Positions 1 to 23,803 of a stretch of DNA of 23,803 bases are shown here, piece by piece. Below the pieces are notes generated by a model, which was not told the origin of the DNA, made no database searches, and was given only the letters and a program-made list of their open reading frames with translations. The translations under genes and the position numbers were made by a program. Location of the stretch: IMG/VR virus record IMGVR_UViG_2563366943_000008, positions 1 through 23,803 of that record; one strand, 5' to 3'. This stretch comes from a virus (lineage: Duplodnaviria > Heunggongvirae > Uroviricota > Caudoviricetes). Positions within the stretch are counted from its first letter, which is position 1. The number at the start of each line of letters is the position of its first letter.

Positions 1-1254
1 ATGCTGGAACAAATGGGCATTGCCGCGAAGCAAGCCTCTTATAAATTAGCGCAACTCTCCAGCCGCGAAAAAAATCGTGTGCTGGAAAAAATCGCCGATG
101 AACTGGAAGCACAAAGCGAAATCATCCTCAACGCTAACGCCCAGGATGTTGCTGACGCGCGTGCCAATGGCCTTAGCGAAGCGATGCTTGACCGTCTGGC
201 ACTGACGCCCGCACGGCTGAAAGGCATTGCCGACGATGTGCGCCAGGTGTGCAATCTCGCCGATCCGGTGGGGCGGGTAATCGATGGCGGCGTACTGGAC
301 AGTGGCCTGCGTCTGGAGCGTCGTCGCGTACCGCTGGGGGTTATTGGCGTGATTTATGAAGCGCGCCCGAACGTGACGGTTGATGTCGCTTCGCTGTGCC
401 TGAAAACAGGTAACGCAGTGATCCTGCGCGGCGGCAAAGAAACCTGTCGCACTAACGCTGCAACGGTAGCGGTGATTCAGGACGCCCTGAAATCCTGCGA
501 TTTACCGGCAGGCGCAGTACAGGCGATTGATAATCCTGACCGCGCGCTGGTCAGTGAAATGCTGCGTATGGATAAATACATCGACATGCTGATCCCGCGC
601 GGCGGGGCTGGTTTGCATAAACTGTGCCGCGAACAGTCGACAATCCCGGTGATCACTGGTGGTATAGGCGTATGCCATATTTACGTTGATGAAAGCGCAG
701 AGATCGCTGAAGCATTAAAAGTGATCGTCAACGCGAAAACTCAGCGACCGAGCACATGTAATACGGTAGAAACCTTGCTGGTAAATAAAAACATCGCCGA
801 TAGCTTCCTGTCCGCATTAAGCAAGCAAATGGCGGAAAGCGGCGTGACGTTACACGCAGATGCTGCTGCGCTGGCGCAGTTGCAGACAGGCCCCGCGAAG
901 GTGGTGGCGGTTAAAGCCGAAGAGTATGACGATGAGTTTCTGTCATTAGATTTGAACGTCAAAATCGTCAGCGATCTTGACGATGCCATCGCCCATATTC
1001 GTGAACACGGCACGCAACACTCCGATGCGATCCTGACCCGCGATATGCGCAACGCCCAGCGTTTTGTTAACGAAGTGGATTCGTCCGCTGTTTACGTTAA
1101 CGCCTCTACGCGTTTTACCGACGGCGGCCAGTTTGGTCTGGGAGCGGAAGTGGCGGTAAGCACACAAAAACTCCACGCGCGTGGCCCGATGGGCCTGGAA
1201 GCACTGACCACTTACAAGTGGATCGGCATCGGTGATTACACCATTCGTGCGTAA
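1..1254 (+). CDS. proA: gamma-glutamyl phosphate reductase (glutamate-5-semialdehyde dehydrogenase), complete 417 aa
   Basis: Full-length ORF from ATG at 1 to TAA at 1252-1254. Translation matches enterobacterial ProA from memory along its whole length, with a few substitutions relative to the K-12 sequence as I recall it. High-GC core-genome codon usage. Confidence 0.95.
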
Positions 1255-1368
1255 ATAAAACCGGGTGATGCAAAAGTAGCCATTTGATTCACAAGGCCAT
1301 TGACGCATCGCCCGGTTAGTTTTAACCTTGTCCACCGTGATTCACGTTCGTGAACATGTCCTTTCAGG

Positions 1369-1444
1369 GCCGATATAGCTCAGTTGGTAGAGCAGCGCAT
1401 TCGTAATGCGAAGGTCGTAGGTTCGACTCCTATTATCGGCACCA
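1369..1444 (+). tRNA. thrW: tRNA-Thr (anticodon CGU), 76 nt with encoded CCA
   Basis: Sequence GCCGATATAGCTCAGTTGGTAGAGCAGCGCATTCGTAATGCGAAGGTCGTAGGTTCGACTCCTATTATCGGCACCA folds as a cloverleaf: 7-bp acceptor stem GCCGATA/TATCGGC, D-arm AGCTCAGTTGGTAGAGC, anticodon loop with CGT, T-arm GGTTCGACTCC. Position immediately downstream of proA matches the known thrW locus. Confidence 0.93.
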
Positions 1445-1461
1445 TTCAAACATCTCCCCAA

Positions 1462-1608
1462 GTCTACTAAAGTCTTTCAAAACCCCTTATAATCCGCGTA
1501 TTAAAGCCCCGTTCGTCTTTTGACGTCTACTAAAGTCCCTCAAAATCTACGGTCAGATGGGGGTACTTATGGGGGTATTTGCTGTTCGGTTTAGTGGAGG
1601 TACCCCCA
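1462..1608. promoter_or_regulatory. integrase-proximal repeat cluster (candidate arm-type / operator sites)
   Basis: Two 23-bp direct repeats GTCTACTAAAGTC(T/C)(T/C)TCAAAA at 1462-1484 and 1525-1547 (3 mismatches). TGGGGGTA(C/T) occurs at 1558-1566 and 1570-1578, with an inverted copy GGTACCCCCA at 1599-1608 that overlaps the GGAGG Shine-Dalgarno (1596-1600) of the integrase gene. Confidence 0.45.
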
Positions 1609-1609
1609 A

Positions 1610-2824
1610 GTGAAACTCAATGCCCGTCAAATAGACACAGCCAAGCCAAAAGAGAAGGCTTACAAGCTGGCCGATGGTGGCGGTTTGTATCTCTTGGTAA
1701 AACCTAATGGAGGTAAATACTGGCGACTTAAATATCGTGTAGCTGGTAAAGAGAAGCTATTGGCACTAGGTGTTTATCCTGAGGTTACTCTAGCCGATGC
1801 TCGGGCAAAACGTGAAGATGCGAAAAGAGGTATCGCTGGTGGTATCGATCCGATGGAAGCGAAACGAGAGGAAAAGATTGCCCGGGAAACGCAGTTAAAC
1901 AACACCTTCAAAGATATTGCCCTTGAGTGGCACAGCAGCAAATTAAAAAAATGGTCTGCTGGTTATGCTTCAGACATCCTCGAAGCCTTCAACAAAGATG
2001 TGTTCCCTTACATTGGCAAAAAAACCATCGCCGAAATCAAACCACTTGAACTTCTGAATGTGCTGCGTCGCATCGAGGGGCGCGGTGCTACAGAAAAAGC
2101 CAAAAAAGTGAGGCAACGGTGCGGGGAAGTTTTCCGCTATGCAATAGTCACTGGTCGCGCAGAGTATAACCCTGCACCAGACCTTACTAGCGCGATGCAA
2201 GGCCATGAATCTAATCATTACCCTTTCCTTACAGCCAAAGAATTACCTGATTTTTTCAAGGCATTGTCCAGTTACTCAGGAAGCGCATTGGTTGTTATGG
2301 CGGCTCGTCTACTGATTATCACCGGCTTGCGGACTGGCGAACTACGTGGCGCATTATGGGATGAAATTGATTTCAACAAGGCTATCTGGGAGATACCCGC
2401 TTCACGTATGAAAATGCGGCGGCCTCATATTGTGCCATTGTCTGAGCAGGCTCTTTCGCTTATTGGGAAGATTAGAGAAATAACAGGCAATTACCCTCTT
2501 ATGTTTCCCGGGCGCAATGATCCAAGGAAAACAATGAGCGAGGCCAGCATAAACCAAGTGTTTAAGCGCATTGGCTACGCTGGACGTGTAACTGGTCATG
2601 GGTTCCGGCACACTATGAGTACGATTTTGCATGAGCAGGGCTATAACACTGCGTGGATAGAAACGCAGCTCGCTCACGTTGATAAGAACTCAATTCGTGG
2701 CACATACAACCATGCGCAATATCTGGATGGAAGGCGGGAGATGCTTCAATGGTATGCCGACTATATGGATTCTCTCGAGCATGGCGGAAATGTGGTGCAT
2801 ATGGTGTTTGAAAAACACGCATGA
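1610..2824 (+). CDS. int: tyrosine integrase, P4/IntA-type (site-specific recombinase), 404 aa
   Basis: GTG start at 1610 with GGAGG 10 nt upstream. N-terminal region typical of P4-family integrases (KLADGGGLYLLVKPNGGKYWRLKYR), C-terminal catalytic domain with HGFRHT and HxxR/Y context. Position directly 3' of a tRNA gene is the classic island arrangement. Confidence 0.9.
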   Translation: MKLNARQIDTAKPKEKAYKLADGGGLYLLVKPNGGKYWRLKYRVAGKEKLLALGVYPEVTLADARAKREDAKRGIAGGIDPMEAKREEKIARETQLNNTFKDIALEWHSSKLKKWSAGYASDILEAFNKDVFPYIGKKTIAEIKPLELLNVLRRIEGRGATEKAKKVRQRCGEVFRYAIVTGRAEYNPAPDLTSAMQGHESNHYPFLTAKELPDFFKALSSYSGSALVVMAARLLIITGLRTGELRGALWDEIDFNKAIWEIPASRMKMRRPHIVPLSEQALSLIGKIREITGNYPLMFPGRNDPRKTMSEASINQVFKRIGYAGRVTGHGFRHTMSTILHEQGYNTAWIETQLAHVDKNSIRGTYNHAQYLDGRREMLQWYADYMDSLEHGGNVVHMVFEKHA

Positions 2825-2919
2825 AACAACTGGACAAGTATACAGAGGTTTACTAAAGTATAAGGGAGTAGATTGATAAAAACTCACAGAGGATTGCTAT
2901 TTAACAGTTAGCCATGGAG

Positions 2920-3220
2920 AAGGGCAATCGCTCTTTTAACAACGAAGATGGAATCTTCTACGCAGCTGAAAAGCTGGATGCTCTTTAACAGCCTTTGGTG
3001 CTTTTCTGATGCAGGAAAGAATAGGGATACATGCACCTTTACAATGCATGTAATGATTCATCCATGAGGCTGCGGAGCGCTGACAAAGCGCAATTGCTCT
3101 TTAACATTGATGTGGGCGGGATGGTTCGTCCCGCAGTGACCGATAGATTTCTATCGGGAAACATACAATGATTCAAATATGAATCTACGGCGCTGACAAA
3201 GCGCAATTGCTCTCTTGCCT
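2920..3220. repeat. intergenic repeat/palindrome cluster
   Basis: Perfect 24-bp direct repeat GCGCTGACAAAGCGCAATTGCTCT at 3077-3100 and 3190-3213. Related CTCTTTAACA motifs at about 2929-2948 and 2980-2993. Perfect palindrome CGATAGATTTCTATCG at 3141-3156. Small hairpin GCGGGA-N7-TCCCGC at about 3115-3135. Confidence 0.6.
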
Positions 3221-3542
3221 GCCCACCATGCCCTGAAAAAGGGCGTTCTTTAAAACTACTGGATGTCACGCCTAATAGCGTGATCCTGCCGAAATGCAGG
3301 GTAGCTCTACCCTTGTGGAGCAAACAAACCAAAACAATCTGACTATCTTTTATAAAAGACCGCAATATGTTTTTCATATTGTGGTCTTTGGCGTATTCGA
3401 CATTTGACGCAAATAAAACTCTCGCCATTCGTTGCAGGAGGGGGTTATTGCGTCATTAGTACAGGATATTAATAAATGGCTAATTACAATTCATTAATTC
3501 GTCTCTCTGAAGTTCAAAGGCGAACTGGGTAATGACTCCAAC

Positions 3543-4046
3543 TTATTGATAGTGTTTTATGTTCAGATAATGCCCGATGACTTTGTCATGCAGCTCCACC
3601 GATTTTGAGAACGACAGCGACTTCCGTCCCAGCCGTGCCAGGTGCTGCCTCAGATTCAGGTTATGCCGCTCAATTCGCTGCGTATATCGCTTGCTGATTA
3701 CGTGCAGCTTTCCCTTCAGGCGGGATTCATACAGCGGCCAGCCATCCGTCATCCATATCACCACGTCAAAGGGTGACAGCAGGCTCATAAGACGCCCCAG
3801 CGTCGCCATAGTGCGTTCACCGAATACGTGCGCAACAACCGTCTTCCGGAGCCTGTCATACGCGTAAAACAGCCAGCGCTGGCGCGATTTAGCCCCGACA
3901 TAGCCCCACTGTTCGTCCATTTCCGCGCAGACGATGACGTCACTGCCCGGCTGTATGCGCGAGGTTACCGACTGCGGCCTGAGTTTTTTAAGTGACGTAA
4001 AATCGTGTTGAGGCCAACGCCCATAATGCGGGCTGTTGCCCGGCAT
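3543..4046 (-). CDS. insB: IS1 InsB reading frame (expressed as the InsAB' transposase by -1 frameshift)
   Basis: 167-aa ORF overlapping the 3' end of insA in the -1 frame; sequence matches IS1 InsB. Confidence 0.85.
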
Positions 4047-4240
4047 CCAACGCCATTCATGGCCATATCAATGATTTTCTGGTGCGTACCGGGTTGAGAA
4101 GCGGTGTAAGTGAACTGCAGTTGCCATGTTTTACGGCAGTGAGAGCAGAGATAGCGCTGATGTCCGGCGGTGCTTTTGCCGTTACGCACCACCCCGTCAG
4201 TAGCTGAACAGGAGGGACAGCTGATAGAAACAGAAGCCAC
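3965..4240 (-). CDS. insA: IS1 InsA (transposition repressor / N-terminal part of transposase)
   Basis: 91-aa [43 protein letters not shown], a zinc-finger plus HTH protein matching IS1 InsA. Confidence 0.9.
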
Positions 4241-4304
4241 TGGAGCACCTCAAAAACACCATCATACACTAAATCAGTAAGTTGGCAGCATCACCGGGTG
4301 ATTA

Positions 4305-6410
4305 ATGGCTAAAGCATGGAAAGATGTTATCGCCTCTCCACAGTATCAGGCGTTAGCACCAGAACAAAAAGCGCAGGCTCAGGAGCAATACTTCAATGAA
4401 GTCGTGGCCCCGCAAGCCGGAGAAAGTGTAGCGCAGGCTAAGCAGGCTTTTTATGCTGCCTATCCACTACCATCAACGAATGAAATAGACCGATCCCAAT
4501 CAGCAACTCAAAATATTCAACATACATCATCTGATAATTCTCTTGCGTCAGGGTATGCAAAGTTAGCTACTCAGCAAAGAGAGGGGCTTGAGCGTTCAGC
4601 AGAACAGGGAGCCAGTCTTGGGGCTGCGATGCGCGATGCTATAACAGGCGAAAGCCGAATGACTCCAGAGATGGAGAGACTGCAAAATGTCGACCTTGCC
4701 CCAGAGTTAACCTCACTCAGCATGGGTGCTCTAAAAGCTCGATGGTCTCAACTTTTCGGCTCTGACGCATCTCAGGAAAAGATTCTTCAGAGCATGGGAG
4801 CGAAATTAAGGCAGGATGAGAAGGGTAACACTATCGTTTCCCTGCCATCCGGTGATTATGCTCTGAACAAGCCGGGTTTATCGCCGCAAGACGTGGCATC
4901 GTTTCTGGCTAATGCGCTGGCGTTTACACCAGCGGGCAGGGCTGGAACGGTGCTTGGTGCCATAGGAAAATCAGCAGCTACAGATTTAGCACTACAGGGA
5001 GCCACCAGCCTTGCTGGTGGAGAAGATATTGATCCGTTACAAACGGTAATTTCTGCTGGCATTGGTGGTATTGGTAAGGGGCTGGAAAATACAGCGAGTG
5101 CGGTTTCGAGGGCTGTTCGTGGTGATATGTCGCCTGAAGCAAAGGCTGCTGTCAACTTTGCATCGGAAAGAAATCTGCCGTTAATGACCAGTGACATGCT
5201 GAAAGATAAAACCTTTATGCAGAGTCAGGCTCAGACATTAGGCGAAAGAGTTCCTTTTTTTGGAACCGGTAAGAATCGGCTGAATCAACAACAAGCACGA
5301 GAAAATTTAGTCAGAACATTTAGCGATGGTCTGGGTGGCATTTCTGATAAACAGCTTTATGAATCTGCGACTAAAGGGCAACAAAAATTCATTGAGGCAG
5401 CAGGAAAGCGATATAACCGCATAATTGACGCTATGGGGGATACCCCTGTCGATCTCTCAAACACGGTAAAAGCTATCGACAATCAGATTGCCGTGTTAAG
5501 CCGCCCGGGCAAATCTCAGGATAGAGCCGCGGTAAAAGTCTTGCAGCAATTTAAAGACGATATCACCAGCGGACCAAATGACCTGCGTCTGGCGAGGGAA
5601 AACAGAACCGATCTTCGAAAGCGATTTATGGCGTCATCTGACACTGTTGATAAAGATACGCTCCAGAAAGCCAGCGATATTATCTACAAGGCATATACGG
5701 CGGATATGAAAAAAGCCGTAGCCAAAAATCTTGGAGCAGACGAAGCCATTAATATGGCAAGGGTTGATCGGTCATGGTCTAAATTCAATGACATGATGGG
5801 AAGAACGCGCGTTCAAAAGGCAATAGCCAGCGGTAAGGCCACGCCTGAGGATGTAACAAAACTCGTTTTTAGCCAAAGCCCATCAGAACGTTCTCAGCTT
5901 TACAGGCTTCTGGATGACAATGGTAGGCAAAACGCACGAGCAGCCATAGTTCAGAATGCTGTAGATAAGGCGACTGATCCGTCTGGAAATATCAGTGTTG
6001 AGAAGTTTATTAATGCGTTACACCGGAACAGGAAGCAATCAGCAACTTTCTTTAAAGGCGTACATGGAAAGGAACTGGACGGCGTTATTAAATACCTCAA
6101 CGATACAAGACACGCGGCAAAAGCGAACGTTCAAAACTTAAATGGTCAGCAGCTTTATGGATTGTTAGTTGGTGGTGGCATCATAAACGCAGCAGTATTA
6201 GCGGGGATGCTAAAAACGGCTGCGTTTGTTGTTCCTGCTGCTGGTGCCGTAGGCGGAGCAGCGAAGGCATACGAAAGCCCTGTTATACGAAATGCCTTGT
6301 TACGTCTGGCAAATACGCCAAAAGGTAGCACAGCATATGACAGAGCGATCAGTACGGTCACACAATCGCTCACCAGAGTCGCACAGGCATCACAAAAAGA
6401 AGCTCAATAA
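4305..6410 (+). CDS. large Ala/Gln/Lys-rich helical protein with C-terminal Gly/Ala-rich hydrophobic segment (function unknown; tape-measure-like or pore-forming-toxin-like)
   Basis: 701-aa ORF with consistent coding character. First ATG lies 9 bp after the IS1 end, preceded by an in-frame TGA and no Shine-Dalgarno, so the native N-terminus and promoter may be missing. About 37-residue hydrophobic stretch LYGLLVGGGIINAAVLAGMLKTAAFVVPAAGAVGGAA near the C-terminus. Confidence 0.5.
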   Translation: MAKAWKDVIASPQYQALAPEQKAQAQEQYFNEVVAPQAGESVAQAKQAFYAAYPLPSTNEIDRSQSATQNIQHTSSDNSLASGYAKLATQQREGLERSAEQGASLGAAMRDAITGESRMTPEMERLQNVDLAPELTSLSMGALKARWSQLFGSDASQEKILQSMGAKLRQDEKGNTIVSLPSGDYALNKPGLSPQDVASFLANALAFTPAGRAGTVLGAIGKSAATDLALQGATSLAGGEDIDPLQTVISAGIGGIGKGLENTASAVSRAVRGDMSPEAKAAVNFASERNLPLMTSDMLKDKTFMQSQAQTLGERVPFFGTGKNRLNQQQARENLVRTFSDGLGGISDKQLYESATKGQQKFIEAAGKRYNRIIDAMGDTPVDLSNTVKAIDNQIAVLSRPGKSQDRAAVKVLQQFKDDITSGPNDLRLARENRTDLRKRFMASSDTVDKDTLQKASDIIYKAYTADMKKAVAKNLGADEAINMARVDRSWSKFNDMMGRTRVQKAIASGKATPEDVTKLVFSQSPSERSQLYRLLDDNGRQNARAAIVQNAVDKATDPSGNISVEKFINALHRNRKQSATFFKGVHGKELDGVIKYLNDTRHAAKANVQNLNGQQLYGLLVGGGIINAAVLAGMLKTAAFVVPAAGAVGGAAKAYESPVIRNALLRLANTPKGSTAYDRAISTVTQSLTRVAQASQKEAQ

Positions 6411-6429
6411 CTGGTTAGCCATGGATGGC

Positions 6430-7044
6430 TTAGATATCTCTGCTGTCTCCATTAGGAAATAAAAGATAATATGGATTTGCCTTTCTTGCTCTCCTTGCTT
6501 CACCCGGATACCTGTTAGTCAGTAGCTTGCATAATGAGCAGAGAACAACACTCAAGAAAATTCCGAATGAGAAGATCAATATCTCACCAAAAATCAATGG
6601 CGATATTAAATTTTCAGGATTTAATGATAAGTCAATGTTAAAAACATATTGAGCAATACCAGTAAGTATCAATAATATAATCCCTATGGAATACATTGCT
6701 GTTTCCCAAACATCAGACAGTCTATTTTTGAATTGTTCGCTGGAGTAGTAGTTTGTTATAAAGTCAGAAAAATCACTCTCATATGCATCATCTTTAGGTG
6801 ATGTTAGAAATCCTCTGTCTCTCCATACCTTCTCCCAATTAGTCGATTCTTTTTTTAAGGAAAAATAAATATGTATTCCCAAAAGGATAGCCAAAATTGG
6901 TGTTAGCTCTAAAAAATAGAATGTTATGGAATAAATAATACTGCCATGTTCAAACTCATCTGGGACTATCATGTATGCACAAAAATAAATTGAAAAGTAC
7001 ACCATGCAGATAGTTAGCAATTCTTTAGTATCTTTTCTGCTCAC
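6430..7044 (-). CDS. integral membrane protein, 4 predicted TM helices (candidate immunity / abortive-infection membrane protein)
   Basis: 204-aa ORF with GTG start at 7044 and AAGGGGG Shine-Dalgarno upstream. Four long hydrophobic helices with a charged central loop. Very AT-rich compared with the adjacent 701-aa gene. Convergent with that gene, with a 19-bp gap containing a palindrome. Confidence 0.6.
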   Translation of the reverse strand: MSRKDTKELLTICMVYFSIYFCAYMIVPDEFEHGSIIYSITFYFLELTPILAILLGIHIYFSLKKESTNWEKVWRDRGFLTSPKDDAYESDFSDFITNYYSSEQFKNRLSDVWETAMYSIGIILLILTGIAQYVFNIDLSLNPENLISPLIFGEILIFSFGIFLSVVLCSLCKLLTNRYPGEARRARKANPYYLLFPNGDSRDI

Positions 7045-7498
7045 ACCAACCCCCTTTAGCGTTGTTTAGAATGGCAATCATCATATATCCAAGACATGGC
7101 ATTTGGTACATAGCTTGGGTCGGGATTTCAAGTCCGCTCCCAGTTGATGGGGCCGTTACAGTACGCGCATATCCGCTTTATGTGAAACAGGAAGATTTTT
7201 CTGATATCACTGCCACAGCAAAACACCAATTTCGTGACCAGTACGCGCGCGAGGGGTATCAGTTGCAAAATTTTTTGCAACTGCGTCCGACCAGTACGCA
7301 CACGATGGCGGGGGATACCATAAAACTGTTCTCTACATGAGACAGAGTGGTGGTGATGTGTTGATTATCGGCGTATATGCGCACAGGACGCGCTATGACG
7401 ATGTTTTATGCGGGTACACCAATCACATGTATCTGGTGTGATAAATCGCGTTACATGACCTCTCATGTTGTGCTGGTGGTTATCACGACTTTCTGAAT

Positions 7499-7542
7499 CT
7501 GGCCTTTGCCTGATATTTTGCGACAAGTACGCGCGCGTAGCA
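7499..7542. repeat. dispersed repeat with alternating CG core (copy A)
   Basis: CTGGCCTTTGCCTGATATTTTGCGACAAGTACGCGCGCGTAGCA. Partial relatives at 7231-7253 (TTTCGTGACCAGTACGCGCGCGAG) and 7283-7303 (CCGACCAGTACGCACACGA). Confidence 0.6.
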
Positions 7543-7565
7543 TCGACAGCATACACATTGGATAT

Positions 7566-7787
7566 TCATTTTGTGACCAATGCGATAAGTAGCGGGATAA
7601 GAATTGATAAAATCAACAGGCCGATGATCCACTTTTGATTTTCACTGGCCTTATCTCTATTTTCATCAATCTTATCAATAATTCGACGCTCCAATCCGTG
7701 CATATCACCGCGAATGGCAATCATCTCATTGCGAACATCAGGGAAGTGGTTGGCTTGATGTTCAATGTGTGGCGTTCTGCCTTTCAT
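7566..7787 (-). CDS. small protein with N-terminal coiled-coil and single C-terminal TM helix (XhlA/holin-like architecture)
   Basis: 73-aa ORF; C-terminal WIIGLLILSILIPLLIALV is a clear TM segment. Architecture resembles small prophage membrane proteins. Not verified by homology. Confidence 0.4.
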   Translation of the reverse strand: MKGRTPHIEHQANHFPDVRNEMIAIRGDMHGLERRIIDKIDENRDKASENQKWIIGLLILSILIPLLIALVTK

Positions 7788-7866
7788 ATCTGATCCTCAC
7801 CTATCGTCACTACCTGCTGGTGTATAAAGGTATTGGCCCAAGCAACTTTCCAATGGGCACTCATGT

Positions 7867-8322
7867 TTATACGCTGACCTTACAATCAATCACTGCTTTT
7901 AGCTTTTCAGCATTGCTTCCCTGACGCTTCCACGCGCTGTAAATATCTTTATCCCACGCTTTACCAGCTTTTGTTTGATAGCCTGCTTCATTGATCCGTT
8001 CAGCTATCACACGCCCATTATCAAATCCCTGTTGGATGGTATCGGCAATGATCTTTATAACTGCCGTTTCGTTATATGGTTTTGGTGGGATGTTCGGCTT
8101 TCCGGCAATAAGCGACGCAGCGGCTTTTTCCATGCGCTCCACCAGCCCAAGCATTCGTGAATCAATAGACTTTTCCGGCTGCCCCAGCTTCATGCGAATC
8201 GCATCAACAAGCCAGGAGGTTTTATCTCCTCCAGAAGCGAGAACAGACCGATTAAACTCATCCTGCAATTCAGATGGGATGCGGAACGCGACCAGATTAG
8301 ATTTGCTCATTGCAAAGACCAT
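7867..8322 (-). CDS. putative ribbon-helix-helix DNA-binding regulator with C-terminal extension
   Basis: 151-aa ORF. N-terminus NLVAFRIPSELQDEFNRSVLASGGDKTSWLVDAIRMKL fits a beta-strand / helix / helix RHH pattern. A palindromic operator-like sequence lies immediately upstream. An alternative start at 8310 (MSKSN) is possible. Confidence 0.5.
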   Translation of the reverse strand: MVFAMSKSNLVAFRIPSELQDEFNRSVLASGGDKTSWLVDAIRMKLGQPEKSIDSRMLGLVERMEKAAASLIAGKPNIPPKPYNETAVIKIIADTIQQGFDNGRVIAERINEAGYQTKAGKAWDKDIYSAWKRQGSNAEKLKAVIDCKVSV

Positions 8323-8339
8323 ATCAGTGAGTAATATCC

Positions 8340-8545
8340 ATACAGTATACCACTGTATAACACTGTTATACGCTCAAATATCAGCCAGAAAATAACGGAC
8401 CAATCACAAATCTATCGCTGTGTTGTTGGTTCAGAGCTGGGCTGTGTTGGTTCAAAATGAGTTGATGTTGGTTCAATATTTCAGAAAAAACACAATAAAA
8501 ACAACAATCTTTACAAATTGAACCAACTGAACCAACTGAACCAAC
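8340..8545. promoter_or_regulatory. divergent control region with phased iterons
   Basis: Palindrome GTATAAC-ACT-GTTATAC at 8355-8371. Three direct copies of TGTTGGTTCA at 8424, 8445 and 8467 (spacing 21-22 bp). AT-rich spacer. Three tandem inverted copies TGAACCAAC at 8519, 8528 and 8537. TATAAT at 8563-8568 just before the 8582 start. Confidence 0.55.
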
Positions 8546-8581
8546 ACCTTTTTGCTTATCTATATAATCTGAGAGGCAGAA

Positions 8582-8863
8582 ATGATAAGGGACAGGAAAG
8601 CTGAAGAGCTGGAGTCAAAAGGGCTATACCGGAGAGCTGCCGCACGATGGATGGAAGTCATGCTGTTATGCACCGAGGACGATGATCGGGAATGGATAAA
8701 GCGCCGCCGTGAAACGTGTCTGGAGAACGTGAAGCGCCCGCCCGTGAAGGTTGAGGAATTTGGCGACCTGCATAAAGCTGTTACCGAAACGCAACACCGC
8801 ATGGGGATAGCGCAACCGAACGGTAACGCCTTCCGGTTAAATGGCGGCAAGAGGCAAAGGTAG
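8582..8863 (+). CDS. small transcription-activator-like protein (PerC-family-like, tentative)
   Basis: 93-aa ORF MIRDRKAEELESKGLYRRAAARWMEVM. The N-terminal motif resembles PerC/Pch-type prophage regulators as recalled from memory. Directly downstream of the iteron region. Confidence 0.45.
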   Translation: MIRDRKAEELESKGLYRRAAARWMEVMLLCTEDDDREWIKRRRETCLENVKRPPVKVEEFGDLHKAVTETQHRMGIAQPNGNAFRLNGGKRQR

Positions 8864-8888
8864 ACCACCAGAGGGAAATCATCCTCTG

Positions 8889-8934
8889 GCTGGCGGTTTC
8901 TGGTATTTCGGGACAAGTACGCGCGCGCGTAGCA
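8889..8934. repeat. dispersed repeat with alternating CG core (copy B)
   Basis: CTGGCGGTTTCTGGTATTTCGGGACAAGTACGCGCGCGCGTAGCA. Same orientation as copy A, core GACAAGTACGCGCGCG(CG)TAGCA identical apart from one extra CG unit. Confidence 0.6.
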
Positions 8935-9160
8935 CCCAATCGGTGAGGAAATAGCGGCGACCTGAATGGTCAAAATCACAACGCAGCTATCCCCGTAAGC
9001 AGCGCTTAACGGAATAGCAGTAACCTGAATCCAGTGGGGAGGGGGTAGTCAAATCTCTACAGCCCTGACTATCCGGGACTGCCCGCCCCATCGTTTTTTT
9101 ATACCCGCGAAAAATGAAATTTAATCCGGGCGTGTTTCATTCTTCCAGAGGGTATGACGT

Positions 9161-9346
9161 ATGACACCACGCGAAATAGCCTTATTGACCATCGCCAAAC
9201 TTGAGCACGGAGGCCACCAGCTTACACAGGCAGATCAACGGGAGATAGAACGATCAGTTAATGCCGATATAGCCCGGCGCGACAGGTTCCGCGAAATGAT
9301 GCGAGCACCTGCCTACCAGTGGAAGAAGCCAGCGCCGCGCAGGTAG
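9161..9346 (+). CDS. hypothetical small protein (61 aa)
   Basis: ORF with a GAGGG Shine-Dalgarno-like sequence upstream; no recognisable motif. Confidence 0.3.
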   Translation: MTPREIALLTIAKLEHGGHQLTQADQREIERSVNADIARRDRFREMMRAPAYQWKKPAPRR

Positions 9347-9466
9347 ATATGGGATTATTCCACATGTAACTTATGCGTATTAAGCAAATTTCCTTTATTC
9401 ACCTTTACAGAATTGTGAGTACGTCAGTATCGTTATCCTTCCGATTCGCATTTATTCAGGATTTGC

Positions 9467-10009
9467 ATGTACCAGCTAAAGATAACCATCCGAGACAGCA
9501 AACCACCTATATGGCGGCGTGTGCTGGTTCCAGAGCAAATCCCCTTTAGTAAACTTCATGCCGTGATCCAGTTAGCTTTTGGCTGGAATGACGAACACCT
9601 GTATATGTTCGAGAAAGGGCGTAAAGGTGATCCAGGTAGCGAGTATCGCGTATGGGGTGAGGATGAAAGCATGGGTAACGCGGCAATCACGCCACTATGG
9701 GCGGCGCTCCAGAATGAGGGTGACAAGCTGGTTTACACGTATGACTTTGGCGACTGGTGGGATTGCGTCATTGTGCTGGAGAAGCAAACACACGATACGA
9801 GTAATCAGCCCATTAGCTGCCTGCGTGGGAAAGGCACCACCCCGGCGGAAAACTCAGGCGGCTTGCATGGTTACAATGAATTGCTATTACAGGCCAGAGA
9901 GTCTGATAATCCTGAGCAGGCCGAGATCCACAATTTCCTGATGCTGGATATTGAACGCCGGGTTTACGACCTGAGCCGCATCAACGACAGATTGCAGGCT
10001 ATTAACTGA
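9467..10009 (+). CDS. pRiA4b ORF-3-like family protein (tentative)
   Basis: 180-aa ORF containing YTYDFGDWWDCVI, which resembles the YxYDFGDxWxHxI signature I recall for the plasmid pRiA4b ORF-3-like domain. Confidence 0.45.
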   Translation: MYQLKITIRDSKPPIWRRVLVPEQIPFSKLHAVIQLAFGWNDEHLYMFEKGRKGDPGSEYRVWGEDESMGNAAITPLWAALQNEGDKLVYTYDFGDWWDCVIVLEKQTHDTSNQPISCLRGKGTTPAENSGGLHGYNELLLQARESDNPEQAEIHNFLMLDIERRVYDLSRINDRLQAIN

Positions 10010-10361
10010 CCCGCATGTATTCACCTGATATTGCGTTGTCAGCGCCGCCAGTATCGCGCATAACAGCGCACTGACCGGGTAAACCGTAGCGCACGACCGT
10101 TGCGTTAGTATCACCGCCGCGCCGTATCTGGCGCGATTCATACACTGTCACCCGCTCAAGCAGTCCACCAGCAACCATGCTTTCCAGTGTGCGCCGGGTT
10201 GATTCGAGCTGGTGACGCTTATCGAACGACACCATGCCATGAAGCAGGTAGGCCACACCCGACACATCGAACGGCGGCGCACCAATCTCACCAGTCACCC
10301 ATTCGAGGTTATCCGGTTCAAAGTAGCTAAGTATCTCTTTTTTGCGGCTGGTCATTCTCAT
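10002..10361 (-). CDS. hypothetical protein (119 aa)
   Basis: ORF convergent with and overlapping the 3' end of the 9467-10009 gene by 8 bp; AAGGA-like Shine-Dalgarno upstream of the ATG at 10361. Function unknown. Confidence 0.35.
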   Translation of the reverse strand: MRMTSRKKEILSYFEPDNLEWVTGEIGAPPFDVSGVAYLLHGMVSFDKRHQLESTRRTLESMVAGGLLERVTVYESRQIRRGGDTNATVVRYGLPGQCAVMRDTGGADNAISGEYMRVS

Positions 10362-10480
10362 GGCTGGCTGATTCCTTATTGTGGGATAGCACTATCATAC
10401 AATAAGTGGGTTAAAGGGAGAGCGTTACCGCCTGATATGCTGTATGAATAACAACCAAATTTCAGGGGCGGAAAAAGATA

Positions 10481-10501
10481 TGGGGGTACTTTTGGGGGTA
10501 T
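10481..10501. repeat. second copy of the TGGGGGTAC-N3-TGGGGGTAT motif pair
   Basis: TGGGGGTACTTTTGGGGGTAT at 10481-10501 versus TGGGGGTACTTATGGGGGTAT at 1558-1578: same orientation, one mismatch. Confidence 0.7.
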
Positions 10502-10562
10502 CTATAAAAAATGAACAATAAAAAAGGCAACAAAAACAAAGCTTATCGCCTATGTGTATTGT

Positions 10563-10582
10563 TCCTATTATCGCACAATCAA
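10563..10582. other. degenerate direct repeat of the tRNA-Thr 3' end (candidate attR core of module 1)
   Basis: TCCTATTATCG-CAC-AATCAA aligns with tRNA 3' end TCCTATTATCGGCACCATTCAA (1428-1449): 11/11 identical, then gapped similarity. Lies about 60 bp beyond the second TGGGGGTA pair. Confidence 0.45.
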
Positions 10583-11182
10583 GAAAATCAATAACTTAGC
10601 TTAACTTCTCTAAGAAATTGTATCTTCTGTTATCACTTACAAACGCCTATACGTTGTTATGGGCTTTGGTAGTGTAACACGTATGGGCGAGTAGTTCCCA
10701 GGCTCAACCTCGTAACAAGTTCCTTTGAAGCTGGAAGACGTGCCACCGTCTCTAAACCTTCTACCAAAACTCTTAGCAAGATGTTCCACACCTGGCGCGG
10801 TGTCCAATGATGCTACACGTCGTGAGACGTTGCAGAGGATAAACAGGCTAAATGATGGGAAGAGTTTTAAGTGCAATAGTGGATCAAAGCCCACCTCTTC
10901 AAAACCTAACTTGATCGGGAAAGAATCAAGCTCTAGCACGGTTTCGTCCACCGGAGTACAACGGGTGCCTGATAAGAGAAGAACTGCTAAGACTTCATAG
11001 CTTTTGTGAAAAAGCCCTTTTAGTGGATACGCCTACGGCGCTTATTTTTTGGGGTAGCCCATCAAAGGCGCTTTATGGCTCCTATTGTCTTGAAAATGTA
11101 TCTTTACTTGTATTGTGTTTTATGCGTAGTCTCCCTGTGTAGTATGTAACTTGTTAATTTTCATATGAATACAGAGGCACAC

Positions 11183-11341
11183 GATGAAAAACATTGCAGC
11201 TATCAAACGTAATAACCGCAAGATTCACGCTCGTAAGTTCCTGTCTACGCCAGAAGGAAAAGCCTGGCTAGAGCGTAAACAGAGAGAGAACGAAGAAAGA
11301 AAACTCCTTAATGAGTTGAAATGGCTTAGAGAGGATTTCTG
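11183..11341 (+). CDS. hypothetical small basic protein (52 aa)
   Basis: ATG at 11183 with GAGG 6-9 nt upstream; translation MKNIAAIKRNNRKIHARKFLSTPEGKAWLERKQRENEERKLLNELKWLREDF. Below the ORF-track size cutoff, so found by eye. Coding status uncertain. Confidence 0.25.
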
Positions 11342-12153
11342 AAAATCTCCAGAACGCAACAGGACGCATTCTAACGCTATTTTCATTGCTTGGTATAGGG
11401 ATGTATAGGTGATGTGTGTTTAATGCGTCTGTGCGCTTGTTTTGTGCCTTATTTTGCATTTTCATAATGCAGAAGAGAACACGGAAAACCTTAAAATTAA
11501 TTATTGGGGTATTTAAGGGTATTTTCAGGTGATTTAAGGGTATTAAACTTGATTTAATTGATTAAAATATAAACAGATAGTTGTGTATCTTATTGATTTA
11601 TAAGGTTATTTTTAAATAAAGGTAAATAAAAAATAAATAGCCATAAATAGCTATAAATACATCTAAATACCTATATCCCTTCCCTTATGGCTAGATTGCG
11701 AGAGGTGCTTAACGCGATTTTCAGCGCCCCCCGATCTGGAAAATCCAGAATCCCCAAATATCAGCAAGGAATTTTCTTGCGTAATCAACATCGTTTTTAC
11801 CTATTAAATCATTACACAGAAAGCCTTTCTGTAATGTCTCTCACTAAACTTTCACTAAACACGAGAATGATCGGTTTTATGTCGGATCAGATGCTAGAAA
11901 CAGCACCACGTCTCACAAGGACTGTAAGCGATGAAACCAGTGTTTATGCGGGTGCAGGTCAAAATATAGGCCAAAATCAATTTAACATAATAAACGTAAT
12001 ATGCACTAAGGAACACATAGAACGCCTTGAGTTGATGTATCAGGGGAAAAGTGATGGATTTTTTACGTAGGAGCACGAGAGGGCTTCTGTTGACTTTTGT
12101 ATGCTATGAAACATAATTAAAGGTTTTTTTGTTTTTATTGTGTGATGTAGTGG

Positions 12154-13127
12154 ATTACACAGGGGAATAGATTAAATGGTGTTCTGTTTATACAGGTTTA
12201 TTTGTTAGATCAACAATTTGGCATTTCTAAACAGATGTTTGAACGTTGCCAAATGTCTTGACAACACAAGAAAAGGGCTTGCTATGCCACGCATTACACG
12301 AAATAAGGCTGTAAAAACAAAATAAATTTTAAAATTTGCACAAACGAGAAAACTCGTTAAGAAACAAGCAGAACAATTTTTAGCCAACAATTTCTGATGG
12401 TGCTCTGTAGGCCGCACTACACAAGGATTTGCGAAAGTGATGTAAAAGTGAAGAAAGTAAGAATTGCACTTTTAAGCTACTTTTCATTGAATTTTTAGTA
12501 TGGAATTACACAGGAATAAGTTAGGGATATTCTATGATTTACACAGGGAATATAGGGGATTATGGCACACACATAGAAAGGCATTACACAGAGTGAGTGC
12601 TATGTGATGATTGGTAGTAACGGTAGGTCATAGTGAGCTAGGGGGTAGGTCACTGTGAACTACAATAAGACTATTAATAAAACTATATTAGATTATTAAT
12701 TAGATCATAATAATAATATTCTTTATATCTATATATATGATCTTTTGCCTTCCGGCGTTAGCTTCACTCTCTGGCAAGCAGCCTTACTCCGCTACCTTTC
12801 GGGCTTCGTGGCTGGCCCGTTCCGCTCACACCGAAAGCAAAGCGTTACTTTCTTCGTGTAACTTCGTTGGCGGTAACGCCCACGAAGAAATCTATTGCGC
12901 TGTGCGCAGTAAGAGTAATCACCTAACCAATCATACTGATTGCTTATGTGTTAACTCTCTCTAACTCTTAATTACCCTCCTACATTTAATAACTCTGTTA
13001 TTCTCTGTAGTTGTGTAATTACTCGAAGAGAGAGCGGCTAAAGCTCAATTACACTCTGCTTTCCTCGTGTAATTTCACTAAGCCTCAATACAATTTCACT
13101 TCCTACATTCTGTAGTCGTGTAATTGT
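12154..13127. repeat. iteron field flanking an AT-rich tract and GC-rich core (origin-like region)
   Basis: Direct copies of (A/T)TTACACAGG(G/A)AATA at 12154, 12505, 12538 and 12583, plus variants at 12293 and 12417. Inverted copies CGTGTAA(T/C) at 12855, 13012, 13066 and 13117. 17-bp repeat TCTGTAGT(T/C)GTGTAATT at 13004 and 13110. GGTAGGTCA repeats at about 12625 and 12649. Extremely AT-rich tract at about 12660-12745. Confidence 0.5.
12745..12915. ncRNA. candidate structured RNA or single-strand initiation element (strand undetermined)
   Basis: GC-rich patch inside AT-rich DNA. Hairpin CTTCGTTGGCG-GTAA-CGCCCACGAAG (12862-12887; 10 of 11 positions pair, GNRA-type tetraloop). Hairpin CGGGC-N10-GCCCG (12800-12819). 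Long-range complementarity CTTACTCCGC (12783-12792) with GCGCAGTAAG (12904-12913). The overlapping 75-aa ORF has a non-protein-like sequence. Confidence 0.25.
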
Positions 13128-13761
13128 TTTCGGTGGAAAAGCCAGAGGCGACACCGAAAGAGAATTCTGATCTTATTAATCTTATCTATCTTAGTTAATC
13201 TTCTTACTTATCTTACTTACTTTATCTACTTTATTATTAATAATAGCTTTATAAGCTCTCTGTGTAGCTCTCTGACGCAAGAAACAGCATTCAGGAAGGG
13301 AATCACCTTAGAAAAGGTGTTCTTTGCGTCATAATGTGTTTTATGAAGGATTCAGAGGTGTTTCATAACAGGAATGTATAGAGAATACTTTAGGTAATTA
13401 AAAATAAGGGGTCTAAATGCTTCTCTAACAGCATTAAGCAGGGTAGGGAATGGAAACGCATTGCCTACATATAATAAACTCACTACAGGGCTTTACAGGG
13501 CGTTTTATAAAGCGACTCTCTGTTTTATATCTACAATCACCTTTTCATATACCTAACAAATACAAAATAAGCCCCTTAAATAAGCCTCTGGCGAGCTAAA
13601 CAGACATTACATAAGAGAATGTATTGCTTTTATCAAAACTTCGTTAGAACGCGTTTTAGAGCGTTTTAGCGGATAATGAAGAATAGCACTACACAGAAGA
13701 GCACGAATTGCTAAGACAAATTATAACATGCTGAAAAAGATCGATTTTTTCGAAAAGGGTA

Positions 13762-13790
13762 TTGACAAATGTTTCTTTATATGTAATAAT
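13762..13790 (+). promoter_or_regulatory. sigma70-like promoter upstream of the rightward small-gene array
   Basis: TTGACA at 13762-13767, 16-17 bp spacer, TAATAA(T) at 13784-13790. The -35 is embedded in GGGTATTGACA, sharing the GGGTATT motif seen elsewhere in the element. Confidence 0.4.
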
Positions 13791-13903
13791 AGGTATTAGA
13801 GGGACAGAAAAACATTCTTCTCTAAATAATCAAAATCAATGCACTTTGAAGCCGTCAGGCTTGCAAGGTGTTTTATTTCTTTTAACTGAATAAGGAGTTT
13901 TTT

Positions 13904-14092
13904 ATGAAATGGTTTACACCGGAGCACGTCGTAAAGGCATTTAAAAAAGGTGAGCTTACACGCCACCAAATAGTAATGAATCGTAATATGGCAAGGAGTC
14001 GAGGTTATCCAGAGCGAGCAGCTTGCTTCAATGAAGCACTCAAGATTATTGATGAACTAAGAAAAAATGAAAAAGAATCTGAAACAGAGTAA
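13904..14092 (+). CDS. hypothetical small protein (62 aa)
   Basis: ATG preceded by TAAGGAG Shine-Dalgarno at optimal spacing; first gene downstream of the promoter. Confidence 0.5.
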   Translation: MKWFTPEHVVKAFKKGELTRHQIVMNRNMARSRGYPERAACFNEALKIIDELRKNEKESETE

Positions 14093-14111
14093 AGAAGAGA
14101 AGGAGAAAACT

Positions 14112-14282
14112 ATGAGCGAAGCTACAGAAAAGAAAAGACAACCACGCACTTGCTTTCATATTCCTGATGAAGTATTTCAGGTGTTGTTTAAAGAAGCCAG
14201 AAGTAAACGTATCACTGTTACAGATTACATTCTTGATATGTTGAAAAGAGAGGCTGAAACACTCTCAAATAAAAGCAAGTGA
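14112..14282 (+). CDS. putative ribbon-helix-helix (CopG/Arc-like) DNA-binding protein, 56 aa
   Basis: ATG at 14112 with GAAGGAG upstream. RTCFHIPDEVFQVLFKEARSKRITVTDYILDMLK fits strand-helix-helix. The ORF track starts earlier (14067) at an upstream in-frame ATG lacking a Shine-Dalgarno. Confidence 0.5.
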   Translation: MSEATEKKRQPRTCFHIPDEVFQVLFKEARSKRITVTDYILDMLKREAETLSNKSK

Positions 14283-14335
14283 TTTTTATCACCATAGTAG
14301 CGCCATAGAGCGTGATTACATCAAGGAGATTTTTA

Positions 14336-15028
14336 ATGATTAACCAACTAACTTTTACAAAACACTATGACACGTTTGATAATATATCAAAGATTTATTC
14401 TGATAAATTCCCTCAAGGAAAAGATTTAGATCTATTACATATTGTGCTTTATTTTCGATTCCTTAGTTATCAGGAAAACAACCTTAATTGTTATGAAAGT
14501 CACGAAACATTAGCTAAGATTTTTAAGTCTTCACCATCAACAATTAAACGTAAGATAAACGATCTTAAAGAGATGGGATTATTAGAAACATCCCCACATC
14601 CTGATCCGTATATTTCATCTTTGATTTACAATGCTCTCCCTCTCACAGATGCACATATTACTCCCCCAGGAGAATCATCACTCTCTGATCTTTCTGAGGC
14701 AGAAGAAGCACAGGAACAACCTAAAGGCCATAAACAGCCTTCTTTTGATGTTCTTGATGATGATTGGGATACGCCTTTACCCTGGGAGACGGAAGAAACA
14801 CCTGTTTCATCAAGTGAAAAGGTAGCTAATGATAATGAGGAGGATGTGTTAGAGAATTTTGCCTCTCTTATCATCCAGGAGAAACACAAAAGAACAGGAG
14901 GGGCATCATTTATAGAATTTGCAAATTCACTAGCTTGTAGATACGGGCTAAAACGACCAAATGGTATTGAGGCATATTTTTCTAAGCATTACCCAAATGT
15001 ATACGAAGACTTTGATATTCCCTTTTAA
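14336..15028 (+). CDS. putative winged-helix DNA-binding protein with acidic C-terminal tail (replication-initiator / replisome-organiser-like)
   Basis: ATG at 14336 with AAGGAG 9 nt upstream (ORF track starts at 14312). N-terminal segment ETLAKIFKSSPSTIKRKINDLKEMGLLE is a typical HTH. C-terminal third is strongly acidic (DDDWDTPLPWETEETP...EEDVLENF). Confidence 0.45.
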   Translation: MINQLTFTKHYDTFDNISKIYSDKFPQGKDLDLLHIVLYFRFLSYQENNLNCYESHETLAKIFKSSPSTIKRKINDLKEMGLLETSPHPDPYISSLIYNALPLTDAHITPPGESSLSDLSEAEEAQEQPKGHKQPSFDVLDDDWDTPLPWETEETPVSSSEKVANDNEEDVLENFASLIIQEKHKRTGGASFIEFANSLACRYGLKRPNGIEAYFSKHYPNVYEDFDIPF

Positions 15029-15044
15029 AAAGTAAGGAGGACTA

Positions 15045-15323
15045 TTGATACAGTATTTAATAAAAAGCAAAGTAGACAGAATTCAGTGTAACGACACAGG
15101 AAAACGCATCTACGAAACGCTTGCTTACCTCTATAAAGGAAAGCCAACACCGCTAAAATATAGCGATGTGTTACATCGAGCAGGTTGCTCTGAGTCAGGT
15201 TTAAAATTCTGGCTGAAACAGCTATCAAATTTCGGTGTTATTGAAATGAAAGAGCTGTCTTTCTCTACATTTAATCTCAAAAGACTAGATAAAGAAATAG
15301 AATTCATCTATTCCACTCTCTAA
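15045..15323 (+). CDS. small HTH-type DNA-binding protein (92 aa)
   Basis: TTG start with very strong TAAGGAGG Shine-Dalgarno 6 nt upstream. Contains a probable HTH (YSDVLHRAGCSESGLKFWLKQL). Confidence 0.45.
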   Translation: MIQYLIKSKVDRIQCNDTGKRIYETLAYLYKGKPTPLKYSDVLHRAGCSESGLKFWLKQLSNFGVIEMKELSFSTFNLKRLDKEIEFIYSTL

Positions 15324-15455
15324 AATCTCTCTATGTAATTAAAATATAAAAGGAAAACATTATTATGATAGTAGCTATGTATTGGTTATTGTTCTTTCTC
15401 ACGTTAGAAGCATATTTCGGGGTGTTTTCCTTTAAAAGAAAAGGAAAAGTAAATT

Positions 15456-15866
15456 ATGGCAAAAAGAAAAAACAACGTTGTTAAGAAAATCGGTGATTCA
15501 GCTTCTCTTCTAAGTAAACCTAAATCTATTCTAAAACGTAAAGACTTTAAAGAGCTAGTTACGCTCACCAAGCATAATAGCGCCCCTGGCGAATGGAAAA
15601 CAGAGATCATAGAACATTCTCCCTCTGTGCCTTGTGGAGATGAATATATCGCCTTACAAGAAATCTTATCTTCAACACCTGGCGTGTTCTGGAAACCTAA
15701 AAAAAGAAAAGAGTATATCGTTGATAGCTCTGATTTACGCAAATACCAGATTTTAGGATTTGAAGATTATAATCACTACGTTGGTTATCTCGCCACAAAT
15801 GGCCTAAATAATTTAGTTCCTGAATTCCAGATTTTAGATAATGCAGATCACTATGGAGACTTTTAA
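15456..15866 (+). CDS. hypothetical basic protein (136 aa)
   Basis: ATG with AAGGAAAAG upstream. Lys/Arg-rich N-terminus. Stop codon is 1 nt before the start of the next gene. Confidence 0.5.
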   Translation: MAKRKNNVVKKIGDSASLLSKPKSILKRKDFKELVTLTKHNSAPGEWKTEIIEHSPSVPCGDEYIALQEILSSTPGVFWKPKKRKEYIVDSSDLRKYQILGFEDYNHYVGYLATNGLNNLVPEFQILDNADHYGDF

Positions 15867-15867
15867 T

Positions 15868-16206
15868 ATGAACAAAAACACGTATGACACAATTTACTCA
15901 CTAATTAATTATTATGAGGATGATTACCTCCTGCCTTTAAACCGCGCTGAACTTGAAGCATACAAAGAAAACACGCCAGCGGCACTAAATGAGGCGTTTA
16001 AACACTGGGATTTAGCTGTGAATGCCTTTGAGCACCTCTCTAAGCGTGTAGAGATGCTCTGTAAGCGCGAAAACGCATACCTGACAGCCGATCAGGTATG
16101 GGAATTATCAAACTGGATAGAAGATATTGAATCTGATGTTCGCTATGTGGGAGATGGACTTGTTGAACTAGCGCAACGCTTAGGCGCTACTATCACAGAA
16201 GAATAA
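15868..16206 (+). CDS. hypothetical acidic protein (112 aa from ATG 15868; in-frame alternative starts at 15841 and 15853)
   Basis: GGAG 9 nt upstream of ATG 15868; translationally coupled to the preceding gene. Confidence 0.45.
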   Translation: MNKNTYDTIYSLINYYEDDYLLPLNRAELEAYKENTPAALNEAFKHWDLAVNAFEHLSKRVEMLCKRENAYLTADQVWELSNWIEDIESDVRYVGDGLVELAQRLGATITEE

Positions 16207-16235
16207 AAAAAGCAACAAAAAAGTTGTAAAATATC

Positions 16236-16264
16236 TTGACATTCCATCTATTGTATGTTAATAT
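16236..16264 (+). promoter_or_regulatory. near-consensus sigma70 promoter
   Basis: TTGACA (16236-16241), 17-bp spacer, TAATAT (16259-16264). Confidence 0.5.
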
Positions 16265-16270
16265 AATTAT

Positions 16271-16491
16271 ATAGGGGTGATTATTTTTCCTTTATTGGTT
16301 CGATATTAAAAATTCTTCCTGTCATTAAAGGGGAGTAAAATCTCCGCTCCCCGCTTCTTCTCCTCCTTAAGTAAATACTGTGCCATTATACCTCTTTGTT
16401 ATGCATACATCTTGGAGTATGCATAACATAGGGTAATTACATAGGTATGAGTTAATAAAAGGCGGCTTTAAATGCTGCCTTTTATTTTGCC
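16271..16491 (+). ncRNA. candidate small RNA or structured 5' leader (about 220 nt)
   Basis: Lies between the promoter at 16236-16264 and a hairpin plus T-tract at 16457-16488 (AAAAGGCGGC-TTTAAAT-GCTGCCTTTT-ATTTTG). No ORF longer than about 11 codons on this strand. Contains hairpin GGGGAG-N11-CTCCCC (16330-16352), pyrimidine tract CTTCTTCTCCTCCTTA (16355-16369), and inverted repeat TTATGCATA / TATGCATAA (16399-16426). Confidence 0.3.
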
Positions 16492-16550
16492 CGTTATACA
16501 ACTTAAAAGTTGTATTTCTTACTTTAAACAAGGTAACAAGGTTTATATAA

Positions 16551-16763
16551 ATGTTGCTCTTAAATGATAAAGAGCAAATCATCAAGTATAAAGATGAAAT
16601 GCTGAAAATTAATCCACAAATTACCGAAATGGTAGCTAAATACGCTGGGTGTTCTGTCGAGGAAGTAGAAAGATGTGTTGAAAAATATTTTTCTCCTTCT
16701 TCTCCGTCTACACCTTCCCTTAATGAATTAATCAAATTAAAAGCTAAGGAGATTACTAAATGA
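16551..16763 (+). CDS. hypothetical small protein (70 aa)
   Basis: ATG at 16551; stop overlaps the start of the next gene (ATGA). Weak Shine-Dalgarno. Confidence 0.4.
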   Translation: MLLLNDKEQIIKYKDEMLKINPQITEMVAKYAGCSVEEVERCVEKYFSPSSPSTPSLNELIKLKAKEITK

Positions 16764-17122
16764 TTATTGATTTAGACACTCTGTTTCCAGTTCGAAAGAC
16801 TTTCACGGATATTGTAAGTTATTGTACTGATCCGTTTGCCTCTGTAGAAAGCAAGGTTTTTGCTTCTCTTCCTGCTGATGTTGAGTGCGGCGACTTGATC
16901 ACCAGCACTGGCGCTAAATATGAATCAGGAGATGATATTTATGTTGTTATGAGTGAATTTGTAACGGCTGGAGAAAACAAGCCTGTAGATGTGCTACGTA
17001 GCAATGCTGGGCTTGTATGCATCAAAGCTGATGCGCTGAATGCTGTAAGTGAAGCAGCAAAAACAGCATTAATTAAAAAAGGCTTTCAGCTTGAAGGGTT
17101 CCATTCTGTTTTCACTTCTTAA
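16760..17122 (+). CDS. hypothetical protein, 120 aa (position and size compatible with a head-decoration or scaffold-like protein)
   Basis: AAGGAG Shine-Dalgarno 9 nt upstream. Immediately precedes the capsid-like gene, as gpD precedes gpE in lambda. No direct sequence support. Confidence 0.45.
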   Translation: MIIDLDTLFPVRKTFTDIVSYCTDPFASVESKVFASLPADVECGDLITSTGAKYESGDDIYVVMSEFVTAGENKPVDVLRSNAGLVCIKADALNAVSEAAKTALIKKGFQLEGFHSVFTS

Positions 17123-17140
17123 TAAAAGGAATAATAATAA

Positions 17141-18169
17141 ATGATTCTAGGTAATGATTACGTTGATTTAGCTCCTCTGTTCTCTGCGCATAGCACTAGA
17201 AATTATCTACTTTCTACTCTCGACTTCACTGATCCGGTGGGCGTTAGTTCTCATAAAGTAGCTGTTTCCCAGCTTGTCGAAAGCAACGAATCTCTCTTTA
17301 ACAAAGAGACAAGCCGTTTTAGTTCTGAACACAATGTTACTAAGCGAGAACAAGGTAAAGAATGGCTGATCGAAATCCCTTACTTCCTGCGTGAAGATGT
17401 GATCCGTCCTTCTGATGTTCAAGGCAAGCGTAAGCCTGGCACTGATTTTCAGGAAACACTCACTGATATTTATGCTGACTATGTTGCTAAACACCACGTA
17501 GCGTATCAGCGTACAAAAGAGAGCGTGCTGGCTGCATCTCTGTTTAGCGGTAAAACTTACACGCCTAAAACTGATGATGTTCTTATCGAGTGGAGCAAGC
17601 TGTTTAACGTATCAGCTATGAAAGCCACTGTGAACGCTTCCAGCACTGACACCACGAAGATTTTTAAAGAATTTGATCAGATTGCTACTGACATTATCGA
17701 AAAAGCACAGAGTCAGGCGGCGGCTGTAGAGCGAATTGTTGTTTTCTGTAAGCCGGAAGCCTTCTCTGCAATTCGATTCTCTGCTGGTATGGCAAACGCA
17801 TTCCAGTATGTAAGCCCACTGGAAGAGGGGAACGTTGTGTATCAGCGTCGTGACCTGCTGCCAGGGGTGACAGCGTTCACTATTCCAGGAACTAACATTG
17901 ATGTTGTTAAACTGGTAGATCCGCTACACCTGGCACATATGACCGCAGACGCTGTAGCTGTGCCTAAATTCTCTAAGGGTAGCGGAATTTATACCAACAT
18001 CTACGGGGCTGCTTCCAGCACCTTTGAACTGATTAATGCCGCTCCTGCTGAGGTGTATAGCTATAGCTATGAATCTTCTCGTGGTGATGCTGTTAACGTT
18101 GTTACAGAGAATAGCCAGATGGTGGTAAACCACGGTGTAGGCTTCTCCGTTCAAATCACTGTTAAATAA
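17141..18169 (+). CDS. putative major capsid protein (lambda gpE-like / HK97-fold candidate), 342 aa
   Basis: Length close to lambda gpE (341 aa). Local resemblance IVVFCKPEAFSAIRFS versus lambda IIVFDPKGWALFRS as recalled from memory. No signal peptide or enzymatic motif. Followed by a strong intrinsic terminator, consistent with a highly expressed structural gene. Confidence 0.4.
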   Translation: MILGNDYVDLAPLFSAHSTRNYLLSTLDFTDPVGVSSHKVAVSQLVESNESLFNKETSRFSSEHNVTKREQGKEWLIEIPYFLREDVIRPSDVQGKRKPGTDFQETLTDIYADYVAKHHVAYQRTKESVLAASLFSGKTYTPKTDDVLIEWSKLFNVSAMKATVNASSTDTTKIFKEFDQIATDIIEKAQSQAAAVERIVVFCKPEAFSAIRFSAGMANAFQYVSPLEEGNVVYQRRDLLPGVTAFTIPGTNIDVVKLVDPLHLAHMTADAVAVPKFSKGSGIYTNIYGAASSTFELINAAPAEVYSYSYESSRGDAVNVVTENSQMVVNHGVGFSVQITVK

Positions 18170-18187
18170 TATTTTAACGTGTAATAG

Positions 18188-18224
18188 AGGCGTGGCGTGA
18201 ATAACACGCTTCGCCTTTTTTTAT
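18188..18224 (+). terminator. rho-independent terminator
   Basis: AGGCGTGGCGTG-AATAA-CACGCTTCGCCT stem-loop (10 of 12 stem positions pair) followed by TTTTTTTATTTATTTTT. Confidence 0.75.
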
Positions 18225-18255
18225 TTATTTTTAAATTTTGAGAGGTGATTAAAAT

Positions 18256-18459
18256 ATGGAAGTGATTTTGAAATCAAAAAATGGTGTACACGTACATTTA
18301 GATGCTAATGATTCTAGAGGATTGTTAAATCTGAAATATCTCTGTTCTCTTTTAGATGTTCCCTATGAAGGAGTAAAAGCCCGTATGTTCAGATTAAACG
18401 AGAGTATTGATCAGGCTCTACACCATTTCTTAAGCAAAGAAGGTGGTAAAAATGATTAA
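18256..18459 (+). CDS. hypothetical small protein (67 aa)
   Basis: ATG with GAGAGGTGA Shine-Dalgarno-like sequence; lies between the terminator and the next gene. Confidence 0.4.
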   Translation: MEVILKSKNGVHVHLDANDSRGLLNLKYLCSLLDVPYEGVKARMFRLNESIDQALHHFLSKEGGKND

Positions 18460-19378
18460 TAAGGGGATTTTAAATGTTAGAAATTAACACTTCTAAAATT
18501 AAGAACACAGTAACATTTAGTGTAGATAAAGACAGCTTGAAAAAAGCGAAAGACTCTATTACAGGCTTAAAGGAATTTGCAGAGAATATCAAGCCAGCTA
18601 AGTTAAGGTTTGATAATGTCACTAAAGGCTATAAGAAAGCACAAAGTGAAGTAGACAAGATTGCTCAACAGAAAGCTAAAGCCGAAAAACAGAATCAAAG
18701 AGTACAAGCTGCCGCAGCAAGAGCACAGGCAAGGCAACAGCAACAAATAGCAGCACGTAAAGAGAAAGCAGAATTAAAACTCCTCGATGTGTCAAGCTCT
18801 ATCAGTGCAATGCACCGTCTCTCTGTAGCTGAACAATACAAAGCTATTGCACAGGCTAGAGAAATTGCCCTCCAATATGAAAGAGGCGCTATTAGTCTGG
18901 CACGTATGAATAGCCAGATGAAACGCTTACAACAGCAACAACGTAAGATTAATGGCAACAGAAAAGCACAATTAGCCCCCGTTAAGGGAGGATCAGGGAA
19001 TTCCGCCACTATGGGCGCTCTGTTATTTGGAGGCGCTACGGCTGCTGCTGGCGTGATGGCTGTTAGTAAAGCGTCGGAGTTTGTTAGTAGCAGTTTCGCT
19101 AACGCAGAGACCCAAGGGGAGCTAATCCAACGTGCAAGGCTTGGCGGTGTAGACGTTAACCAGATGTATAATATTACAGAATGGGCGTATAGAAACGGCG
19201 TTGACTCTATGATGGGTGATCAAGGGGCTAGGAAATACCTGGATCAGATGAAAGATGTTAGGGAACGTGCCGCAAAATCCTACAGTGAAGCTGAATTGGT
19301 GAAAGACAAGAAAACCGGAAAATCTGAATGGAAAGGCGGTGATAATGCTATTAATGAACTTCTAAACTGGATTTGCCC

Positions 19379-20284
19379 CTATATTTCCAGACATCTGTTA
19401 TCACTTAACCCATTACAAGCCCGCTGCCGCAGATATTCCCGTGGCGAGCGATAACCCAGCGCACTATGCGGATGCCATTCGTTATAATGCTCGAACGCCT
19501 CTGCAAGGTTCTTTGCTGCCGTTAACCCGTCTGGTTTGGGCATGATACTGATGTAGTCACGCTTTATCGTTTTCACGAAGCTCTCTGCTATTCCGTTACT
19601 CTCCGGACTCCGCACCGCCGTGTTCTTCGGTTCAAGTCCCAACATCCGGGCGAACTGGCGTGTTTCATTAGCCCGGTAGCATGAACCATTATCCGTCAGC
19701 CACTCCACTGGAGACGACGGAAGATCGTTGCCGAAGCGGCGTTCCACCGCTCCCAGCATGACGTCCTGTACTGTTTCACTGTTGAAGCCGCCGGTAGTGA
19801 CCGCCCAGTGCAGTGCCTCACGATCACTGCAGTCCAGCGCGAACGTGACACGCAGTCTCTCTCCGTTATCACAGCAGAACTCGAACCCGTCAGAGCACCA
19901 TCGCTGATTGCTTTCTTTCACGGCCACTCTGCCTGTATGTGCCCGTTTCGATGGCGGTACAGCAGGTTTTCGCTCAAGCAACAGCGCATTCTGGCGCATG
20001 ATCCGGTAAACACGTTTGGCATTGATCGCAGGCATACCATCAAGTTCTGCCTGTCTGCGAAGCAGCGCCCATACCCGACGATAACCATACGTGGGCAGCT
20101 CTCCGATAACATGGTGTATACGGAGAAGCACATCCGTATCATCAGTGTGACGACTGCGGCGGCCATCCATCCAGTCATCGGTTCGTCTGAGAATGACGTG
20201 CAACTGCGCACGCGACACCCGGAGACAACGGCTGACTAAGCTTACTCCCCATCCCCGGGCAATAAGGGCGCGTGCGCTATCCAC
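19379..20284 (-). CDS. insD: IS2 OrfB (InsD) transposase catalytic (DDE) domain; expressed as OrfAB by frameshift
   Basis: 301-aa ORF overlapping insC; sequence matches IS2 InsD. Confidence 0.88.
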
Positions 20285-20607
20285 TTTTTTGCCCGTCCAT
20301 ATTCAACGGCTTCTTTGAGGAGTTCATTTTCCATCGTTTTCTTGCCGAGCAGGCGCTGGAGTTCTTTAATCTGCTTCATGGCGGCAGCAAGTTCAGAGGC
20401 AGGAACAACCTGTTCTCCGGCGGCGACAGCAGTAAGACTTCCTTCCTGGTATTGCTTACGCCAGAGAAATAACTGGCTGGCTGCTACACCATGTTGCCGG
20501 GCAACGAGGGAGACCGTCATCCCCGGTTCAAAGCTCTGCTGAACAATTGCGATCTTTTCCTGTGTGGTACGCCGTCTGCGTTTCTCCGGTCCTAAGACAT
20601 CAATCAT
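20242..20607 (-). CDS. insC: IS2 OrfA (InsC) transposase N-terminal / regulatory protein
   Basis: 121-aa product [53 protein letters not shown] matches IS2 InsC (HTH). Confidence 0.9.
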
Positions 20608-21673
20608 CTGCTCTCCAATGACTAGTCTAAAAACTAGTATTAAGACTATCACTTAAATAAGTGATACTGGTTGTCTGGAGATTCAGGGGGCCAGTCTATA
20701 AACATCGGTGTTATTAACAAAAGCGACCTTAAAAAATTTGCTGATAATCCGGCTGGATTAATTTCTAAGGCTGTTAATGGAATGATGAAAAAAGGGTTTT
20801 CAGACTCCCAAATTGGACAACGTTTAGAAGACCTGGGCGATGATTTGATGCTTACGTCAAAATATTGGCAACGTTCCGTTAAAGATGTACAAGAAAGTAT
20901 TAATCAGCAAAAAGCCTCTGGAAAATGGCTAACAGAAACACAGCAAGACTCTATTGTTAAATTCAGAGAACTAAACAGACAGCTTTCACAGCTTTCTGAT
21001 GCAAGACAAGTAGCATTCGTAGACGGCTTTATGAAATCTCTCGATCCAAAAGTAACGGAAGAGTTTATGAAAAACCTTTCTAATCTCACTCCGTATTTTA
21101 CGAAGCTGGGAGAAGCTACAGGAAGTCTCTTTGAAGCTATTATGAAGATTGTAAACTGGTTTAATCGTAATGATGATAAGACAGATGCTATTCAGAAAAA
21201 TATGGGTGATGCACCGCCATTAAGCAATGAAGGGATGAAACAGAATCTTTCTAATCTCGTTCCTAATCAATATAAAGGCGCTGGCACTGCAACAACTACA
21301 CCTGATAATAGTCATTCTCTCTTTAACACAATTAAGGGATTGCTTTTCGATGATAATTCTTCTGTGTCAGATGTAAAAATGTCAGTCAATGAAGCACCGA
21401 TAACCAATCTCAAACAGGGTGCTTTAAATAATCTTGCAATGACAACTCCAGCTTATAATTTATCTCCTGTGTTTAATCTGAATCCTACATTTGAAGTGGT
21501 AACAGAAGTGCCGCTAACTATCGAATCAGACACCGGACGATTGAGCGATTATGTGGATTTTACAGCGAGAGCAAGTCGGGATAGCTTCTTGAAATCATTA
21601 ACATTAACCAGCTTATCAGGACAATCCAACGGCGGGTAATTCCCGCCATAACATTACAAGGAAAATTATTATT

Positions 21674-22387
21674 ATGGCGACCGCCGGGATTTTAACCATA
21701 CGTGCAGCAAATACTCCAGAACAACACGTTCAGGCTGTTTACAAAGCAGAACAAGATATAAATTCTACAAAAAACGAAAATAGCAAAGCTAATAAAACAA
21801 AAGGAGAGAACGGATTTGCTATTGTTACCAGTGGCTTGGCATCTTCTGGTAATGACGTTTATGAAAATTATATGGCACTGGCCTTTGATAGTGTTGACGA
21901 TGTGAACGTGAGACGTTCGGCAGATGTCACAAGCTACCCCGTAGAAAATGGTGCTACTGTGTCTGATCACGTTCAAATTAAAAACAATAAGTTCTCTCTT
22001 AAAGGGCGTATCACTGAAACACCGATTAAAAGCGATCCTGGCTTGTTAAAGAGTGCAGGGGTGAACGGGAACAGAAGATCATTAGCTATAGACTACTTGA
22101 ATCAGATTATGGACAGTAGACAGCCTTTTCTTCTTGTTACAGAAAATAAAACTTTTGAGAACGTTGTTTTAACAGGCATCGAATACACAGAAGAGGCAAG
22201 CGAATCCCTGGTATTTGATCTTAGCTTTGAACAAATAAGATTAGTTTCTTATGGTACTGTAAACACTGTAGCTATCAAAACACAGCCATCTAAGAACATC
22301 GGGGCGAATATGAAAAAACGTGTTAACACTGAAAAATCAAGTAGTGAAGGTGAAGACACTATTACTCCTGCCTTTAAACAGGAATAG
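21674..22387 (+). CDS. hypothetical protein (237 aa), predicted beta-rich
   Basis: ATG with AAGGA upstream; last gene of the rightward array. No recognisable motif. Confidence 0.45.
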   Translation: MATAGILTIRAANTPEQHVQAVYKAEQDINSTKNENSKANKTKGENGFAIVTSGLASSGNDVYENYMALAFDSVDDVNVRRSADVTSYPVENGATVSDHVQIKNNKFSLKGRITETPIKSDPGLLKSAGVNGNRRSLAIDYLNQIMDSRQPFLLVTENKTFENVVLTGIEYTEEASESLVFDLSFEQIRLVSYGTVNTVAIKTQPSKNIGANMKKRVNTEKSSSEGEDTITPAFKQE

Positions 22388-22428
22388 CCGTAAATGCCTC
22401 TAAAACGCTCTGTAACGATGTAATTATA

Positions 22429-22461
22429 AAAGAGGCTACCAATCTATGTTGAAGCCTCTTT
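22429..22461. terminator. bidirectional hairpin between convergent genes
   Basis: AAAGAGGCT-N15-AGCCTCTTT, a perfect 9-bp stem, located 8 nt beyond the integrase stop and about 40 nt beyond the 237-aa gene stop. Confidence 0.5.
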
Positions 22462-22468
22462 ATTGCGT

Positions 22469-23803
22469 CTATGGCGTTGTTTTGCGCATTAAATTTGATT
22501 TTTTATTGATTGATAAGCCTTTCTCTATTTCAGGGTAGCGTAGAAGCTCAATATAGTTTTTAAGCTCTACTGGAGAAGCTGCATTCTTGCTATATGTGCG
22601 GAATGTCTCTGTATTGCCGCGTGTATGGCCCAGGAGAAGGGCGATCCTGTCTTCTGGAATTTGATTTCGATCAAGAAGCTGTGCTACTCCGTGTCTCAGA
22701 GAATGAAACACCTTCCTTTCTGTTCCCTTTTCCCCTAAAGCCTTTCGTTTAGCTCTTGTAAATCTCTGCGTGTGCCACGTGGAACGTTTACCATCAGCAC
22801 GCTCTGTAATGCTGGCGTGATAGAACAAAAAGCCATTATGAGGCTTTTCACGCAGCGACAACACCAACGGAGTGATAAGGCTATGCACAGGCACAAGACG
22901 TGCCGCAGCTTTCGTTTTTCCCTGTGTGATTTCAAAACACAGCACACCTTCGATCTCTTTCACATCGTCTATTGTGAGACTTGCTATCTCATTGATCCGC
23001 ATACCTGTATAAGCACCGATAAGACACAAAGCCATCATTTCTTTGTTTTCTGCTGAATCACCGGAAAATACTTGCAACACCTGCAATAGCTCTTTGTTAG
23101 AAAATGCCTCGTAGCTCTCTCTACTTTGTGCCACATCAAGCCTATGCCCTCGCCAGGGGGAGAGCGCCCTTTCTGGCGCATCGTGGTAACGTGATGAAGC
23201 TAACTCCCATAGCTGGGCCATTGGGCTGATATAATTTGCAATTGATTGTTGTGAAAGGGTTTTTTGCATGTGTTCTATCCAGCCTGTAACAGTGGTGCGG
23301 CTTACATCTTGCAATGCAATATCAGGCTTTTTACGGTAGGAGAGAAACATCTCTACCGCTTTTCTTGCCTTAGCTAAAGTGGCTGGCTTCTTCTTCGTGC
23401 TGTTAATTGTCAGGTAGATTTCAAGAATTTTAAGCAATGACGGACACGAAGACGCTGTATCTTGCATTCTGGTAGCTGTTTTGGCGTATTTAGCCTTACT
23501 GCGTAACAGTTCCAGCGTGTTCTCTATTGTGCTGTTTACAGGGGCGACACTCTCCCGTAGACAATGGTATTCATCTGCAATCTGATCACGCTTTCTACGT
23601 GCAACACGAAGACTACTTGTGTGCAGACTTCTGACAAACGTCCTTTTTCCTTCAAAAAAGGGCTGCATATACACAGGCAACGTGATCCTCAAATAGTAGT
23701 TACCGTAAGAATCACAGATTATGTATTGATTGGGCTTGTATCTCATAAACTCCCCGGCTAAAGTGTCGGAGCGTTTGTAATGTGAAAATTGATTGTAACG
23801 CAT
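22469..23803 (-). CDS. tyrosine integrase / site-specific recombinase (second, distinct family), 444 aa
   Basis: Start ATG at 23801-23803 (window edge). C-terminal catalytic motifs GMRINE, HSLRHGVAQLL, LLGHT and a downstream Tyr typical of tyrosine recombinases. Clearly different sequence from the first integrase. Confidence 0.85.
   Translation of the reverse strand: MRYNQFSHYKRSDTLAGEFMRYKPNQYIICDSYGNYYLRITLPVYMQPFFEGKRTFVRSLHTSSLRVARRKRDQIADEYHCLRESVAPVNSTIENTLELLRSKAKYAKTATRMQDTASSCPSLLKILEIYLTINSTKKKPATLAKARKAVEMFLSYRKKPDIALQDVSRTTVTGWIEHMQKTLSQQSIANYISPMAQLWELASSRYHDAPERALSPWRGHRLDVAQSRESYEAFSNKELLQVLQVFSGDSAENKEMMALCLIGAYTGMRINEIASLTIDDVKEIEGVLCFEITQGKTKAAARLVPVHSLITPLVLSLREKPHNGFLFYHASITERADGKRSTWHTQRFTRAKRKALGEKGTERKVFHSLRHGVAQLLDRNQIPEDRIALLLGHTRGNTETFRTYSKNAASPVELKNYIELLRYPEIEKGLSINKKSNLMRKTTP

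Follow-up and report, generated by a model that had tools for sequence, protein, structure and literature searches.

The 3' end of the tRNA gene thrW in E. coli AF3 very probably holds a tandem array of elements built by site-specific recombination, with two unrelated tyrosine integrases and overlapping att cores. The window (the whole stretch of DNA analysed, 23,803 nt) was found to derive from this strain. It begins with proA (1-1254, plus strand; Pfam Aldedh and RefSeq annotation), which forms the conserved chromosomal left flank, and an intact thrW, a tRNA-Thr(CGT) (1369-1444, plus strand; ARAGORN, Rfam 71.8 bits), and runs towards yagU. thrW is a textbook integration hot spot. According to the established model of tRNA-targeting elements, the attP of every element includes a copy of the tRNA 3' end; on integration, thrW is rebuilt on the left side and a partial copy remains on the right, so that the site stays open for more integrations. 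Serial acquisition at this single tRNA hotspot, as proposed in the original prediction, is supported by genomes that carry one module or an empty site and by breaks of similarity at the repeats.

The final 17 nt of thrW (TCCTATTATCGGCACCA, 1428-1444) form the attL core of the array. A direct repeat of the tRNA 3' end had been predicted at about 10563 and was indeed present: the internal core TCCTATTATCG-CACAA (10563-10578, plus strand), which serves module 1 as attR and module 2 as attL and marks the boundary of the modules, shares an exact 11-mer with the thrW end, followed by a 1-nt deletion (one G is missing) and one mismatch. An ungapped search with up to three mismatches overlooked this repeat because of the deletion. 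A third thrW repeat, TCCTCTTATCGGCACCA, which is a better match than the internal one, was located 89 nt past the window end (L001 36892-36908, window-equivalent coordinates 23892-23908) and closes module 2. Each module has either the intact tRNA gene or a repeat of the tRNA 3' end at its two ends, and its own integrase beside one att site, int1 being 166 nt from attL and int2 146 nt from the distal repeat. The identity between int1 and int2 is 24% and confined to the catalytic domain, and they are therefore unrelated integrases. Module 1 (1445-10578) measures 9134 bp, in agreement with the expected island of ~9.1 kb, and module 2, a conserved element of about 12 kb, extends from 10579 to about 23891. 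The anticipated sharp fall in GC content after the boundary was also observed, from 46.1% in module 1 to 38.8% in module 2 with IS elements excluded (the chromosomal flank has 54%). A second element with a different integrase does follow, and the placement of this enzyme can be refined: int2 (22469-23746, minus strand; DUF6538, SAM_5 and catalytic domains) is situated at the far end of module 2 and reads inward from the distal att repeat.

When the junction region (10400-10760) was used as a query against E. coli genomes, similarity split exactly at 10563 (780 matching records). In the majority of genomes that matched this query, the right half was present alone and fused directly to an intact thrW (e.g., STEFF_1), and in others, such as Ec-050 and EC16, the left half alone was fused to the native chromosomal flank. 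The right element occurred by itself in hundreds of genomes and the left element by itself in others; an int1-type attL was detected in 863 genomes, and an empty thrW site, as predicted, in 948 of 5426. The proposed junction at about 10.5 kb is real, the break falling at precisely the same base in genomes with one module only; the modules are not constant companions, and the internal repeat is kept as an att repeat in O26, MP1, Ec-050 and EC16.

The degeneracy of the internal repeat (a deletion plus a mismatch over 17 nt) might suggest a chance match, in which case the compositional break would reflect an unrelated insertion or rearrangement. We regard this as exceedingly improbable. The shared 11-mer is unique to two sites in the window (300 shuffles gave a mean of 0.01 copies), and the explanation is refuted by the exact register of the internal repeat with thrW of module-2-only genomes and with the published EcCIMP1 attR, as well as by the breakpoint at the same base in hundreds of genomes. 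It is unlikely, though far from negligible, that the modules entered the lineage as one block, either by homologous recombination of the flanking core genes in the proA-yagU region or by joint excision between the outermost att sites. The tandem junction as seen here was found in only 9 genomes, with a variant junction in 9 further genomes; near-identical copies occur in a few strains (SCU-172, for example, is 100% identical over the junction query, and values of 99.8-99.9% were found over 3523-23803); and a single base distinguishes the two outer cores, at 1428-1444 and in the distal repeat, the internal core being more degenerate. However, many genomes have one or the other module by itself at thrW, those noted above have an empty site, and transfer as a block bears solely on where assembly took place. 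Because the modules occur alone and empty sites exist, the array was assembled serially at some point.

The order of integration can only be inferred and is not readable from the junction alone, because entry of module 1 into the thrW copy beside module 2 and entry of module 2 into the module 1 attR give the same product. APEC O1 has the opposite order of module 2 and a P4-type-integrase island. Beyond the distal repeat, we detected a vestige of a third integrase (Sp1/intD-type), which resembles the start of Sakai Sp1; the array therefore once had at least three members.

Judging from sequence comparison, module 1 is an IS1-truncated copy of a published EcCIMP1-type element. EcCIMP1 is a phage-inducible chromosomal island (PICI) of E. 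coli MP1 (ISME J 2025, PMC11773190), for which the excision junction was sequenced, with TCCTATTATC repeats and a tRNA-Thr site between proA and yagU, and which is induced and transferred by the P22-like helper phage Kapi1, as shown only in MP1 (PMC11773190). The tRNA-Thr site, the TCCTATTATC repeats and a single-G attR are common to EcCIMP1 and module 1, and the internal repeat of the window coincides with the TCCTATTATC repeats at the sequenced excision boundaries in MP1 (PMC11773190). The proA-thrW-int1 stretch is 97.7% identical at the DNA level in MP1 and the window, the right end of EcCIMP1 is 99.0% identical to 8445-10576 and ends at the core, and the PerC, pRiA4b-ORF3 and 61-aa proteins are identical in the two islands (same accessions). 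EcCIMP1 also occurs in tandem with a second island (MarR/vat), whereas the neighbour of module 1 is module 2 and not the vat island. EcCIMP1 is 19,963 bp long, compared with 9.1 kb for the copy in the window.

Module 1 starts with int1 (1610-2824, plus strand), a tyrosine integrase of the P4/IntS type with Arm-DNA-bind_3, Phage_int_M and catalytic domains (Pfam). Next is the initial ~50 nt of an AlpA/excisionase-like gene (3476-3527, plus strand), cut off by an IS1 without target-site duplication (3528-4295, minus strand); window positions 3245-3528 align with O26 6022-6305, and the O26 gene at 6253-6456 matches the PHROG family 'excisionase and transcriptional regulator'. The IS1 joins positions that are 10.7 kb apart in the intact element (18.5 kb in O26), and hence the deletion took out the genes for the excisionase/AlpA regulator, the antirepressor, Ash and the primase, together with all but one of the four P22-type ejection genes. 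The sole survivor of the 14-7-20-16 cassette is a P22 gp16-type DNA-transfer (ejection) protein (4305-6410, plus strand; RefSeq, PHROG). The accessory genes of the module (6430-10361; Pfam, RefSeq) comprise unnamed ORFs, a PerC-family regulator (8582-8863) and a pRiA4b ORF-3 family protein (9467-10009). Thus, several features of EcCIMP1-type PICIs were observed: integration at thrW between TCCTATTATC repeats, an EcCIMP1-type integrase, and a PerC-family regulator and right-end accessory genes with the accessions seen in MP1. The AlpA-family regulator and DNA primase were deleted with the IS1 event from the copy in the window, which is therefore a remnant of this PICI family and not a functional member. 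Module 1 in AF3 may be viewed as a fossil that would be immobile at present. As to its earlier designation as a P4-integrase island, the P4/IntS integrase type stands, but a P4-like satellite, which would have psu, sid, delta, epsilon and the alpha primase besides such an integrase, was rejected since only the integrase type fits: neither Pfam nor PHROG searches of the window and of the complete O26 island recovered psu, sid or delta.

The TCCTATTATC stretch was hypothesised to be the core att sequence of EcCIMP1 (PMC11773190). We observed that attR of module 1 always has a single G, compared with GG in thrW. The persistence of this single G argues that strand exchange would take place to its right, within CACCAT(T), and not inside TCCTATTATC. 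The predicted overlap region of module 1 attR in the window has a C-to-A change that is additional to EcCIMP1.

Further repeats are clustered near both ends of module 1. The integrase-proximal motif pair TGGGGGTACTTATGGGGGTAT at 1558-1578 recurs at 10481-10501, as had been noted, with one mismatch (0 matches in 100 shuffles). The octamer TGGGGGTA has five copies in the window (1558+, 1570+, 1601-, 10481+ and 10493+), all within 180 bp of the two cores. Three of them (1558-1608), the third being inverted (1601-1608), precede the start codon of int1 on the right side of the core, overlapping the leader of this gene, an arrangement that is also present in O26 and MP1; the other two (10481-10500, plus strand) lie 62-82 bp left of the internal core and are conserved in O26, Ec-050, EC16 and MP1. 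By position and copy number only, the TGGGGGTA sites are most likely candidate arm-type sites for the N-terminal domain of int1, two on the P arm and three on the P' arm. They might instead be sites for an AlpA/excisionase-type regulator or int1 promoter elements, considering that the 52 nt before the int1 start codon contain three copies and that directionality-factor sites overlap the integrase promoter in KplE1 and other prophages. We consider this doubtful: two copies are found at the far end beside attR, away from any int promoter, int1 has an arm-DNA-binding domain (PF13356), and a search of 1400-1700 for a sigma-70-like promoter, which would favor such a role, found none. Copies at both module ends are expected of arm-type sites because these come together in attP.

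Tandem elements at thrW were already annotated in O157 Sakai and MP1, so that the array, though genuine, is nothing unusual. The PICI family of module 1 is published and its att site experimentally verified, and the array as such adds little. E. coli O157:H7 Sakai has Sp1 and Sp2, with separate integrases, annotated in tandem at thrW (PMC8190617; PMC9997748). These elements differ from those of the window and resemble neither EcCIMP1 nor module 2: Sp1 is a lambda-like remnant, whereas Sp2, which has psu, sid and primase, qualifies as a true P4-like satellite. The precise boundaries show that thrW 'islands' are stacks of separable elements. VAT-PAI, or PAI-APECO1-thrW (Parreira & Gyles 2003, cited in PMC6956023, PMC7545054), is described in the citing papers as located at thrW between proA and yagU, with a low GC content of 41%, and as a single unit comprising 33 ORFs, vat included (PMC6956023, PMC7545054). 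The left ~12 kb of VAT-PAI in APEC O1 corresponds to module 2, with the same integrase, and the window has no vat. On the evidence of these alignments, module 2 is separable from VAT-PAI and bounded by its own att repeats.

The left part of module 2 (10579-13900) is ORF-poor and AT-rich (37% GC), with one annotated 52-aa CDS, and is a probable location of cis-acting sites, among them an iteron remnant (12622-12663). A replication-initiator-like HTH protein (14336-15028, plus strand; Pfam HTH_36, PHROG replication-initiation families) is followed by a major capsid protein (Phage_cap_E, 17141-18169, plus strand), identified by a profile match and aligning end to end with phi92 gp124 (21% identity). 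Further downstream are a tape-measure-like gene (18474-21639, plus strand; 609 aa when intact), split by an IS2 (19368-20698, minus strand) with a 5-bp TAAAC duplication, and a Dit-like tail protein (21674-22387, plus strand) with 58-61% identity to phi92 gp135 and to the counterparts of gp135 in related phages. Some of these counterparts are annotated as 'tail tube initiator or completion protein'. The other small ORFs of module 2 had no family match. The head module of capsid-forming PICIs (protease, portal, head-tail connectors, small terminase) was represented by a recognisable capsid protein only, and the two att cores of module 2 are mismatched in AF3.

Besides these homologues, module 2 has a 46-nt segment (11690-11735, plus strand) that is identical at 44 of 46 positions to phi92-like phages and extends across the inner boundary of the direct terminal repeat (343 bp) in those phages. 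The phage repeat boundary falls inside the invariant block TTGCGAGAGGTGCT|TAACGCGATTTTCAG (11696-11724), and these 29 nt are identical in module 2, phi92 and a Klebsiella phage, both phages having a 343-bp terminal repeat. The phage-like block was detected in 425 of 5426 complete E. coli genomes, and the 46-nt segment was kept in all 11 E. coli copies of module 2 in which it could be checked. The tape-measure homologue of module 2 shows 31-53% identity to phi92-like phages over aligned segments. With its integrase, Rep, iterons, partial structural set and copy of a phage terminal-repeat boundary, module 2 is apparently an undescribed candidate phage satellite. We tentatively propose that it represents an undescribed ~12-kb satellite family of Enterobacteriaceae, whose E. 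coli lineage might parasitise virulent phi92-like myoviruses (Stephanstirmvirinae). If so, infection would trigger excision and replication of module 2, the helper terminase would cut and package its concatemers at the mimicked repeat boundary, and the capsid and tail-gene homologues would modify helper virions.

A decayed temperate-phage remnant, neither functional element nor satellite, is the less probable reading, and several features speak for it: there are just three recognisable structural genes, with no terminase, portal or lysis genes in module 2, a 3.3-kb stretch is ORF-poor, and the tape-measure-like gene is interrupted by IS2 in AF3. However, the same minimal gene order is found in Klebsiella and Enterobacter at 30-68% amino acid identity, with the integrase at the same end, and random decay would not yield such a conserved arrangement. 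Moreover, module 2 has its own replication initiator and iterons, fragments of further phage genes were not found in it, and the conservation of the 46-nt phage-derived block in every checkable E. coli copy also argues against decay. None of 24 metagenome contigs carrying module 2 or phage sequence was circular.

Searches of the available literature for satellites of phi92 or Justusliebigvirus found none, and to our knowledge no satellite of a large virulent coliphage has been described. If confirmed as a satellite, module 2, which roughly 8-14% of the complete E. coli genomes carry, would matter more than the tandem arrangement, and its E. coli form would so far have been lumped into 'VAT-PAI'. 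The copy of a phi92-type terminal-repeat cut site would then be relevant to how phi92-type phages recognise their genome ends and to the choice of phages for therapy. For module 2 only, a functional analogue exists in Vibrio cholerae, where PLE is a satellite of the virulent myovirus ICP1. Both are 12-18 kb chromosomal islands with their own integrase and replication initiator and a proposed or proven lytic-myovirus helper, but no sequence relationship between them was seen. PLE has a large serine recombinase and steals the ICP1 coat protein, whereas the integrase of module 2 is of the tyrosine type, and the element encodes a capsid protein of its own as well as homologues of the tail genes of its candidate helper.

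The window is identical to positions 4733911-4757713 of NZ_OZ547117.1, from Escherichia coli isolate AF3 (blood culture, UK). The annotated order of genes is proB, proA, thrW, an integrase (int1), IS1, a P22-gp16-type protein and accessory genes including PerC, followed by a low-GC block (capsid gene, IS2-split gene and baseplate-type gene), a second, minus-strand integrase (int2), an integrase fragment and yagU. Both ARAGORN and Rfam placed thrW, a tRNA-Thr(CGT) gene, at 1369-1444. A second copy of its 3' end, TCCTATTATCGGCACCA (1428-1444), is present in the form TCCTATTATCG-CACAA at 10563-10578, confirming the degenerate tRNA-end repeat that had been predicted from sequence inspection. This internal copy has a 1-nt deletion to which an ungapped tRNA-end search is blind, and it was resolved by alignment and by an exact 11-mer search; the 11-mer occurs at these two sites and nowhere else in the window (shuffle mean, 0.01 copies). 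The 21-nt motif pair noted at 1558-1578 was likewise found again at 10481-10501 with one mismatch and had no matches in shuffled sequences. An inverted third TGGGGGTA copy is located at 1601-1608, immediately before the int1 start codon. The sharp fall in GC content reported after the first island is from 46.1% in module 1 (1445-10578) to 38.8% in module 2, which starts at 10579; the chromosomal flank has 54%. The second element is closed by a third tRNA-end copy, TCCTCTTATCGGCACCA, situated 89 nt past the window end.

Comparison with other complete E. coli genomes was decisive for the reality of the boundary that had been proposed at about 10.5 kb. A 361-nt junction-spanning query matched 780 records and was split at 10563. 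Most of these records contained the right half alone, beneath an annotated tRNA-Thr, a smaller set contained the left half alone, and only 9 genomes had both halves; 9 further genomes carried a variant tandem junction of the type found in O26 strain RM10386. In STEFF_1, a strain with module 2 only, thrW runs straight into the sequence found after window position 10578, and similarity begins with the first repeat base (10563). Ec-050 and EC16 have module 1 alone, with its attR joined to the native flank TTAAAATCAAAGAG and then to yagP' and pao genes. An empty site, searched for as a synthetic join of thrW and native flank, was present in 948 of 5426 genomes, e.g., ATCC 8739. Four states of the locus therefore exist (empty, module 1 only, module 2 only and tandem), the breakpoints are always at the repeats, and the two modules are separable. 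A further att-like boundary considered at 11080-11090 (CTCCTATTGTC) was rejected: it matches the thrW core at 10 of 11 nt, which is approximately chance level among repeat pairs of this region, and no comparative breakpoint coincides with it. This sequence (11080-11092 region), some 518 nt into module 2, is followed by GAAAATGTATCTT, an echo of GAAATTGTATCTT at 10614-10626, which is probably also due to chance.

Thus, what was observed in the original prediction and its interpretation were correct, yet they represent a further instance of a known arrangement. thrW is listed with the sites at which elements integrate most often in E. coli (PMC7545054), O157 Sakai carries Sp1 and Sp2 in tandem at thrW (PMC8190617; PMC9997748), and tandem elements at thrW were also described for strain MP1 (PMC11773190). 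The first member of the array had been called a P4-integrase island; more precisely, it belongs to the published EcCIMP1 family and is a non-functional deletion remnant here. Module 2 is the item worth following up.

In the usual model of tandem integration, the newest element is the one closest to the intact tRNA gene; module 1 would then have arrived later. Alternatively, module 2 may have entered the attR of a resident module 1. Both orders predict the junction that was observed and the core sequences do not discriminate between them, so we dropped the reading of integration order from these sequences.

EcCIMP1 is a 19,963-bp PICI of E. coli MP1 that occupies a tRNA-Thr gene between proA and yagU, has TCCTATTATC repeats on either side and adjoins a second, unclassified island with MarR and vat; its excision was seen by PCR, its boundaries were confirmed by Sanger sequencing, and its helper is the temperate phage Kapi1, called a close relative of P22 (PMC11773190). 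The right end of EcCIMP1 in MP1 and window positions 8445-10576 are 99.0% identical, with the match ending at the core. The two copies also share the same accessions for PerC, pRiA4b-ORF3 and 61-aa proteins, and their five TGGGGGTA sites are identically placed. Intact module 1 in O26 is approximately 18.5 kb and encodes the integrase, an AlpA/excisionase-like regulator, an antirepressor, an Ash-family protein, a TOPRIM-DUF927 primase, a P22-type 14-7-20-16 cassette, variable accessory genes and PerC. The accessory genes include AbiD, which family and defence searches found in the O26 variant only and not in the window. The cassette (head morphogenesis and three ejection proteins; L003 14459-19117, the O26 locus) is found in intact EcCIMP1-type islands, and its genes were named 'DNA transfer' genes in the EcCIMP1 paper (PMC11773190). 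Its sole survivor in the window is the gp16-type gene (4305-6410). The window IS1 has no target-site duplication and fuses O26 positions 6305 and 17003, which corresponds to a 10.7-kb deletion. The remnant retains only the integrase and gp16-type genes, the accessory genes of the right end and ~50 nt of the alpA-like gene. Pfam (E up to 1), PHROGs and PADLOC gave nothing informative for the small and accessory ORFs of the window. Two additional features of module 1 were observed. A GAC(A/C)AGTACGCGCGCG motif has four copies (7224-7541 and 8900-8931) in the accessory region near the PerC gene, and a 242-bp segment (3003-3244), which the copies in O26 and MP1 lack, falls within a hypothetical minus-strand ORF annotated as 129 aa long and includes a 24-nt direct repeat without mismatches (3077-3100 and 3190-3213).

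The internal repeat, proposed to be a conserved att repeat, behaved as such. In all copies examined (window, O26, Ec-050, EC16 and MP1), attR was of the TCCTATTATCG-CACCA type with a single G, and attL at thrW had GG. If strand exchange occurred inside the TCCTATTATC stretch, attR would gain the chromosomal GG, and the single G would be gone after one cycle of excision and reintegration. The persistence of the single-G attR argues that module 1 strand exchange takes place to the right of this position, in CACCAT(T). Overlap regions of tyrosine recombinases are usually 6-8 bp, and the length of CACCAT(T) fits this range. A circular attP would unite the two TGGGGGTA octamers of the P arm with the three of the P' arm, an arrangement resembling the lambda P1, P2 and P'1-3 sites. 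Because the five sites would meet in attP and int1 has an arm-DNA-binding domain (PF13356), these octamers are most likely arm-type integrase sites. The attR overlap of the window copy is CACAAT, a mismatch that comes on top of the loss of the excisionase gene, and for these two reasons we infer that this copy is no longer able to excise.

Module 2 begins at 10579 and continues up to the distal repeat (window-equivalent position 23892), which gives 13.3 kb, or ~12.0 kb without IS2, whose simple insertion is flanked by a TAAAC duplication of 5 bp. The module 2 copies in APEC O1 and STEFF_1 are uninterrupted. As had been predicted, it has its own, different integrase: int2 contains DUF6538, SAM_5 and catalytic domains, adjoins the distal repeat and is oriented inward. 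In genomes with module 2 only, ACTCCTATTATCGGCACCAT, a stretch of ~20 nt, is common to attL and attR, which indicates that int1 and int2 use overlapping cores. The other genes code for two small conserved proteins, a replication-initiator-like HTH protein, several unnamed small proteins, a Phage_cap_E capsid protein, a 609-aa tape-measure-like protein and a Dit-like tail protein. For a conserved 120-aa protein encoded upstream of the capsid gene, AlphaFold2 gave no confident fold (mean pLDDT 53.9). The left 3.3 kb (10579-13900) is AT-rich and ORF-poor: a single CDS, of 52 aa, is annotated there, and ORFs do not exceed 127 aa. Conservation of this stretch between strains is 98%, and its repeats include a phased ATAAATA-type set (11633-11659) and an iteron remnant of ~1.5 units (12622-12663); the O26 copy of this region has arrays of 18-23-bp iterons (L003 25133-25474). 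In a search of the whole window against Rfam, thrW was the sole match, so no known RNA family accounts for this region.

When the ORF-poor region was compared with phage genomes in a sensitive DNA search, one sharp match emerged: positions 11690-11735 were identical at 44 of 46 nt to phi92-like myoviruses (Justusliebigvirus, Stephanstirmvirinae), and similarly sized phages of Klebsiella and Citrobacter gave longer, weaker matches. The phi92 counterpart (318-363) straddles the inner end of the left direct terminal repeat, which is annotated at 1-343, and the record of Klebsiella phage phi1_175008 begins and ends with the same 343 nt. When module 2 was aligned with phi92 and this Klebsiella phage, two blocks were invariant, the 29-nt TTGCGAGAGGTGCTTAACGCGATTTTCAG (11696-11724; block A) and the short CCAAATATCA (~11754-11763). 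In both phages the terminal-repeat boundary falls inside the 29-nt block, at the same position within 1 nt. No copy of the left edge of the phage terminal repeat was found in module 2; positions 12206-12255 showed a weak, collinear similarity and nothing more. The tape-measure-like and Dit-like genes (18474-22387; intact form, L002 13451-16028) are homologs of the neighboring phi92 genes gp134 and gp135. The Dit-like protein is 58-61% identical to gp135 and its homologs in related phages, the tape-measure-like protein is 53% identical to gp134 over the first 66 residues and 31% in mid-protein, and the capsid protein aligns end to end with gp124 at 21% identity.

The phage-like block was present in all 11 checkable E. 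coli copies of module 2 and in 425 of 5426 genomes, in every case on the chromosome. A scan of genome contigs with the capsid protein yielded one close relative. Klebsiella and Enterobacter relatives keep the core gene order, with the integrase at the same end, and lack both block A and a gp135-like gene, so the transfer went from phage to element. The Klebsiella relative adjoins a tRNA-Gly gene; when the left region of a Klebsiella relative was compared with the phage collection, the only match was to a tRNA-Gly gene, and this comparison supplied no second instance of the proposed helper mimicry. No circular or virion-derived form of module 2 was detected in IMG/VR, where the matches are prophage calls from isolate genomes. 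None of 24 metagenome contigs with block A had a terminal overlap, and those of module 2 size (L050, L055 and L066) end at or near the thrW flanks. The metagenome contig OBZI01000555.1 carries a divergent module 2 with 72-73% identity in the capsid/tape-measure region and the exact 29-nt block. The module 2 family looks more like a streamlined mobile element than a decaying prophage, and we hypothesize that module 2 may be a satellite of virulent phages of the phi92 type, with a copy of the site at which their termini are cut. No description of a satellite of such phages was found in the literature searched, coverage of which was incomplete.

Module 2 also occurs in other arrays. In APEC O1 it adjoins thrW and is followed by a P4-type integrase fragment and then by vatX and vat, an order of module 2 and P4-type-integrase island that is the reverse of that in the window. 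From this gene order, module 2 is the left part of the APEC O1 thrW island, named VAT-PAI or PAI-APECO1-thrW in the literature (PMC6956023, PMC7545054). In AF3, the sequence past the distal repeat (36909-37100 of L001, the record reaching beyond the window) contains a frameshifted integrase fragment similar to the beginning of the Sp1 prophage of Sakai, with the end of intD included. This fragment is a third, vestigial member of the array, and the native yagP'/pao flank is missing from AF3. Strains SCU-172 and MSB1_4I showed 99.8-99.9% identity over window positions 3523-23803 and, beside that stretch, no match to 1-3522, suggesting an IS1-associated rearrangement that parted thrW and int1 from the rest of the array.

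Follow-up and report, generated by a model that had tools for sequence, protein, structure and literature searches.

The stretch of DNA analysed here (hereafter the window; 23,803 nucleotides) is 100% identical to the chromosome of Escherichia coli isolate AF3 (NZ_OZ547117.1), where it leads from proA and thrW to a group of integrated elements lying upstream of yagU. The tRNA-Thr (CGU) gene thrW, recognised by ARAGORN, Rfam tRNA and RefSeq at 1369-1444 on the plus strand, is the attachment site of an island occupying positions ~1445 to ~10500. The tRNA was the only Rfam hit in the window at gathering thresholds, and no repeat of the tRNA 3' end of at least 12 nt was found as an att site. The island integrase, a tyrosine recombinase with an arm-binding domain, is encoded at 1610-2824 (plus strand; Pfam Arm-DNA-bind_3, Phage_int_M and Phage_integrase). 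Arm-type repeats (ATGGGGGTA..., following the pattern ATGGGGGTACTT(A/T)TGGGGGTAT) are located at 1557-1578, just upstream of the integrase gene, and at 10480-10501, with a degenerate version at 11503-11524; they may mark the island ends as candidate integrase sites. Downstream of the integrase gene, a 242-bp stretch (3003-3244) that is absent from strain CUWW11 contains two copies of the same 24-nt repeat (GCGCTGACAAAGCGCAATTGCTCT; 3077-3100 and 3190-3213), both accompanied by a small GC hairpin. It is spanned by a 129-aa 'hypothetical protein' ORF (3039-3428, minus strand), which has no Pfam or PHROG match and may not be a real gene.

At 3476-3527 lies the 5' remnant of a 67-aa AlpA-family gene (plus strand, identified by translation), reduced to 17 codons and one nucleotide (MANYNSLIRLSEVQRRT), the reading frame of which now ends at a TAA within the IS1 terminus (3530-3532). 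The intact 67-aa allele, found in SCU-172 and CUWW11, matches Pfam Phage_AlpA (PF05930) at 7e-20, and the 17 codons left in the window are too few for a Phage_AlpA or HTH_17 domain. The remnant is followed by a 768-bp IS1A element at 3528-4295 on the minus strand, recognised by its terminal repeats, reading frames, profile match and RefSeq annotation. Its IRR end (3528-3550) and IRL end (4273-4295) carry terminal inverted repeats, GGTGATGCTGCCAACTTACTGAT and GGTAATGACTCCAACTTATTGAT, that match at 18 of 23 positions. The insA and insB' frames are on the minus strand, the transposase CDS (3543-4240) containing an A6C frameshift motif at 3983-3989, which is canonical position 307; RefSeq likewise annotates a programmed frameshift. 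Against NCBIfam transpos_IS1, the 91-aa frame corresponds to profile positions 1-81 and the 167-aa frame to positions 75-199.

The initial annotation of this DNA had reported that the sequences flanking IS1 are not direct repeats, and this holds: the 9-bp flanks, GGCGAACTG on the left (3519-3527) and GGGTGATTA on the right (4296-4304), coincide in 4 of their 9 bases, and a search for direct repeats of 5-12 bp, shifted ones included, was negative within 20 bp of both IS1 ends. The window copy therefore lacks the 8-9 bp target duplication of the IS1 family. Immediately beyond the right flank begins a complete 701-aa gene (4305-6410, plus strand), followed on the minus strand by a 204-aa ORF (6430-7044) with a weak SieA-like match (PHROG 7745, E=4e-4), which occupies what we take to be the position of sieA after gene 16 on the P22 map.

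The remainder of the window includes ~3.5 kb of AT-rich DNA (~10400-13900; 35-37% GC from 11 kb onward) with only one annotated gene, of 159 nt; no Rfam family was found in this tract, and its ORFs at 11687-12070 and 12737-12964 have no PHROG match. Beside yagU, from ~13900 to 23803, lies a second small integrated element of ~35-44% GC, which encodes a replication-initiator-like HTH protein, a major head protein (PHROG 29), tape-measure-like and tail-fibre/baseplate-like proteins, and its own integrase (minus strand). This element, possibly a capsid-forming one of the satellite type, has a related copy in UTME-10. Its tape-measure-like gene is interrupted by an IS2 of 1331 bp (19368-20698) with an intact 5-bp duplication, TAAAC; in contrast to IS1, this IS2 is a simple insertion. 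SCU-172 lacks 6,413 bp to the left of IS2 (window 12955-19367), another IS-adjacent deletion.

The 701-aa gene and its start

The 701-aa protein (RefSeq WP_001570980.1) is a DNA ejection (DNA transfer) protein of the P22 gp16 family. It matches PHROG 770 at 4e-159 over residues 19-700 (profile positions 3-667 of 668), and tblastn alignments to gene 16 of Sf6, ST64T and L cover residues 1-700. Since no match was obtained in Pfam or NCBIfam, the protein was assigned to its family by PHROGs, tblastn and synteny. The 14-7-20-16 gene order typical of the family is absent from the window, where the three partner genes are deleted, and is present in the intact islands, which carry DUF2824, P22_gp7 and Inj_translocase genes upstream. 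In contrast to the situation in a P22-like prophage, the 701-aa gene sits in an integrase/alpA/primase island, and its gene 20 partner is deleted in AF3.

It had been proposed that a rearrangement removed the original 5' region of this ORF, leaving an internal or fortuitous ATG. Only two features speak for this reading, the closeness of the ATG (4305) to the IS1 end, 9 bp away, and the in-frame stop just upstream (TGA, 4299-4301); both were confirmed, and the reading itself has practically no chance of being correct. The right flank of IS1 consists of the last ten bases of a P22-gene-20-like gene (Pfam Inj_translocase, 3e-83), of which the last three codons, GGT GAT TAA, remain at 4297-4305 on the plus strand (identified from the CUWW11 CDS and Pfam), and its TAA overlaps the 701-aa ATG by one base (TAATG). 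The upstream TGA is native sequence inside this gene 20 3' end, in a different reading frame. In CUWW11, which has no IS1 at this site, the gene-20-like CDS (10544-12010) and the 701-aa CDS (12010-14115) share the same one-base overlap; the junction reads ...CACTATGGGGTGATTAATGGCT, where one copy of GGGTGATTA immediately precedes the same ATG, and the encoded protein is the identical WP_001570980.1. Sf6 gene 13, the homologue of P22 gene 16, also starts at the equivalent methionine: it overlaps gene 12 by one base, shares the start-region sequence (...CACTATGGGGTGATTAATGGCTAAAGCATGGAAAGATG) and the N-terminus MAKAWKD, although the 701-aa protein is only ~33% identical to Sf6 gp13 overall. PHROG 770 is moreover matched from profile position 3. 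The homologues in CUWW11 and Sf6 are thus not longer at the N-terminus and, given the identical protein and start in CUWW11 and the same junction in Sf6, the ORF is complete; on these sequence comparisons the truncation idea is wrong and already refuted. The IS1-free locus agrees with the window on the right flank and differs from it on the left.

The absence of a Shine-Dalgarno sequence, also claimed initially, was not confirmed. The 9 bp before the ATG contain an SD-like GGGTGAT whose predicted duplex with the 16S rRNA 3' end has an energy of -10.7 kcal/mol (native context, -12.9; consensus SD, -13.6 kcal/mol), a value equalled by only 1.65% of random 20-mers of the window. The motif owes its survival to its position within the duplicated 9 bp.

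The original insertion and the block missing from AF3

Among complete E. coli genomes, only AF3, SCU-172 and MSB1_4I carry IS1 at the exact window site. In SCU-172 and MSB1_4I, the entire island as far as gene 20, alpA included, is intact, and two inverted IS1 copies are present ~24 kb apart (SCU-172 L004 15627-16394 and L002 12005-12772; MSB1_4I L008 24382-25149 and L007 3005-3772), each with 0-1 mismatch to the window IS1. The flanks in SCU-172 read gene 20-GGGTGATTA-IS1-GAATAAACG-oxidoreductase and LysR-GAATAAACG-IS1-GGGTGATTA-gene 16, and those in MSB1_4I are the same, so that the 9-bp duplications GGGTGATTA and GAATAAACG are reciprocally exchanged between the inverted copies. The ~24-kb inversion carries gene 16, the second element, yagU, ykgJ, ecpCDE and ykgMOR. 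An empty LysR/oxidoreductase site with a single GAATAAACG exists in two genomes at 100% identity and in 90 at a coverage of at least 80%; together with the sister-strain flanks, it identifies both 9-mers as genuine duplications split by the inversion. The reciprocal exchange is that of an IS1-flanked chromosomal inversion, whether by homologous recombination or by duplicative inversion, whereas AF3 itself keeps the uninverted gene order. Undoing the inversion would yield two ordinary IS1 insertions, each with a 9-bp duplication. Because the insertion of SCU-172 and MSB1_4I reconstitutes the 9-bp GGGTGATTA in this way, the window IS1 lost its target duplication secondarily, its IS1A membership not being in doubt; its right flank is the surviving right-hand copy of the original duplication.

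In the first step of the proposed history, IS1 would have inserted at the gene 20/16 overlap in an ancestor that AF3 shares with SCU-172 and MSB1_4I, duplicating GGGTGATTA. As these 9 bp were duplicated, neither protein sequence would have been changed: gene 20 received a TAG stop (completed by the first IS1 base) in place of TAA, while both the SD-like GGGTGAT and the ATG of gene 16 were retained. The gene-20-like gene of SCU-172 (L004 14213-15627) shows a separate lesion, a 7-nt loss in a CAGCCAG repeat near its 3' end that shifts the frame of the last ~10 codons. Since the C-terminus of P22 gp20 is essential (PMC10883804), the ejection module of the sister strains was probably defective already.

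Positions 1-3528 of the window correspond to SCU-172 L004 1417-4944 with 2 mismatches, the window IS1 corresponds to L004 15627-16394, and positions 3523-12954 align with L002 12001-21449 at 99.76%. The block missing from AF3 is SCU-172 L004 4944-15626, 10,683 bp immediately to the left of IS1, and none of the AF3 matches is a full-length copy of it; of the 5,426 complete E. coli genomes, 245 contain at least 80% of the block. Its genes are the remaining part of alpA, antA/B, DUF4222, ash, one hypothetical gene and several small ORFs, together with an icd-type early gene, a TOPRIM/DUF927 primase gene, DUF2824 (gp14-like), P22_gp7 and the gene-20-like gene. The breakpoint falls in codon 18 of the alpA-like gene. 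The left flank GGCGAACTG, which in SCU-172 runs on into alpA as GTTATAGCAAAG..., is a new junction from the deletion and not a duplication; GTTCAAAGGCGAACTGGGTAATGACTCC is the junction k-mer of the AF3 allele. As read from these alignments, the loss in AF3 is a net deletion, which appears to be recent, since its flanks are nearly identical. The IS1-mediated deletion suspected in the initial annotation is upheld in this form, AF3 lacking 10,683 bp that sister strains with the same IS1 keep; in the recommended comparison, the IS1-free island of CUWW11 has alpA, the primase gene and the gene-20-like gene.

We consider that the locus records two successive events, a clean IS1 insertion followed by an IS1-linked loss of 10.7 kb in the AF3 lineage (probability about 0.85). 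The junction IS1-GGGTGATTA-ATG is identical in SCU-172 and MSB1_4I, which retain the 10.7 kb, and the lost segment is contiguous with the IS1 end, with a collinear junction, as in an adjacent deletion. In this second step, an IS1-dependent intramolecular event would have joined the IRR end to codon 18 of the alpA-like gene, with a net loss of 10,683 bp that includes the left copy of the GGGTGATTA duplication. A false junction between the alpA remnant and IS1 could also stem from an assembly misjoin across repeated IS1, an element found at 40 or more places in AF3, and repeats are the usual sites of misjoins. Such an artefact is very improbable: AF3 is recorded as a closed chromosome, collinearity with relatives extends over the remainder of the locus, and a misjoin would relocate the unique 10.7-kb segment, of which no full-length copy was found for AF3.

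Possible routes to the deletion

The path that we infer for the deletion is transposase-driven intramolecular replicative transposition, the IS1 'adjacent deletion', which is favoured over IS1-IS1 recombination even though the end product is identical under the transposase and homologous-recombination routes. The classical gal/chl deletions, attributed to Reif and Saedler in 1975, are reportedly IS1-mediated adjacent deletions. AF3 likewise retains the IS, shows one junction unchanged relative to its relatives and another that is new and collinear, has lost the duplication copy on the deleted side, and acquired the insertion before the deletion. There is no difference in kind from the classical case, except that the pre-deletion state of AF3 is seen only in inversion-bearing sister strains. 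IS-adjacent deletions have also been described in the Lenski lines, where the IS insertion preceded the deletion in 14 of 14 LTEE cases, and both adjacent deletion and IS-IS recombination are documented sources of missing duplications (PMC11708052).

The LysR-side IS1 of AF3 also lacks a duplication, with 31 bp missing on one side (22 native bp plus one GAATAAACG). As a loss of 31 bp is hard to obtain by IS-IS recombination, transposase-driven adjacent deletion appears to have been active in the AF3 lineage. All four IS1 copies within ~55 kb of AF3 are without target duplication, including those located within ~30 kb downstream of the window (L006 10984-11751, 7512-8279 and 28671-29438); a missing IS1 duplication is not unusual in this genome. 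Given the presence of IS1 at no fewer than 40 places, IS1-linked rearrangement is pervasive in the AF3 lineage. One of the further copies, shared with SCU-172, truncates ecpC (TAAAACTTA / GGATGATGG), and one truncates a gene beside lacY (CGGGACACC / CAGGAATGG).

A deletion in one step is given somewhat less than an even chance. A two-step variant of the favoured transposase-driven explanation is possible, at a lower probability. Here the LysR-proximal IS1 would duplicatively invert into alpA, directly creating the order alpA'-GGCGAACTG-IS1-GGGTGATTA-gene 16, and an adjacent deletion from the same IS1 would then remove the 22 bp, one GAATAAACG, the other IS1 and the 10.7-kb segment. Worked Shapiro-type products of this route give both AF3 junctions exactly, IS1 orientation included, in two events, and explain the two junctions absent from AF3 as both sides of one SCU-172 IS1 copy; the SCU-172 arrangement can itself arise from a single IS1 by duplicative inversion. 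However, two independent adjacent deletions from an uninverted ancestor would require an equal number of events, no intermediate of the two-step route was found, and the IS1 change G34A would have to post-date the AF3 split. G34A is present in the LysR-side IS1 of SCU-172 and MSB1_4I and absent from both AF3 copies; as a discriminator between the rearrangement paths it is uninformative without its age.

Homologous recombination is rather unlikely, at slightly lower odds again. It would require a second IS1 in alpA, in direct orientation and duplicating GGCGAACTG, followed by RecA-dependent IS1-IS1 recombination that deletes the 10.7 kb and one IS1. The substrates are good, with IS1 at 40 places or more in the genome and local copies only 0-1 mismatch apart; the same process is a plausible origin of the sister-strain inversion and a recognised cause of missing duplications (PMC11708052). 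Yet the predicted junction IS1-GGCGAACTG-GTTATAGC occurs in no genome or metagenome contig, and the 31-bp loss at the other IS1 of AF3 is not reasonably explained. The intermediate junction k-mer, GCAGCATCACCGGCGAACTGGTTATAGC, is common to the recombination model and the duplicative-inversion route, and neither the 5,426 complete E. coli genomes nor the metagenome contigs yielded the intermediate, the contig scan giving no match to the intermediate junction (IS1 IRL end, GGCGAACTG and the 3' part of alpA) or to the AF3 junction. An uninverted ancestor with both duplications intact, which CACTATGGGGTGATTAGGTAATGACTCC together with uninverted gene order would mark, was not observed either. By whichever route, and with adjacent deletion preferred, the result is a routine deletion scar left by IS1 in an island that is decaying, an ordinary and well-known kind of event with nothing new in the scar itself.

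The probable remnant gene and the intact thrW islands

With the deletion, the 701-aa gene would, we infer, have lost its upstream operon and its translational coupling to gene 20. The initial annotation had raised the possibility that its expression now depends on IS1 read-out; the promoter in question would be an outward-facing or hybrid one located at the IRL end. IS1 insertions are said to create hybrid promoters in some contexts, a report credited to Prentki et al. in 1986, and the SD-like GGGTGAT and the ATG are intact; read-out nonetheless appears improbable. On the plus strand, a sigma-70 consensus scan revealed nothing promoter-like within or at the IS1 end; the only promoter-like site at the adjacent end is the insA promoter, on the minus strand and pointing away from the ORF. 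A hybrid promoter built on the IRL hexamer TTGGCA (4283-4288) was rejected, its -10 falling on or after the ATG, which would give a transcript without the start codon. Furthermore, gp16 does not work without a cognate gp20 (PMC10883804), the gene for which has been lost. With its partners lost and a polar IS1 upstream whose own promoter faces away, the gene, intact but deprived of operon, coupling and cognate partners, is most likely a silent, non-functional remnant; some translation from read-through transcripts is possible, the SD-like site having survived.

The island as a whole can be judged against its intact copies, found in SCU-172 (L004 3026-15626 and L002 12773 onward) and CUWW11 (L005 646-14115), the latter with the order integrase, alpA, antA/B, DUF4222, ash, icd-like, primase, gene-20-like and 701-aa gene. 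The intact thrW island combines a P4/PICI-like early region, with a TOPRIM/DUF927 or DUF5906 primase, with a P22-type ejection module (DUF2824/gp14-like, P22_gp7, Inj_translocase/gp20 and gp16-like), followed by the weakly SieA-like ORF. The integrase, alpA and alpha-type primase characteristic of P4-like satellites are all present in SCU-172 and CUWW11, and AF3 keeps only the integrase; the AF3 island has thus probably lost its excision activator and replication functions. No capsid, portal or terminase gene is annotated in the thrW island, nor are psu, sid or delta genes in SCU-172 L004 or CUWW11 L005.

Like P4-like satellites and Gram-negative PICIs, the island is integrated at a tRNA gene, encodes a tyrosine integrase, AlpA, ash/icd-like genes and a large TOPRIM primase, and has its genes in one orientation. 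It differs from them in its late region, which is a P22-type gp14/gp7/gp20/gp16 ejection module, and no description of a satellite carrying ejection proteins was found in the full-text literature. Tentatively, and at odds well below even, the thrW island could be a previously undescribed type of phage satellite that equips helper particles with DNA-delivery proteins of its own.

The window provides a worked example in which a seemingly missing target duplication is recovered from sister genomes, and a caution that an ORF abutting an IS end is not necessarily truncated. It also illustrates island decay, in which a precise IS1 insertion was followed by the loss of genes for regulation, replication and ejection, after which an integrase and a solitary but intact gene 16 homologue remain. 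Of broader interest are the intact relatives, representing a common E. coli thrW element in which a P4-like early region is joined to P22-type ejection genes. SieA-type exclusion targets gp16 and gp20 (PMC10883804), and if the island is indeed such a satellite, its ejection proteins might get past this type of exclusion, with the AF3 copy representing a dead remnant.

Follow-up and report, generated by a model that had tools for sequence, protein, structure and literature searches.

A P22 gp16 homolog and a divergent, predicted SieA-family gene in an IS1-truncated EcCIMP1-type satellite island of Escherichia coli

A convergent gene pair in a truncated satellite island

The window, which is the whole stretch of DNA analyzed in this study, is 23,803 nucleotides long, and the features of the locus are listed in Table 1. 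Two convergent genes lie at the locus. The first starts with ATG and encodes a 701-aa protein assigned by homology to the P22 gp16 family; the second starts with GTG, has AAGGGGG ahead of its start, and encodes a 204-aa protein predicted to belong to the SieA family of superinfection exclusion proteins. The GC content is 0.475 for the 701-aa gene, 0.332 for the 204-aa gene, and 0.435 for the whole window. The 3.2-kb stretch with both genes is covered to at least 80% in 99 complete E. coli genomes, and the two ORFs are no chance pairing. A promoter and terminator scan found no terminator-like site in the spacer between the genes, and an Rfam search of positions 4200-9000 at E<=0.1 returned no match. 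A GCCAT..ATGGC repeat in the spacer was considered as a terminator and dismissed, since its loop is 2 nt.

Table 1 Features of the locus in the window.
Feature	Position	Strand	Evidence or remark
tRNA-Thr (CGT), thrW, island integration site	1369..1444	+	ARAGORN; annotated in RefSeq on identical DNA (strain AF3)
Tyrosine integrase of EcCIMP1-type PICI	1610..2824	+	Pfam Arm-DNA-bind_3, Phage_int_M, Phage_integrase
IS1A insertion	3532..4295	-	InsA/InsB ORFs 3543-4240; RefSeq: IS1A family transposase
P22 gp16-family ejection (DNA transfer) protein, 701 aa	4305..6410	+	phrog_770, PF26808, BLASTP, tblastn
Apolar Gly/Ala-rich C-terminal gp16 segment, aa 614-654	6144..6266	+	Hydropathy; homologous across gp16 proteins
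Intergenic spacer, 19 nt, stop codon to stop codon	6411..6429	none	Sequence
SieA-family superinfection exclusion protein (predicted), 204 aa, four TM helices, AT-rich	6430..7044	-	phrog_7745, BLASTP, hhalign, motif, AF2
Non-coding region upstream of sieA-like	7045..7546	-	Shine-Dalgarno AAGGGGG at ~7050-7056
73-aa ORF with C-terminal TM helix, variable PICI cargo slot	7566..7787	-	phrog_6324, E=5e-11
Conserved 147-151-aa PICI gene, divergent from perC	7867..8322	-	ORF list, sibling islands
PerC-family regulator	8582..8863	+	Same accession, WP_000617443.1, in AF3 (window-identical DNA) and MP1

We interpret the locus as the right-hand side of an EcCIMP1-type PICI that integrated at thrW and was later cut short by IS1; islands of this kind are satellites of P22-like phages. 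EcCIMP1 of E. coli MP1 (Pick, Stadel, Raivio, ISME J 2025, PMC11773190) sits at the same proA-thrW...yagU site. The integrase regions are ~98% identical (~97.6-97.7% nucleotide identity to both the SLK172 island and EcCIMP1 in MP1), the PerC and pRiA4b-ORF3 accessions are the same in the two islands, and a 430-bp non-coding block is shared (window 7117-7546, 97% identical). The PerC-like gene of EcCIMP1 is described as a LEE repressor by Pick et al. (PMC11773190).

The IS1 element replaced ~8.9 kb of the PICI, including alpA, the antirepressor, ash/icd, the primase, a 57-aa ORF, and gp20. The deletion was mapped on a sibling locus (L002), in which window 3184-3531 corresponds to 2744-3091 and window 4296-7546 corresponds to 12001-15251. 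In contrast to EcCIMP1, the window island thus lacks everything from alpA through gp20; its gp16 is an orphan, and the PICI features left are the integrase, the thrW site, and the right arm with PerC and its neighbors. All PICI features are seen in the sibling islands, namely the integrase, an AlpA-type regulator, the primase, a fixed site, and the absence of virion structural and lysis genes. In these intact islands, an ejection-protein module follows the primase, the gp7-gp20-gp16 order lost from the window is kept, and the gp20 stop codon overlaps the gp16 start codon. A gp7 remnant upstream of gp20 was considered in the SLK172 island, where the 57-aa ORF matched no Pfam family.

The right arm contains a variable cargo slot. 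Window 7547-7911 had no match in other islands, in which the slot holds Abi_2, a Peptidase_M78 gene with a 125-aa ORF, or 318-aa and 145-aa ORFs. No Pfam family was found for the neighboring 147-151-aa gene. EcCIMP1 is mobilized by Kapi1, described as a close P22 relative, with helper-induced excision and transfer, and adds superinfection immunity (PMC11773190). Helper-induced excision or transfer of the truncated window copy is unlikely.

The gp16 homolog and the SieA-family protein

By homology, the 701-aa protein is a full-length relative of the P22 gp16 ejection protein. It matched phrog_770 over aa 19-700 (E=3.6e-159) and P22 gp16 by BLASTP (30% identity, E=2e-52), with an alignment that spans the apolar segment and the YES..RN.LLRLANT..G..AY.RA tail. 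In a tblastn search, gene 16 of 167 phage records was matched, including N7, Sf6, ST64T, and L, and the identity to gene 16 of Lederbergvirus N7 was 67%. The family PF26808 (Phage_P22_gp16) comes from precomputed annotations on its 701-aa homologs; the Pfam copy used for the scan did not report it on the 701-aa protein itself, and the Pfam and NCBIfam scans gave no meaningful family in either protein of the pair. A PDB sequence search with gp16 found no relatives. Similarly to P22 gp16 and Sf6 gp13, with which it shares full-length homology, the protein has a C-terminal module of TGQ, the apolar segment, and YES..RN.LLRLANT. P22 gp16 has 609 aa, whereas the window protein is longer, is satellite-encoded, and has no gp20 beside it.

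The ORF is intact, and its start codon lies 9 nt past the IS1 end. Its N-terminus is mosaic: identity to Sf6-type genes is ~96% over the first 170 nt, after which the sequence diverges. The pN/pS among PICI copies is 0.11, indicating purifying selection, and gp16 is disrupted in 2 of the 14 copies. Having lost gp20 and the upstream operon, the window gp16 has most likely become a passenger that was stranded recently.

The sole strongly apolar stretch of the protein is centered on aa 624-644 (QQLYGLLVGGGIINAAVLAGMLKTAAFVVPAAGAVGGAA), with a Kyte-Doolittle 19-residue maximum of 1.79. A 9-aa insertion, LYGLLVGGG, is common to the window gp16 and the Citrobacter allele, and makes the segment more hydrophobic than that of P22 gp16. 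The P22 gp16 changes G532W and P546S allow escape from SieA (PMC10883804). The corresponding positions of the window gp16, G614 and K637, bracket its apolar segment.

The 204-aa protein is read from its sequence as a divergent member of the SieA family. The match to phrog_7745 ('SieA-like') is weak when taken alone (E=4.4e-4). BLASTP gave 29% identity to P22 SieA (E=8e-8) and 34% identity to HS1 SieA (E=2e-9), both confined to the C-terminal ~110 residues, and hhalign aligned it with the P22 and HS1 proteins over 129 columns (99.4%, E=2.5e-21). A profile search of 1.84 billion representatives returned 42 proteins, most of which also matched P22 and HS1 SieA. The published C-terminal cytoplasmic motif of SieA is FxRYPxEAxxFNK (PMC10883804). 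The window version, TNRYPGEARRARK, retains the RYPGEA core and the last K but has T in place of F and AR in place of FN. Family-invariant residues are N107 and R108 in an NRxSD stretch and R178 and P180 in the RYPGEA stretch, the latter two being invariant across 33 family members.

Four hydrophobic segments were identified in the protein. The AlphaFold2 model (pLDDT 87.3, pTM 0.75), used for topology only, has helices at residues 3-30, 36-66, 105-141, and 151-176, and the K/R-rich parts of the sequence are the N-terminus, the TM2-TM3 loop, and the C-terminus. Foldseek with this model found no fold relative (best E 0.28 in BFVD and 3.4 in PDB), and a PDB sequence search with the SieA-like profile returned nothing. 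No Pfam family was found at E<=1, and the clade is labeled 'hypothetical protein' in RefSeq. PADLOC did not match the 204-aa protein, P22 SieA, or HS1 SieA, which indicates that its library does not contain the SieA family.

The sieA-like gene is intact in 14 of 14 copies and is under purifying selection (pN/pS 0.13). Upstream, positions 7040-7116 are common to ~365 further genomes with other genes in the slot. A simple scan for a sigma-70 consensus promoter upstream of the gene found none that was convincing, so the promoter is a presumed one. The gene still has the upstream region that belongs to it, and of the window pair it is the one likely to be active.

A preliminary description of this DNA had noted a large protein with a Gly/Ala-rich hydrophobic C-terminal segment and a convergent AT-rich 4-TM neighbor, and both are borne out by the apolar stretch, the 19-nt gap, the low GC, and the four AF2 helices reported above. 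It had also offered a tape-measure-like remnant as an alternative for the large protein. No tape-measure family was matched in Pfam or PHROG, and the protein aligns with P22 gp16 over its full length; in intact loci its neighbors are gp14, gp7, and gp20 of short-tailed phages, not tail chaperones or distal tail genes. The idea was in the right functional neighborhood, that of a phage protein ejected to build a DNA conduit. The alternative of superinfection exclusion for the small gene gains support, as its product is a predicted SieA-family protein by phrog_7745, BLASTP, and hhalign. The GC contrast, which had been taken as a sign of separate origins, is real. Accidental neighbors are not what it indicates, since P22, HS1, and a Citrobacter prophage show this contrast too, together with the convergent layout. 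The description had counted a lack of co-occurrence elsewhere as evidence against its reading; the pair is in fact adjacent and convergent in the window and in every lineage examined.

Distribution of the pair and comparison with known SieA types

The sieA-like gene is complete in 102 of 5,426 complete E. coli genomes. All 13 other E. coli loci examined are EcCIMP1-type PICI satellites with the ejection-protein module and without capsid, portal, terminase, or tailspike genes. Outside E. coli, relatives of the SieA-like protein at 50%, 41%, and 33% identity are present in Citrobacter, Serratia, and Providencia/Proteus. Their genes occupy the sieA slot of P22-like prophages, with mnt on one side and a convergent gp16 on the other; the Providencia/Proteus cluster in this slot (P0007) is 33% identical over 192 aa. 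A prophage context is therefore present for the Citrobacter, Serratia, and Providencia relatives, whereas in E. coli the context is a PICI without gene 9. The location described for sieA is just after gene 16 and before gene 9 of a P22-like prophage. Across lineages, the identities of gp16 and the SieA-like protein drop in parallel, at 76/50, 62/41, 34/33, and 30/29%.

When 50,697 phage genomes were searched by tblastn with the 204-aa protein, no match was obtained at E<=10, the protein being too divergent and too short. No phage in this set carries the clade. A scan with the clade alignment, using one genome per species, gave 38 pattern matches, of which 0 were confirmed. The clade is rare.

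The P22 layout consists of gene 16 (+), a 22-nt spacer, and sieA (-), and the same layout is found in HS1. The GC contents of gp16 and sieA are 0.50 and 0.34 in P22, 0.47 and 0.36 in prophage HS1, and 0.50 and 0.38 in the Citrobacter prophage. Like the window gene, sieA of P22 and HS1 is thus AT-rich and convergent, ~20 nt after gene 16. P22 SieA (type A) and HS1 SieA (type B; Leavitt et al. mBio 2024, PMC10883804) are homologous to the window protein by sequence, share the RYPGEA core and the NRxSD stretch, and have the polytopic inner-membrane architecture that is predicted for it. The number of TM helices is 3 in type A and 4 in types B and C (PMC10883804), and the window protein likewise would have the extra N-terminal TM of types B and C. 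The differences are the identity of 29-34%, seen in the C-terminal half only, the T and AR that flank the motif core in place of F and FN, and the location, which is a P22-like prophage for P22 and HS1 sieA and a PICI satellite for the window gene. At such local identity, the window protein belongs by sequence to neither type A nor type B; with regard to type, it comes closest to the Providencia/Proteus cluster, at 33%.

Type C, from Providencia, Morganella, and Proteus prophages, has a similar length (197-210 aa) and an N-terminal extension with the extra TM. It is reported to be limited to these three genera, with only types A and B in E. coli (PMC10883804). The window clade, which comprises the E. 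coli PICI, Citrobacter, and Serratia fonticola proteins, may be type C, here compared by its description, or a fourth type. The pairing of gp16 and sieA is already known from P22; what is new is a divergent and unannotated SieA relative in an IS1-truncated satellite island.

Proposed function and alternative explanations

The best explanation for this PICI locus, and one that we consider probable, is that it carries a gp16 homolog together with a divergent SieA-type protein that would block DNA entry by P22-like phages. From homology, motif, topology, synteny, distribution, and purifying selection, we infer the exclusion activity, target range, and expression of the small protein, and a block on the DNA entry of P22-like phages is its likely function. 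In the proposed mechanism, gp16 would be released from the virion of an incoming P22-like phage, insert at the inner membrane, and complete the trans-envelope DNA conduit of gp7, gp20, and gp16. By analogy to P22 and HS1 SieA, the SieA-like protein would reside in the inner membrane with its N- and C-termini and its conserved motifs in the cytoplasm, and would stop the gp20/gp16 conduit from assembling or working. The incoming phage would adsorb, and its DNA would stay out. All sieA genes found by Leavitt et al. (PMC10883804) were in P22-like prophages, and the role of a copy carried by a PICI could therefore have shifted.

The slot after gene 16 holds the SieA-like protein in the window island and a lipoprotein in EcCIMP1. 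The EcCIMP1 cassette pairs a 906-aa gp16, which includes a transglycosylase domain, with a downstream gene in the same orientation for a 232-aa lipoprotein, and has no SieA-like gene. The superinfection immunity of EcCIMP1 was also considered as an effect of the sieA-like gene; this was rejected because the lipoprotein occupies the slot in MP1. EcCIMP1 gave non-lysogens no protection from Kapi1 (PMC11773190).

An alternative that we regard as unlikely, if still worth weighing, is a matched 'lock and key', in which the PICI supplies gp14, gp7, gp20, and gp16 for helper-built particles together with the SieA-type gene. The ejection proteins of satellite particles would be adapted to, or unblocked by, the SieA-type protein, and helper and competitor P22-like phages would be excluded. 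The constancy of the ejection-protein module in EcCIMP1-type PICIs that have no capsid, portal, terminase, or tailspike genes is in line with such a role, as is the purifying selection on gp16 in these islands. In addition, gp16 and its downstream gene are exchanged between islands as a unit (701-aa gp16 with sieA-like, or 906-aa gp16 with lipoprotein), and SieA sensitivity is set by ejection-protein alleles, with gp16 and gp20 required to match (PMC10883804). The joint fall in identity, from 76/50 to 30/29%, would also fit, but tight linkage alone predicts co-divergence. P22 SieA excludes P22 itself (PMC10883804), which indicates that self-resistance is not a trait of the SieA family. Moreover, gp16 is disrupted in two of the 14 copies and orphaned in the window while sieA-like remains intact, and entry of PICI-encoded ejection proteins into virions is an assumption. 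The broader proposal that EcCIMP1-type satellites carry a swappable cassette, made of their own ejection proteins for helper-built particles and a membrane exclusion gene after gene 16, is likewise given a small chance.

It is improbable that the pair is an inert remnant of a P22-like prophage that was captured by or fused to the island, with ORFs intact because the event is recent. The removal by IS1 of gp20 and everything upstream in the window would suit a remnant, and so would the 99-100% identity of the E. coli copies, which implies that little time has passed. P22-like prophages and the PICI family also share the thrW site and can lie there in tandem, as in E. coli HS. However, the module is present in PICIs with two primase types, at at least 3 chromosomal sites, and in several allelic forms, and no pieces of gene 9, coat, or portal flank it. 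The pN/pS of ~0.1 for both genes argues against decay, and the sieA-like gene is intact in every copy despite IS elements that hit its neighbors.

A further explanation, which we hold to be very unlikely, is that the SieA-related protein acts differently, either as an abortive-infection effector or by exclusion of other satellites or of phages that are not P22-like. Its low identity to characterized SieA proteins, its position beside the variable defense-cargo slot (Abi_2 and others), and the fact that no defense-finder model covers it leave room for this. Nevertheless, the two tested SieA types are 24% identical and yet indistinguishable in specificity (PMC10883804). The conserved motifs and topology are retained in the window protein, and its gene invariably adjoins gp16.

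The immunity proteins of pore-forming colicins are small inner-membrane proteins with 3-4 TM helices that neutralize an incoming membrane-inserting protein. The preliminary reading of the pair as a pore-forming bacteriocin with a hydrophobic hairpin and a convergent polytopic immunity protein can practically be set aside: the ~40-residue apolar segment near the C-terminus and the 4-TM neighbor of different composition resemble such a system superficially, yet no colicin pore or immunity family was found in Pfam at E<=1 and no colicin fold matched the AF2 model of the small protein in Foldseek, while the large protein has full-length phage gp16 homology with strict synteny to gp20, gp7, and gp14 in sibling loci, the small one is homologous to SieA, and the locus is chromosomal, within a PICI, with no lysis gene annotated alongside. 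Colicin immunity proteins are a functional analogy only, as no family relationship was detected in Pfam and the target in the window would be a phage DNA conduit rather than a toxin. A mechanistic echo is still seen, in that a small polytopic inner-membrane protein would neutralize a membrane-inserting protein from outside.

Under the preferred explanation, a divergent SieA-type block on P22-like DNA entry, the finding bears on several questions. Few known defenses work at the step of DNA entry, and SieA is among them; the gp20/gp16 conduit was established as its target as recently as 2024. SieA-type exclusion would extend from phages to satellites, as the E. coli loci examined are PICIs and not prophages, and a block on the entry of P22-like phages, missed by current defense finders, would be present in ~2% of complete E. 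coli genomes. N107, R108, R178, and P180 offer defined positions to mutate. Natural test alleles are provided by the window gp16 and the closely related Citrobacter protein, with their 9-aa insertion in the segment where the P22 escape mutations map. Two candidate explanations of the superinfection immunity of EcCIMP1-type islands are provided, which are the gene after gene 16 and the ejection-protein module. If the swappable cassette were true, it could account for the reported EcCIMP1 superinfection immunity. Both the 'key', meaning the ejection proteins that its particles use, and the 'lock', meaning the choice of ejection proteins able to open its host cell, would be in the hands of the satellite, and DNA entry would be a battleground of satellite, helper, and competing phages.

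Homology and topology of the two convergent gene products

The larger gene product, as judged by homology, is a P22 gp16-type ejection protein. Identical or near-identical copies are named 'P22-gp16 family phage DNA ejection protein' or 'injection protein' in RefSeq, and phrog_770 'DNA transfer protein' was matched over aa 19-700 (E=3.6e-159). BLASTP against P22 gp16 gave 30% identity (E=2e-52). Gene 16 was found by tblastn in 167 phage records, with Lederbergvirus N7 and HZ41 at the top (67%), followed by Proteus, Sf6, ST64T and L phages at 31-39%. Two Pfam sources differ: PF26808 (Phage_P22_gp16) is a precomputed annotation on homologs of the same 701-aa length, and it was absent when the 701-aa protein (window 4305-6407) was run by hmmscan against Pfam-A. 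The gene is mosaic, with ~96% identity to Sf6-type genes over the first 170 nt and divergence thereafter. Of the three proteins of the gp7/gp20/gp16 trans-envelope DNA conduit, gp16 is considered the one at the inner membrane (PMC10883804; PMC8954989; PMC13622523).

The 701-aa protein has a single strongly apolar stretch, with its centre at aa 624-644 (…QQLYGLLVGGGIINAAVLAGMLKTAAFVVPAAGAVGGAA…). Alignment of nine gp16 C-termini revealed a common C-terminal module consisting of TGQ, a Gly/Ala-rich apolar stretch and YES..RN.LLRLANT..G..AY.RA; the apolar segment is therefore not peculiar to the window protein. The window and Citrobacter alleles share a 9-residue insertion, LYGLLVGGG, that makes the segment more hydrophobic. 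The convergent ORFs are separated by 19 nt from stop to stop, and the GC content is 0.475 for the gp16 gene versus 0.332 for the sieA-like gene. The same contrast between gp16 and an adjacent sieA was found in P22 (0.50/0.34), HS1 (0.47/0.36) and Citrobacter (0.50/0.38), indicating that AT-richness is a property of the locus.

The smaller protein, with four hydrophobic segments, is assigned by sequence similarity to the SieA family. In P22, gene 16 on the plus strand and sieA (164 aa) downstream of it are convergent, with 22 nt between them, and the window is arranged likewise. The protein matched phrog_7745 'superinfection exclusion SieA-like' (E=4.4e-4), P22 SieA of type A (29%, E=8e-8) and the type B SieA of the HS1 prophage of E. 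coli HS (EcHS_A0321; 34%, E=2e-9). A profile built from the window protein and its closest relatives was searched against 1.84 billion representative proteins (E<=1e-3) and gave 42 matches, most of which also match P22 and HS1 SieA by pairwise BLASTP. Profile-profile comparison of the window clade with a set including P22 and HS1 SieA gave 99.4% probability (E=2.5e-21, 129 columns).

The SieA motif FxRYPxEAxxFNK is located on the cytoplasmic side (Leavitt et al., PMC10883804); the corresponding region of the window protein reads TNRYPGEARRARK. Similarly, EQFKNRLSD in the window protein compares with ERFENRITD in P22 SieA. N107, R108, R178 and P180 are invariant among 33 family members, and D111, C172 and R187 nearly so. 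The AlphaFold2 model (pLDDT 87.3, pTM 0.75) contains long helices at 3-30, 36-66, 105-141 and 151-176; the TM2-TM3 loop and the C-terminal tail hold additional, short ones. Lys/Arg clusters are found at the N-terminus, in the TM2-TM3 loop and in the C-terminal tail, with none in the short loops 29-35 and 137-150. By the positive-inside rule, this distribution suggests an N-in/C-in topology with both conserved motifs in the cytoplasm, as predicted for SieA (PMC10883804).

The clade is small. A 5.8-billion protein database yielded no relatives beyond E. coli sequences (99-100%) and a single Citrobacter freundii cluster (50%). Further relatives, from Serratia fonticola (41%) and from a Providencia rettgeri/Proteus mirabilis cluster (33% over 192 aa), came from the exhaustive search. 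Only SieA types A and B are reported in E. coli, and type C is confined to Providencia, Morganella and Proteus (PMC10883804). The window protein is therefore either an E. coli representative of type C or a fourth type.

Features of the gene pair and of the neighboring DNA in the window
Feature	Position	Strand	Basis or location
gp16 ORF, 701 aa	4305..6410	+	ORF call
SieA-like ORF, 204 aa, GTG start, AAGGGGG just upstream	6430..7044	-	ORF call and sequence
129-aa 'hypothetical protein', no family match	3039-3428	-	RefSeq annotation
73-aa ORF, C-terminal TM helix, phrog_6324	7566-7787	-	cargo slot
HTH protein	14312-15028		second element
gpE-like major capsid protein	17141-18169		second element
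IS2 insertion	~19380-20650		second element
Dit-like tail protein	21674-22387		second element
Integrase, right end, runs off window	22469-23803	-	second element

Synteny of the pair and the proposed exclusion function

The preliminary description, accurate on both ORFs, their coordinates, the apolar segment, the four hydrophobic segments and the GC contrast, had proposed co-occurrence elsewhere as a check. The two genes were found together in Citrobacter, Serratia and Providencia/Proteus prophages, and their synteny is conserved as a unit. For the Citrobacter homolog, the host element is a complete P22-like prophage (coat … gp7, gp20, gp16, convergent homolog, 105-aa ORF, mnt, arc, ant, tailspike), and the Providencia/Proteus and Serratia homologs are flanked by mnt and a convergent gp16. 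Percentage identities to the window gp16 and SieA-like protein drop in parallel across lineages: Citrobacter 76/50, Serratia 62/41, Providencia 34/33, P22 30/29 and HS1 30/34.

P22 mutants escaping SieA carry gp16 P546S and G532W together with gp20 changes (PMC10883804). In our alignments, G532 and P546 of P22 gp16 are matched by G614 and K637, respectively, of the window protein, which flank the apolar segment on both sides. The SieA-like protein would thus be expected to counteract what this region does in incoming phages. By analogy with P22 and HS1 SieA, this predicted inner-membrane protein probably blocks DNA entry of P22-like phages, and it would do so by interfering with the gp20/gp16 conduit.

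In other P22-like phages, the sieA slot is occupied by other small genes convergent with gene 16. Proteus phage Brookers carries a 158-aa putative lipoprotein with a weak Cor-like signal-peptide match (L022 5545-6021), and phage N7 carries a 106-aa ORF (L003 6902-7222). The site after gene 16 seems to serve generally as a slot for morons or exclusion genes.

The carrier island

The host element is best explained as a truncated phage-inducible chromosomal island (PICI) of the EcCIMP1 family and not as a prophage. The window is E. coli chromosome with proA, tRNA-Thr (thrW, 1369-1444), a tyrosine integrase and IS1A, followed by gp16 and sieA-like; the 3.2 kb queried (4200-7400) are 100% identical to SCU-172, AF3 and MSB1_4I. 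The intact island of SLK172 contains int, HTH, AntA/B, DUF4222, Icd-like, small ORFs, a TOPRIM/DUF927 primase, a 57-aa ORF, gp20 (488 aa), gp16 (701 aa), the convergent sieA-like gene, Abi, a 146-aa ORF and PerC … paoD. Twelve further loci were examined, comprising ten more E. coli with a 99%-identical protein and two sampled from complete genomes. All have a DUF927- or DUF5906-type primase, then the ejection-protein module and then sieA-like, with no coat, portal, terminase or tailspike genes within 10 kb. In all 13 other E. coli loci examined, the carrier is a PICI satellite equipped with an ejection-protein module of its own. The module with sieA-like is either DUF2824 (gp14)-gp7-gp20 (473 aa)-gp16 (701 aa) or 57-aa ORF-gp20 (488 aa)-gp16 (701 aa). 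No link between SieA and PICIs was found in the literature searched. A matched ejection-protein/exclusion cassette serving the satellite itself, as 'lock and key', is an unlikely alternative to exclusion of P22-like phages.

EcCIMP1 (proA…yagU, E. coli MP1) is excised and transferred by Kapi1, called a close relative of P22, and adds superinfection immunity, with no known defence system found by PADLOC/DefenseFinder; 'DNA transfer' and DUF2824 genes were noted after its primase (Pick et al., PMC11773190). The window resembles EcCIMP1 in its integrase region, in 430 bp of non-coding DNA (7117-7546, 97%) and in its right arm, including PerC and pRiA4b-ORF3 proteins with identical accession numbers. 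However, the gp16 of EcCIMP1 is 906 aa long and has a transglycosylase domain, and the next gene, in the same orientation, encodes a 232-aa lipoprotein (lipobox LLAGC). Because this cassette differs, the SieA-like gene is excluded as the source of the MP1 immunity. The lipoprotein (L023 13632-14330), with no PHROG or PADLOC match, is a candidate for this so far unexplained phenotype.

The EcCIMP1 module, gp14-gp7-gp20 (439 aa)-gp16 (906 aa, transglycosylase domain), is a third allele, giving at least three allelic forms in EcCIMP1-type PICIs. The P22-like module always follows the primase (SLK172, L002 10366-14749; MP1, L023 13632-19827; two other loci, L013 10001-15471 and L028 6164-11633), and no capsid, portal, terminase or tailspike genes were found in the PICIs with the three forms. 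The islands were found at three or more chromosomal sites: thrW, beside yicG/ligB and beside vat/marR. At thrW of E. coli HS, the P22-like prophage HS1 (type B sieA, L007 6832-48341) lies in tandem with a PICI-type integrase (48838 onward). This indicates an attachment region common to helper-type prophages and EcCIMP1-type PICIs, an arrangement that would make it easier to swap the gene 16/sieA cassette.

State of the locus and remaining alternatives

Compared with SLK172, IS1 (~3532-4295) replaces L002 3092-12000, alpA through gp20, and ends 9 nt before the gp16 start codon. As a result, gp16 is intact but orphaned, and the regulator and primase of the island are gone. The sieA-like gene still has its Shine-Dalgarno sequence, along with ~500 bp of upstream DNA that is conserved; a simple scan for an upstream promoter found none. 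Both genes are under purifying selection, with pN/pS of 0.11 for gp16 (12 copies) and 0.13 for sieA-like (14 copies). The sieA-like gene is intact in 14/14 copies; an IS66 element interrupts gp16 in one locus, and in another gp16 is not called. That the two genes are an inert remnant is quite improbable.

The whole sieA-like gene is present in 102 of 5,426 complete E. coli genomes. About 365 further genomes contain only 76 nt of its 5' end and upstream DNA (window 7040-7116), where another 'hypothetical protein' begins; the same upstream region therefore fronts other genes in the slot. Window 7040-7546 is ~500 bp of non-coding DNA with normal GC, of which 7117-7546 is 97% identical to EcCIMP1 of MP1. 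No Rfam family or consensus promoter was found in it, and it could be a shared regulatory region.

Window 7547-7911 is a variable cargo slot between sieA-like and a conserved 147-151-aa gene. Other islands carry there Abi_2, or Peptidase_M78 and a 125-aa ORF, or 318-aa and 145-aa ORFs, and the slot looks like a defence hotspot of the EcCIMP1-type PICI family. The short, rearranged integrase-IS1 interval (3003-3531) matches L002 2744-3091 over 3184-3531, and 3003-3183 is unmatched. Window 10400-23803 is a second, unrelated integrative element of low GC (~0.31-0.40); its 10400-14300 part has no ORF of at least 110 aa except a 127-aa ORF at 11687-12070.

Low identity, a partly altered motif, the negative outcome of the simple promoter scan and a new host element speak against full confidence in exclusion of P22-like phages. 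A SieA-like protein with a shifted function is very improbable. The bacteriocin/immunity pair first suggested can be dismissed almost entirely; the toxin-plus-immunity picture had the wrong family, although its logic was close.

A convergent sieA after gene 16 is a textbook feature of P22, and the arrangement as first framed is explained by it. Relative to the literature searched, three points are new: this is a divergent clade that lacks annotation; its members include E. coli sequences, although Leavitt et al. (PMC10883804) report only types A and B from that species; and in all 13 other E. coli loci examined it is carried by a PICI satellite that encodes ejection proteins of its own.

Follow-up and report, generated by a model that had tools for sequence, protein, structure and literature searches.

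P4, whose helper is P2, mimics the packaging signals of that helper, as do SaPIbov5 and EfCIV583 with theirs, and PLE mimics 14 bp of the pac of the phage ICP1, a stretch that is required for PLE transduction (bioRxiv 10.1101/2024.04.22.590561). In P22-like headful phages, pac lies inside the small-terminase (terS) gene, as in gene 3 of P22 (PMC8022706, PMC9611059). E. coli MP1 carries EcCIMP1, a phage-inducible chromosomal island (PICI) that the P22-like phage Kapi1 excises and transduces (Pick, Stadel and Raivio 2025, PMC11773190). Transduction of EcCIMP1 by Kapi1 is rare, and Kapi1 titres are not reduced by it; the packaging mechanism was left unexplained, no terminase or capsid-remodelling genes having been found by the authors, and repeats and a cos site go unmentioned in that paper (PMC11773190).

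Here we describe a window of 23,803 nucleotides from the virus record IMGVR_UViG_2563366943_000008, in which an island of the EcCIMP1 type carries a family of short direct repeats. By homology, these repeats are fragments derived from terS and are not terS genes.

A family of short direct repeats

An earlier sequence-only reading of the window had described a dispersed family of elements, all in one orientation, with an alternating (CG)n core. A search for the core GACMAGTACGCGCGCG with up to two mismatches recovered this family as four matches in the window, at 7236-7251, 7289-7304, 7522-7537 and 8912-8927, each of them on the + strand. Among 100 shuffled versions of the window, none reached four matches, and the mean was 0.01. 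A separate repeat search of the window yielded the same repeat families. Two long copies, c3 (7499-7546, + strand; CTGGCCTTTGCCTGATATTTTGCGACAAGTACGCGCGCGTAGCATCGA, core TTTTGCGACAAGTACGCG; found by repeat, pattern and profile searches) and c4 (8879/8889-8934, + strand; core TTTCGGGACAAGTACGCG; found by pattern and profile searches), have ~45-50 nt in common, and each has a perfectly palindromic core, TACGCGCGCGTA for c3 and TACGCGCGCGCGTA for c4; the sequence-only reading had called the core a near-palindrome. Shorter relatives are c1 (7228-7255, + strand; CAATTTCGTGACCAGTACGCGCGCGAGG), which was detected by pattern search and by a match to a terS nucleotide profile, and the degenerate c2 (7288-7308, + strand; CGACCAGTACGCACACGATGG), which was detected by pattern search at two mismatches and by a profile match. 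A possible weak fifth copy, c0 (~7160-7173, + strand; ACAGTACGCGCATA), was seen by eye only and is uncertain, with no terS profile match. Between c1 and c2 (7261-7283), inspection of the sequence also revealed an AT-rich, near-perfect palindrome that contains GTTGCAAAATTTTTTGCAAC.

The copies do not belong to genes of their own. Each contains 17-51 nt of terS homology and is frame-broken, and the copies are without an ORF, their translations giving no Pfam match. A 92-aa ORF covering c1 and c2 was considered as a real gene and rejected: its apparent homologs are all close relatives, frameshifted and variable in length, so that the DNA is conserved and the protein is not. Derivation from a DUF4222 gene was likewise rejected, the sole DUF4222 fusion (P0023) being a deletion derivative in which Pfam matches the N-terminal part only.

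The repeat core is homologous to Sf6-type terS

Sf6-type terS genes are most conserved at the codons for F-R-D-K/Q-Y-A-R-A, and it is to this stretch that the repeat core is homologous. This link came from degenerate pattern scans; direct BLAST comparison of the element with phages returned no meaningful match, but the low-complexity filter of BLAST masks (CG)n, so that this negative is uninformative. In the degenerate scan, the core was found within more than 100 ORFs reading ..STVFRWLxxxxxFR(D/E)(Q/K)YARAREAQAD.., which correspond to Sf6-type TerS (Pfam PF20901, E 5e-41 to 8e-44; PHROG 1482; PDB 3HEF/4DYC, E 3e-33). A nucleotide profile was then built from 58 terS segments that had been gathered by peptide pattern and hence carry no DNA-pattern bias. 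Its top four matches in the window are exactly c4, c1, c3 and c2, all on the + strand and in one register. The strongest is c4 (8879-8929; E 5.8e-6, 20.2 bits, profile positions 32-84), followed by c1 (7228-7251; E 3.4e-4, 14.6 bits, profile positions 59-82) and c3 (7515-7537; E 8.6e-3), and the match to c2 (7288-7304; E 0.45) is not significant alone and shares the strand and register of the other copies. Of 40 shuffles, most scored less than 6 bits and the highest 10.3, and the profile had no further match above 7.3 bits in ~110 kb of other DNA from islands and the chromosome.

The island copies correspond to nt ~145-195 of the Sf6/Kapi1 terS gene. Translated out of context, c1 reads ..AKHQFRDQYAREG.., to be compared with ..LAKHEDFRDKYAKATE.. 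in Sf6 gp1, and c4, the longest of the terS-homologous fragments, spans codons ..RWLA.. to ..FRDKYARA, then a stop, with frame-breaking indels. The same 18-25 nt are kept by all copies, at five or more loci, in flanks that are unrelated or frame-broken; this holds also for c4′ of the yicG-site islands and for a copy that L046 and related islands have at a fifth locus, which matches the terS profile at E 8e-5. With respect to alleles, c3 and c4 are Sf6/Kapi1-like and c1 is of the FRDQ type, and c4′ matches terS from a genuine P22-like phage at 24/24 positions, allele matching of this kind being partly built into the search pattern. The idea that each copy represents a distinct natural allele was accordingly dropped as partly an artefact of pattern-selected alleles, and is a weak hint only.

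The sequence-only reading had attached importance to the (CG)n core as prone to form Z-DNA. This composition is incidental: it represents the terS codons TAC GCG CGC GCG (Tyr-Ala-Arg-Ala), and the DNA-level constraint in phage terS described below ends at TACGCG.

The helper gene and constraint on phage terS

Over the 122 aa compared, Kapi1 TerS and Sf6 gp1 do not differ (100% identity). Nucleotides 171-188 of the Kapi1 terS gene, TTTCGCGACAAGTACGCG, match c3 and c4 at 17 of 18 positions and occur once in the Kapi1 genome. As a stand-alone argument this similarity was rejected, since a pairwise match of this kind has E ~1.1 and is not significant; the family-level profile test was therefore used instead. 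Because the island copies read CGCGCG (Arg-Ala) 3′ of TACGCG, as against AAGGCA (Lys-Ala) in Kapi1, they derive from alleles of the YARA type rather than from that of Kapi1.

In the phage terS genes, the 18-nt stretch exhibits excess synonymous-site conservation. At the motif, Tyr is encoded by TAC in 52/52 cases, Asp by GAC in 33/33, Ala by GCG in 45/52 and Phe by TTT in 42/52, and elsewhere in the same genes these codons account for 52%, 47%, 24% and 29%, respectively; such unthinned statistics are inflated by relatedness. When the set was thinned to less than 60% identity, Ala63 was GCG in 17 of 19 genes (p 2e-6), the strongest column of the gene, and multiple-test correction leaves this thinned set with only one constrained terS column.

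The repeats reside in a relative of EcCIMP1

The island that carries the repeats extends from ~1424 to 10577 of the window, at tRNA-Thr (thrW). Its attL (1424-1444, + strand) is the 3′ end of the tRNA gene and contains the core TCCTATTATC as published for EcCIMP1 (PMC11773190); attR (10563-10577, + strand), identified by repeat comparison, repeats the tRNA 3′ end in degenerate form (TCCTATTATCG-CAC), and arm-type repeats ATGGGGGTACTTTTGGGGGTAT revealed by repeat search occupy 10480-10501 and are mirrored at 1557-1578. Identity to EcCIMP1 is 98% across int and across the segment from PerC to attR, with homology ending at 10579. The att core, the integrase, a gp16-like gene and PerC, features of an EcCIMP1-like PICI, are all in the window, and c1, c3 and c4 lie at the same relative places in the two elements, which share the same thrW site. 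Unlike EcCIMP1 (19,963 bp), the window island is 9.1 kb long, carries other cargo between c3 and the iterons, and is without the segment from AlpA to the ejection gene, including the primase, beside IS1. With the primase and the bulk of its early region missing beside IS1, the window island is, judged from its sequence, a deletion derivative of EcCIMP1, a phage satellite, and this copy is probably defective. No terminase is annotated in the window island or in EcCIMP1, and neither the window nor the whole of EcCIMP1 contains an intact Sf6-type terS: the profile finds short copies only, as against 107 bits for the Kapi1 gene.

The gene of the satellite for a P22 gp16-like DNA-ejection protein (4305-6410, + strand; PHROG 770/29117; RefSeq annotation) is followed by a SieA-like (superinfection exclusion) gene (6430-7044, - strand; PHROG 7745, a weak match at E 4.4e-4), a variable allele that is replaced between islands and lies downstream of a conserved block. 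This non-coding block of 507 bp (7040-7546; pairwise blastn) holds c0 to c3 and is 96-98% identical across islands, even as the genes on either side are exchanged. It begins on the left with the ribosome-binding site and start codon of the leftward SieA-like gene; c3 is its right end, and variable cargo begins at 7547. Next come a 73-aa membrane-protein ORF (7566-7787, - strand), a 151-aa ORF (7867-8322, - strand) and, between the latter and the divergent PerC gene, an iteron cluster detected by repeat search (TGTTGGTTCA / GAACCAAC repeats; ~8400-8560), a paralogue of which, 80-83% identical, adjoins the primase gene in intact islands. The PerC-family gene itself (8582-8863, + strand; Pfam PF06069, E 3.7e-30) encodes WP_000617443.1, which is EcCIMP1_025, and c4 begins 16 nt and ends 71 nt downstream of its stop codon, ~150 nt upstream of cosN. 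The two full copies were previously held to bracket a block of a small membrane protein, an RHH regulator, iterons and a PerC-like gene; the membrane ORF, iterons and PerC are indeed so bracketed, and the RHH label of the 151-aa ORF found no confirmation, this ORF having no Pfam match.

Beyond c4 lies a cos region (9034-9134, + strand), with cosN TGCCCGCCCC at ~9080-9089, which is homologous to the genome ends/cos of phages SfV, SfII, SfIV, ST64B and phiP27. This cos is of the HNH/Terminase_4 packaging type, unrelated to Sf6 TerS. The repeats were rejected as cosB-like sites of the adjacent cos, as the homologous phages match only from 9030 on and their TerS is an unrelated Terminase_4; the lack of cos homology in the terminal segment of yicG-type islands also speaks against that assignment. 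An att or arm-type integrase site was rejected because the thrW att core and arm repeats differ from the repeats in sequence and place, and because c4′ of the yicG-site islands lies ~180-215 bp inside their right end.

Distribution and crossover events

Of 5426 complete E. coli genomes, ~560 (~10%) carry the element. Each has it at 1-8 places, invariably inside a single island family and on chromosomes alone. When 185,579 species-representative genomes were searched with a gapped scan, there were only four chance matches, all in GC-rich taxa. A common, genome-wide REP-like repeat, the finding that the sequence-only reading had named as fatal to its proposal, is thus not what we observe, and the REP/BIME class was rejected on this distribution and on the absence of a significant fold.

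The sequence-only reading had also suggested checking whether the segment between the two full copies (7543-8888) is present or absent as a unit. Precise c3/c4 loss was found in one of ~552 island-bearing genomes and otherwise not: in NZ_OZ547150.1 (L136), c3 and c4 are fused precisely into a hybrid, the block between them is gone, and the crossover falls inside the 35-bp element. This crossover joins modules from two island types, and c4′ is absent from the terminal part retained there. Mosaic breakpoints also occur where c3 ends on the right and where c4′ begins on the left. Being direct repeats of near-identical sequence, the copies also act as crossover points at which the modules between them are shuffled or deleted, as seen once. 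The suggestion of a recombination site survives in this form, as a crossover within the repeat and breakpoints at its edges; recombinase-type arms were not found.

Discussion

We judge the chances to be about even that the repeats serve as pac-site mimics, acting as decoy packaging signals for transfer in helper capsids. A satellite without its own terminase would keep several direct terS-derived copies with the core TTT-CGN-GAC-MAG-TAC-GCG; once a helper with an Sf6-type TerS, for example Kapi1, goes lytic, its TerS/TerL would recognise the replicated satellite DNA, and headful packaging would then start at the satellite copies. The host element is closely related to a helper-mobilised satellite (~98% identity to EcCIMP1 over shared parts, with the same att core), and both the terS profile and annotation indicate that it has no terminase of its own for that packaging type. 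Its similarity to a putative helper packaging site consists of the terS-stretch homology (E down to 5.8e-6) and the 17/18 match to Kapi1, and the synonymous constraint on this stretch lends indirect support to its being the pac site. The pac of Sf6 is said to have been placed by Leavitt and colleagues in 2013 within the part of terS that encodes the DNA-binding domain. The terS motif lies at the C-terminal edge of this domain, which counts against pac mimicry. From the homology and the synonymous-site constraint in phages, we infer that TerS may recognise this stretch or a site overlapping it, and that packaging may make use of the island copies. The proposal of a protein-binding site is viable in this modified form, with TerS as the candidate protein. 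EcCIMP1, at 19,963 bp, is about half the length of Kapi1 (39,436 bp), a ratio that would fit dimers packaged by the headful route. Any mimicry would be inefficient for Kapi1, because EcCIMP1 transduction is rare and Kapi1 titres are not reduced, and the island cos, serving another terminase type, could instead be the main packaging route.

On the main rival reading, the copies would be inert scars, decayed terS remnants spread by duplication or unequal crossover whose only effect is to offer short homology for RecA-type recombination, like the "linker sequences" of lambdoid phages. We regard this as possible but doubtful. Every copy is frame-broken and untranslated, c4 keeps an extra terS-like flank with indels in the manner of a pseudogene, the L136 crossover and the breakpoints at c3 and c4′ are as such an origin would predict, and the 96-100% identity among islands could reflect recent spread. 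Random decay, however, should leave differing parts of terS, whereas the same 18-25 nt persist at the five or more loci and coincide with the synonymously constrained stretch of phage terS; the flanks of paralogous copies have diverged beyond alignment with the core intact, the island has no other terS-derived sequence, and recombination at the repeats is rare. We consider it very unlikely that the copies are site-specific recombination sites (att, attC or dif-like) delimiting a small cassette from the 73-aa gene to PerC, or, as the sequence-only reading had it, the boundary of a small mobile unit. Direct repeats do flank this block, and there is the one precise loss with its hybrid junction, but that is a single case in ~552 genomes; no recombinase resides in or beside the block, the element is asymmetric, with no inverted recombinase-binding arms around a spacer, c1, c2 and c5 flank no cassettes, and the internal breakpoints of the block (7900, 8665) represent ordinary mosaicism.

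Control of the leftward SieA-like gene and its neighbours by an island or host regulator that binds the repeats, with the terS similarity ancestral and irrelevant, seems unlikely to us. It would account for the location of c0 to c3 in a sharply bounded block that includes a ribosome-binding site and start codon and is conserved while the SieA-like allele is swapped, and the fact that no consensus sigma-70 promoter was found in the block would fit an activator-dependent promoter. It would leave the match to the terS stretch unexplained, and there is no conserved candidate binding protein, the adjacent regulators varying among the 151-aa ORF, an AlpA-like HTH protein and ImmA/IrrE; moreover, L136 retains copies without PerC and the 151-aa ORF, and c4 and c4′ lie downstream of genes and not at promoters. 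A function in RNA is barely credible, whether as a terminator, as a structured RNA, or as a PerC 3′ UTR carrying c4 in the sense orientation that pairs with leftward transcripts bearing the reverse complement of c0 to c3. Although c3 and c4 each lie within ~25-50 nt of the stop codon of outward-reading genes and c4 is preceded by a 7-bp hairpin, folding of either strand gave nothing shared or significant (z-scores +1.8 to -2.0), no terminator-like sites or Rfam match were found, and c3 is not downstream of a minus-strand gene in other islands.

If the repeats are pac mimics, a more speculative extension likens the island to a "key ring" combining pac decoys from several P22-like helper alleles with a cos for HNH/Terminase_4 phages, such that it might be packaged by headful and cos helpers alike. 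We advance this extension, with the core TTT-CGN-GAC-CAR-TAC-GCG as the putative Sf6-type TerS recognition sequence, only tentatively. A further effect of having several copies might be to sequester TerS made by a superinfecting phage, and in this way to add to the superinfection immunity of EcCIMP1.

EcCIMP1-like islands are common in E. coli, the repeat being carried by ~10% of complete genomes, and the identification of the repeats as helper-type terS fragments provides a concrete and cheaply testable account of EcCIMP1 packaging, namely pac mimicry. It also yields an 18-nt candidate recognition sequence for Sf6-type small terminases, a group whose DNA specificity in-vitro work has struggled to define, and one satellite may combine pac-type and cos-type signals, which would widen its helper range. 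Should the copies be inert, they would instead exemplify a conserved coding micro-segment turned recombination linker, shuffling accessory and immunity modules between satellites.

Comparison with known systems

Like PLE, the Vibrio cholerae satellite whose helper is ICP1, the island has no terminase of its own and carries a short match to the helper pac region, which in the present case is putative. In PLE this match is 14 identical bp within 89 bp; here, within 25-50 nt, it is a 17/18-nt core. The single PLE copy is located in an intergenic region resembling pac, and PLE also has three packaging proteins, whereas the island has four to five dispersed direct copies from terS coding sequence and no known packaging proteins. 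With P4, SaPIbov5 and EfCIV583 the island would share a passive strategy based on a satellite-borne helper signal, and it likewise has a cos (9034-9134); in those elements the signals are single cos sites for cos terminases, while the repeats here are several and relate to a headful (pac) TerS. The boundary or "linker" sequences of mosaic lambdoid phages resemble the repeats as short conserved stretches joining unrelated modules, but are usually single and at gene boundaries, whereas here a terS origin is identifiable and four to five copies occur per element. As for gene 3 of P22 and gene 1 of Sf6, the copies correspond to terS, the gene that holds the recognition site of its own protein (for Sf6, reportedly); the phage has one copy in an intact gene, and the island has only out-of-frame fragments in non-coding DNA.

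Resemblance of the repeats to small terminase genes

A search of the 23.8-kb window for the 16-mer GACMAGTACGCGCGCG, allowing up to two mismatches, returned four matches, all on the + strand (at 7236, 7289, 7522 and 8912), compared with a mean of 0.01 in shuffled windows, and the repeat family described in the sequence-only reading is therefore real. Two of the + strand copies are shorter, c1 (7228-7255) and c2 (7288-7308), and two are long, c3 (7499-7546) and c4 (from 8879 or 8889 to 8934); a weak copy, c0, was seen by eye only at ~7160. The long copies have ~45-50 nt in common, and perfect CG-rich palindromes of 12 and 14 nt lie within them. Among otherwise identical islands, the (CG)n run of c4 (8912-8934) has four or five units, giving matches of 54 or 56 nt, a variation that fits replication slippage.

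As had been claimed, c3 and c4 bracket a gene block, which comprises a 73-aa membrane-protein ORF, a 151-aa ORF, an iteron cluster and a PerC-family gene (PF06069, E 3.7e-30). The 151-aa ORF has an Arc/CopG-like N-terminus but no Pfam match, leaving its earlier label of 'RHH' regulator unconfirmed. The iteron cluster (8445-8552), which precedes PerC, is 80-83% identical to a paralogue that directly adjoins the primase gene in intact islands (11296-11403 in L125, the island EcCIMP1 of strain MP1; 3312-3432 in island L003). Having two iteron sets apart from each other is reminiscent of the ori and crr layout of satellite P4.

Viral and metagenome contigs were scanned with a degenerate pattern, TTTYRNGASMARTACGCGCGCG, that takes in every copy type; the matches beyond the island copies fell in more than 100 unrelated contigs, with the motif in frame within ORFs that read ...SLRxICxxxxMPxxSTVFRWLxxxxxFR(D/E)(Q/K)YARAREAQADxxADEIxxIADD... 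These ORFs are Sf6-type small terminases (TerS; Pfam PF20901, E 5e-41 to 8e-44; PHROG 1482) and match the 'gene 1 protein' of PDB 3HEF/4DYC at E 3e-33. In the TerS frame, c1 reads ..TATAKHQFRDQYAREG.. where Sf6 gp1 has ..WLAKHEDFRDKYAKATE..; c4 reads ..FRDKYARA and then a stop, with ..LWLA.. out of frame upstream; and c4', a divergent fourth copy in islands at the yicG site, reads QFHEQYARAGQQA and then a stop. Because the copies read in this frame, the alternating CG run, which the sequence-only reading had called Z-DNA prone, reduces to the terS codons TAC GCG CGC GCG (Tyr-Ala-Arg-Ala).

To avoid circularity, 80 Sf6-type terS loci were gathered by peptide pattern, and 58 distinct segments yielded a nucleotide profile of 120 nt. 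Within the window, its four best matches coincide exactly with the four copies, all + and in one register: c4 (8879-8929; E 5.8e-6, 20.2 bits), c1 (7228-7251; E 3.4e-4, 14.6 bits), c3 (7515-7537; E 8.6e-3, 10.0 bits) and c2 (7288-7304; E 0.45, 4.5 bits). Of forty shuffled windows, most stayed under 6 bits and the highest reached 10.3; above 7.3 bits, four further loci (~90 kb) yielded nothing except the copies they carry; and in the genome of Kapi1, the P22-like helper phage of EcCIMP1, the terS gene alone was found (107 bits). The same profile detected no intact Sf6-type terS in the whole of EcCIMP1. We regard the terS origin of the repeats as well supported and highly probable. Another island subfamily (L046, 11223-11244; L093, L106, L183) carries a copy of this terS core, TTTCGAGACAAGTACGCGCGCG, within an Ash-like ORF (E 8e-5 for the copy in L046 and its relatives), where it occupies the variable N-terminal part in a frame that differs from that of TerS.

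Kapi1 TerS is 100% identical to Sf6 gp1 over 122 residues (tblastn with Sf6 gp1 as query). Nucleotides 171-188 of its gene (TTTCGCGACAAGTACGCG), unique in the phage genome even with three mismatches, are matched at 17/18 positions by both c4 (TTTCGGGACAAGTACGCG) and c3 (TTTTGCGACAAGTACGCG) and at 16/18 by c1. Since a 17/18 pairwise match to Kapi1 alone is not significant (E ~1.1), and since the island copies continue 3′ of TACGCG as YARA-type alleles, unlike the YAKA of Kapi1, it is the family profile, rather than Kapi1 alone, that carries the claim of homology.

Islands carrying the repeats

The window lies between proA/tRNA-Thr (thrW) and yagU, and its first element starts at the tRNA 3′ end (1424-1444) and finishes at 10563-10577 in a degenerate repeat, TCCTATTATCG-CAC; arm-type repeats are located at 1557 and 10480. 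The insertion site and att core are those published for EcCIMP1, a phage-inducible chromosomal island (PICI) of E. coli MP1 that is excised and transduced upon induction of Kapi1; the same paper makes no mention of repeats or of a packaging or cos site (PMC11773190). Identity to EcCIMP1 is ~98% over int and over PerC-to-attR, and c1, c3 and c4 also occur in EcCIMP1 itself. The window island is only ~9.1 kb, its early and primase region being gone next to an IS1 (3543-4240) at the deletion junction. Relative to EcCIMP1, everything between just after the AlpA-like region and the gp16-like gene is missing (window 2997-4300), including primase, Ash, Icd, antirepressor and gp14/7/20-like genes, and the island is probably non-replicative. 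This tRNA site also holds, in tandem, a second element (10578-23803) with genes for HTH, major capsid and baseplate proteins and for an integrase of its own (22469-23803, - strand), as well as an IS2 insertion and arm-like repeats (11500-11541); it may be either a prophage remnant or a PICI-like element that forms capsids.

The 56-nt contexts of c3 and c4 have matches in ~560 of 5,426 complete E. coli genomes, at one to eight places per genome, chromosomal in every case and at several map positions, which marks the repeat as a feature of one satellite family and not a genome-wide one. A gapped scan of 185,579 species-representative genomes for the c1...c3 pair gave four chance matches only, in GC-rich taxa.

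Copies c0-c3 lie in a sharply bounded block of 507 bp (7040-7546) that is 96-98% identical between thrW islands and islands at a second site near dinD/yicG, with the genes on either side exchanged. On the left the block is bounded by the RBS and start codon of a variable SieA-like gene, and on the right it stops where c3 ends, with at least three different continuations thereafter. In yicG-site islands, the more divergent c4' (CAATTTCACGAGCAATACGCGCGCGCAGG) lies ~200 bp from the island end, its right flank conserved and its left flank variable. A 92-aa ORF over c1 and c2 was rejected as a gene, its database 'homologs' being close relatives with shifting frames and ends. The block also contains a Chi site (GCTGGTGG; 7472-7479), ~20 nt upstream of c3 and in the orientation that would act on RecBCD arriving from the right (cos side), and a near-perfect AT-rich palindrome with GTTGCAAAATTTTTTGCAAC (7261-7283) exactly between c1 and c2, conserved in all islands examined with small spacer variation. 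The SieA-like gene (window 6430-7044; L002 8193-8588; L125 4632-5330; L059) has at least three to four unrelated alleles with only the RBS and start codon in common, and the locus resembles a site at which superinfection-exclusion genes are swapped; EcCIMP1 itself is reported to contribute to superinfection immunity. The yicG/dinD-site island of NZ_OZ547150.1 (L136) has its own dinD-like gene (13644-14468), directly adjoining chromosomal dinD and 77% identical to it in nucleotide sequence, a hint that the dinD 5′ region is the target of this integrase and that the enzyme leaves the gene restored.

Codon use at the motif in phage terS

For 52 distinct terS alleles with GC contents of 38%-70%, codon choice within the motif was set against that in the remainder of each gene. 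Tyr is TAC in 52/52 (52% elsewhere in the gene; Fisher p 1e-12), Asp is GAC in 33/33 (47%; p 5e-11), the first Ala is GCG in 45/52 (24%; p 7e-20) and Phe is TTT in 42/52 (29%; p 8e-11); the two positions that follow are unconstrained. Because the alleles are related, they were thinned to 19, each below 60% pairwise identity, among which Ala63 is GCG in 17/19 (p 2e-6, the strongest of 43 conserved columns) and the adjoining Tyr62 is TAC in 19/19. These data argue moderately, though not decisively, that in phage terS the DNA sequence TTT-NNN-GAC-CAR-TAC-GCG is itself under selection, and this is exactly the part kept by all island copies. Leavitt et al. (2013) reportedly placed the Sf6 pac site in the stretch of gene 1 coding for the DNA-binding domain. 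Independently of the island, TTT..GAC..TAC GCG (Sf6 codons 58-63; terS loci L340-L419), with its excess of conservation at synonymous sites, is a candidate DNA recognition core of Sf6-type small terminases. That pac sites of P22-like phages lie within terS is established (PMC8022706; PMC9611059).

Possible functions of the repeats

We give an even chance to the reading that we favor, in which the repeats descend from terS and have been kept as mimics of the pac site, through which a terminase-less satellite would be packaged by helpers with an Sf6-type TerS. Beyond the terS homology, the TerS type of the helper and the codon bias, it is supported by the retention of the same small terS piece in every copy, at five or more loci, that in the Ash-like ORF among them, whose flanks are unrelated or frame-broken, by the 24/24 match of c4' to a terS allele from a genuine P22-like phage (lysis-terS-terL-portal order), a match that allele selection partly favors, and by the length of EcCIMP1, about half that of Kapi1. 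Against it, transfer of EcCIMP1 by Kapi1 is inefficient and occurs without interference (PMC11773190), the sequence specificity of Sf6 TerS is weak in vitro, and the island's cos site may be the main packaging route. This cos region (9034-9134; cosN ~9080-9089), ~100-150 bp downstream of c4 and also present in EcCIMP1, shares 82-95% identity with the genome ends or the annotated cos of SfV, SfII, SfIV, ST64B and phiP27, whose packaging is of the HNH plus Terminase_4 type, suggesting that cos phages may be additional, or even main, helpers. Use of the copies as pac sites is inferred, and it is testable.

A less probable but serious alternative is that the copies are inert scars whose sole effect is to serve as recombination linkers. 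The repeat does undergo recombination, a possibility that the sequence-only reading had raised: a synthetic query joining the left of c3 to the right of c4 found one full-length match, in NZ_OZ547150.1, where a crossover inside the element joins an L002-like left part to an EcCIMP1-like cos module and the 73-aa gene, PerC and all that lies between them are missing. Such an event is rare, however (1 in ~552 island-bearing genomes), and this reading would leave unexplained the constant retention of the same constrained core. With no more than that single loss, no recombinase and no arm structure, it is very improbable that the copies are site-specific cassette boundaries, which speaks against the mobile unit boundary proposed earlier. 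A regulator-binding site for the SieA-like promoter is unlikely, with no conserved candidate binding protein, and RNA elements, for which no shared fold, terminator or Rfam family was found, are very improbable.

Pac-site mimicry by the repeats also draws support from precedent, since packaging-signal mimicry by satellites, of the kind proposed here, is known from PLE/ICP1 (pac mimicry), P4, SaPIbov5 and EfCIV583. If true, the island would represent a new form of it: unlike those known mimics, its own would stem from a helper-type terS coding sequence, is present as four to five dispersed direct copies, and shares the island with a cos site that belongs to an unrelated type of terminase.

Follow-up and report, generated by a model that had tools for sequence, protein, structure and literature searches.

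The window (the whole stretch of DNA that was analysed, 23,803 nucleotides) is 100% identical to the chromosome of E. coli isolate AF3 at proA-tRNA-Thr (thrW). Downstream of thrW, an integrase gene is followed by a small reverse-strand gene, IS1, a gp16-family gene, and a SieA-like gene, and then by a 73-aa open reading frame, an RHH-like gene, a block of iterons, perC, a 61-aa open reading frame, PRiA4_ORF3, and a reverse-strand open reading frame (Table 1). This island is a decayed phage satellite of the PICI/P4-like kind and is integrative.

Table 1. Features of the window from the integrase to perC. Units A and B are the two iteron units described in the text.
Feature	Position	Strand	Basis
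Integrase	1610–2824		Window annotation
Replacement segment: hypothetical gene (-) and IS1 (3543–4240)	2801–4295		Blastn against L004, annotation
Cargo stretch, lying between units A and B in intact relatives	4305–7787		Annotation, homology
P22 gp16-family ejection protein	4305–6410	+	Homology
SieA-like membrane protein	6430–7044	-	29% identical to P22 SieA
73-aa open reading frame	7566–7787	-	Annotation
RHH-like regulator gene, 147 aa, Mnt position, conserved C-terminal helical domain	7867–8310	-	hhalign, AlphaFold, synteny
Three tandem imperfect 10-bp repeats, ACAGTATACC / ACTGTATAAC / ACTGTTATAC, spanning the palindrome	8342–8371		Repeat scan
Left flank of unit B	8372–8423		Reverse complement of B aligned with A units
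Three phased iterons, TGTTGGTTCA, inner arm of unit B	8424–8475	+	Repeat scan, 9-mer count
AT-rich spacer, 43 bp, 18.6% GC	8476–8518		GC computed
Three abutting iterons, outer arm of unit B (TGAACCAAC three times on the + reading)	8519–8546	-	Repeat scan
Right flank: ACCTTTTTGCTTATCTATATAAT (-10-like), then GAGAGG (Shine-Dalgarno-like) and the perC start codon	8547–8581	+	Conservation
PerC-family gene, first gene downstream of unit B	8582–8863	+	Pfam PF06069, E 3.7e-30

The nature of the decay is apparent from a blastn comparison with an intact relative (L004), in which window positions 1–2800 correspond to 1282–4081 and positions 4296–5541 to 16064–17309, at 96% identity in the integrase region and 97% in the gp16 region. 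Compared with this relative, about 12 kb is missing from the window, namely alpA, ash, pri-rep, the iteron unit beside pri-rep (unit A), and the P22-like genes 14, 7, and 20. The loss is an IS1-associated deletion that removed pri-rep together with unit A, and because of it the iteron unit that survives upstream of perC (unit B) is an orphan. With the initiator gene absent from the window, the site therefore has no demonstrable current function; it is probably a relic whose own primase-helicase gene has been deleted, and is workable only with a Pri-Rep of matching specificity supplied in trans.

The repeat block and its flanking genes

The repeats lie in an intergenic region of 271 bp (8311–8581), between the leftward RHH-like gene and the rightward perC. 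Their 9-mer core, GTTGGTTCA, occurs six times without a mismatch in the 23.8-kb window, each time within about 8424–8546—starting at 8425, 8446, and 8467 on the forward strand and at 8519, 8528, and 8537 on the reverse strand—compared with a mean of 0.19 copies per window in shuffled sequence, where six copies were reached in none of 100 shuffles. The forward copies, in the longer form TGTTGGTTCA, begin at 8424, 8445, and 8466, exactly 21 bp from start to start, and the inverted copies follow one another at a 9-bp period with no gap between them. The spacer separating the two arms is far poorer in GC than the whole window (43.5%), and we infer that it is the DNA-unwinding region of the unit. 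Three direct copies in helical phase, an AT-rich spacer, and three tandem inverted copies were what the sequence-only reading had described, and all are confirmed. The 21-bp-spaced inner arm is also kept in other elements (L001, E. coli 042 [L083], L056, and L061), and the abutting triple at the outer end is kept across every iteron type.

Both flanks of the unit carry short motifs that recur elsewhere. On the right, the motif cTTTTGCTTATATATA stands directly after the iteron triple in loci of all iteron types, irrespective of the downstream gene, and the conserved flank between the triple and perC may be a promoter with its -35 position inside the last iteron. A scan of positions 8200–9200 for consensus signals found no promoter and no terminator, so that everything said here of promoters is drawn from conservation. 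On the left, CAGCCAG at 8382–8388 corresponds, on the opposite strand, to the CTGGCTG found after unit A in the relatives. An RNA element at the repeat block was also considered and was ruled out, as an Rfam search of the window at the gathering threshold found tRNA-Thr alone and no RNA element at the repeats.

The block had been described from the sequence alone as lying between a divergently transcribed RHH-type gene and a PerC-like gene. The latter stands on its Pfam match (Table 1), whereas the former has weaker evidence behind it: a Pfam search of the product found no match, and in hhalign its residues 7–49 aligned with the P22 Mnt RHH domain at an E-value of 0.0036 and a probability of only 9%. 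An AlphaFold model has an unassigned N-terminal segment followed by two helices, a pattern compatible with RHH, and one database source labels a homolog "Arc-like DNA binding domain protein." Foldseek comparison of the model with the PDB returned nothing significant, a profile search against PDB sequences returned nothing, and tblastn found no counterpart of the protein among 50,697 phage records. Gene order adds a likeness to P22 immI, in that synteny with 16-sieA-orf59a-mnt runs through the left half of the locus and the leftward gene takes the mnt position, with short repeats at its start. Its product differs from Mnt in having 147 aa and an additional conserved domain at the C-terminus, and the two sequences do not match significantly; and, unlike in immI, arc and ant are absent and the divergent partner is the iteron unit with perC. 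We regard the RHH assignment as moderately supported.

This gene has repeats of its own. The separate palindrome that had been noticed at its start, GTATAACA c TGTTATAC (8355–8371), is real, is better read as part of three tandem imperfect 10-bp repeats (Table 1), and is the likelier operator of the RHH-like protein. Short tandem repeats are found right at the start codon in every RHH homolog, where they differ with the predicted beta-strand of the protein—repeats of the ACAGTATACC / ACTGTATAAC / ACTGTTATAC type pair with SNLVAFR (the window and L001, and Serratia L062), and GTAAGACA repeats, (C/T)NGTAAGACA, in two or three copies, pair with SLSVTFR (nine loci). The iterons are identical across the two strand classes, whereas the 10-bp repeats covary with the strand; from this pattern the latter are the probable operator. 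At three of the nine SLSVTFR loci (L023, L025, and L041), no iterons are found near the RHH gene and a compact origin lies kilobases away. The iterons accordingly form a module of their own, distinct from the RHH gene and from the repeats at its start, since such genes occur without iterons, iterons occur without such genes, and the window becomes homologous to E. coli 042 exactly at the first iteron (8424). Most likely, the intergenic region holds two independent protein–DNA systems.

Iteron units and Pri-Rep in related elements

In intact relatives, the iteron unit is found twice—once 3′ of pri-rep (unit A) and again, as an inverted paralog, upstream of perC (unit B)—with 7.5–8.2 kb from A to B in E. 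coli; the window retains B alone. In E. coli O111:H8 (L001), exact 9-mers cluster at 8061–8171, where unit A begins 26 bp past the stop codon of a 918-aa Pri-Rep, and at 16226–16346, the counterpart of the block in the window. The corresponding clusters of E. coli 042 (L083) are at 13484–13594 and 20985–21105, 7.5 kb apart, and there too unit A starts 26 bp past pri-rep; its spacing mirrors that of unit B in both strains. Units A and B are 78% identical by blastn over 121 nt in inverted orientation, and when the reverse complement of B is aligned with A units, no change is seen in the abutting triple or at any aligned iteron position. The AT-rich spacer is similar in most units of this alignment, and unit A beside pri-rep has one of equal length (AATTTGTAAAGATTGTTGTTTT...). 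A P22-like block of ejection and immI-type cargo fills the gap between the units in the split E. coli loci.

We extended the comparison with a scan for Pri-Rep proteins, taking one genome per species, which yielded 77 loci, mostly from Enterobacterales; the iterons were compared across about 60 Enterobacterales loci of many genera. An iteron cluster is found just past the stop codon of nearly every Pri-Rep homolog. Eight iteron sequences (seven changes) are represented—GTTGGTTCA, TGTTGTCTC, ACGGGTTA, GTCGGTTC, GTCGGGTA, GTGGGTTA, TGGGATAA, and AACCGACC—and in loci with a second unit, the iteron is always that of the first, such that both units change together. All types share a single plan: first an abutting triple, about 43 bp of AT-rich spacer, and three inverted copies spaced 11 and 21 bp; then a short CTGGCTG linker, three copies at 21–22 bp, a second spacer, and an abutting inverted triple; and finally the cTTTTGCTTATATATA motif and the next gene.

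The distance between the units varies widely. By automatic counts adjusted by eye, both lie within about 300 bp in roughly 24 loci (compact origins of about 250 bp, in which A and B both abut pri-rep), are 2–9 kb apart in roughly 10 (split origins), and are represented by a single unit, within the sequence available, in about 25 of 60. Unit B is thus not obligatory, and in some genera it is decaying, with three to four of six exact copies left in L014, L021, and L028. Split origins occur in genera including Escherichia, Leclercia, Cedecea, Rosenbergiella, Chimaeribacter, Pantoea, Lonsdalea, and Serratia. The cargo in their gaps is of several types, with P22-type ejection proteins and tape-measure-like or SLT-domain proteins among the split loci.

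Pri-Rep itself combines a primase zinc ribbon, a Toprim domain, and DUF927 (as seen in the 918-aa protein of L001). Its primase part (residues 7–361) is 33% identical to P4 alpha and is the only region that aligns with it, and its DUF927 part matches a PDB entry named "Pathogenicity island protein" (8tch, E 5e-12). We found that the last 60 residues sort by iteron type. The motif QRKSPR(I/V) is invariant in 39 of 39 Pri-Reps of the GTTGGTTCA type, whose body identity to L001 ranges from 60 to 100%, and QGRVRE takes the equivalent position in all five of the TGTTGTCTC type, at 73–81% body identity to the same protein. Other C-terminal motifs accompany the remaining iteron classes; the sole CCGAC-type Pri-Rep (L023) has QRKTPRI, one residue off the GTTGGTTCA-type motif. 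In an AlphaFold model of the C-terminal 217 aa (mean pLDDT 85), a match was found to the C-terminal region of the SCCmec Cch helicase (5dgk; E 6.7e-5, TM 0.56), and the last ~100 residues match the winged-helix oriT-binding protein TcpK with a probability of 0.99. In this model, the covarying six-residue motif is predicted to sit in the beta2-wing of the winged helix.

As far as sequence comparison can tell, this covariation of iterons with the Pri-Rep C-terminus across genera supports a role in replication, with the qualification that it is taken across related, phylogenetically non-independent elements in which other linked genes could in principle covary. Together with the matching winged-helix fold, it points to Pri-Rep as the cognate initiator in the relatives. 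Such a pairing would amount to a compact specificity code between a six-residue wing motif and a 9-bp iteron, with eight natural iteron classes for comparison.

Comparison with known satellite origins

Two iteron clusters of this kind are needed for replication of P4, as is well established and reflected in GenBank feature names. In the P4 record (X51522), crr lies directly 3′ of alpha, and 4.7 kb separate it from ori, which is flanked by ORF88 (leftward, a putative DNA-binding protein) and sid (rightward). Type-1 repeats of the sequence TGTTCACC occur in either orientation at both sites, and the crr units, of 120 bp each, have two copies at 9-bp spacing, a T-rich spacer, and inverted copies. 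P4 alpha has a C-terminal winged-helix DNA-binding domain (PMC2777425). Here, as in P4, two clusters share one iteron, one of them 3′ of a primase-helicase gene and the other kilobases off; unit A resembles crr and unit B resembles ori, which likewise occupies a divergent control region beside the gene for a small DNA-binding protein. Two separated clusters of the P4 type were found in L001, L083, L056, L061, and others, and the window keeps only the distal one. The differences are considerable—the iteron is GTTGGTTCA rather than TGTTCACC, the helicase is of the DUF927/SaPI-Rep type rather than the SF3/D5 type of alpha (so homology to alpha is not throughout), the units are inverted rather than direct repeats as in crr, and sid, delta, and psu are absent.

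In SaPIs, the origin immediately follows rep and comprises 6–12 iterons, no fewer than two of them on each side of an AT-rich centre and the two sides pointing in opposite directions, and the Reps recognise these iterons through a C-terminal winged-helix domain (PMC9371898). The block in the window has six exact copies, three on the forward strand and three on the reverse strand around its AT-rich spacer; it does not lie immediately 3′ of a rep or pri-rep gene, pri-rep being absent from the window. Likeness to SaPIs extends to iteron number and orientation, the AT centre, a C-terminal winged helix in the initiator (predicted here) for reading the iterons, and homologous helicase domains (8tch; the Cch 5dgk fold). 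Unlike SaPIs, the present system has iterons of 9–10 bp rather than 5–6 bp, a fused primase of the P4-alpha/DnaG type, a Gram-negative host, and a distant second unit.

The PICI origins of Gram-negative bacteria lie 3′ of pri-rep and have an AT-rich region with an iteron set on either side; for one of them, EcCICFT073, the pri-rep-ori segment supports plasmid replication (Fillol-Salom et al. 2018, PMC6092414). When we inspected EcCICFT073 between the primase gene and the next gene, where the tested ori lies according to that study, we found a similar plan with the iteron CTGTCTACC, followed by ssb and perC. The two systems share opposed sets of 9-bp iterons around an AT-rich region with abutting outer copies, a position 3′ of a primase-type initiator gene, and an element type with int, alpA, pri-rep, and perC. 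They differ in iteron (GTTGGTTCA here, CTGTCTACC there), in initiator (a 918-aa Toprim and DUF927 protein in our relatives, a 584-aa "DNA primase family protein" in EcCICFT073), and in the second, inverted copy, which is 7.5–8.2 kb off pri-rep in the relatives and orphaned in the window. In gene content—int, alpA, pri-rep, ssb, and perC—the element falls with PICI-like satellites, and perC comes after the origin in many related loci, as it does in EcCICFT073.

Iteron origins are therefore already known as a class among satellites, and what is mildly novel is the split layout resembling P4 ori and crr in some members of a common satellite family. This split arrangement may be undescribed for PICIs. 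A full-text literature search for the iteron sequence gave irrelevant matches alone, and the iteron and thrW are likewise missing from the supplements of PMC6092414.

Readings of unit B

We conclude that positions 8424–8546 are very probably one complete replication-origin unit of the PICI/P4-like satellite at thrW. The iterons would be recognition sites for the C-terminal winged helix of the satellite's own Pri-Rep, a fused primase-helicase with a zinc ribbon, Toprim, and a DUF927 helicase of the SaPI-Rep type. From homology, and on the model of SaPI Rep and P4 alpha, Pri-Rep would most likely assemble on both iteron sets of a unit; the AT-rich spacer would then be melted, and the helicase would load itself. 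The second unit could serve as an auxiliary origin or looping partner, as a copy-control site, or as a controller of the -10-like element. Of the functions that the sequence-only reading had proposed for the block, it is the small replication site that holds up, through the position of the iteron unit 3′ of Pri-Rep in intact relatives and its covariation with the Pri-Rep C-terminus.

It is possible, if on the whole not probable, that unit B binds Rep for regulation instead, titrating or handcuffing Pri-Rep (compare P1 incA and the R6K iterons) and/or using its triple as an operator or activator site for the downstream promoter. Many loci do without the unit; next to its outer triple there is always cTTTTGCTTATATATA, and then the Shine-Dalgarno sequence and start codon of the next gene, which varies; and the -35 position would fall inside the last iteron. 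Yet it retains a full origin anatomy, with an AT-rich spacer of its own homologous to that of unit A, and P4 requires both of its clusters to replicate; the regulatory reading is, moreover, compatible with an origin unit. A more elaborate proposal, which we consider doubtful, combines the two: complete inverted units, separable by 2–9 kb with DNA-delivery cargo in the gap, in which the distal unit would act like P4 ori/crr through Pri-Rep looping and would gate the promoter whose -35 lies in the last iteron, and in which the inverted units may let the cargo invert or be exchanged as a cassette. If this were true, occupancy by the initiator would couple replication to perC or another downstream gene.

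A cooperative operator had also been suggested from the sequence alone; that the iterons serve the adjacent RHH protein in this way, controlling the divergent RHH and perC promoters, is very unlikely. Short tandem or inverted repeats are common RHH targets, 21-bp phasing suits cooperative binding on one face of the helix, and the RHH gene directly adjoins unit B in seven split loci, with L063 a partial case. But gene and iterons occur apart in both directions. In a search for the iterons beside homologous regulators, they were absent upstream of the RHH homologs of L023, L025, and L041 (63–67% identity), and at the locus of E. coli 042, where perC is preceded by six exact iterons, there is no RHH homolog; likewise, no RHH gene adjoins or separates the GTTGGTTCA-type iterons of compact origins. 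Nor do the iterons follow the beta-strand of the RHH protein, as the 10-bp repeats do, covarying instead with the Pri-Rep C-terminus. We rejected the RHH operator on these grounds of co-occurrence and covariation.

A site for autoregulation or activation by PerC is less credible still. The gene lies immediately downstream in the window, L001, L005, and E. coli 042, but the same triple and flank precede unrelated genes elsewhere (ssb-like or unknown), identical iterons stand upstream of PerC proteins merely 52% identical, and PerC is 92–93% identical in loci with different iterons (for example, L010 and L012); it was rejected because identical iterons precede divergent PerC or unrelated genes and near-identical PerC follows different iterons. 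Finally, a partition-type site, the other function once proposed, can be given next to no credence: a ParR/ParG (RHH)-type centromere with iterons flanking a promoter would superficially resemble R1 parC, where iterated repeats surround a promoter beside an RHH gene, but it is unsupported because no ParA/ParM/TubZ-type NTPase is found among the neighbouring genes, and the element is integrative and carries the same repeats 3′ of pri-rep.

An apparent regulator operator is thus reassigned to the replication machinery of a phage satellite. For the window, where the site is probably a relic, the main practical consequence is better annotation. Beyond it, of 5426 complete E. coli genomes, 502 match a 661-bp probe that comprises the end of pri-rep and unit A, at a median of two places per genome, and the role of the second unit is therefore experimentally accessible in E. 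coli 042.

Genes bracketed by the split origin

The two inverted origin units of these satellites (unit A adjoining pri-rep, unit B upstream of perC) often bracket a DNA-delivery-type gene, as is seen from the tape-measure and SLT-domain genes that lie between them. In genera other than Escherichia, the interval is occupied either by large proteins with a tape-measure domain (TMP_3; 904 and 1136 aa) or by one with an SLT domain, accompanied by a gene of the P4 Beta-protein family; ssb and a ProQ/FinO gene are present as well (L056, L021, and L061). In E. coli, the inter-unit cargo is syntenic with P22 genes 14-7-20-16-sieA-orf-mnt, encoding DUF2824, gp7, an ejection protein, gp16 (30% identical), and a SieA-like product; a literature search for satellites encoding P22-type ejection proteins found none.

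Features of the window and related loci
Feature	Sequence	Positions	Strand	Basis
Interval cargo, non-E. coli	L056	16198-18912
Interval cargo, non-E. coli	L021	14632-18042
Interval cargo, non-E. coli	L061	13614-18012
P22-syntenic cargo	Window	4305-8310
P22-syntenic cargo	L001 (E. coli O111:H8)	8798-16111
P22-syntenic cargo	L083 (E. coli 042)	14221-20466
Motif copy 1	Window	7236-7251	+
Motif copy 2	Window	7289-7304	+
Motif copy 3	Window	7522-7537	+
Motif copy 4	Window	8912-8927	+
Second element	Window	14312-23803		annotation
HTH gene	Window	within second element		annotation
Major capsid protein gene	Window	17141-18169		annotation
Baseplate-annotated gene	Window	within second element		annotation
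Gene interrupted by IS2	Window	within second element		annotation
Integrase gene	Window	22469-23803	reverse	annotation

An origin-like fragment and a repeated motif

One related locus, L039, carries at 19092-19135 a fragment resembling the right end of the origin, with GAACCGAC iterons and a TTATATATA flank, whereas its pri-rep-proximal iterons are GAACCAAC; this mismatch suggests that the fragment is an orphan derived from a different specificity class and that origin units are exchanged as modules. Separately, the Leclercia adecarboxylata element (L056) encodes a chloramphenicol acetyltransferase (21771-22448; Pfam CAT, E 6e-95) ~450 bp downstream of unit B.

A 16-nt motif, GAC(A/C)AGTACGCGCGCG, occurs four times in the window, always in non-coding sequence (expectation 0.01), and an Rfam search of the window gave no match to it. 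Two copies are present in L001 and one in the Serratia locus L062, between unit B and the repeats at the start of the RHH-like gene.

A second degraded element

Beyond the first satellite, a stretch of ~3.5 kb (10362-13900) with no annotated gene and no ORF >130 aa separates it from a second degraded element, which may be the remnant of a capsid-encoding PICI-like element. In the published PICI EcCICFT073, perC is followed by genes for capsid and decoration proteins, and the second element likewise includes a capsid gene.

Follow-up and report, generated by a model that had tools for sequence, protein, structure and literature searches.

A candidate phage satellite in the Escherichia coli thrW gene with its own capsid and tail-core genes and a copy of a phi92-type DNA-end junction

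PLE is a chromosomal satellite of a virulent T=13 myovirus. It has its own integrase, a large serine recombinase, and its own replication initiator and origin, and it needs the terminase, portal and tail of its helper. The helper coat protein is reshaped by an external scaffold, TcaP; to our knowledge, PLE has no capsid gene of its own. P4, whose helper is P2, measures ~11–12 kb and occurs in E. coli and Klebsiella; it has a tyrosine integrase associated with a tRNA, a variable cargo hotspot and an exact copy of the helper packaging site (cos). Its genes include Sid, Psu, Delta and an alpha primase-helicase, and none for capsid or tail structural proteins. cfPICIs, common in Enterobacteriaceae, encode an HK97-fold capsid protein, and therefore their own heads, and borrow other virion parts; their 11 core components include portal, protease, head–tail adaptor and connector, TerS, TerL and HNH, and the model used to detect them treats tail genes as 'forbidden' (PMC10085698). 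PICMI elements of Vibrionaceae are small integrative satellites of virulent phages, described as having no capsid-related genes and as being packaged as concatemers in helper-sized capsids (PMC10803314).

The element analyzed here occupies the right-hand part of the window, by which we mean the whole 23,803-nucleotide stretch of IMG/VR record IMGVR_UViG_2563366943_000008. As judged from sequence, it resembles PLE in being chromosomal, in having its own integrase, initiator and putative origin, and in having a virulent T=13 myovirus as its putative helper; small capsids, interference with the helper and dependence on helper terminase, portal and tail would also be expected of it. No genes homologous to those of PLE were detected, however, and in contrast to PLE, which belongs to Vibrio, it resides in Enterobacterales and brings its own capsid, cement and tail-core proteins. 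With P4 it shares size, type of integrase, cargo slot, occurrence in E. coli and Klebsiella and an exact copy of a helper packaging site, here putatively a direct terminal repeat (DTR) junction, but it lacks Sid, Psu, Delta, the alpha primase-helicase and a cos site, and its proposed helper is virulent and packages through short DTRs. Like cfPICIs it encodes an HK97-fold capsid protein, would borrow other virion parts and is common in Enterobacteriaceae; unlike them it has tail genes and lacks portal, protease, connectors and both terminase subunits, and its helpers would be virulent ~148-kb myoviruses; unlike PICMI it has a full shell kit and tail-core genes. It is also related to the structural module of phi92 and other Stephanstirmvirinae (gp123, gp124, gp134 and gp135), with which it shares homologous capsid, tape measure and tube initiator proteins, an analogous cement protein, gene order, junction sequence and GC content. 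The phage genome is 148 kb and the element 12.4 kb, with an integrase and att sites and without the phage's portal, terminase, scaffold, neck, sheath, tube, baseplate wedge, fibre, replication and lysis genes.

We consider it likely that the element belongs to an undescribed satellite family whose helpers are virulent ~148-kb T=13 Stephanstirmvirinae myoviruses. In this reading the helper of the present copy would be a phi92-like Justusliebigvirus and those of sister copies phAPEC8-like Phapecoctavirus. No description of such a family was found in the literature searched. A reading made from the sequence alone had already set the locus apart from complete prophages, P4-like satellites and classic PICIs as a candidate undescribed satellite-like or defense element, and the satellite proposal is strengthened by a named helper, a junction mimic and recurrence under purifying selection. 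Phages of the phi92 type are used in phage therapy.

In E. coli the element is inserted in the thrW tRNA gene as a discrete integrative island, 12.43 kb when intact. Toward its two ends lie the following features:

10563–10578, no strand: degenerate att core TCCTATTATCGCACAA, attL-equivalent at the junction of module 1 and the element
22469–23803, minus strand: intact tyrosine integrase with DUF6538, SAM-like and catalytic domains (RefSeq start 23746)

Element DNA begins directly after the att core, so that the left boundary proposed earlier (~10583) is exact, and attR lies ~105 bp past the end of the window. In E. coli O26:H11 11368 a 12,430-bp copy (locus L002) stands alone beside thrW, flanked on both sides by exact 17-bp direct repeats of the thrW 3′ end (TCCTATTATCGGCACCA, L002 14980–14996 and 27410–27426); homology to this copy begins at window position 10563. 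The integrase had been recognized by the sequence-only reading, as had the AT-richness: the element is 38.5–38.8% GC (38.8% without IS2) vs. ~51% for the flanking chromosome, and the helper is 37.6%. The neighboring module 1 looks like a mosaic remnant.

The structural genes are arranged as follows:

16236–16264, plus: sigma-70-like promoter (TTGACA-17-TG-TAATAT; consensus match only) ahead of the structural operon
16551–16763, plus: 70-aa ORF overlapping the start of the cement gene
16760–17122, plus: 120-aa capsid cement/decoration protein, gpD-like beta-tulip fold (structure model)
17141–18169, plus: 342-aa major capsid protein, HK97 fold, lambda gpE family
18189–18222, plus: intrinsic terminator between capsid and tail genes, a GC-rich hairpin followed by U7
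18256–18459, plus: 67-aa ORF preceding the tape measure gene
18474–19367, plus: 5′ part of the tape measure protein gene, cut by IS2
19368–20698, minus: IS2 (1331 bp), with 5-bp target duplication TAAAC at 19363–19367 and 20699–20703
20699–21639, plus: 3′ part of the tape measure protein gene (609 aa when joined to the 5′ part)
21674–22387, plus: 237-aa Dit-like tail tube initiator, homologue of phi92 gp135

The order of these genes (70-aa ORF, cement, major capsid, terminator, 67-aa ORF, tape measure, tube initiator) parallels gp123-gp124 and gp133-gp134-gp135 of phi92, and for all three structural proteins the best match among solved structures is a phi92 protein (gp124, gp134 and gp135). 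The suspected capsid protein matches Pfam Phage_cap_E (PF03864) over its full length (E 2.5e-14), and its family profile finds gp124 at 5e-19 over residues 2–341, although identity to gp124 is 21%. Proteins of this capsid clade occur only in such elements and are 21–25% identical to any phage capsid protein, whereas those of the two helper genera are 90% identical to each other. For the 120-aa protein the structure model gives a decoration or cement fold of the gpD type, as had been suggested, and the strong terminator noted after the capsid gene was recovered as an intrinsic terminator (region z-score −4.9). The 70-aa ORF is kept in most lineages, with 45–49% identity in other genera and dN/dS of ~0.1.

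The capsid genes had been described as an isolated pair in an element devoid of tail genes, and in this respect the earlier description has to be revised. What had been taken for a coiled-coil protein of 609 aa is a tape measure protein, whose gene is split by IS2 in the window. Removal of IS2 restores the 609-aa frame, and the intact O26 protein matches phrog_16051 (1.4e-54) and phi92 gp134 (1e-38), with 27–35% identity to Stephanstirmvirinae tape measure proteins. The IS2 insertion is a secondary event, foreign to the element, and the present copy may be impaired by it; other copies carry IS600, IS5 or IS3. The 237-aa protein is a Dit-like tube initiator (PF21821, 3e-29; solved-structure match to phi92 gp135, 21vq_N, 2e-78), 58–61% identical to Justusliebigvirus and Phapecoctavirus proteins (61% to gp135). 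In the phi92 baseplate gp135 is the hexameric tube initiator (PMC13450770). This gene is present in many lineages and missing from several. The 67-aa ORF may, by position only, encode a tail assembly chaperone: it stands where gp133 precedes gp134 in phi92, and no sequence similarity to gp133 was found.

Between the left end and the regulatory genes lies a largely non-coding region:

11184–11342, plus: conserved Lys/Arg-rich 52-aa ORF (RefSeq-annotated)
11696–11763, minus: putative pac-like site mimicking the DTR/unique DNA junction of the helper, for putative terminase recognition and cleavage
11764–12147, no strand: variable cargo slot, non-coding in the present copy
12148–13250, no strand: iteron-rich putative replication origin

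Most E. coli copies have the 52-aa ORF at 94–100% identity and three other loci at 78%; profile scans gave no family match for it. Positions 11343–13903 are repeat-rich and contain no credible ORF, in agreement with the earlier impression of an iteron-rich region; a 127-aa ORF at 11687–12070 is probably spurious. With one mismatch allowed, ATTACACAG occurs 16 times in the window vs. 5.4 expected (0 of 100 shuffles reached 16), and 8 of these sites fall within 11811–13696. Direct copies of ATTACAC(AG) occupy 12154–12591 and inverted copies 12853–13125, with an AT-rich core (~12660–12740) between them, and the region 12148–13250 is 88–95% conserved among E. coli copies, features consistent with an origin.

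At the DNA level, a link to the helper comes from positions 11696–11735, which are the reverse complement of phi92 324–363 at 40 of 40 positions (database-level E 2e-10). The phi92 DTR is 343 bp, and its annotated end (343|344), which corresponds to window 11710|11709, is inside the conserved block. A second conserved block, CCCCAAATATCA, lies at 11752–11763, and homology among sister copies stops exactly past it. Only the first block and a second one, CCCAAATATCA, are common to the element and distant Stephanstirmvirinae. The junction block is kept in phi92, VEcB, Klebsiella phage phi1_175008/KP2025 and Citrobacter phage Tr1, while the flanks have diverged. For a related phage, BME3, a 342-bp DTR was found independently by PhageTerm (PMC12210895).

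The phi92-type block is missing from the slot in four copies (L022, L033–L035). In the two of these whose slot was searched, L022 and L034, we found an 81–85-bp match to Phapecoctavirus that spans the boundary of the 309-bp terminal repeat of phage KKP 3954 and includes a genus-specific spacer (25/25); L026 is a recombinant of the phi92-type and Phapecoctavirus-type alleles. In two phage genera a homologous block lies within 9 bp of the physical end of the terminal repeat. One Klebsiella copy has a weak version of the block; in lineages outside E. coli, no phage match to the non-coding DNA reached significance at the database level. The cargo slot of L018–L020, L024 and L034 holds a resolvase gene (179–185 aa, PF00239). 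A search of the element for the helper's other DTR boundary yielded no copy, so one of two boundaries is mimicked; against the satellite reading, a single-boundary mimic gives no account of unit-length DNA with its own repeat.

Downstream of the putative origin lies a regulatory and replication operon:

13762–13790, plus: sigma-70-like promoter (TTGACA-17-TG-AATAAT, 11/12; consensus match only) ahead of the early operon
13904–14092, plus: 62-aa ORF, putative regulator
14112–14282, plus: 56-aa ORF, putative regulator, ribbon-helix-helix-like by eye
14336–15028, plus: 230-aa winged-helix replication-initiator-like protein (Pfam HTH_36, 1.1e-5)

Small ribbon-helix-helix and winged-helix proteins had been proposed here; both are plausible by sequence, and profile matches were obtained only for the 230-aa protein, which also hits PHROG replication initiation families (best 9.7e-10). 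The 62-aa and 56-aa ORFs, 38–65% identical across genera, gave no match in profile searches; dN/dS for the 62-aa ORF is 0.12–0.25. The 230-aa Rep is an exchangeable allele, being 43–64% identical in some copies that are otherwise near-identical.

The element's own capsid and tail-core genes, together with its copy of a helper DNA-end junction, suggest that it probably hijacks phi92-type phages to spread, with mobilization by the helper. On helper infection it would excise and then replicate from its own origin. Its capsid and cement proteins would build a shell for ~12 kb, roughly T=3–4 by volume scaling from phi92, with the helper supplying portal, scaffold or protease, terminase, neck, tube, sheath and baseplate. 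Helper terminase would recognize and cut the mimicked junction and package satellite DNA. The role of the tail genes is conjecture: the satellite tape measure protein and tube initiator might replace the helper tail core in these particles or poison helper tails. Interference with the helper would be an expected by-product. With sigma-70-like promoters ahead of both operons, expression may not depend on the helper, and no small-terminase-like or other redirecting factor was recognized in the element.

The locus might instead be a defense island that is not transduced, in which diverged capsid, tape measure and tube-initiator decoys poison assembly and the junction copy titrates or misdirects terminase, protecting the population against phi92-like and phAPEC8-like phages. 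The structural homologues correspond to just those proteins from which head and tail assembly starts, and interference with tail assembly is a known defense theme in mobile elements, as in the Tai systems (PMC11364771). The promoters are host-type in appearance, and our searches found no excised or packaged form: attP junction searches gave nothing usable, the family was not found in a phage-genome collection, and IMG/VR matches were mostly provirus calls in isolate genomes. The tube initiator has been repeatedly re-acquired from phages, as expected if a match to the target is needed. A decoy, however, would need neither a complete, co-evolving capsid and cement kit held under long, strong purifying selection until identity to the phage protein is 21%, nor its own initiator and iterons for amplification. 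PADLOC matched no known defense family, and small size together with an integrase, a replication module and a mimic of a packaging site is what marks known satellites. Capsid-derived interference thus fits the data less well than the satellite reading, of which it is largely a subset, since known satellites also interfere with their helpers; as a separate explanation we think it unlikely.

Alternatively, the element could be a satellite whose junction block acts as a regulatory sensor and sets off induction, either by binding an early protein of the helper or as a promoter element, with packaging by another route such as headful packaging of concatemers into helper-sized heads. The block could be regulatory because in the phages the first early gene lies ~340 bp downstream of it; just one of the repeat boundaries is copied, and further partial matches to the core motif, at 11372 and 11514 in the element, resemble a binding-site array. 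Its placement within 9 bp of a physical end in two genera argues for a packaging site, and the element's own capsid and cement make packaging in helper-sized heads unlikely. This alternative appears quite improbable.

The distribution of the element bears on whether it is decaying. Of 5426 complete E. coli genomes, 396 carry it, invariably on the chromosome, with as many as three copies in one genome and with more than one site in use. That the genes recur as a unit was borne out by the same compact order in ~35 loci from at least 10 enterobacterial genera (E. coli, Klebsiella, Citrobacter, Enterobacter, Cronobacter, Kluyvera, Buttiauxella, Scandinavium, Serratia and Sodalis), and within E. 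coli it spans two deep lineages. Values of dN/dS were 0.04–0.25 in the measured element genes (capsid protein, 0.11) and 0.30–0.77 for the exchangeable Rep allele; to judge from these ratios, the gene set is under purifying selection and not in decay. As stated previously, the element has no recognizable terminase, portal, protease, tail tube, primase-helicase or relaxase, and none of these, nor a sheath, was found among annotated ORFs in Pfam, PHROGs and NCBIfam scans. The concern that terminase, portal and tail genes might lie just outside the window is answered by the ~35 related loci examined, none of which retains genes for portal, terminase, sheath or tube. Descent from a temperate Stephanstirmvirinae relative or other myovirus prophage, now decaying and with a few structural genes left by chance, would explain phage-derived capsid and tail genes adjoining an integrase at a tRNA gene, the insertion sequences and the adjacent remnant-like module 1, but is the least probable explanation given the recurrent 12-kb gene set, its low dN/dS, exact att repeats, the uniform lack of those four genes, the element-only capsid clade and the virulence of Stephanstirmvirinae, of which we know no temperate member.

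Three further conserved ORFs follow the Rep gene:

15045–15323, plus: 92-aa conserved ORF
15456–15866, plus: 136-aa conserved ORF
15868–16206, plus: 112-aa conserved ORF

Their dN/dS values are 0.06–0.22. Members of the 136-aa family are very frequent in Klebsiella and E. coli. AlphaFold gives a poor model of the 136-aa protein (pLDDT 60.6), and over its C-terminal half there is a weak resemblance to an 82-aa ORF of phage VEcB. Exchange with helpers is indicated by the tube initiators of L037 and L039, which are 76–77% identical to phi92 gp135 vs. 50–55% to the copies of other satellites, identities that point to gene flow with the helper.

The window comes from the E. coli chromosome at proA-thrW, with the tRNA-Thr(CGU) gene at 1369-1444; a human blood isolate matches it at 100%, and the RefSeq annotation was used. 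Two tandem islands lie downstream of thrW: module 1 (about 1445-10562), whose integrase adjoins the tRNA gene, and the element considered here, which starts at 10563 and extends past the end of the window. E. coli O26:H11 11368 has the element alone, directly 3′ of thrW: there it measures 12,430 bp and is bounded by two exact 17-bp copies of the tRNA 3′ end in direct orientation (TCCTATTATCGGCACCA). The left att repeat is degenerate in the window (10563-10578), and the start at 10583 proposed in the sequence-only reading is therefore all but exact; the right repeat falls outside the window, about 105 bp beyond its end. The AT-richness described in that reading holds as well, as GC content without IS2 is 38.8% compared to 51% in the flanking chromosome. 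At 38.5% GC, against 37.6% in phage phi92, the element resembles phage and not host.

The 342-aa protein, which had been described as capsid-like, is a full-length member of the Pfam family Phage_cap_E (PF03864), with the whole domain matched over residues 19-341 at 53.5 bits (cut-off 22.9). Its family profile matches phi92 gp124 at 5e-19, and gp124 is a T=13 capsid protein with the canonical HK97 fold (PMC13450770). Sequence relationships to phage capsids are distant: a tblastn search of about 50,000 phage genomes yielded matches of about 24% only, and direct comparison with gp124 gave an end-to-end alignment at 21% identity. The terminator predicted to follow the capsid gene was found 3′ of it as a hairpin with U7. 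The 120-aa protein is a candidate gpD-like beta-tulip cement (decoration) protein, a fold represented in phi92 by the gp123 cement trimer (PMC13450770). Aligned directly with phi92 gp123 and gp133, the 120-aa and 67-aa proteins showed no sequence similarity to them.

On two points the sequence-only reading needs correction or completion. What it called a 609-aa coiled-coil protein is in fact the element's tape measure protein (phrog_16051, 1.4e-54), with about 27-35% identity to phi92/VEcB-type homologues (about 35% by tblastn against about 50,000 phage genomes) and a match to phi92 gp134, a trimeric tape measure protein (PMC13450770), at 1e-38. The 237-aa protein belongs to the tail tube initiators (Dit_like PF21821, E 3.4e-29, 101.9 bits against a cut-off of 24.2); among solved structures it matches 21vq_N at 2e-78, which is phi92 gp135, a hexameric tube initiator located centrally in the baseplate (PMC13450770), and also the PhiTE and Pam3 tube initiators. 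It is 58-61% identical to gp135 and its Justusliebigvirus and Phapecoctavirus homologues in the same tblastn collection. With both proteins identified, the element carries tail genes, which it had been said to lack. The phi92 virion is thus the best solved-structure match for all three structural proteins, and the element's gene order (cement and capsid, then a small ORF, tape measure and tube initiator) mirrors phi92 gp123-124 and gp133-134-135.

In this copy the tape measure gene is split by a 1331-bp IS2 (19368-20698) flanked by a 5-bp target duplication, TAAAC, and removal of IS2 restores the 609-aa frame. This insertion, like the tail genes, had escaped the sequence-only reading, whose description is otherwise largely right. 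Because of this interruption the copy is probably defective in tape measure function, and it may be crippled by the insertion. IS600, IS5 or IS3-family insertions occur in the same element in other genomes. The first 87 bp of the tape measure gene (18475-18561) share 86% DNA identity with the tape measure gene of the helper-type phage VEcB, a likeness that suggests either recent exchange or a constrained 5′ segment.

The remaining virion functions went undetected, as in the sequence-only reading. Pfam, PHROGs and NCBIfam scans detected no terminase, portal, protease, sheath, tube, primase-helicase or relaxase, and the same scans found no lysis genes; nor was a TerS-like factor found in the element. 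The integrase, also recognized from sequence alone, is a tyrosine recombinase (PF00589). The 230-aa protein contains a wHTH and resembles replication-initiator families in PHROGs. The structural operon has promoter-like sites of host type and an internal terminator. Five small proteins are conserved, and comparison of the small ORFs with PADLOC and NCBIfam gave nothing meaningful. One conserved protein of the element, of 136 aa (15456-15866), resembles in its C-terminal half an 82-aa ORF of VEcB (125117-125374; 33% over 55 aa, motif GFE..DH..G(F/Y)L..NGL.N, genome-wide E 0.009) and may be a captured phage regulator or partner. Its AlphaFold model was poor (pLDDT 60.6, pTM 0.33), too weak to warrant a fold search. 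Promoter-like k-mers shared between the element's intergenic DNA and the VEcB genome were generic AT-rich or ribosome-binding-site words only.

The 2.5-kb segment at 11343-13903 is repeat-rich and contains no credible ORF, in agreement with its first description as an iteron-rich region. Around an AT-rich core, iterons of the ATTACACAG type occur as direct copies at 12154-12591 and as inverted copies at 12853-13125; the whole window contains 16 matches against 5.4 expected, a number reached by no shuffle. A 127-aa ORF at 11687-12070 was rejected as a gene, as it starts inside the junction block described below, has its 3′ part in a variable slot and has no family match. Rfam returned just two sub-threshold chance matches.

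When 10583-14000 was compared with the phage collection in a sensitive DNA search, all matches were of one kind. Window positions 11690-11735 match 61 Stephanstirmvirinae genomes (E 2e-10), in phi92 at a segment annotated as the left direct terminal repeat (DTR), and 11696-11735 is identical at 40/40 positions to the reverse complement of phi92 324-363. The phi92 repeat spans 1-343, checked to be identical at both genome ends, which places its end (343|344) at window 11710|11709, within the block TTGCGAGAGGTGCT^TAACGCGATTTTCAG. For the related phage BME3, a 342-bp DTR was determined by PhageTerm (PMC12210895). When phi92, two Klebsiella phages, Citrobacter phage Tr1 and the element were aligned, only this junction block and a second block, CCCAAATATCA (11752-11763), were conserved, and the spacer and flanks diverged. 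Only one repeat boundary is copied: the helper's other boundary (phi92 position 1; motif CTATTTGTTGAG) gave nothing above chance in the element.

The junction exists in two alleles. Among about 35 related loci examined, most E. coli copies carry the phi92-type block at 27-29 of 29 positions, and some nearly identical copies lack it. The replaced segment of loci L022 and L034 aligns instead over 81-85 bp, at 81%, with at least 65 Phapecoctavirus genomes; in phage KKP 3954 the match spans the boundary of a 309-bp repeat present at both record ends, covering 37 bp of unique and 48 bp of repeat DNA. In a joint alignment, a universal core, TG(C/T)TTAACGCGA ... (C/T)CAAATATCA, is common to all, and a spacer of roughly 35 bp is genus-specific (allele A being the phi92 type), with the allele B spacer identical to KKP 3954 at 25/25 positions. 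The annotated repeat ends of phi92 and KKP 3954 lie within 9 bp of each other in this alignment. Locus L026 (4079-4210) contains a recombinant cassette whose left half is Phapecoctavirus-type and right half phi92-type. A swappable, helper-genus-specific copy of the junction is what a packaging-signal mimic would look like, and we infer that terminase cuts at the mimicked junction. In the Klebsiella copy the junction block is seen only in a weak, local form, and non-coding DNA of the Klebsiella, Serratia and L016 lineages gave no match to the phage collection.

The core motif TAACGCGATTTTCA occurs three times within 350 bp, at 11372-11385, 11514-11527 and 11710-11723 (1, 3 and 0 mismatches), over a background of about 0.16 per kb; the phage has a single copy. 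The outer two copies are spaced by 338 bp, nearly the length of the helper's 343-bp repeat, and the motifs might mark a repeat specific to the satellite or a binding-site array.

Homology among element copies breaks exactly 3′ of the second block, where a variable slot begins, and the region beside the junction cassette is a cargo hotspot. Its features and those of the left ends of related loci are as follows.

Variable slot and accessory genes, with coordinates in the window or in the named related locus
11764-12147: variable slot, empty in the window; holds a resolvase gene in many copies
L018 4517-5056, L019 4685-5224, L034 4015-4572: serine resolvase of 179-185 aa, beside the junction cassette
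L010 2968-3585, L012 3138-3689, L016 264-845: short Phage_integrase-like gene of 183-205 aa, at the left end in non-E. coli lineages
L010 4394-5083: Dam methylase in the Klebsiella copy

No remnant of the short integrase-like gene was found in the window. Loci L021 and L032 encode a 183-aa cysteine-rich, secreted-looking protein.

Whether the gene set recurs as a unit was a question raised in the sequence-only reading, and it does: the same order was found in about 35 loci across Enterobacterales genera. The capsid family comprises 53 clusters (37-97% identity), all from Enterobacterales and almost all on chromosomal contigs; the contexts examined include Klebsiella, Serratia, Kluyvera, Buttiauxella, Scandinavium, Citrobacter and several metagenomic and IMG/VR loci. 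The shared order is small ORFs, initiator, small ORFs, a protein of about 70 aa, one of about 120 aa and the capsid, followed by a protein of about 65 aa, a tape measure of about 615 aa, with or without the tube initiator, and then the integrase. A portal or terminase was present in none of the related loci examined. Cement-plus-capsid DNA was detected in 396 of 5426 complete E. coli genomes (about 7%), at 445 places, none on a plasmid, with up to three per genome. Comparison of E. coli copies gave a dN/dS of 0.11 for the capsid gene, 0.09 for the tape measure gene and 0.05 for the tube-initiator gene, with ranges of 0.04-0.20 for the cement gene and 0.05-0.25 for those small ORFs that were measured. 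Capsids are 58-72% identical among satellites and 21-25% identical to phage capsids, and those of the two helper genera share 90%. At 76-77% identity, the tube initiators of L037 (11075-11749) and L039 (13258-13932) stand closer to phi92 gp135 than to the copies of other satellites, that of the window included (50-55%), so this gene seems to have been captured repeatedly from helpers. No tube initiator was found in the Klebsiella locus L010, in L016, in the Serratia locus L012, or in L045 and L048. Locus L047 (JAEWTL010000083.1), a 9.4-kb contig labelled “MAG: Bacillota bacterium”, holds an E. coli-type copy (72% for the capsid, 28/29 for the junction block); a binning error is a much likelier source than a Firmicutes host.

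The first suggestion of a satellite-like element gains support from the helper link through proteins and junction, from recurrence and from purifying dN/dS. The element is small and resident (12.43 kb between att repeats, with an integrase) and has no full virion gene set. Its link to a specific helper is provided by the 40/40 junction, the Phapecoctavirus allele in sister copies and phi92 as best match for three proteins. We consider it likely that this is a satellite with these phages as its helpers, and rate it a new family among phage satellites. No published satellite of phi92-like, phAPEC8-like or rV5-like phages was found in the literature searched, with subscription-only papers outside its scope. 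In searches for the excised-circle (attP) junction, the one viral-contig match was a tandem array with a different element, and a metagenome scan gave none.

In the mechanism we propose, helper infection would trigger excision and replication of the element. Satellite capsid and cement would form a small shell on the helper portal and scaffold, and the helper terminase would act at the copied boundary. The satellite tape measure and tube initiator would form a tail core inside the helper baseplate, tube and sheath, or would spoil helper tails. By our own estimate (T^1.5 volume scaling from 148.6 kb at T=13, and no measurement), the capacity would be about 16 kb at T=3 and about 25 kb at T=4, and a 12.4-kb genome should therefore fit a T=3-4 head. 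The tape measure has 609 aa compared to 659 aa in phi92; we speculate that the tail would be shorter by about two of phi92's 24 tube rings.

Known systems were compared with the element in turn. PLEs are marked by a large serine recombinase, a RepA_N initiator, TcaP/NixI/LidI, a Vibrio host and the helper ICP1. PLE/ICP1, with PLE a satellite of a virulent T=13 myovirus, is functionally the closest system. There is no homology, and PLE reshapes the helper coat protein, whereas the element brings its own capsid. Membership was rejected on the tyrosine integrase (PF00589), the absence of detected homologues and the Enterobacterales hosts. The cfPICI model of SatelliteFinder requires portal, prohead protease, head-tail adaptor and connector, TerS, TerL and HNH, and forbids tail genes (PMC10085698). 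The element shares with cfPICIs its own full-length PF03864 capsid gene, but Pfam, PHROGs and NCBIfam detected no portal, protease, adaptor/connector, TerS, TerL or HNH, and two tail genes are present; it therefore falls outside the definition. Gram-negative PICIs carry an integrase, an AlpA-type regulator, a primase-replicase, a TerS or redirecting protein and a capsid-morphogenesis gene, and no tail genes (PMC10085698). Only the integrase and a wHTH initiator-like protein correspond here; AlpA, primase and TerS gave no match, and tail genes are present. P4-like satellites are recognized by Sid/Psu/Delta, the alpha primase-helicase (D5/Pox_D5) and a P2-type cos site. The element has no Pfam or PHROG match to Sid/Psu/Delta or the primase-helicase, and its only phage-like non-coding match is the Stephanstirmvirinae junction. 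A complete or recently decayed prophage would be expected to have morphogenesis, lysis and replication modules, whole or patchy, together with relaxed selection and gene losses that differ by lineage; this is contradicted by a compact gene set constant in about 35 loci and by dN/dS of 0.04-0.25 in the genes measured (the exchangeable allele of the 230-aa Rep aside). The earlier judgement that this is not a prophage, a P4-like satellite or a typical PICI thus stands, with P4 and PICI core genes undetected and the gene set constant.

Most known satellites of strictly virulent phages come from Vibrio (PLE, PICMI). We are evenly divided on the fullest form of the satellite reading: that this is the first known satellite family with its own capsid shell (capsid and cement) and its own tail core (tape measure and tube initiator), all else being stolen from a virulent ~148-kb myovirus, hence chimeric miniature-head virions; that helper specificity is set by a swappable copy of the helper-genus terminal-repeat junction; and that it is the first satellite system of strictly lytic E. 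coli/Klebsiella phages, bearing directly on the outcome of phi92-like/phAPEC8-like phage therapy. If true, E. coli, Klebsiella, Enterobacter and Citrobacter would share an abundant family that offers a tractable enterobacterial model, own shell and own tail core would widen the hijacking repertoire, and packaging would proceed via a short DTR-junction mimic and not via cos or pac. The conserved junction block is a testable candidate for the Stephanstirmvirinae terminase recognition site. Phi92-like and phAPEC8-like phages are frequent in therapeutic and biocontrol collections, and a resident satellite that interferes with them or is transduced by them would affect both efficacy and safety. Published PICI and cfPICI detection models would reject the element, since both forbid tail genes and the cfPICI model also demands portal and terminase (PMC10085698); families of this type may thus escape notice systematically.

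The locus itself is a hotspot of tandem arrays at thrW. In L018, the region downstream of the satellite attR (15993-20372) encodes another integrase and, after it, a reverse transcriptase (RVT_1) and a P4-type primase (Pox_D5). Module 1, especially 4305-6410, is an integrase island with IS1, a PerC-family regulator and a pRiA4b ORF-3 family gene, and also encodes a 701-aa “P22-gp16 family DNA ejection protein”. Over its first ~180 bp, the stretch 4305-6410 shares 96% identity with P22/Sf6-like podoviruses at their ejection-protein gene junction, and the remainder is about 68% identical to phage N7/HZ41. Two readings are open for module 1: a mosaic remnant of a prophage, or a further element that has kept just one virion protein.

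Follow-up and report, generated by a model that had tools for sequence, protein, structure and literature searches.

The gene-free region of 2,561 bp at positions 11343-13903 of the window (the whole stretch of 23,803 nucleotides analysed here) is probably the cis-acting hub of a satellite-like element, which would combine a replication origin, a site recognised by the end-forming machinery of a helper phage, and the promoter of an operon. On the strength of sequence comparison, this reading is given a probability of about 0.6. The presence in one region of a block homologous to the boundary of a phage direct terminal repeat (DTR) and of a candidate origin of its own suggests a previously undescribed satellite of lytic phages of the phi92 type.

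The region lies in element B, an integrative element of ~12 kb whose limits are about 10564 and about 23910, the latter slightly beyond the end of the window, and which is inserted at the tRNA-Thr gene thrW in the E. coli chromosome. A second island adjoins element B at thrW, and att-like repeats delimit the thrW island at 1427-1446, about 10564-10582 (where the repeat is degenerate) and 23894-23910; in strain KSC64, thrW directly adjoins element B. Of 5,426 complete E. coli genomes, 756 (~14%) have at least part of the region, and in 237 of those at least 80% of it is covered. Among plasmids, the search matched nothing but a copy of the island that had inserted into an IncF plasmid, and among the metagenome contigs searched for a circular or stand-alone element none was circular, had terminal overlaps or ended at the DTR-like block. 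An element-specific sequence, CGCCCCCCGATCTGGAAAATCCAGAATCCCC, was also recorded. Comparison of the loci revealed a mosaic of universal and swappable segments, of which the following frame the region:

11343-13903, no strand: gene-free cis-acting region at the left end of element B, with no annotated CDS and no conserved ORF.
11764-12147, no strand: swappable cassette, here in a non-coding pseudo-ORF version.
12390-12510, no strand: segment common to all variants, including those with an alternative origin module (100% aligned, 88-97% identical).

In L008, L012, L017 and L021 the cassette at 11764-12147 is replaced by one of 676 bp, which begins directly after ...AAATATCA and encodes a 179-aa serine DNA invertase (Resolvase 7e-34, phrog_125 2e-55).

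The RefSeq annotation has no CDS between 11343 and 13903, so the gap measures 2,561 bp and not the 2.9 kb given in an earlier note on this DNA, whose statement that the region has no convincing long ORF was borne out. The largest ORF (11687-12070) encodes 127 aa and a further one (12737-12964) encodes 75 aa; searches of Pfam and PHROG with every ORF of at least 50 aa within the region gave no match. Variable sites of the 127-aa ORF are distributed 9:7:8 across the three codon positions, frameshifts or stops interrupt it in at least 8 alleles, and the indels between alleles of 12744-13170 are not multiples of three. The existence of these two ORFs, together with the damage done by IS elements to other parts of the island in the window copy, could be read as signs of a coding sequence in decay or of a leftover from a defective prophage. 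Either is exceedingly improbable, given the lack of protein-family matches, the substitutions without codon bias, the frequent frameshifts, and the recurrence of the same compact gene order with a gene-free gap of 1-2.5 kb in Klebsiella, Citrobacter and metagenomic cousins. A long conserved sequence without genes might also encode at least one structured non-coding RNA, either in the segment 13270-13560 or in the following patch:

12740-12905, no strand: GC-rich patch with the motif CGTTCCGCTCAC at 12818-12829 and a hairpin with a 10-bp stem at 12849-12890.

The hairpin is stable, and the GC-rich sequence at 12740-12860 (52-62% GC) folds better than shuffled versions, with z-scores of -2.4 to -2.5. 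These scores are modest, though, and Rfam 15 gave no match in the region at gathering or permissive thresholds beyond chance-level ones (E 1.6 and 3.5); in the whole window only tRNA-Thr reaches the Rfam gathering score. Paired substitutions are nearly absent among alleles, and the modular swapping and the tandem repeats are more in keeping with DNA that proteins bind, all of which makes an RNA gene very unlikely. The motif CGTTCCGCTCAC occurs once per window-type element and is also found in the Citrobacter cousin.

The candidate origin consists of three features:

12622-12662, plus strand: two class-T1 iterons, GGTAGGTCAYWGTGARCTA, dyad-symmetric and 22 bp apart.
12660-12739, no strand: AT-rich tract (12-13% GC) with two GATC sites, a candidate DNA-unwinding element.
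14336-15028, plus strand: gene of an O-like replication initiator of 230 aa, with a variable N-terminal winged helix-turn-helix (wHTH) and a shared C-terminal part.

The T1 repeats, absent from the list in the earlier note, are 19 nt long (12622-12640 and 12644-12662); their motif has 3 matches where 0.04 are expected, and their copy number is 3-5 in L007, L008, L027, L029 and L053. In all variants the AT tract starts directly after the last iteron, and in the window the GC skew switches from plus to minus at this tract. Five iteron classes (T1-T5), all dyad-symmetric and flanked by G or C runs, were found at the same spot directly 5' of the AT tract in 20 related loci. Regarding the initiator, its matches are phrog_270 'replication initiation protein' (1e-9) and Pfam HTH_36, a PDB sequence search gave none, and its N-terminal classes A, B, C and D all match PHROGs of O-like initiators. 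The iteron class pairs with the class of the N-terminal winged helix in 19 of the 20 loci: A with T1 (7/7), B with T2 (5/5), C with T3 (4/4) and D with T4 (2/2), while the 88%-identical A' initiator is paired with the related iteron class T5. The single locus that breaks the rule is L030, a metagenome contig. Since the co-varying loci are related and physically linked, part of this association could reflect inheritance. In a cousin from Citrobacter freundii the initiator is of class B (identity 59% to the E. coli class B, 26% to class A), and ~9 T2-type repeats lead up to the same TGTTACCTATTAGATCA junction; in the equivalent gap of the Klebsiella cousin there are 32-bp tandem arrays. This class co-variation supports the origin reading, with the dyad repeats at 12622-12662 as the putative initiator-specific iterons.

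Of the properties looked for in an iteron origin, tandem repeats of about 17-22 bp in helical phase, an adjoining AT-rich element and a class-matched initiator gene in cis are present; host-factor sites are lacking, as neither TTWTNCACA (DnaA box) nor WATCAANNNNTTR (IHF) occurs within 11343-13903. DnaA and IHF sites are not obligatory for phage-type origins.

All of the repeats reported in the earlier note are present in the window. Those located between the candidate origin and the operon, or around the origin itself, are:

12154-12592, plus strand: six direct ATTACAC-type motifs, the 'TTACACAGG iterons' of the earlier note.
12855-13126, minus strand: four inverted ATTACAC-type motifs (CGTGTAAY).
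13170-13237, plus strand: pyrimidine-rich tandem repeats CTTATCT/CTTACTTA, detected by TRF.
13273-13331, no strand: imperfect inverted repeat with 19-nt arms (13273-13291 and 13313-13331), 79% complementary.
13644-13669, plus strand: GCGTTTTAGA in two copies, a candidate operator, in the universally conserved promoter-proximal segment.
13762-13790, plus strand: putative sigma-70-type promoter (TTGACA, 17-nt spacer, TG, AATAAT), a consensus match only, at 11 of 12 positions.

The putative promoter faces the rightward operon that begins at 13904, and a terminator-like inner hairpin (13304-13319) lies within the imperfect inverted repeat. For the motif ATTACAC, 3.0 +/- 2.0 copies are expected in the window and 11 are found, 9 of them within 11811-13124; TTACACRRG occurs 5 times against 0.63 expected. 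Plus-strand copies are located at 11811, 12154, 12293, 12505, 12583 and 13048, with near-copies at about 12416 and 12538; those on the minus strand are at 13013, 13067 and 13118, along with CGTGTAAC at 12855, and two of the inverted motifs sit in a repeat of ~45 bp, CCTACAT...TCTGTAGTYGTGTAATT. The TTACACAGG/CGTGTAAT array is unchanged, with the motifs at the same positions, across variants carrying the four iteron and initiator classes T1-T4, and any function it may have would therefore not be initiator-specific. The earlier note had envisaged iterons and an AT-rich unwinding element as an origin, with the downstream wHTH protein as a candidate binder of the iterons. Comparison upholds this design with the repeats at 12622-12662 as the iterons; the arrays that the note had put in this role are real repeats, but they do not track the initiator class and were ruled out as initiator iterons. 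They were likewise ruled out as DnaA boxes or IHF sites, whose consensus they do not fit, and as integrase arm sites, being more than 1.2 kb from the att core. ATTGCAC, a possible variant of the motif, is found in few copies in the alternative origin module.

To the left of the origin lies a feature not recognised in the earlier note, preceded by two sets of repeats:

11507-11544, plus strand: tandem repeats GGGTATTTAA/TATTTAAGGGTA, 3.7 copies, detected by TRF.
11633-11675, plus strand: 10-bp phased A-tract repeats of the ATAAATAGCC type (TRF: 2.7 copies at 11633-11659).
11696-11763, plus strand: 68-bp block homologous to the inner boundary of the DTR of phi92-like phages.

A 46-bp stretch of the block is 95.7% identical to at least 46 Justusliebigvirus genomes (BLAST E 2e-10 in 2.3 Gb of phage DNA). 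All 61 BLAST matches are large phages (about 145-154 kb) of enterobacterial hosts, and those examined belong to Stephanstirmvirinae. The block straddles position 343 of the annotated 343-bp DTR of phi92. On the window, the phage genome end maps between 11709 and 11710, that is, between GGTGCT and TAACGCG, with the last base of DTR-R aligning to 11710. The block aligns without gaps to phi92, Citrobacter phage Tr1 and the viral genome L020 (a UViG), a 26-nt core is identical in all of them, and the phi92 DTR boundary falls inside this invariant 26-mer. The record of Klebsiella phage phi1_175008 begins 344 nt from the same boundary point. For BME3, a phage of the same genus, a DTR of 342 bp was determined by PhageTerm (PMC12210895); its record is not arranged from the terminus and was left out of the boundary check. 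The block was found in all 39 island loci with one SNP, including loci with different cassettes on either side. Around the block, the likeness to the phi92 terminus is weak, with a chain score of 159 against 89 +/- 25 that was equalled by 1 of 100 shuffles. The reverse complement of the 11507-11544 repeat, TACCCTTAAATA, lies ~100 nt upstream of the homologous block in Tr1, and phi92 has ACAAATAAATATCTATGCC in a position comparable to that of the A-tract repeats, which have one extra unit in L007, L010, L016 and L021. The 26-mer is absent from the Klebsiella and Citrobacter cousins, whose gene-free regions match no phage DNA. A small protein gene in the block is unlikely, as phi92 and Tr1 do not share the start codon, a Shine-Dalgarno sequence is lacking and the 26 nt are invariant at all codon positions. 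The literature found documents no function of the block in phi92-like phages.

Both DTR boundaries of phi92-like phages end in AGGTGCT. The boundary at phage position 1, CTTTTAAGAGAAGGTGCT followed by CRAC, has no match in the window, and two weak candidates for a second boundary, at about 12400 and 12463, vary among island alleles; likewise, a weak likeness of 12390-12510 to the phage genome end (ATTGCACTTTTAAGC) is not kept among alleles. Because the second boundary is absent and its candidates vary, the idea that 11710 to about 12485 forms a DTR of the satellite was rejected. The region has homology to the genome end of the putative helper and belongs to an element with no recognisable terminase, and it carries one of the two DTR boundaries. 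The possibility of a packaging site, which the earlier note had added to its origin proposal, gains from a DTR-boundary homologue 0.9 kb from the origin and loses from the presence of one boundary only, and the role in packaging is putative.

Two other explanations of the block have to be weighed against a helper end-recognition site. It may be a sensor or regulatory site, at which a DNA-binding protein of the helper or its modified RNA polymerase switches on replication, excision or expression upon infection by a phi92-like phage, the region being otherwise an origin with promoters. A satellite whose helper is virulent has to sense infection, and a single copied DTR boundary fits a binding site better than a full mimic of a concatemer junction. 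In the phages, moreover, the first early gene lies ~350 bp downstream of the block, and the gene-free stretch around the block is rich in promoters, with 8 promoter-like sites where 3.6 are expected. However, neither strand of the block has a good sigma-70 promoter, and in the island nothing obvious flanks it downstream, in either direction, except the swappable cassette. Moreover, the mapped genome end lies exactly inside the invariant core, which ties the block to end formation, and we consider a sensor rather unlikely. Less likely still is a functionless recombination scar left by DNA exchange between island and phage, in a region that would be an origin and promoter only. Such exchange is suggested by other short patches of high identity inside genes (14632-14674 and 18475-18561), and a scar would agree with the absence of the block from cousin elements of other genera and with its conservation among island alleles, which is not clearly above that of the flanks. 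Against this, the patch is exactly the one stretch in which very divergent phages show no variation, and it has the limits of the phage-conserved TTGCGAG...AAATATCA. Furthermore, all differences between the island and phi92 fall in the phage-variable middle, and the block has been kept in 39/39 loci in spite of the differing cassettes beside it.

Recognition of the block by a helper phage is consistent with the gene content of element B, in which two structural genes stand out:

17141-18169, plus strand: element-encoded major capsid protein (Pfam Phage_cap_E 2.5e-14).
21674-22387, plus strand: Dit-like baseplate protein, homologue of phi92 gp135 (60.5% identical, 205 aa, E 7e-82).

Aligned over its full length, the capsid protein shares 21% identity with phi92 gp124 (E 2e-6), and its family is spread across Enterobacterales. 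A tape-measure homologue adjoins the Dit-like gene; the window copy is split by IS2 (18474-19367 and 20698-21639), and the 609-aa protein matches phi92 gp134 (E 1e-30). In the contigs of L012, L032, L041 and L053 the tape-measure gene is free of this interruption. At the DNA level, patches are 86-93% identical to phi92-like phages, including the stretches 18475-18561 (86%) and 14632-14674. Two neighbouring genes, for a 56-aa protein and a wHTH protein, have matches in neighbouring genes of phage inny. The recognisable genes of element B are limited to those for a tyrosine integrase, the O-like initiator, the capsid protein, the tape-measure homologue and the Dit-like protein. Pfam and PHROG searches of the element proteins revealed no terminase or portal family, with five small ORFs left without assignment, and none of the satellite markers AlpA, Pri-Rep, TerS, portal, Psu/Sid/Delta and large serine integrase was found among them. 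The marker sets are AlpA with Pri-Rep and TerS/Ppi/Rpp for PICIs, a full head module with terminase, portal and protease for cfPICIs, Psu/Delta/Sid/alpha for P4, and a large serine integrase with RepA_N for PLEs. Element B has none of the known sets for P4-like elements, PICIs, cfPICIs or PLEs.

We tentatively suggest, at somewhat less than even odds, that element B and its Enterobacterales relatives form an undescribed satellite family of large virulent myoviruses of the phi92/rV5 lineage, with their own capsid, tape-measure, baseplate-hub and origin, and that the E. coli members captured the DTR boundary of the helper, so that the helper nuclease cuts and packages them. In the main reading, element B is by its make-up a satellite whose helpers would be phi92-like virulent myoviruses (Stephanstirmvirinae). 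Dimers of the initiator may use the N-terminal winged helix to bind the dyad iterons at 12622-12662 and may open the AT tract at 12660-12739, while the shared C-terminal part presumably recruits a helicase or the replisome. The end-forming or packaging nuclease of the helper would recognise the block and cut between GGTGCT and TAACGCG, allowing an element without terminase and portal to use the packaging machinery of the helper; packaging would probably be into capsids made of its own capsid protein. The segment 13560-13900 would serve as promoter and operator for the rightward operon.

Coliphage therapy often draws its candidates from the phi92-like phages (Justusliebigvirus, Phapecoctavirus and relatives). 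If element B hijacks them, phage yield, the host range of transduction and therapy outcomes could be affected, and the lifestyle of a satellite of a virulent helper, known from the Vibrio PLE, would extend to E. coli. No paper on a satellite of phi92-like phages was found in the literature. The region of the 26-mer offers a precise candidate for a sequence defining the DTR boundary in Stephanstirmvirinae, and, if the satellite-family reading is true, the invariant 26-mer with its cut would give this phage group its first defined signal for end formation. The loci also provide a natural set of at least four matched classes of initiator and iteron specificity on an otherwise shared backbone.

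Among known systems, the candidate origin resembles that of lambda in design. The specificity of O protein for its ori is established in lambdoid phages, and both systems have tandem dyad iterons beside an AT-rich tract, bound by the N-terminal winged helix of a small initiator (here predicted); in both, relatives differ in the N-terminal domain and the iterons together and have the C-terminal part in common. However, the lambda origin lies inside the initiator gene, while that of element B is gene-free and ~1.7 kb upstream of it. Element B also differs in having no recognisable P-like helicase loader, in an iteron number of 2 to ~9, and in the extra ATTACAC array that flanks the origin in mirror orientation. 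SaPI/PICI elements and the Vibrio PLE, whose helper is a virulent myovirus, are integrative and have their own initiator and iteron origin. Element B resembles them in being integrative and in having its own initiator and a matching iteron and AT-rich origin whose specificity differs between relatives, and it resembles the PLE in its implied helper, a virulent myovirus. The initiator of element B, by contrast, is a 230-aa wHTH protein without helicase or primase domain, and the gene content does not fit the definitions of PICIs, cfPICIs, P4-like elements or PLEs.

A short copy of a helper genome end is shared with P4, which carries the cos of P2, with cos- and pac-type PICIs and with plasmids carrying the T7 concatemer junction, and element B has no recognisable terminase. 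Unlike the packaging sites of those satellites, the block copies only the inner repeat boundary and not the whole junction, its role in packaging is putative, and the implied helper is a virulent phage of 148 kb with short exact terminal repeats. The terminus of Justusliebigvirus and other Stephanstirmvirinae shares with the island region the 68-bp block with its identical 26-nt core, large gene-free surroundings and a weak collinear likeness. Outside the block the two are essentially unalignable, and the island region differs from the phage terminus in holding a candidate origin matched to the initiator of the element itself.

The window is a segment of E. coli chromosome, 100% identical to NZ_OZ547117.1, with proA and the tRNA-Thr(CGT) gene thrW at 1-1444. 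Att-like copies of the tRNA 3' end delimit the thrW island at 1427-1446 and at 23894-23910, and a third, degenerate copy lies inside it at about 10564-10582; therefore, the island comprises two elements in tandem, A (integrase 1610-2824 to about 10550) and B (about 10564 to 23910, with its own integrase). B directly adjoins thrW in strain KSC64 and in several metagenome contigs, and the gene-free region 11343-13903 lies at its left end. Element A (1610-10550) is a second island, unrelated to B and located between thrW and B; it encodes its own integrase, IS1, a P22-gp16-family DNA ejection protein (4305-6410), a PerC-family regulator (8582-8863) and a pRiA4b ORF-3-family protein, and is missing in strains with B next to thrW. 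Two plasmid-borne sites of the region were found among 893 places in E. coli genomes, one being a B-like copy inserted beside sopAB in the conjugative IncFIB/FIC plasmid NZ_CP126938.1 (locus L004).

Genes of element B
two small ORFs
14336-15028, plus strand: 230-aa wHTH protein (the initiator), matching O-like replication-initiator PHROGs and Pfam HTH_36
five small ORFs
major capsid protein (Phage_cap_E)
609-aa tape-measure-like protein, split by IS2 in the window and intact in the compared locus L012
Dit-like protein
22469-23746, minus strand: tyrosine integrase

No matches to terminase or portal families were found among the element B proteins. Local tblastn searches revealed similarity of the Dit-like protein to phi92 gp135 (60.5% identity, E 7e-82), of the tape-measure homologue to gp134 (E 1e-30; 53% over the first 66 residues) and of the capsid protein to its phi92 counterpart (21% identity along the full length, E 2e-6). 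The capsid hits are explained by a recent study that assigns the Stephanstirmvirinae, Vequintavirinae and Pseudomonas Pakpunavirus-group capsid proteins to a single clade (PMC12846349). The genes for a 56-aa protein and the wHTH protein, neighbours in B, have matches in two likewise neighbouring genes, 185 and 184, of inny, a phi92-like phage (E 3e-10 each), and short DNA patches are 86-93% identical between B and phi92-like phages; the first 87 bp of the tape-measure gene have 86% DNA identity to that of phi92. Capsid homologues (37-64% identity) are present in Citrobacter, Klebsiella, Enterobacter, Cronobacter, Serratia and Sodalis. Related elements (cousins) in Klebsiella, Citrobacter and metagenomes share the gene order of B, and in them, too, the initiator is preceded by a gene-free gap, 1-2 kb long. 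B therefore belongs to a stable family of compact elements and is not a decaying prophage. Its gene content fits a satellite of phi92-lineage phages, but matches no defined satellite family. IS2 (19379-20607) interrupts the tape-measure homologue (18474-21639) in this copy of B, which is probably defective for that gene, with the cis region intact.

The gene-free, repeat-rich region is confirmed, with a length of 2,561 bp rather than the 2.9 kb proposed in the earlier note, since RefSeq carries no annotation from the end of a 52-aa ORF (11342) to the ORF start at 13904. A 127-aa ORF at 11687-12070 has no Pfam or PHROG match, its variable sites are distributed 9:7:8 over codon positions, and frameshifts or truncations affect many of its alleles. 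Within 12744-13170, the indels that distinguish alleles have lengths not divisible by three, and an Rfam search of the region gave no family match.

The region is modular, with universal segments alternating with swappable parts.

Modules of the region
10563-11330: universal, at least 99% identity
11330-11450: swappable, site of a 1.2-kb cassette
11460-11763: universal, repeats and the 68-bp phi92-like block (11696-11763)
11763-12148: swappable, two alternative cassettes
12390-12510: universal
12510-13560: swappable, origin module; the alternative version is of the type in locus L019
13560-14340: universal, promoter region with a strong sigma-70-type match at 13762-13790

The left arm of B (10563-11330), 99-100% identical in all variants, is the most conserved part of the element; its ORFs at 10637-10951 (minus), 10725-11000 (plus) and 11184-11342 (plus) have no family match, and an IHF-consensus site lies at 10586-10598 beside the att core. 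Some cassettes, none of them in this window, carry small site-specific recombinase genes (L012 1114-1653, minus; L019 2897-3448, plus; L004 8904-9455; L066 2968-3585; L069 4021-4599; L073 264-845). Those of E. coli are of the serine invertase type (179-183 aa) and are inserted at either of two points that flank the block; in the gene-free region of the cousins from Klebsiella, Citrobacter and a metagenome, the enzymes are tyrosine recombinases with a length of about 200 aa. The resolvase/invertase of phi92 itself is gp053, weakly matched by the L012 recombinase (32% over 81 aa). These small recombinases might serve multimer resolution or an inversion switch.

All repeats listed in the earlier note are present, including the GGGTATTTAA and ATAAATAGCC tandem arrays, the inverted repeat at 13273-13331 and a 12-13% GC tract at 12660-12739, followed by a patch of 52-62% GC. 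ATTACAC occurs 11 times in the window against 3.0 expected, with nine copies within 11811-13124, direct to the left and inverted to the right of the AT tract, and this mirror layout coincides with a local GC-skew flip. The array is the same in variants bearing the different iteron classes T1, T2, T3 or T4, and is thus ruled out as the determinant of initiator specificity. About 90 nt to the right of the AT tract lies a CGTTCCGCTCAC motif, conserved in every module of the window type and also in the Citrobacter cousin; neither DnaA boxes nor IHF sites were found inside the region. Two GATC sites (12701-12704 and 12741-12744) are located in the E. coli AT tract, and the Klebsiella cousin L066 has a Dam-family methylase gene (4394-5083) beside its gene-free region.

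Alignment of 34 related loci at the conserved anchor TAACGGTAGGTCA showed that the tandem repeats lying immediately 5' of the AT tract fall into five classes, all dyad-symmetric, with G or C runs between copies.

Iteron classes
T1: GGTAGGTCAYWGTGARCTA, 2 copies in the window (12622-12640, 12644-12662), 3-5 elsewhere
T2: CCCCCACAGAAnnCTGTTA, about 5 copies
T3: CCCCTATCAAnnnTGATA, about 5 copies
T4: CCTAGGAAATGAnTTCC, 4-5 copies
T5: GGTCGGTCACGATGACC, 2 copies

The class adjoining the AT tract agrees with the N-terminal class (A-D) of the downstream initiator in 19 of 20 loci: A with T1 (7/7), B with T2 (5/5), C with T3 (4/4) and D with T4 (2/2), while an A' initiator (88% identical) is paired with the related class T5. 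All four N-terminal classes match O-like initiator PHROGs; the C-terminal part is common to most variants, and an alternative C-terminus goes with the alternative origin module (L019, L044, L048). In the sole mismatch, metagenome contig OIWQ01004002.1, T1 iterons occur together with an initiator of class B; up to 14343 the contig has 99.8% identity to the window, the class switch falls exactly in the initiator N-terminal region, and the contig may have arisen by natural recombination or as a chimera of the assembly. The Citrobacter freundii cousin has an initiator with 59% identity to class B, against only 26% to class A, and carries about nine T2-type repeats, after which comes the same TGTTACCTATTAGATCA junction as in E. 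coli; in the Klebsiella cousin, the corresponding gap contains 32-bp tandem arrays. Iterons matched to the initiator N-terminal class are the pattern of lambdoid O/ori systems, which supports the origin proposed in the earlier note, although the operative iterons would be the T1 repeats and not ATTACAC. The region is thus a putative O-type iteron origin. The initiator homologue of phage inny, gp184 (L006 5914-7017), present in only one phage of the collection searched, contains two wHTH repeats and a C-terminal endonuclease-like domain (phrog_681, 4e-18), and may belong to the homing-endonuclease type instead of being a replication initiator.

A distant-mode search of 11000-14000 against 50,697 phage genomes gave 61 hits, all on one spot. 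Justusliebigvirus genomes match window 11690-11735 with 95.7% identity (E 2e-10), and Klebsiella and Citrobacter relatives show longer, weaker matches. The phi92 match (318-363) spans the end of its annotated 343-bp left terminal repeat, and the right repeat aligns with its final base at window 11710, placing the genome end at GGTGCT/TAACGCG (slash, boundary). In the record of Klebsiella phage phi1_175008, this point lies 344 nt from the start, and a 342-bp repeat was determined by PhageTerm for BME3 (PMC12210895). Ungapped alignment of the island and three divergent phages gave a 26-nt invariant core, TTGCGAGAGGTGCTTAACGCGATTTT, followed by a C run, about 20 variable positions and CCC(C)AAATATC; the flanks are essentially unalignable, and the island differs from phi92 only at positions variable among phages. 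The block is kept in 39 of 39 island loci with a single SNP, and the invertase cassette of some variants starts immediately after its last base. These alignments establish a link between the block and the phage genome end.

The other repeat boundary of the phages likewise ends in AGGTGCT (CTTTTAAGAGAAGGTGCT/CRAC), which ties the shared motif to end formation and suggests one sequence-specific cutter or nickase for both ends. In Stephanstirmvirinae (phi92 L002/L005, Tr1 L003, L020 7030-7055, L072), AGGTGCT immediately precedes both boundaries of the 320-344-bp terminal repeat on the same strand (GAGAGGTGCT/TAACGCG and AAGAGAAGGTGCT/CRAC), except that the position-1 boundary of phi92 carries a diverged AGTAGGCT. 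A 32-bp stretch at 13386-13417, in a small minus-strand ORF, shows 84% identity to a sequence in the right, gene-free end of phi92 at about 147.3 kb (E 5e-4, local search), with a 22-bp core of 95% identity; both copies, neither annotated, could code for the last residues of a short hydrophobic peptide (...LDPLFLIT and ...LDRLFLIS).

The suggestion that the origin is possibly combined with a packaging site thus gains specific support from the block, but the second boundary of the direct terminal repeat has no copy in the island, where two weak candidates differ among alleles. Similarity to the phage terminus outside the block is marginal, neither the block nor other phage DNA was found in cousins of other genera, and no circular or block-terminated forms occurred among the contigs examined. 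We infer that element B may use the block for packaging.

A literature search found no description of such an element, and B and its relatives look like a family of satellites, so far undescribed, that depend on virulent phages of the phi92 type. The system would combine known kinds, namely an O-type iteron origin and a satellite carrying the end site of its helper.

Follow-up and report, generated by a model that had tools for sequence, protein, structure and literature searches.

Satellite islands of the SaPI/PICI and PLE kinds have an initiator of their own, and their origin is a non-coding region with iterons and an AT-rich centre. They encode primase-helicase or RepA_N initiators, and to our knowledge no structured GC-rich module has been described in their origins. 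At primosome assembly sites of the φX174 type, PriA is activated by a hairpin that has internal loops and lacks a sequence consensus.

Three further systems lie close to the locus considered here. In the lambdoid origin, unwinding occurs in an AT-rich tract beside the iterons (PMC7466680). In the IncQ plasmid RSF1010, the hairpin signals ssiA and ssiB become accessible once the initiator has bound and the DNA is unwound, and they are used for priming (PMC8567376). The primase origins of G4, St-1 and α3 use GCGNNAGC mini-hairpins, of which GCGTTAGC is the St-1 and α3 variant (PMC13037366).

The window, which is the whole 23,803-nucleotide stretch of DNA analysed, contains a 12-kb element integrated at tRNA-Thr (thrW). 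Like the SaPI/PICI and PLE islands, the element is satellite-like, with its own initiator and an iteron-bearing, AT-centred non-coding origin; unlike them, it has an O-like initiator, Rep, together with capsid, tape-measure-like and Dit-like genes (Pfam, PHROG). It belongs to a small phage-like (phage-satellite-like) island of E. coli that is widespread, occurring in about one-eighth of sequenced E. coli, and whose family is apparently undescribed so far; a literature search on the family, on thrW satellites and on SSB-tip mimics in initiators found nothing specific. Pfam and PHROG searches of the element found no terminase or portal gene and no primase or helicase family among its proteins. 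Inside its 2.5-kb non-coding region, 1.4 kb upstream of the λ-O-like initiator gene, lies a GC-rich island. The best explanation is that this island is the conserved part of the origin, independent of initiator type, and it most likely helps DNA synthesis to start after the origin has opened. Our leading reading, to which we give a probability of roughly 0.4, is that the island is a single-strand initiation signal exposed upon origin melting and thus the structured module of an iteron-type (λ-O-like) origin.

Layout of the origin region

The initiator gene (14336–15028, + strand) encodes a 230-aa protein that matches Pfam HTH_36 and the PHROG replication-initiation and O-like families (best E = 1.1e-9), with weak winged-helix and DnaD matches in the PDB. 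These matches mark Rep as a winged-helix initiator akin to O or DnaD. Across relatives its N-terminal winged-helix domain is variable and its C-terminal domain conserved, as in λ O, in which a type-specific N-terminal DNA-binding domain is likewise joined to a conserved C-terminal domain. A protein search with Rep returned, among the matches listed, near-identical E. coli proteins only, and a contig search with peptide patterns from the variable N terminus led to one locus.

About ten N-terminal types of Rep occur, each with its own iteron family directly upstream. Type 1 goes with iteron A in 11 of 11 cases, type 2 with iteron B in 8 of 8 and type 3 with iteron D in 4 of 5, while type 4 pairs with iteron C or C-like iterons and iterons F, G, H and I are each found in single pairings; the exceptions are L032 and two loci with A-like iterons beside another Rep type (L049 and L058). 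The order of iterons, AT-rich tract and island is constant in all relatives. Because iteron type tracks the N-terminal type of Rep within this fixed layout, the locus can be read as an iteron-type origin, a context that is well supported, as initiator-specific iterons and an AT tract lie directly upstream of the island in every relative. The role of the island within that origin we infer from its position alone.

In the window, two type A iterons, GGTAGGTCAYWGTGARCTA, occupy 12622–12662 on the + strand; relatives with the same N-terminal type of Rep have 2–5 copies. As in ori-λ, the tandem iterons abut an AT-rich tract (12660–12743, 14% G+C, with GATC sites), the presumed DNA-unwinding element, which is found at the same place in all relatives, and in several cases the iterons have dyad symmetry, for example ATACGGGAAAAACCCGTAT in L023. 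A further likeness to ori-λ is that no DnaA box or IHF consensus occurs in 12100–13300. The differences are that rep begins 1.6 kb downstream of the iterons, whereas the lambdoid origin lies inside the initiator gene; that no P-like helicase-loader gene is recognised in the element; that several iteron cassettes can be stacked; that Rep has a tail resembling the tip of SSB; and that what follows the AT tract is a multi-hairpin module of 170 nt and not a short sequence. The iteron region had no match among phages, so the iterons are not copies of known phage origins.

The origin core is flanked by a symmetric set of WTTACACR repeats, with five on the + strand in the left arm (12154, 12293, 12505, 12538 and 12583, spanning 12154–12590) and three on the − strand in the right arm (13012, 13066 and 13117, spanning 13012–13124). 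The motif has 11 matches in the window, where 3.3 are expected, and 8 of the 11 fall within 12154–13124.

Fold and conservation of the GC-rich island

A distinct GC-rich patch of about 170 nt, as described in a sequence-only reading of this DNA, is borne out: G+C content is 54.7% in 12744–12915, against 14.3% in the preceding tract (12660–12743) and 31% in the following stretch. Its structures are described here on the + strand. The 5′ hairpin region (12744–12771), identified by folding, contains the hairpin GCC-TTCC-GGC (12747–12756), at the place where relatives have a GGCG-loop-CGCC hairpin, and the GCGTTAGC mini-hairpin motif (12755–12762), which overlaps it. Next comes P1 (12773–12817; helices 2–4, 99–100% paired), a bulged hairpin that forms the conserved core, with base GGC (12773–75) and GCC (12815–17), outer stem CAGCC (12779–83) and GGCTG (12810–14), and inner stem GCT (12791–93) and GGC (12802–04). 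The landmark CCGCTCAC (12822–12829) is common to all island types. In the three-way junction (12849–12890; helices 5–7, 97–100% paired), a 10-bp outer stem formed by TTTCTTCGTG (12849–12858) and CACGAAGAAA (12881–12890) encloses hairpin a, AAC-TTC-GTT (12860–68), and hairpin b, GGCG-GTAA-CGCC (12869–80); an inverted GTTACACG repeat lies in the 5′ arm of the junction (12855–62). The last element, the hairpin GCGC-TGT-GCGC (12897–12907), is a landmark kept in the α, β and γ island types. The sequence-only reading had described at least two hairpins, one with a GTAA tetraloop, and these are present.

The 10-bp long-range pairing that it had placed around these hairpins, between CTTACTCCGC (12784–12793) and GCGCAGTAAG (12904–12913), is present here with 9 of 10 positions complementary and is not conserved. 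Many close homologues have a 1-nt deletion (GCGCAG-AAG), the sequence of the 3′ partner is unrelated in divergent relatives, and the pairing clashes with the conserved GCGC/GCGC hairpin. Another candidate helix, CTTTCGG/CCGAAAG, was dropped as it is not conserved in group II relatives.

Several lines of evidence bear on whether the remaining helices are maintained. First, relatives with only 25–60% protein identity keep the architecture of a bulged hairpin and a three-way junction. Second, the helices are backed by compensatory change, the check that had been proposed for them. In 39 distinct sequences aligned to model R1, an alignment fitted to the structure, 94.5% of cells are paired, compared with 81.8% in shuffles and 23–44% when partners are slid. 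Both sides have changed in 19 of 29 pairs, and in 12 of 14 within junction helices 5–7; relatives show four variants of the outer stem and six sequence variants of hairpin b. The outer stem of P1 reads TGTCC/GGACA in L111 and TGACC/GGTCA in L108, and it is compensatory changes in two divergent types, and not thermodynamics, that speak for P1. The support for the fold as a whole comes from few independent lineages (about 6–9 types), and the majority of the divergent relatives were recovered through an 18-mer of the core itself. A hand-parsed comparison of arms (pairing of 1.0 within types and 0.7 across types) was treated as circular, and the R1 alignment was counted instead.

Third, the region 12735–12925 folds better than its shuffles, with z = −2.15 for RNA on the + strand, −2.82 for RNA on the − strand and −3.71 for DNA on the + strand. 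The surplus is confined to the 3′ half of the island (z = −3.3 for RNA and −3.6 for DNA), and the 5′ half (12744–12830) shows no gain in stability over its shuffles (z about 0). The 5′ core is thus conserved without excess folding energy, and hairpin formation alone does not explain the conservation of its sequence. In L107, a relative recovered through its capsid protein, the 60-nt core is 91.7% identical to that of the window, while the capsid gene is 64.5% and the flanks 55–59% identical.

These comparisons bear on whether the patch has a function at all. That it is the remnant of a decayed gene, a small repeat inserted there or an accident of base composition would suit the missing folding excess of the 5′ half and the different sequence found at the island position in other family members. 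Against this, conservation is about 92% compared with about 64% for neighbouring genes, and the helices have compensatory changes. A dispersed repeat or MITE was rejected because the island is single copy (median of 1 and maximum of 2 places per genome in 438 genomes). The open reading frame that overlaps the island (12737–12964), already judged not to be protein-like, has no Pfam or PHROG match and no homologous proteins, and 1-nt indels in homologues break its frame, so it is not coding and was rejected as a protein gene. A functionless relic, disfavoured already, is therefore highly improbable. The different sequences at this position are alternative modules: in family members found through their proteins, β, γ and δ modules often replace the island of the window, which is thus one of several alternatives (α).

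Strand asymmetry and the identity of the folded molecule

The loops of the island have a strand bias. Of the GNRA-capped hairpins of at least 3 bp, the + strand has 7 and the − strand has 1. The GTAA loop of hairpin b reads ATAA in about 7 of the 33 variants that are nearly identical to one another. G–T wobbles occur on the + strand, at two pairs. The stems of the island are perfect Watson–Crick, and DNA parameters give a stronger excess of stability than RNA parameters, with z between −2.3 and −4.4 in 7 of 8 island types.

The + strand bias could be that of a transcript. A structured non-coding RNA of about 170–220 nt might be transcribed rightwards from the AT-rich tract, either to prime synthesis or activate the origin, or to serve the element in regulation or immunity. 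Its multi-helix fold with a three-way junction, the enrichment of GNRA loops on the + strand and the two G-U-compatible wobbles would all be in keeping with RNA, and strong conservation of the core without excess stem stability is found in RNAs with tertiary or trans contacts. In L085, a promoter-like GTCACA-17-TATAAT lies 50–90 nt upstream, and the island itself contains Pc, a terminator-like hairpin whose tail is T-rich; TATAAT is also conserved in the AT tracts of group II. The window has neither a σ70-like promoter upstream of the island on the + strand nor a terminator downstream of it, and a + strand promoter-like site is absent in L111 and, upstream of the island, in L082. An Rfam search, which the sequence-only reading had suggested, brought no family match in the island: with the Rfam 15 covariance models only tRNA-Thr reaches the gathering score, and nothing appears in 12700–12950 at E up to 10. 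All-Watson–Crick stems and better z-scores with DNA parameters also speak against RNA, and a DNA signal would require such a fixed position relative to the unwinding element of the origin. On balance we regard a transcript as possible but rather unlikely.

Alternatively, the island might act as double-stranded DNA, as a palindromic platform of binding sites or a cruciform for a protein of the host, a helper phage or the element, for example as a pac/cos-like site for a helper terminase, or it might have an architectural or boundary role at the origin. An element without terminase or portal needs a cis packaging signal somewhere, and the alternative modules α, β, γ and δ could match different helpers. 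Conservation of the core in sequence and not in folding energy, z-scores that are equal for both strands and the flanking by symmetric WTTACACR repeats would suit this view as well. However, replacement of stem sequences with pairing kept is expected of a folded strand and not of palindromes read by a protein, and the nested three-way topology, the + strand bias of loops and wobbles and the fixed position beside the iterons and AT tract argue in the same direction. Nor did the island have a significant match in 50,697 phage genomes, searched at E up to 10 (best E = 7). We consider action as a duplex improbable. That best match, between the 3′ end of T7 gene 10B and the reverse complement of the core (38 nt, 84%), was judged to be chance.

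A candidate signal for starting DNA synthesis

A signal on single-stranded DNA, the reading that we prefer, would operate in the following way. Rep would bind its own iterons (12622–12662) and melt the adjacent AT-rich tract. As the opening extended into the island, the + strand could fold into P1, the three-way junction with its GNRA-type loop and the GCGC hairpin. The folded single strand might then be a single-strand initiation or primosome-loading signal for DnaG primase or PriA, followed by DnaB, and leftward synthesis across the origin would then start from a primer on the + strand. The sequence-only reading had named two candidates, a structured RNA with a regulatory or priming role and an origin hairpin for single-strand initiation. 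The setting within an origin has good support and a conserved single-strand fold is supported as well, and the long-range closing helix falls away.

The C-terminal tail of Rep, ...YEDFDIPF, might help to bring in the host enzymes. To go by its residues, it resembles the C-terminal tip of SSB, DFDDDIPF, which binds DnaG and PriA (PMC10143822). Rep proteins with four different C-terminal domains end in DFDIPF, EDLPF, STIPF or DPIPF. Reps of the DUF6945 type (L023 and L056) lack the IPF tail and keep the island, which counts against a single-strand initiation signal.

The modular arrangement resembles oriV of RSF1010, in which the part with the priming signals is separable from the iteron part; the parallel in the element is its alternative island types behind interchangeable iteron cassettes. 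RSF1010 differs in that its two signals, 40 nt each, lie on opposite strands and are read by a primase of its own, RepB′, and in that it has a helicase of its own, RepA. The signal of the element extends over about 170 nt, its features lie on one strand only, and the element encodes no primase or helicase. With G4-type origins the island shares several adjacent hairpins on one DNA strand and stable loops of GNNA or possibly mini-hairpin type, and dependence on SSB and primase would fit the SSB-like tail of Rep; unlike the G4 origin, it has a three-way junction and a 60-nt core conserved in sequence. In blastn searches the island gave no significant match to phages or plasmids and showed no similarity to the RSF1010 ssi signals, and the lack of a significant match to the signals of G4, St-1 and φX174 and to plasmid ssi signals counts against the preferred reading.

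A more specific proposal, which we consider doubtful, is that the island is an exchangeable structured cassette that faces the host machinery and, together with a Rep that mimics the SSB tip, would recruit primase or PriA directly to the freshly melted origin, so that no helicase, loader or primase encoded by the element would be needed. Jointly with this, and at the same doubtful standing, the element family, of which we found no description, may mix iteron cassettes, DNA-binding domains of Rep and island types.

If the reading as a single-strand initiation signal holds, the locus would be a clear instance from nature of an origin built from modules, in a mobile element of about one-eighth of sequenced E. 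coli. The part that gives specificity, the N-terminal domain of Rep with its iterons, would be swapped freely, and a conserved structured module would load host priming and helicase machinery on opened DNA. A mimic of the SSB tip on an initiator would, if true, be linked to origin firing. As markers, the island and its alternatives are well suited to detecting and sorting members of the element family, and the origin could serve as a compact set of orthogonal replicons with about ten Rep/iteron specificities.

Finally, mini-hairpin motifs of the kind used by G4-type origins, GCGNNAGC or GCGNAGC, occur 14 times across the island types, which are not independent of one another, where by our own estimate about 3 would be expected by chance; the + strand has 6 of them and the − strand 8, and unlike in those origins, they have no strand bias. 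The GCGTTAGC variant also occurs in hairpin a of L049.

Fold of the GC-rich patch

The GC-rich patch is real: positions 12744–12915 are 54.7% G+C, compared with 14.3% in the 84-nt tract before them (12660–12743) and 31% in the stretch after. Within this island, TTTCTTCGTG (12849–12858) is perfectly complementary to CACGAAGAAA (12881–12890) and encloses GGCG-GTAA-CGCC (12869–12880), in agreement with the hairpins noticed in the sequence-only reading, and a GCGC-TGT-GCGC hairpin lies 3′ of the GTAA-loop hairpin at 12897–12907. That reading had also judged the overlapping ORF not to be protein-like, which is borne out by the absence of any Pfam or PHROG match and by 1-nt indels that break the frame in near-identical homologues. 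Its long-range closing pairing (12784–12793 with 12904–12913) holds in the window, where 9 of 10 positions are complementary, but not across homologues: many close ones carry a 1-nt deletion, divergent ones have no counterpart, and the pairing competes with the conserved GCGC hairpin. Relative to dinucleotide shuffles, the 191-nt region has RNA z scores of −2.15 and −2.82 on the two strands and a DNA z score of −3.71, an excess confined to the 3′ half; the 5′ half (12744–12830) has shuffle-level stability. The Rfam search that had been proposed gave no match to the island.

Divergent island types form the same set of helices with different stem sequences. In the three-way junction (12849–12890), the window's outer stem, TTTCTTCGTG/CACGAAGAAA, is replaced elsewhere by GTGCAA/TTGCAC, TGTGCC/GGCACA or TCGTGC/GCACGA. 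Its hairpin a occurs as AAC/GTT, TGGC/GCCA, AGGC/GCCT, TAAC/GTTA and AGGGC/GCCCT, and its hairpin b as GGCG-GTAA-CGCC, CCGT-GAAA-ACGG, TGAC-GTGA-GTCA, CTGAC-GAGA-GTCAG and TCG-TGAAA-CGA. In P1, the bulged core hairpin (12773–12817), the outer stem is CAGCC/GGCTG in the window's type (alpha), TGTCC/GGACA in beta and TGACC/GGTCA in delta, and the base is GGC/GCC versus GGGG/CCCC. A covariance model was built from five sequences of divergent relatives (group II) with the proposed structure, and 74 matches, 39 of them distinct, were aligned. Standard pairs occupy 94.5% of cells, a level reached in none of 500 column shuffles (81.8%); sliding partners by 1–3 columns gives 23–44%. Both sides have changed in 19 of 29 pairs versus 11.5 in shuffles. 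All these figures come from an alignment fitted to the model and from few independent lineages (around 6–9). P1 and the three junction helices are 97–100% paired, with the covariation support for P1 drawn from two divergent types only.

Two features indicate that the folding strand is the + strand: GNRA-capped hairpins of at least 3 bp number seven on + and one on − across types, and the recurrent wobbles are G-T on +. Wobble positions aside, the stems are fully Watson–Crick, and DNA-parameter z scores (−2.3 to −4.4 in 7 of 8 types) are larger and more uniform than RNA-parameter scores (0 to −3.3). GNNA loops do not discriminate between DNA and RNA: DNA mini-hairpins of this kind are very stable and are found both in ssiA and in the hairpin that primase recognises in the G4, St-1 and alpha3 origins (PMC13037366). 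The St-1/alpha3 variant, GCGTTAGC, is found at 12755–12762 and in hairpin a of one relative (L049); mini-hairpin motifs show no strand bias across island types. A structured RNA would account for the three-way junction, the predominance of GNRA loops on one strand and a core conserved in sequence, but we consider it unlikely, though the strongest competitor, as transcription signals are not consistent. On the window's + strand no promoter-like site precedes the island and no terminator follows it; both are likewise absent in L111, and L082 has no promoter-like site upstream, whereas in L085 GTCACA-17-TATAAT precedes the island and a terminator-like hairpin is present.

Iterons, AT tract and initiator

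The window is E. coli chromosome, identical at 100% to NZ_OZ547117.1, and spans proA and tRNA-Thr(CGT) (thrW, 1369–1444) followed by two chromosomal islands in tandem. The first (1445–10600) carries its own integrase, IS1, a P22-gp16-family ejection protein and PerC. The second (10600–23803) is a compact element with a tiny ORF, about 2.5 kb without annotated genes (11342–13904), in the middle of which the GC-rich patch lies, then small ORFs, a 230-residue helix-turn-helix protein (Rep, 14336–15028) and a lambda-E-like major capsid protein (17141–18169). Its right end has a tape-measure-like gene, interrupted by IS2, and genes for a Dit-like protein and a tyrosine integrase. Strain 2013C-4538 carries this element by itself beside thrW, at about 12 kb. 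This 12-kb element, among whose genes there is no portal or terminase, looks like a member of a phage-satellite family, of which the literature searched gave no description. The IS2 insertion (19379–20607) probably leaves the window's copy defective; an element of this kind also lies at 17400–29700 of L002. Three relatives have a small serine recombinase gene bordering the non-coding region on its left (L025 2475–3014, L024 1491–2048, L116 4194–4745), where the window has an unrelated 127-residue ORF with no family match (11687–12070).

Rep hits PHROG families for replication initiation and O-like proteins (best E = 1.1e-9) as well as Pfam HTH_36. Among relatives its C-terminal half is conserved, while markedly different types can be told apart in its first 110 residues. 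The tandem repeats immediately left of the AT tract also differ, and the family closest to the tract tracks the Rep N-terminal type: type 1, the window's, goes with GGTAGGTCAYWGTGARCTA (iteron type A, 11/11), type 2 with ACCCCTATCAA (B, 8/8), type 3 with CCCCCACAGAATTCTGTTA (D, 4/5) and type 4 with CCTAGGAAATGAGTTCC (C) or degenerate copies (8/8), and there are further one-to-one pairs, among them the dyad-symmetric iterons ATACGGGAAAAACCCGTAT and TGTGACGTTATGTCACA. The exceptions are L032, in which a type-3 Rep goes with iterons and an origin of type A, as in the window, and L049 and L058, with A-like iterons and a different Rep N-terminal type. The order of iterons, AT tract (around 65–85 nt) and island is invariant among relatives. 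The surroundings of the island are well supported as a replication origin. Of the interpretations first offered for the patch, the single-strand initiation hairpin of an origin has the best support.

As in lambdoid origins, where O binds inverted-repeat iterons beside an AT-rich tract and two iterons plus the tract suffice for unwinding (PMC7466680), initiator-specific iterons here adjoin an AT-rich tract; the lambdoid origin lies inside the initiator gene, whereas the element's is upstream of rep. No DnaA box or IHF consensus was found in 12100–13300. In L002 (19420–20010), L010 and L006, two to four iteron cassettes of differing specificity are stacked upstream of one island together with a duplicated AT tract copy, suggesting that origins exchange modules by recombining within the TATATA tract.

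Alternative modules in one slot

The island is single copy and occurs in 438 of 5,426 complete E. coli genomes at 95–100% identity, and the element's flanking non-coding DNA in 682; searches of 72,556 plasmids and 50,697 phages gave no significant match to the island. Group II elements, found by a metagenome scan with the core 18-mer and in two E. coli genomes, are syntenic with the window's element at only 25–60% protein identity, and their best conserved non-coding stretch is 12764–12829 (89–95%), in a sample biased by discovery through that 18-mer. Relatives were therefore also gathered by capsid-protein profile. Among these, only L107 has the alpha core, at 91.7% identity; its capsid gene reaches 64.5% and its flanks 55–59%. 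Others place a different core within this frame (beta; L111, L112), or have a diverged core (delta; L108), another hairpin-rich module (gamma; L102–L105, L115) or, as in L113, a wholly different replication module. The landmarks CCGCTCAC and GCGCTGTGCGC are common to alpha, beta and gamma. The alpha island is the commonest of several alternative modules in one slot behind the presumed unwinding element.

Conservation of sequence without folding energy, and alternative modules in a terminase-less element, would also be expected of a duplex-level protein platform or a packaging signal read by a helper. We regard this as improbable, since it leaves unexplained both the strand bias and the stems that change sequence yet still pair, and none of the phages searched shares the sequence. 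That the island is a functionless relic is contradicted by conservation and covariation and is very improbable.

A candidate priming signal and its surroundings

Rep would bind its iterons and melt the AT tract; the opening would then spread to the island, whose + strand would fold, and the folded DNA would give host enzymes a signal for single-strand initiation or primosome loading. A primer made on the + strand would be extended leftwards across the origin. We infer every step beyond Rep binding the iterons beside the AT tract. The logic is shared with RSF1010 oriV, where hairpin signals for priming become exposed once the initiator has bound and the DNA is unwound (PMC8567376), although, unlike that setting, the element encodes no primase or helicase by Pfam and PHROG searches of its proteins. 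An iteron origin that has a hairpin signal beside it is a known kind of system; this module, with its conserved core and alternative types, and its host element are absent from Rfam and from the phage and plasmid collections and the literature searched.

Four unrelated Rep C-terminal domains end in an acidic stretch and (I/L)PF (DFDIPF, EDLPF, STIPF, DPIPF), at 15005–15025 in the window and also in L049, L058, L059, L082 and L086. The tail resembles, by sequence, the tip of SSB, DFDDDIPF, in which IPF is the motif that binds partners, DnaG and PriA among them (PMC10143822), and would fit recruitment of host factors; DUF6945-type Reps (L023, L056) are without it.

Eight of the window's 11 copies of WTTACACR (3.3 expected in the whole window) cluster around the origin, five on + to the left (12154–12590) and three on − to the right (13012–13124), flanking the island in opposite orientations. 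One copy sits inside the main hairpin's 5′ arm, and the − strand set as a whole spans 12855–13124. The repeats probably serve as sites to which some factor binds. A 140-nt module (12376–12517) and a 40-nt block (12215–12254) are kept in family members with gamma-type islands and in an element copy inserted in the IncF plasmid NZ_CP126938.1. Across the 1 kb from the island to the rep-operon promoter (12916–13900), short blocks, including CTGTAGTTGTG, GCGGCTAARGCT, GTGCCAGAGG and CAGGGTAGGGAAT, are conserved in very divergent relatives (equivalents in L049, L052, L056 and L111), and a further AT-rich tract, at 13166–13260, contains CTTATCT repeats. Within 13762–13903 there is a strong promoter-like site, TTGACA-17-AATAAT with TG, and a conserved leader hairpin (GAAGCCGTCAGGCTTGCAAGG) separates it from the first small ORF. 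The corresponding region of group II relatives has several promoter-like sites together with a leader resembling a terminator, suggesting control of the rep operon by attenuation or antitermination.
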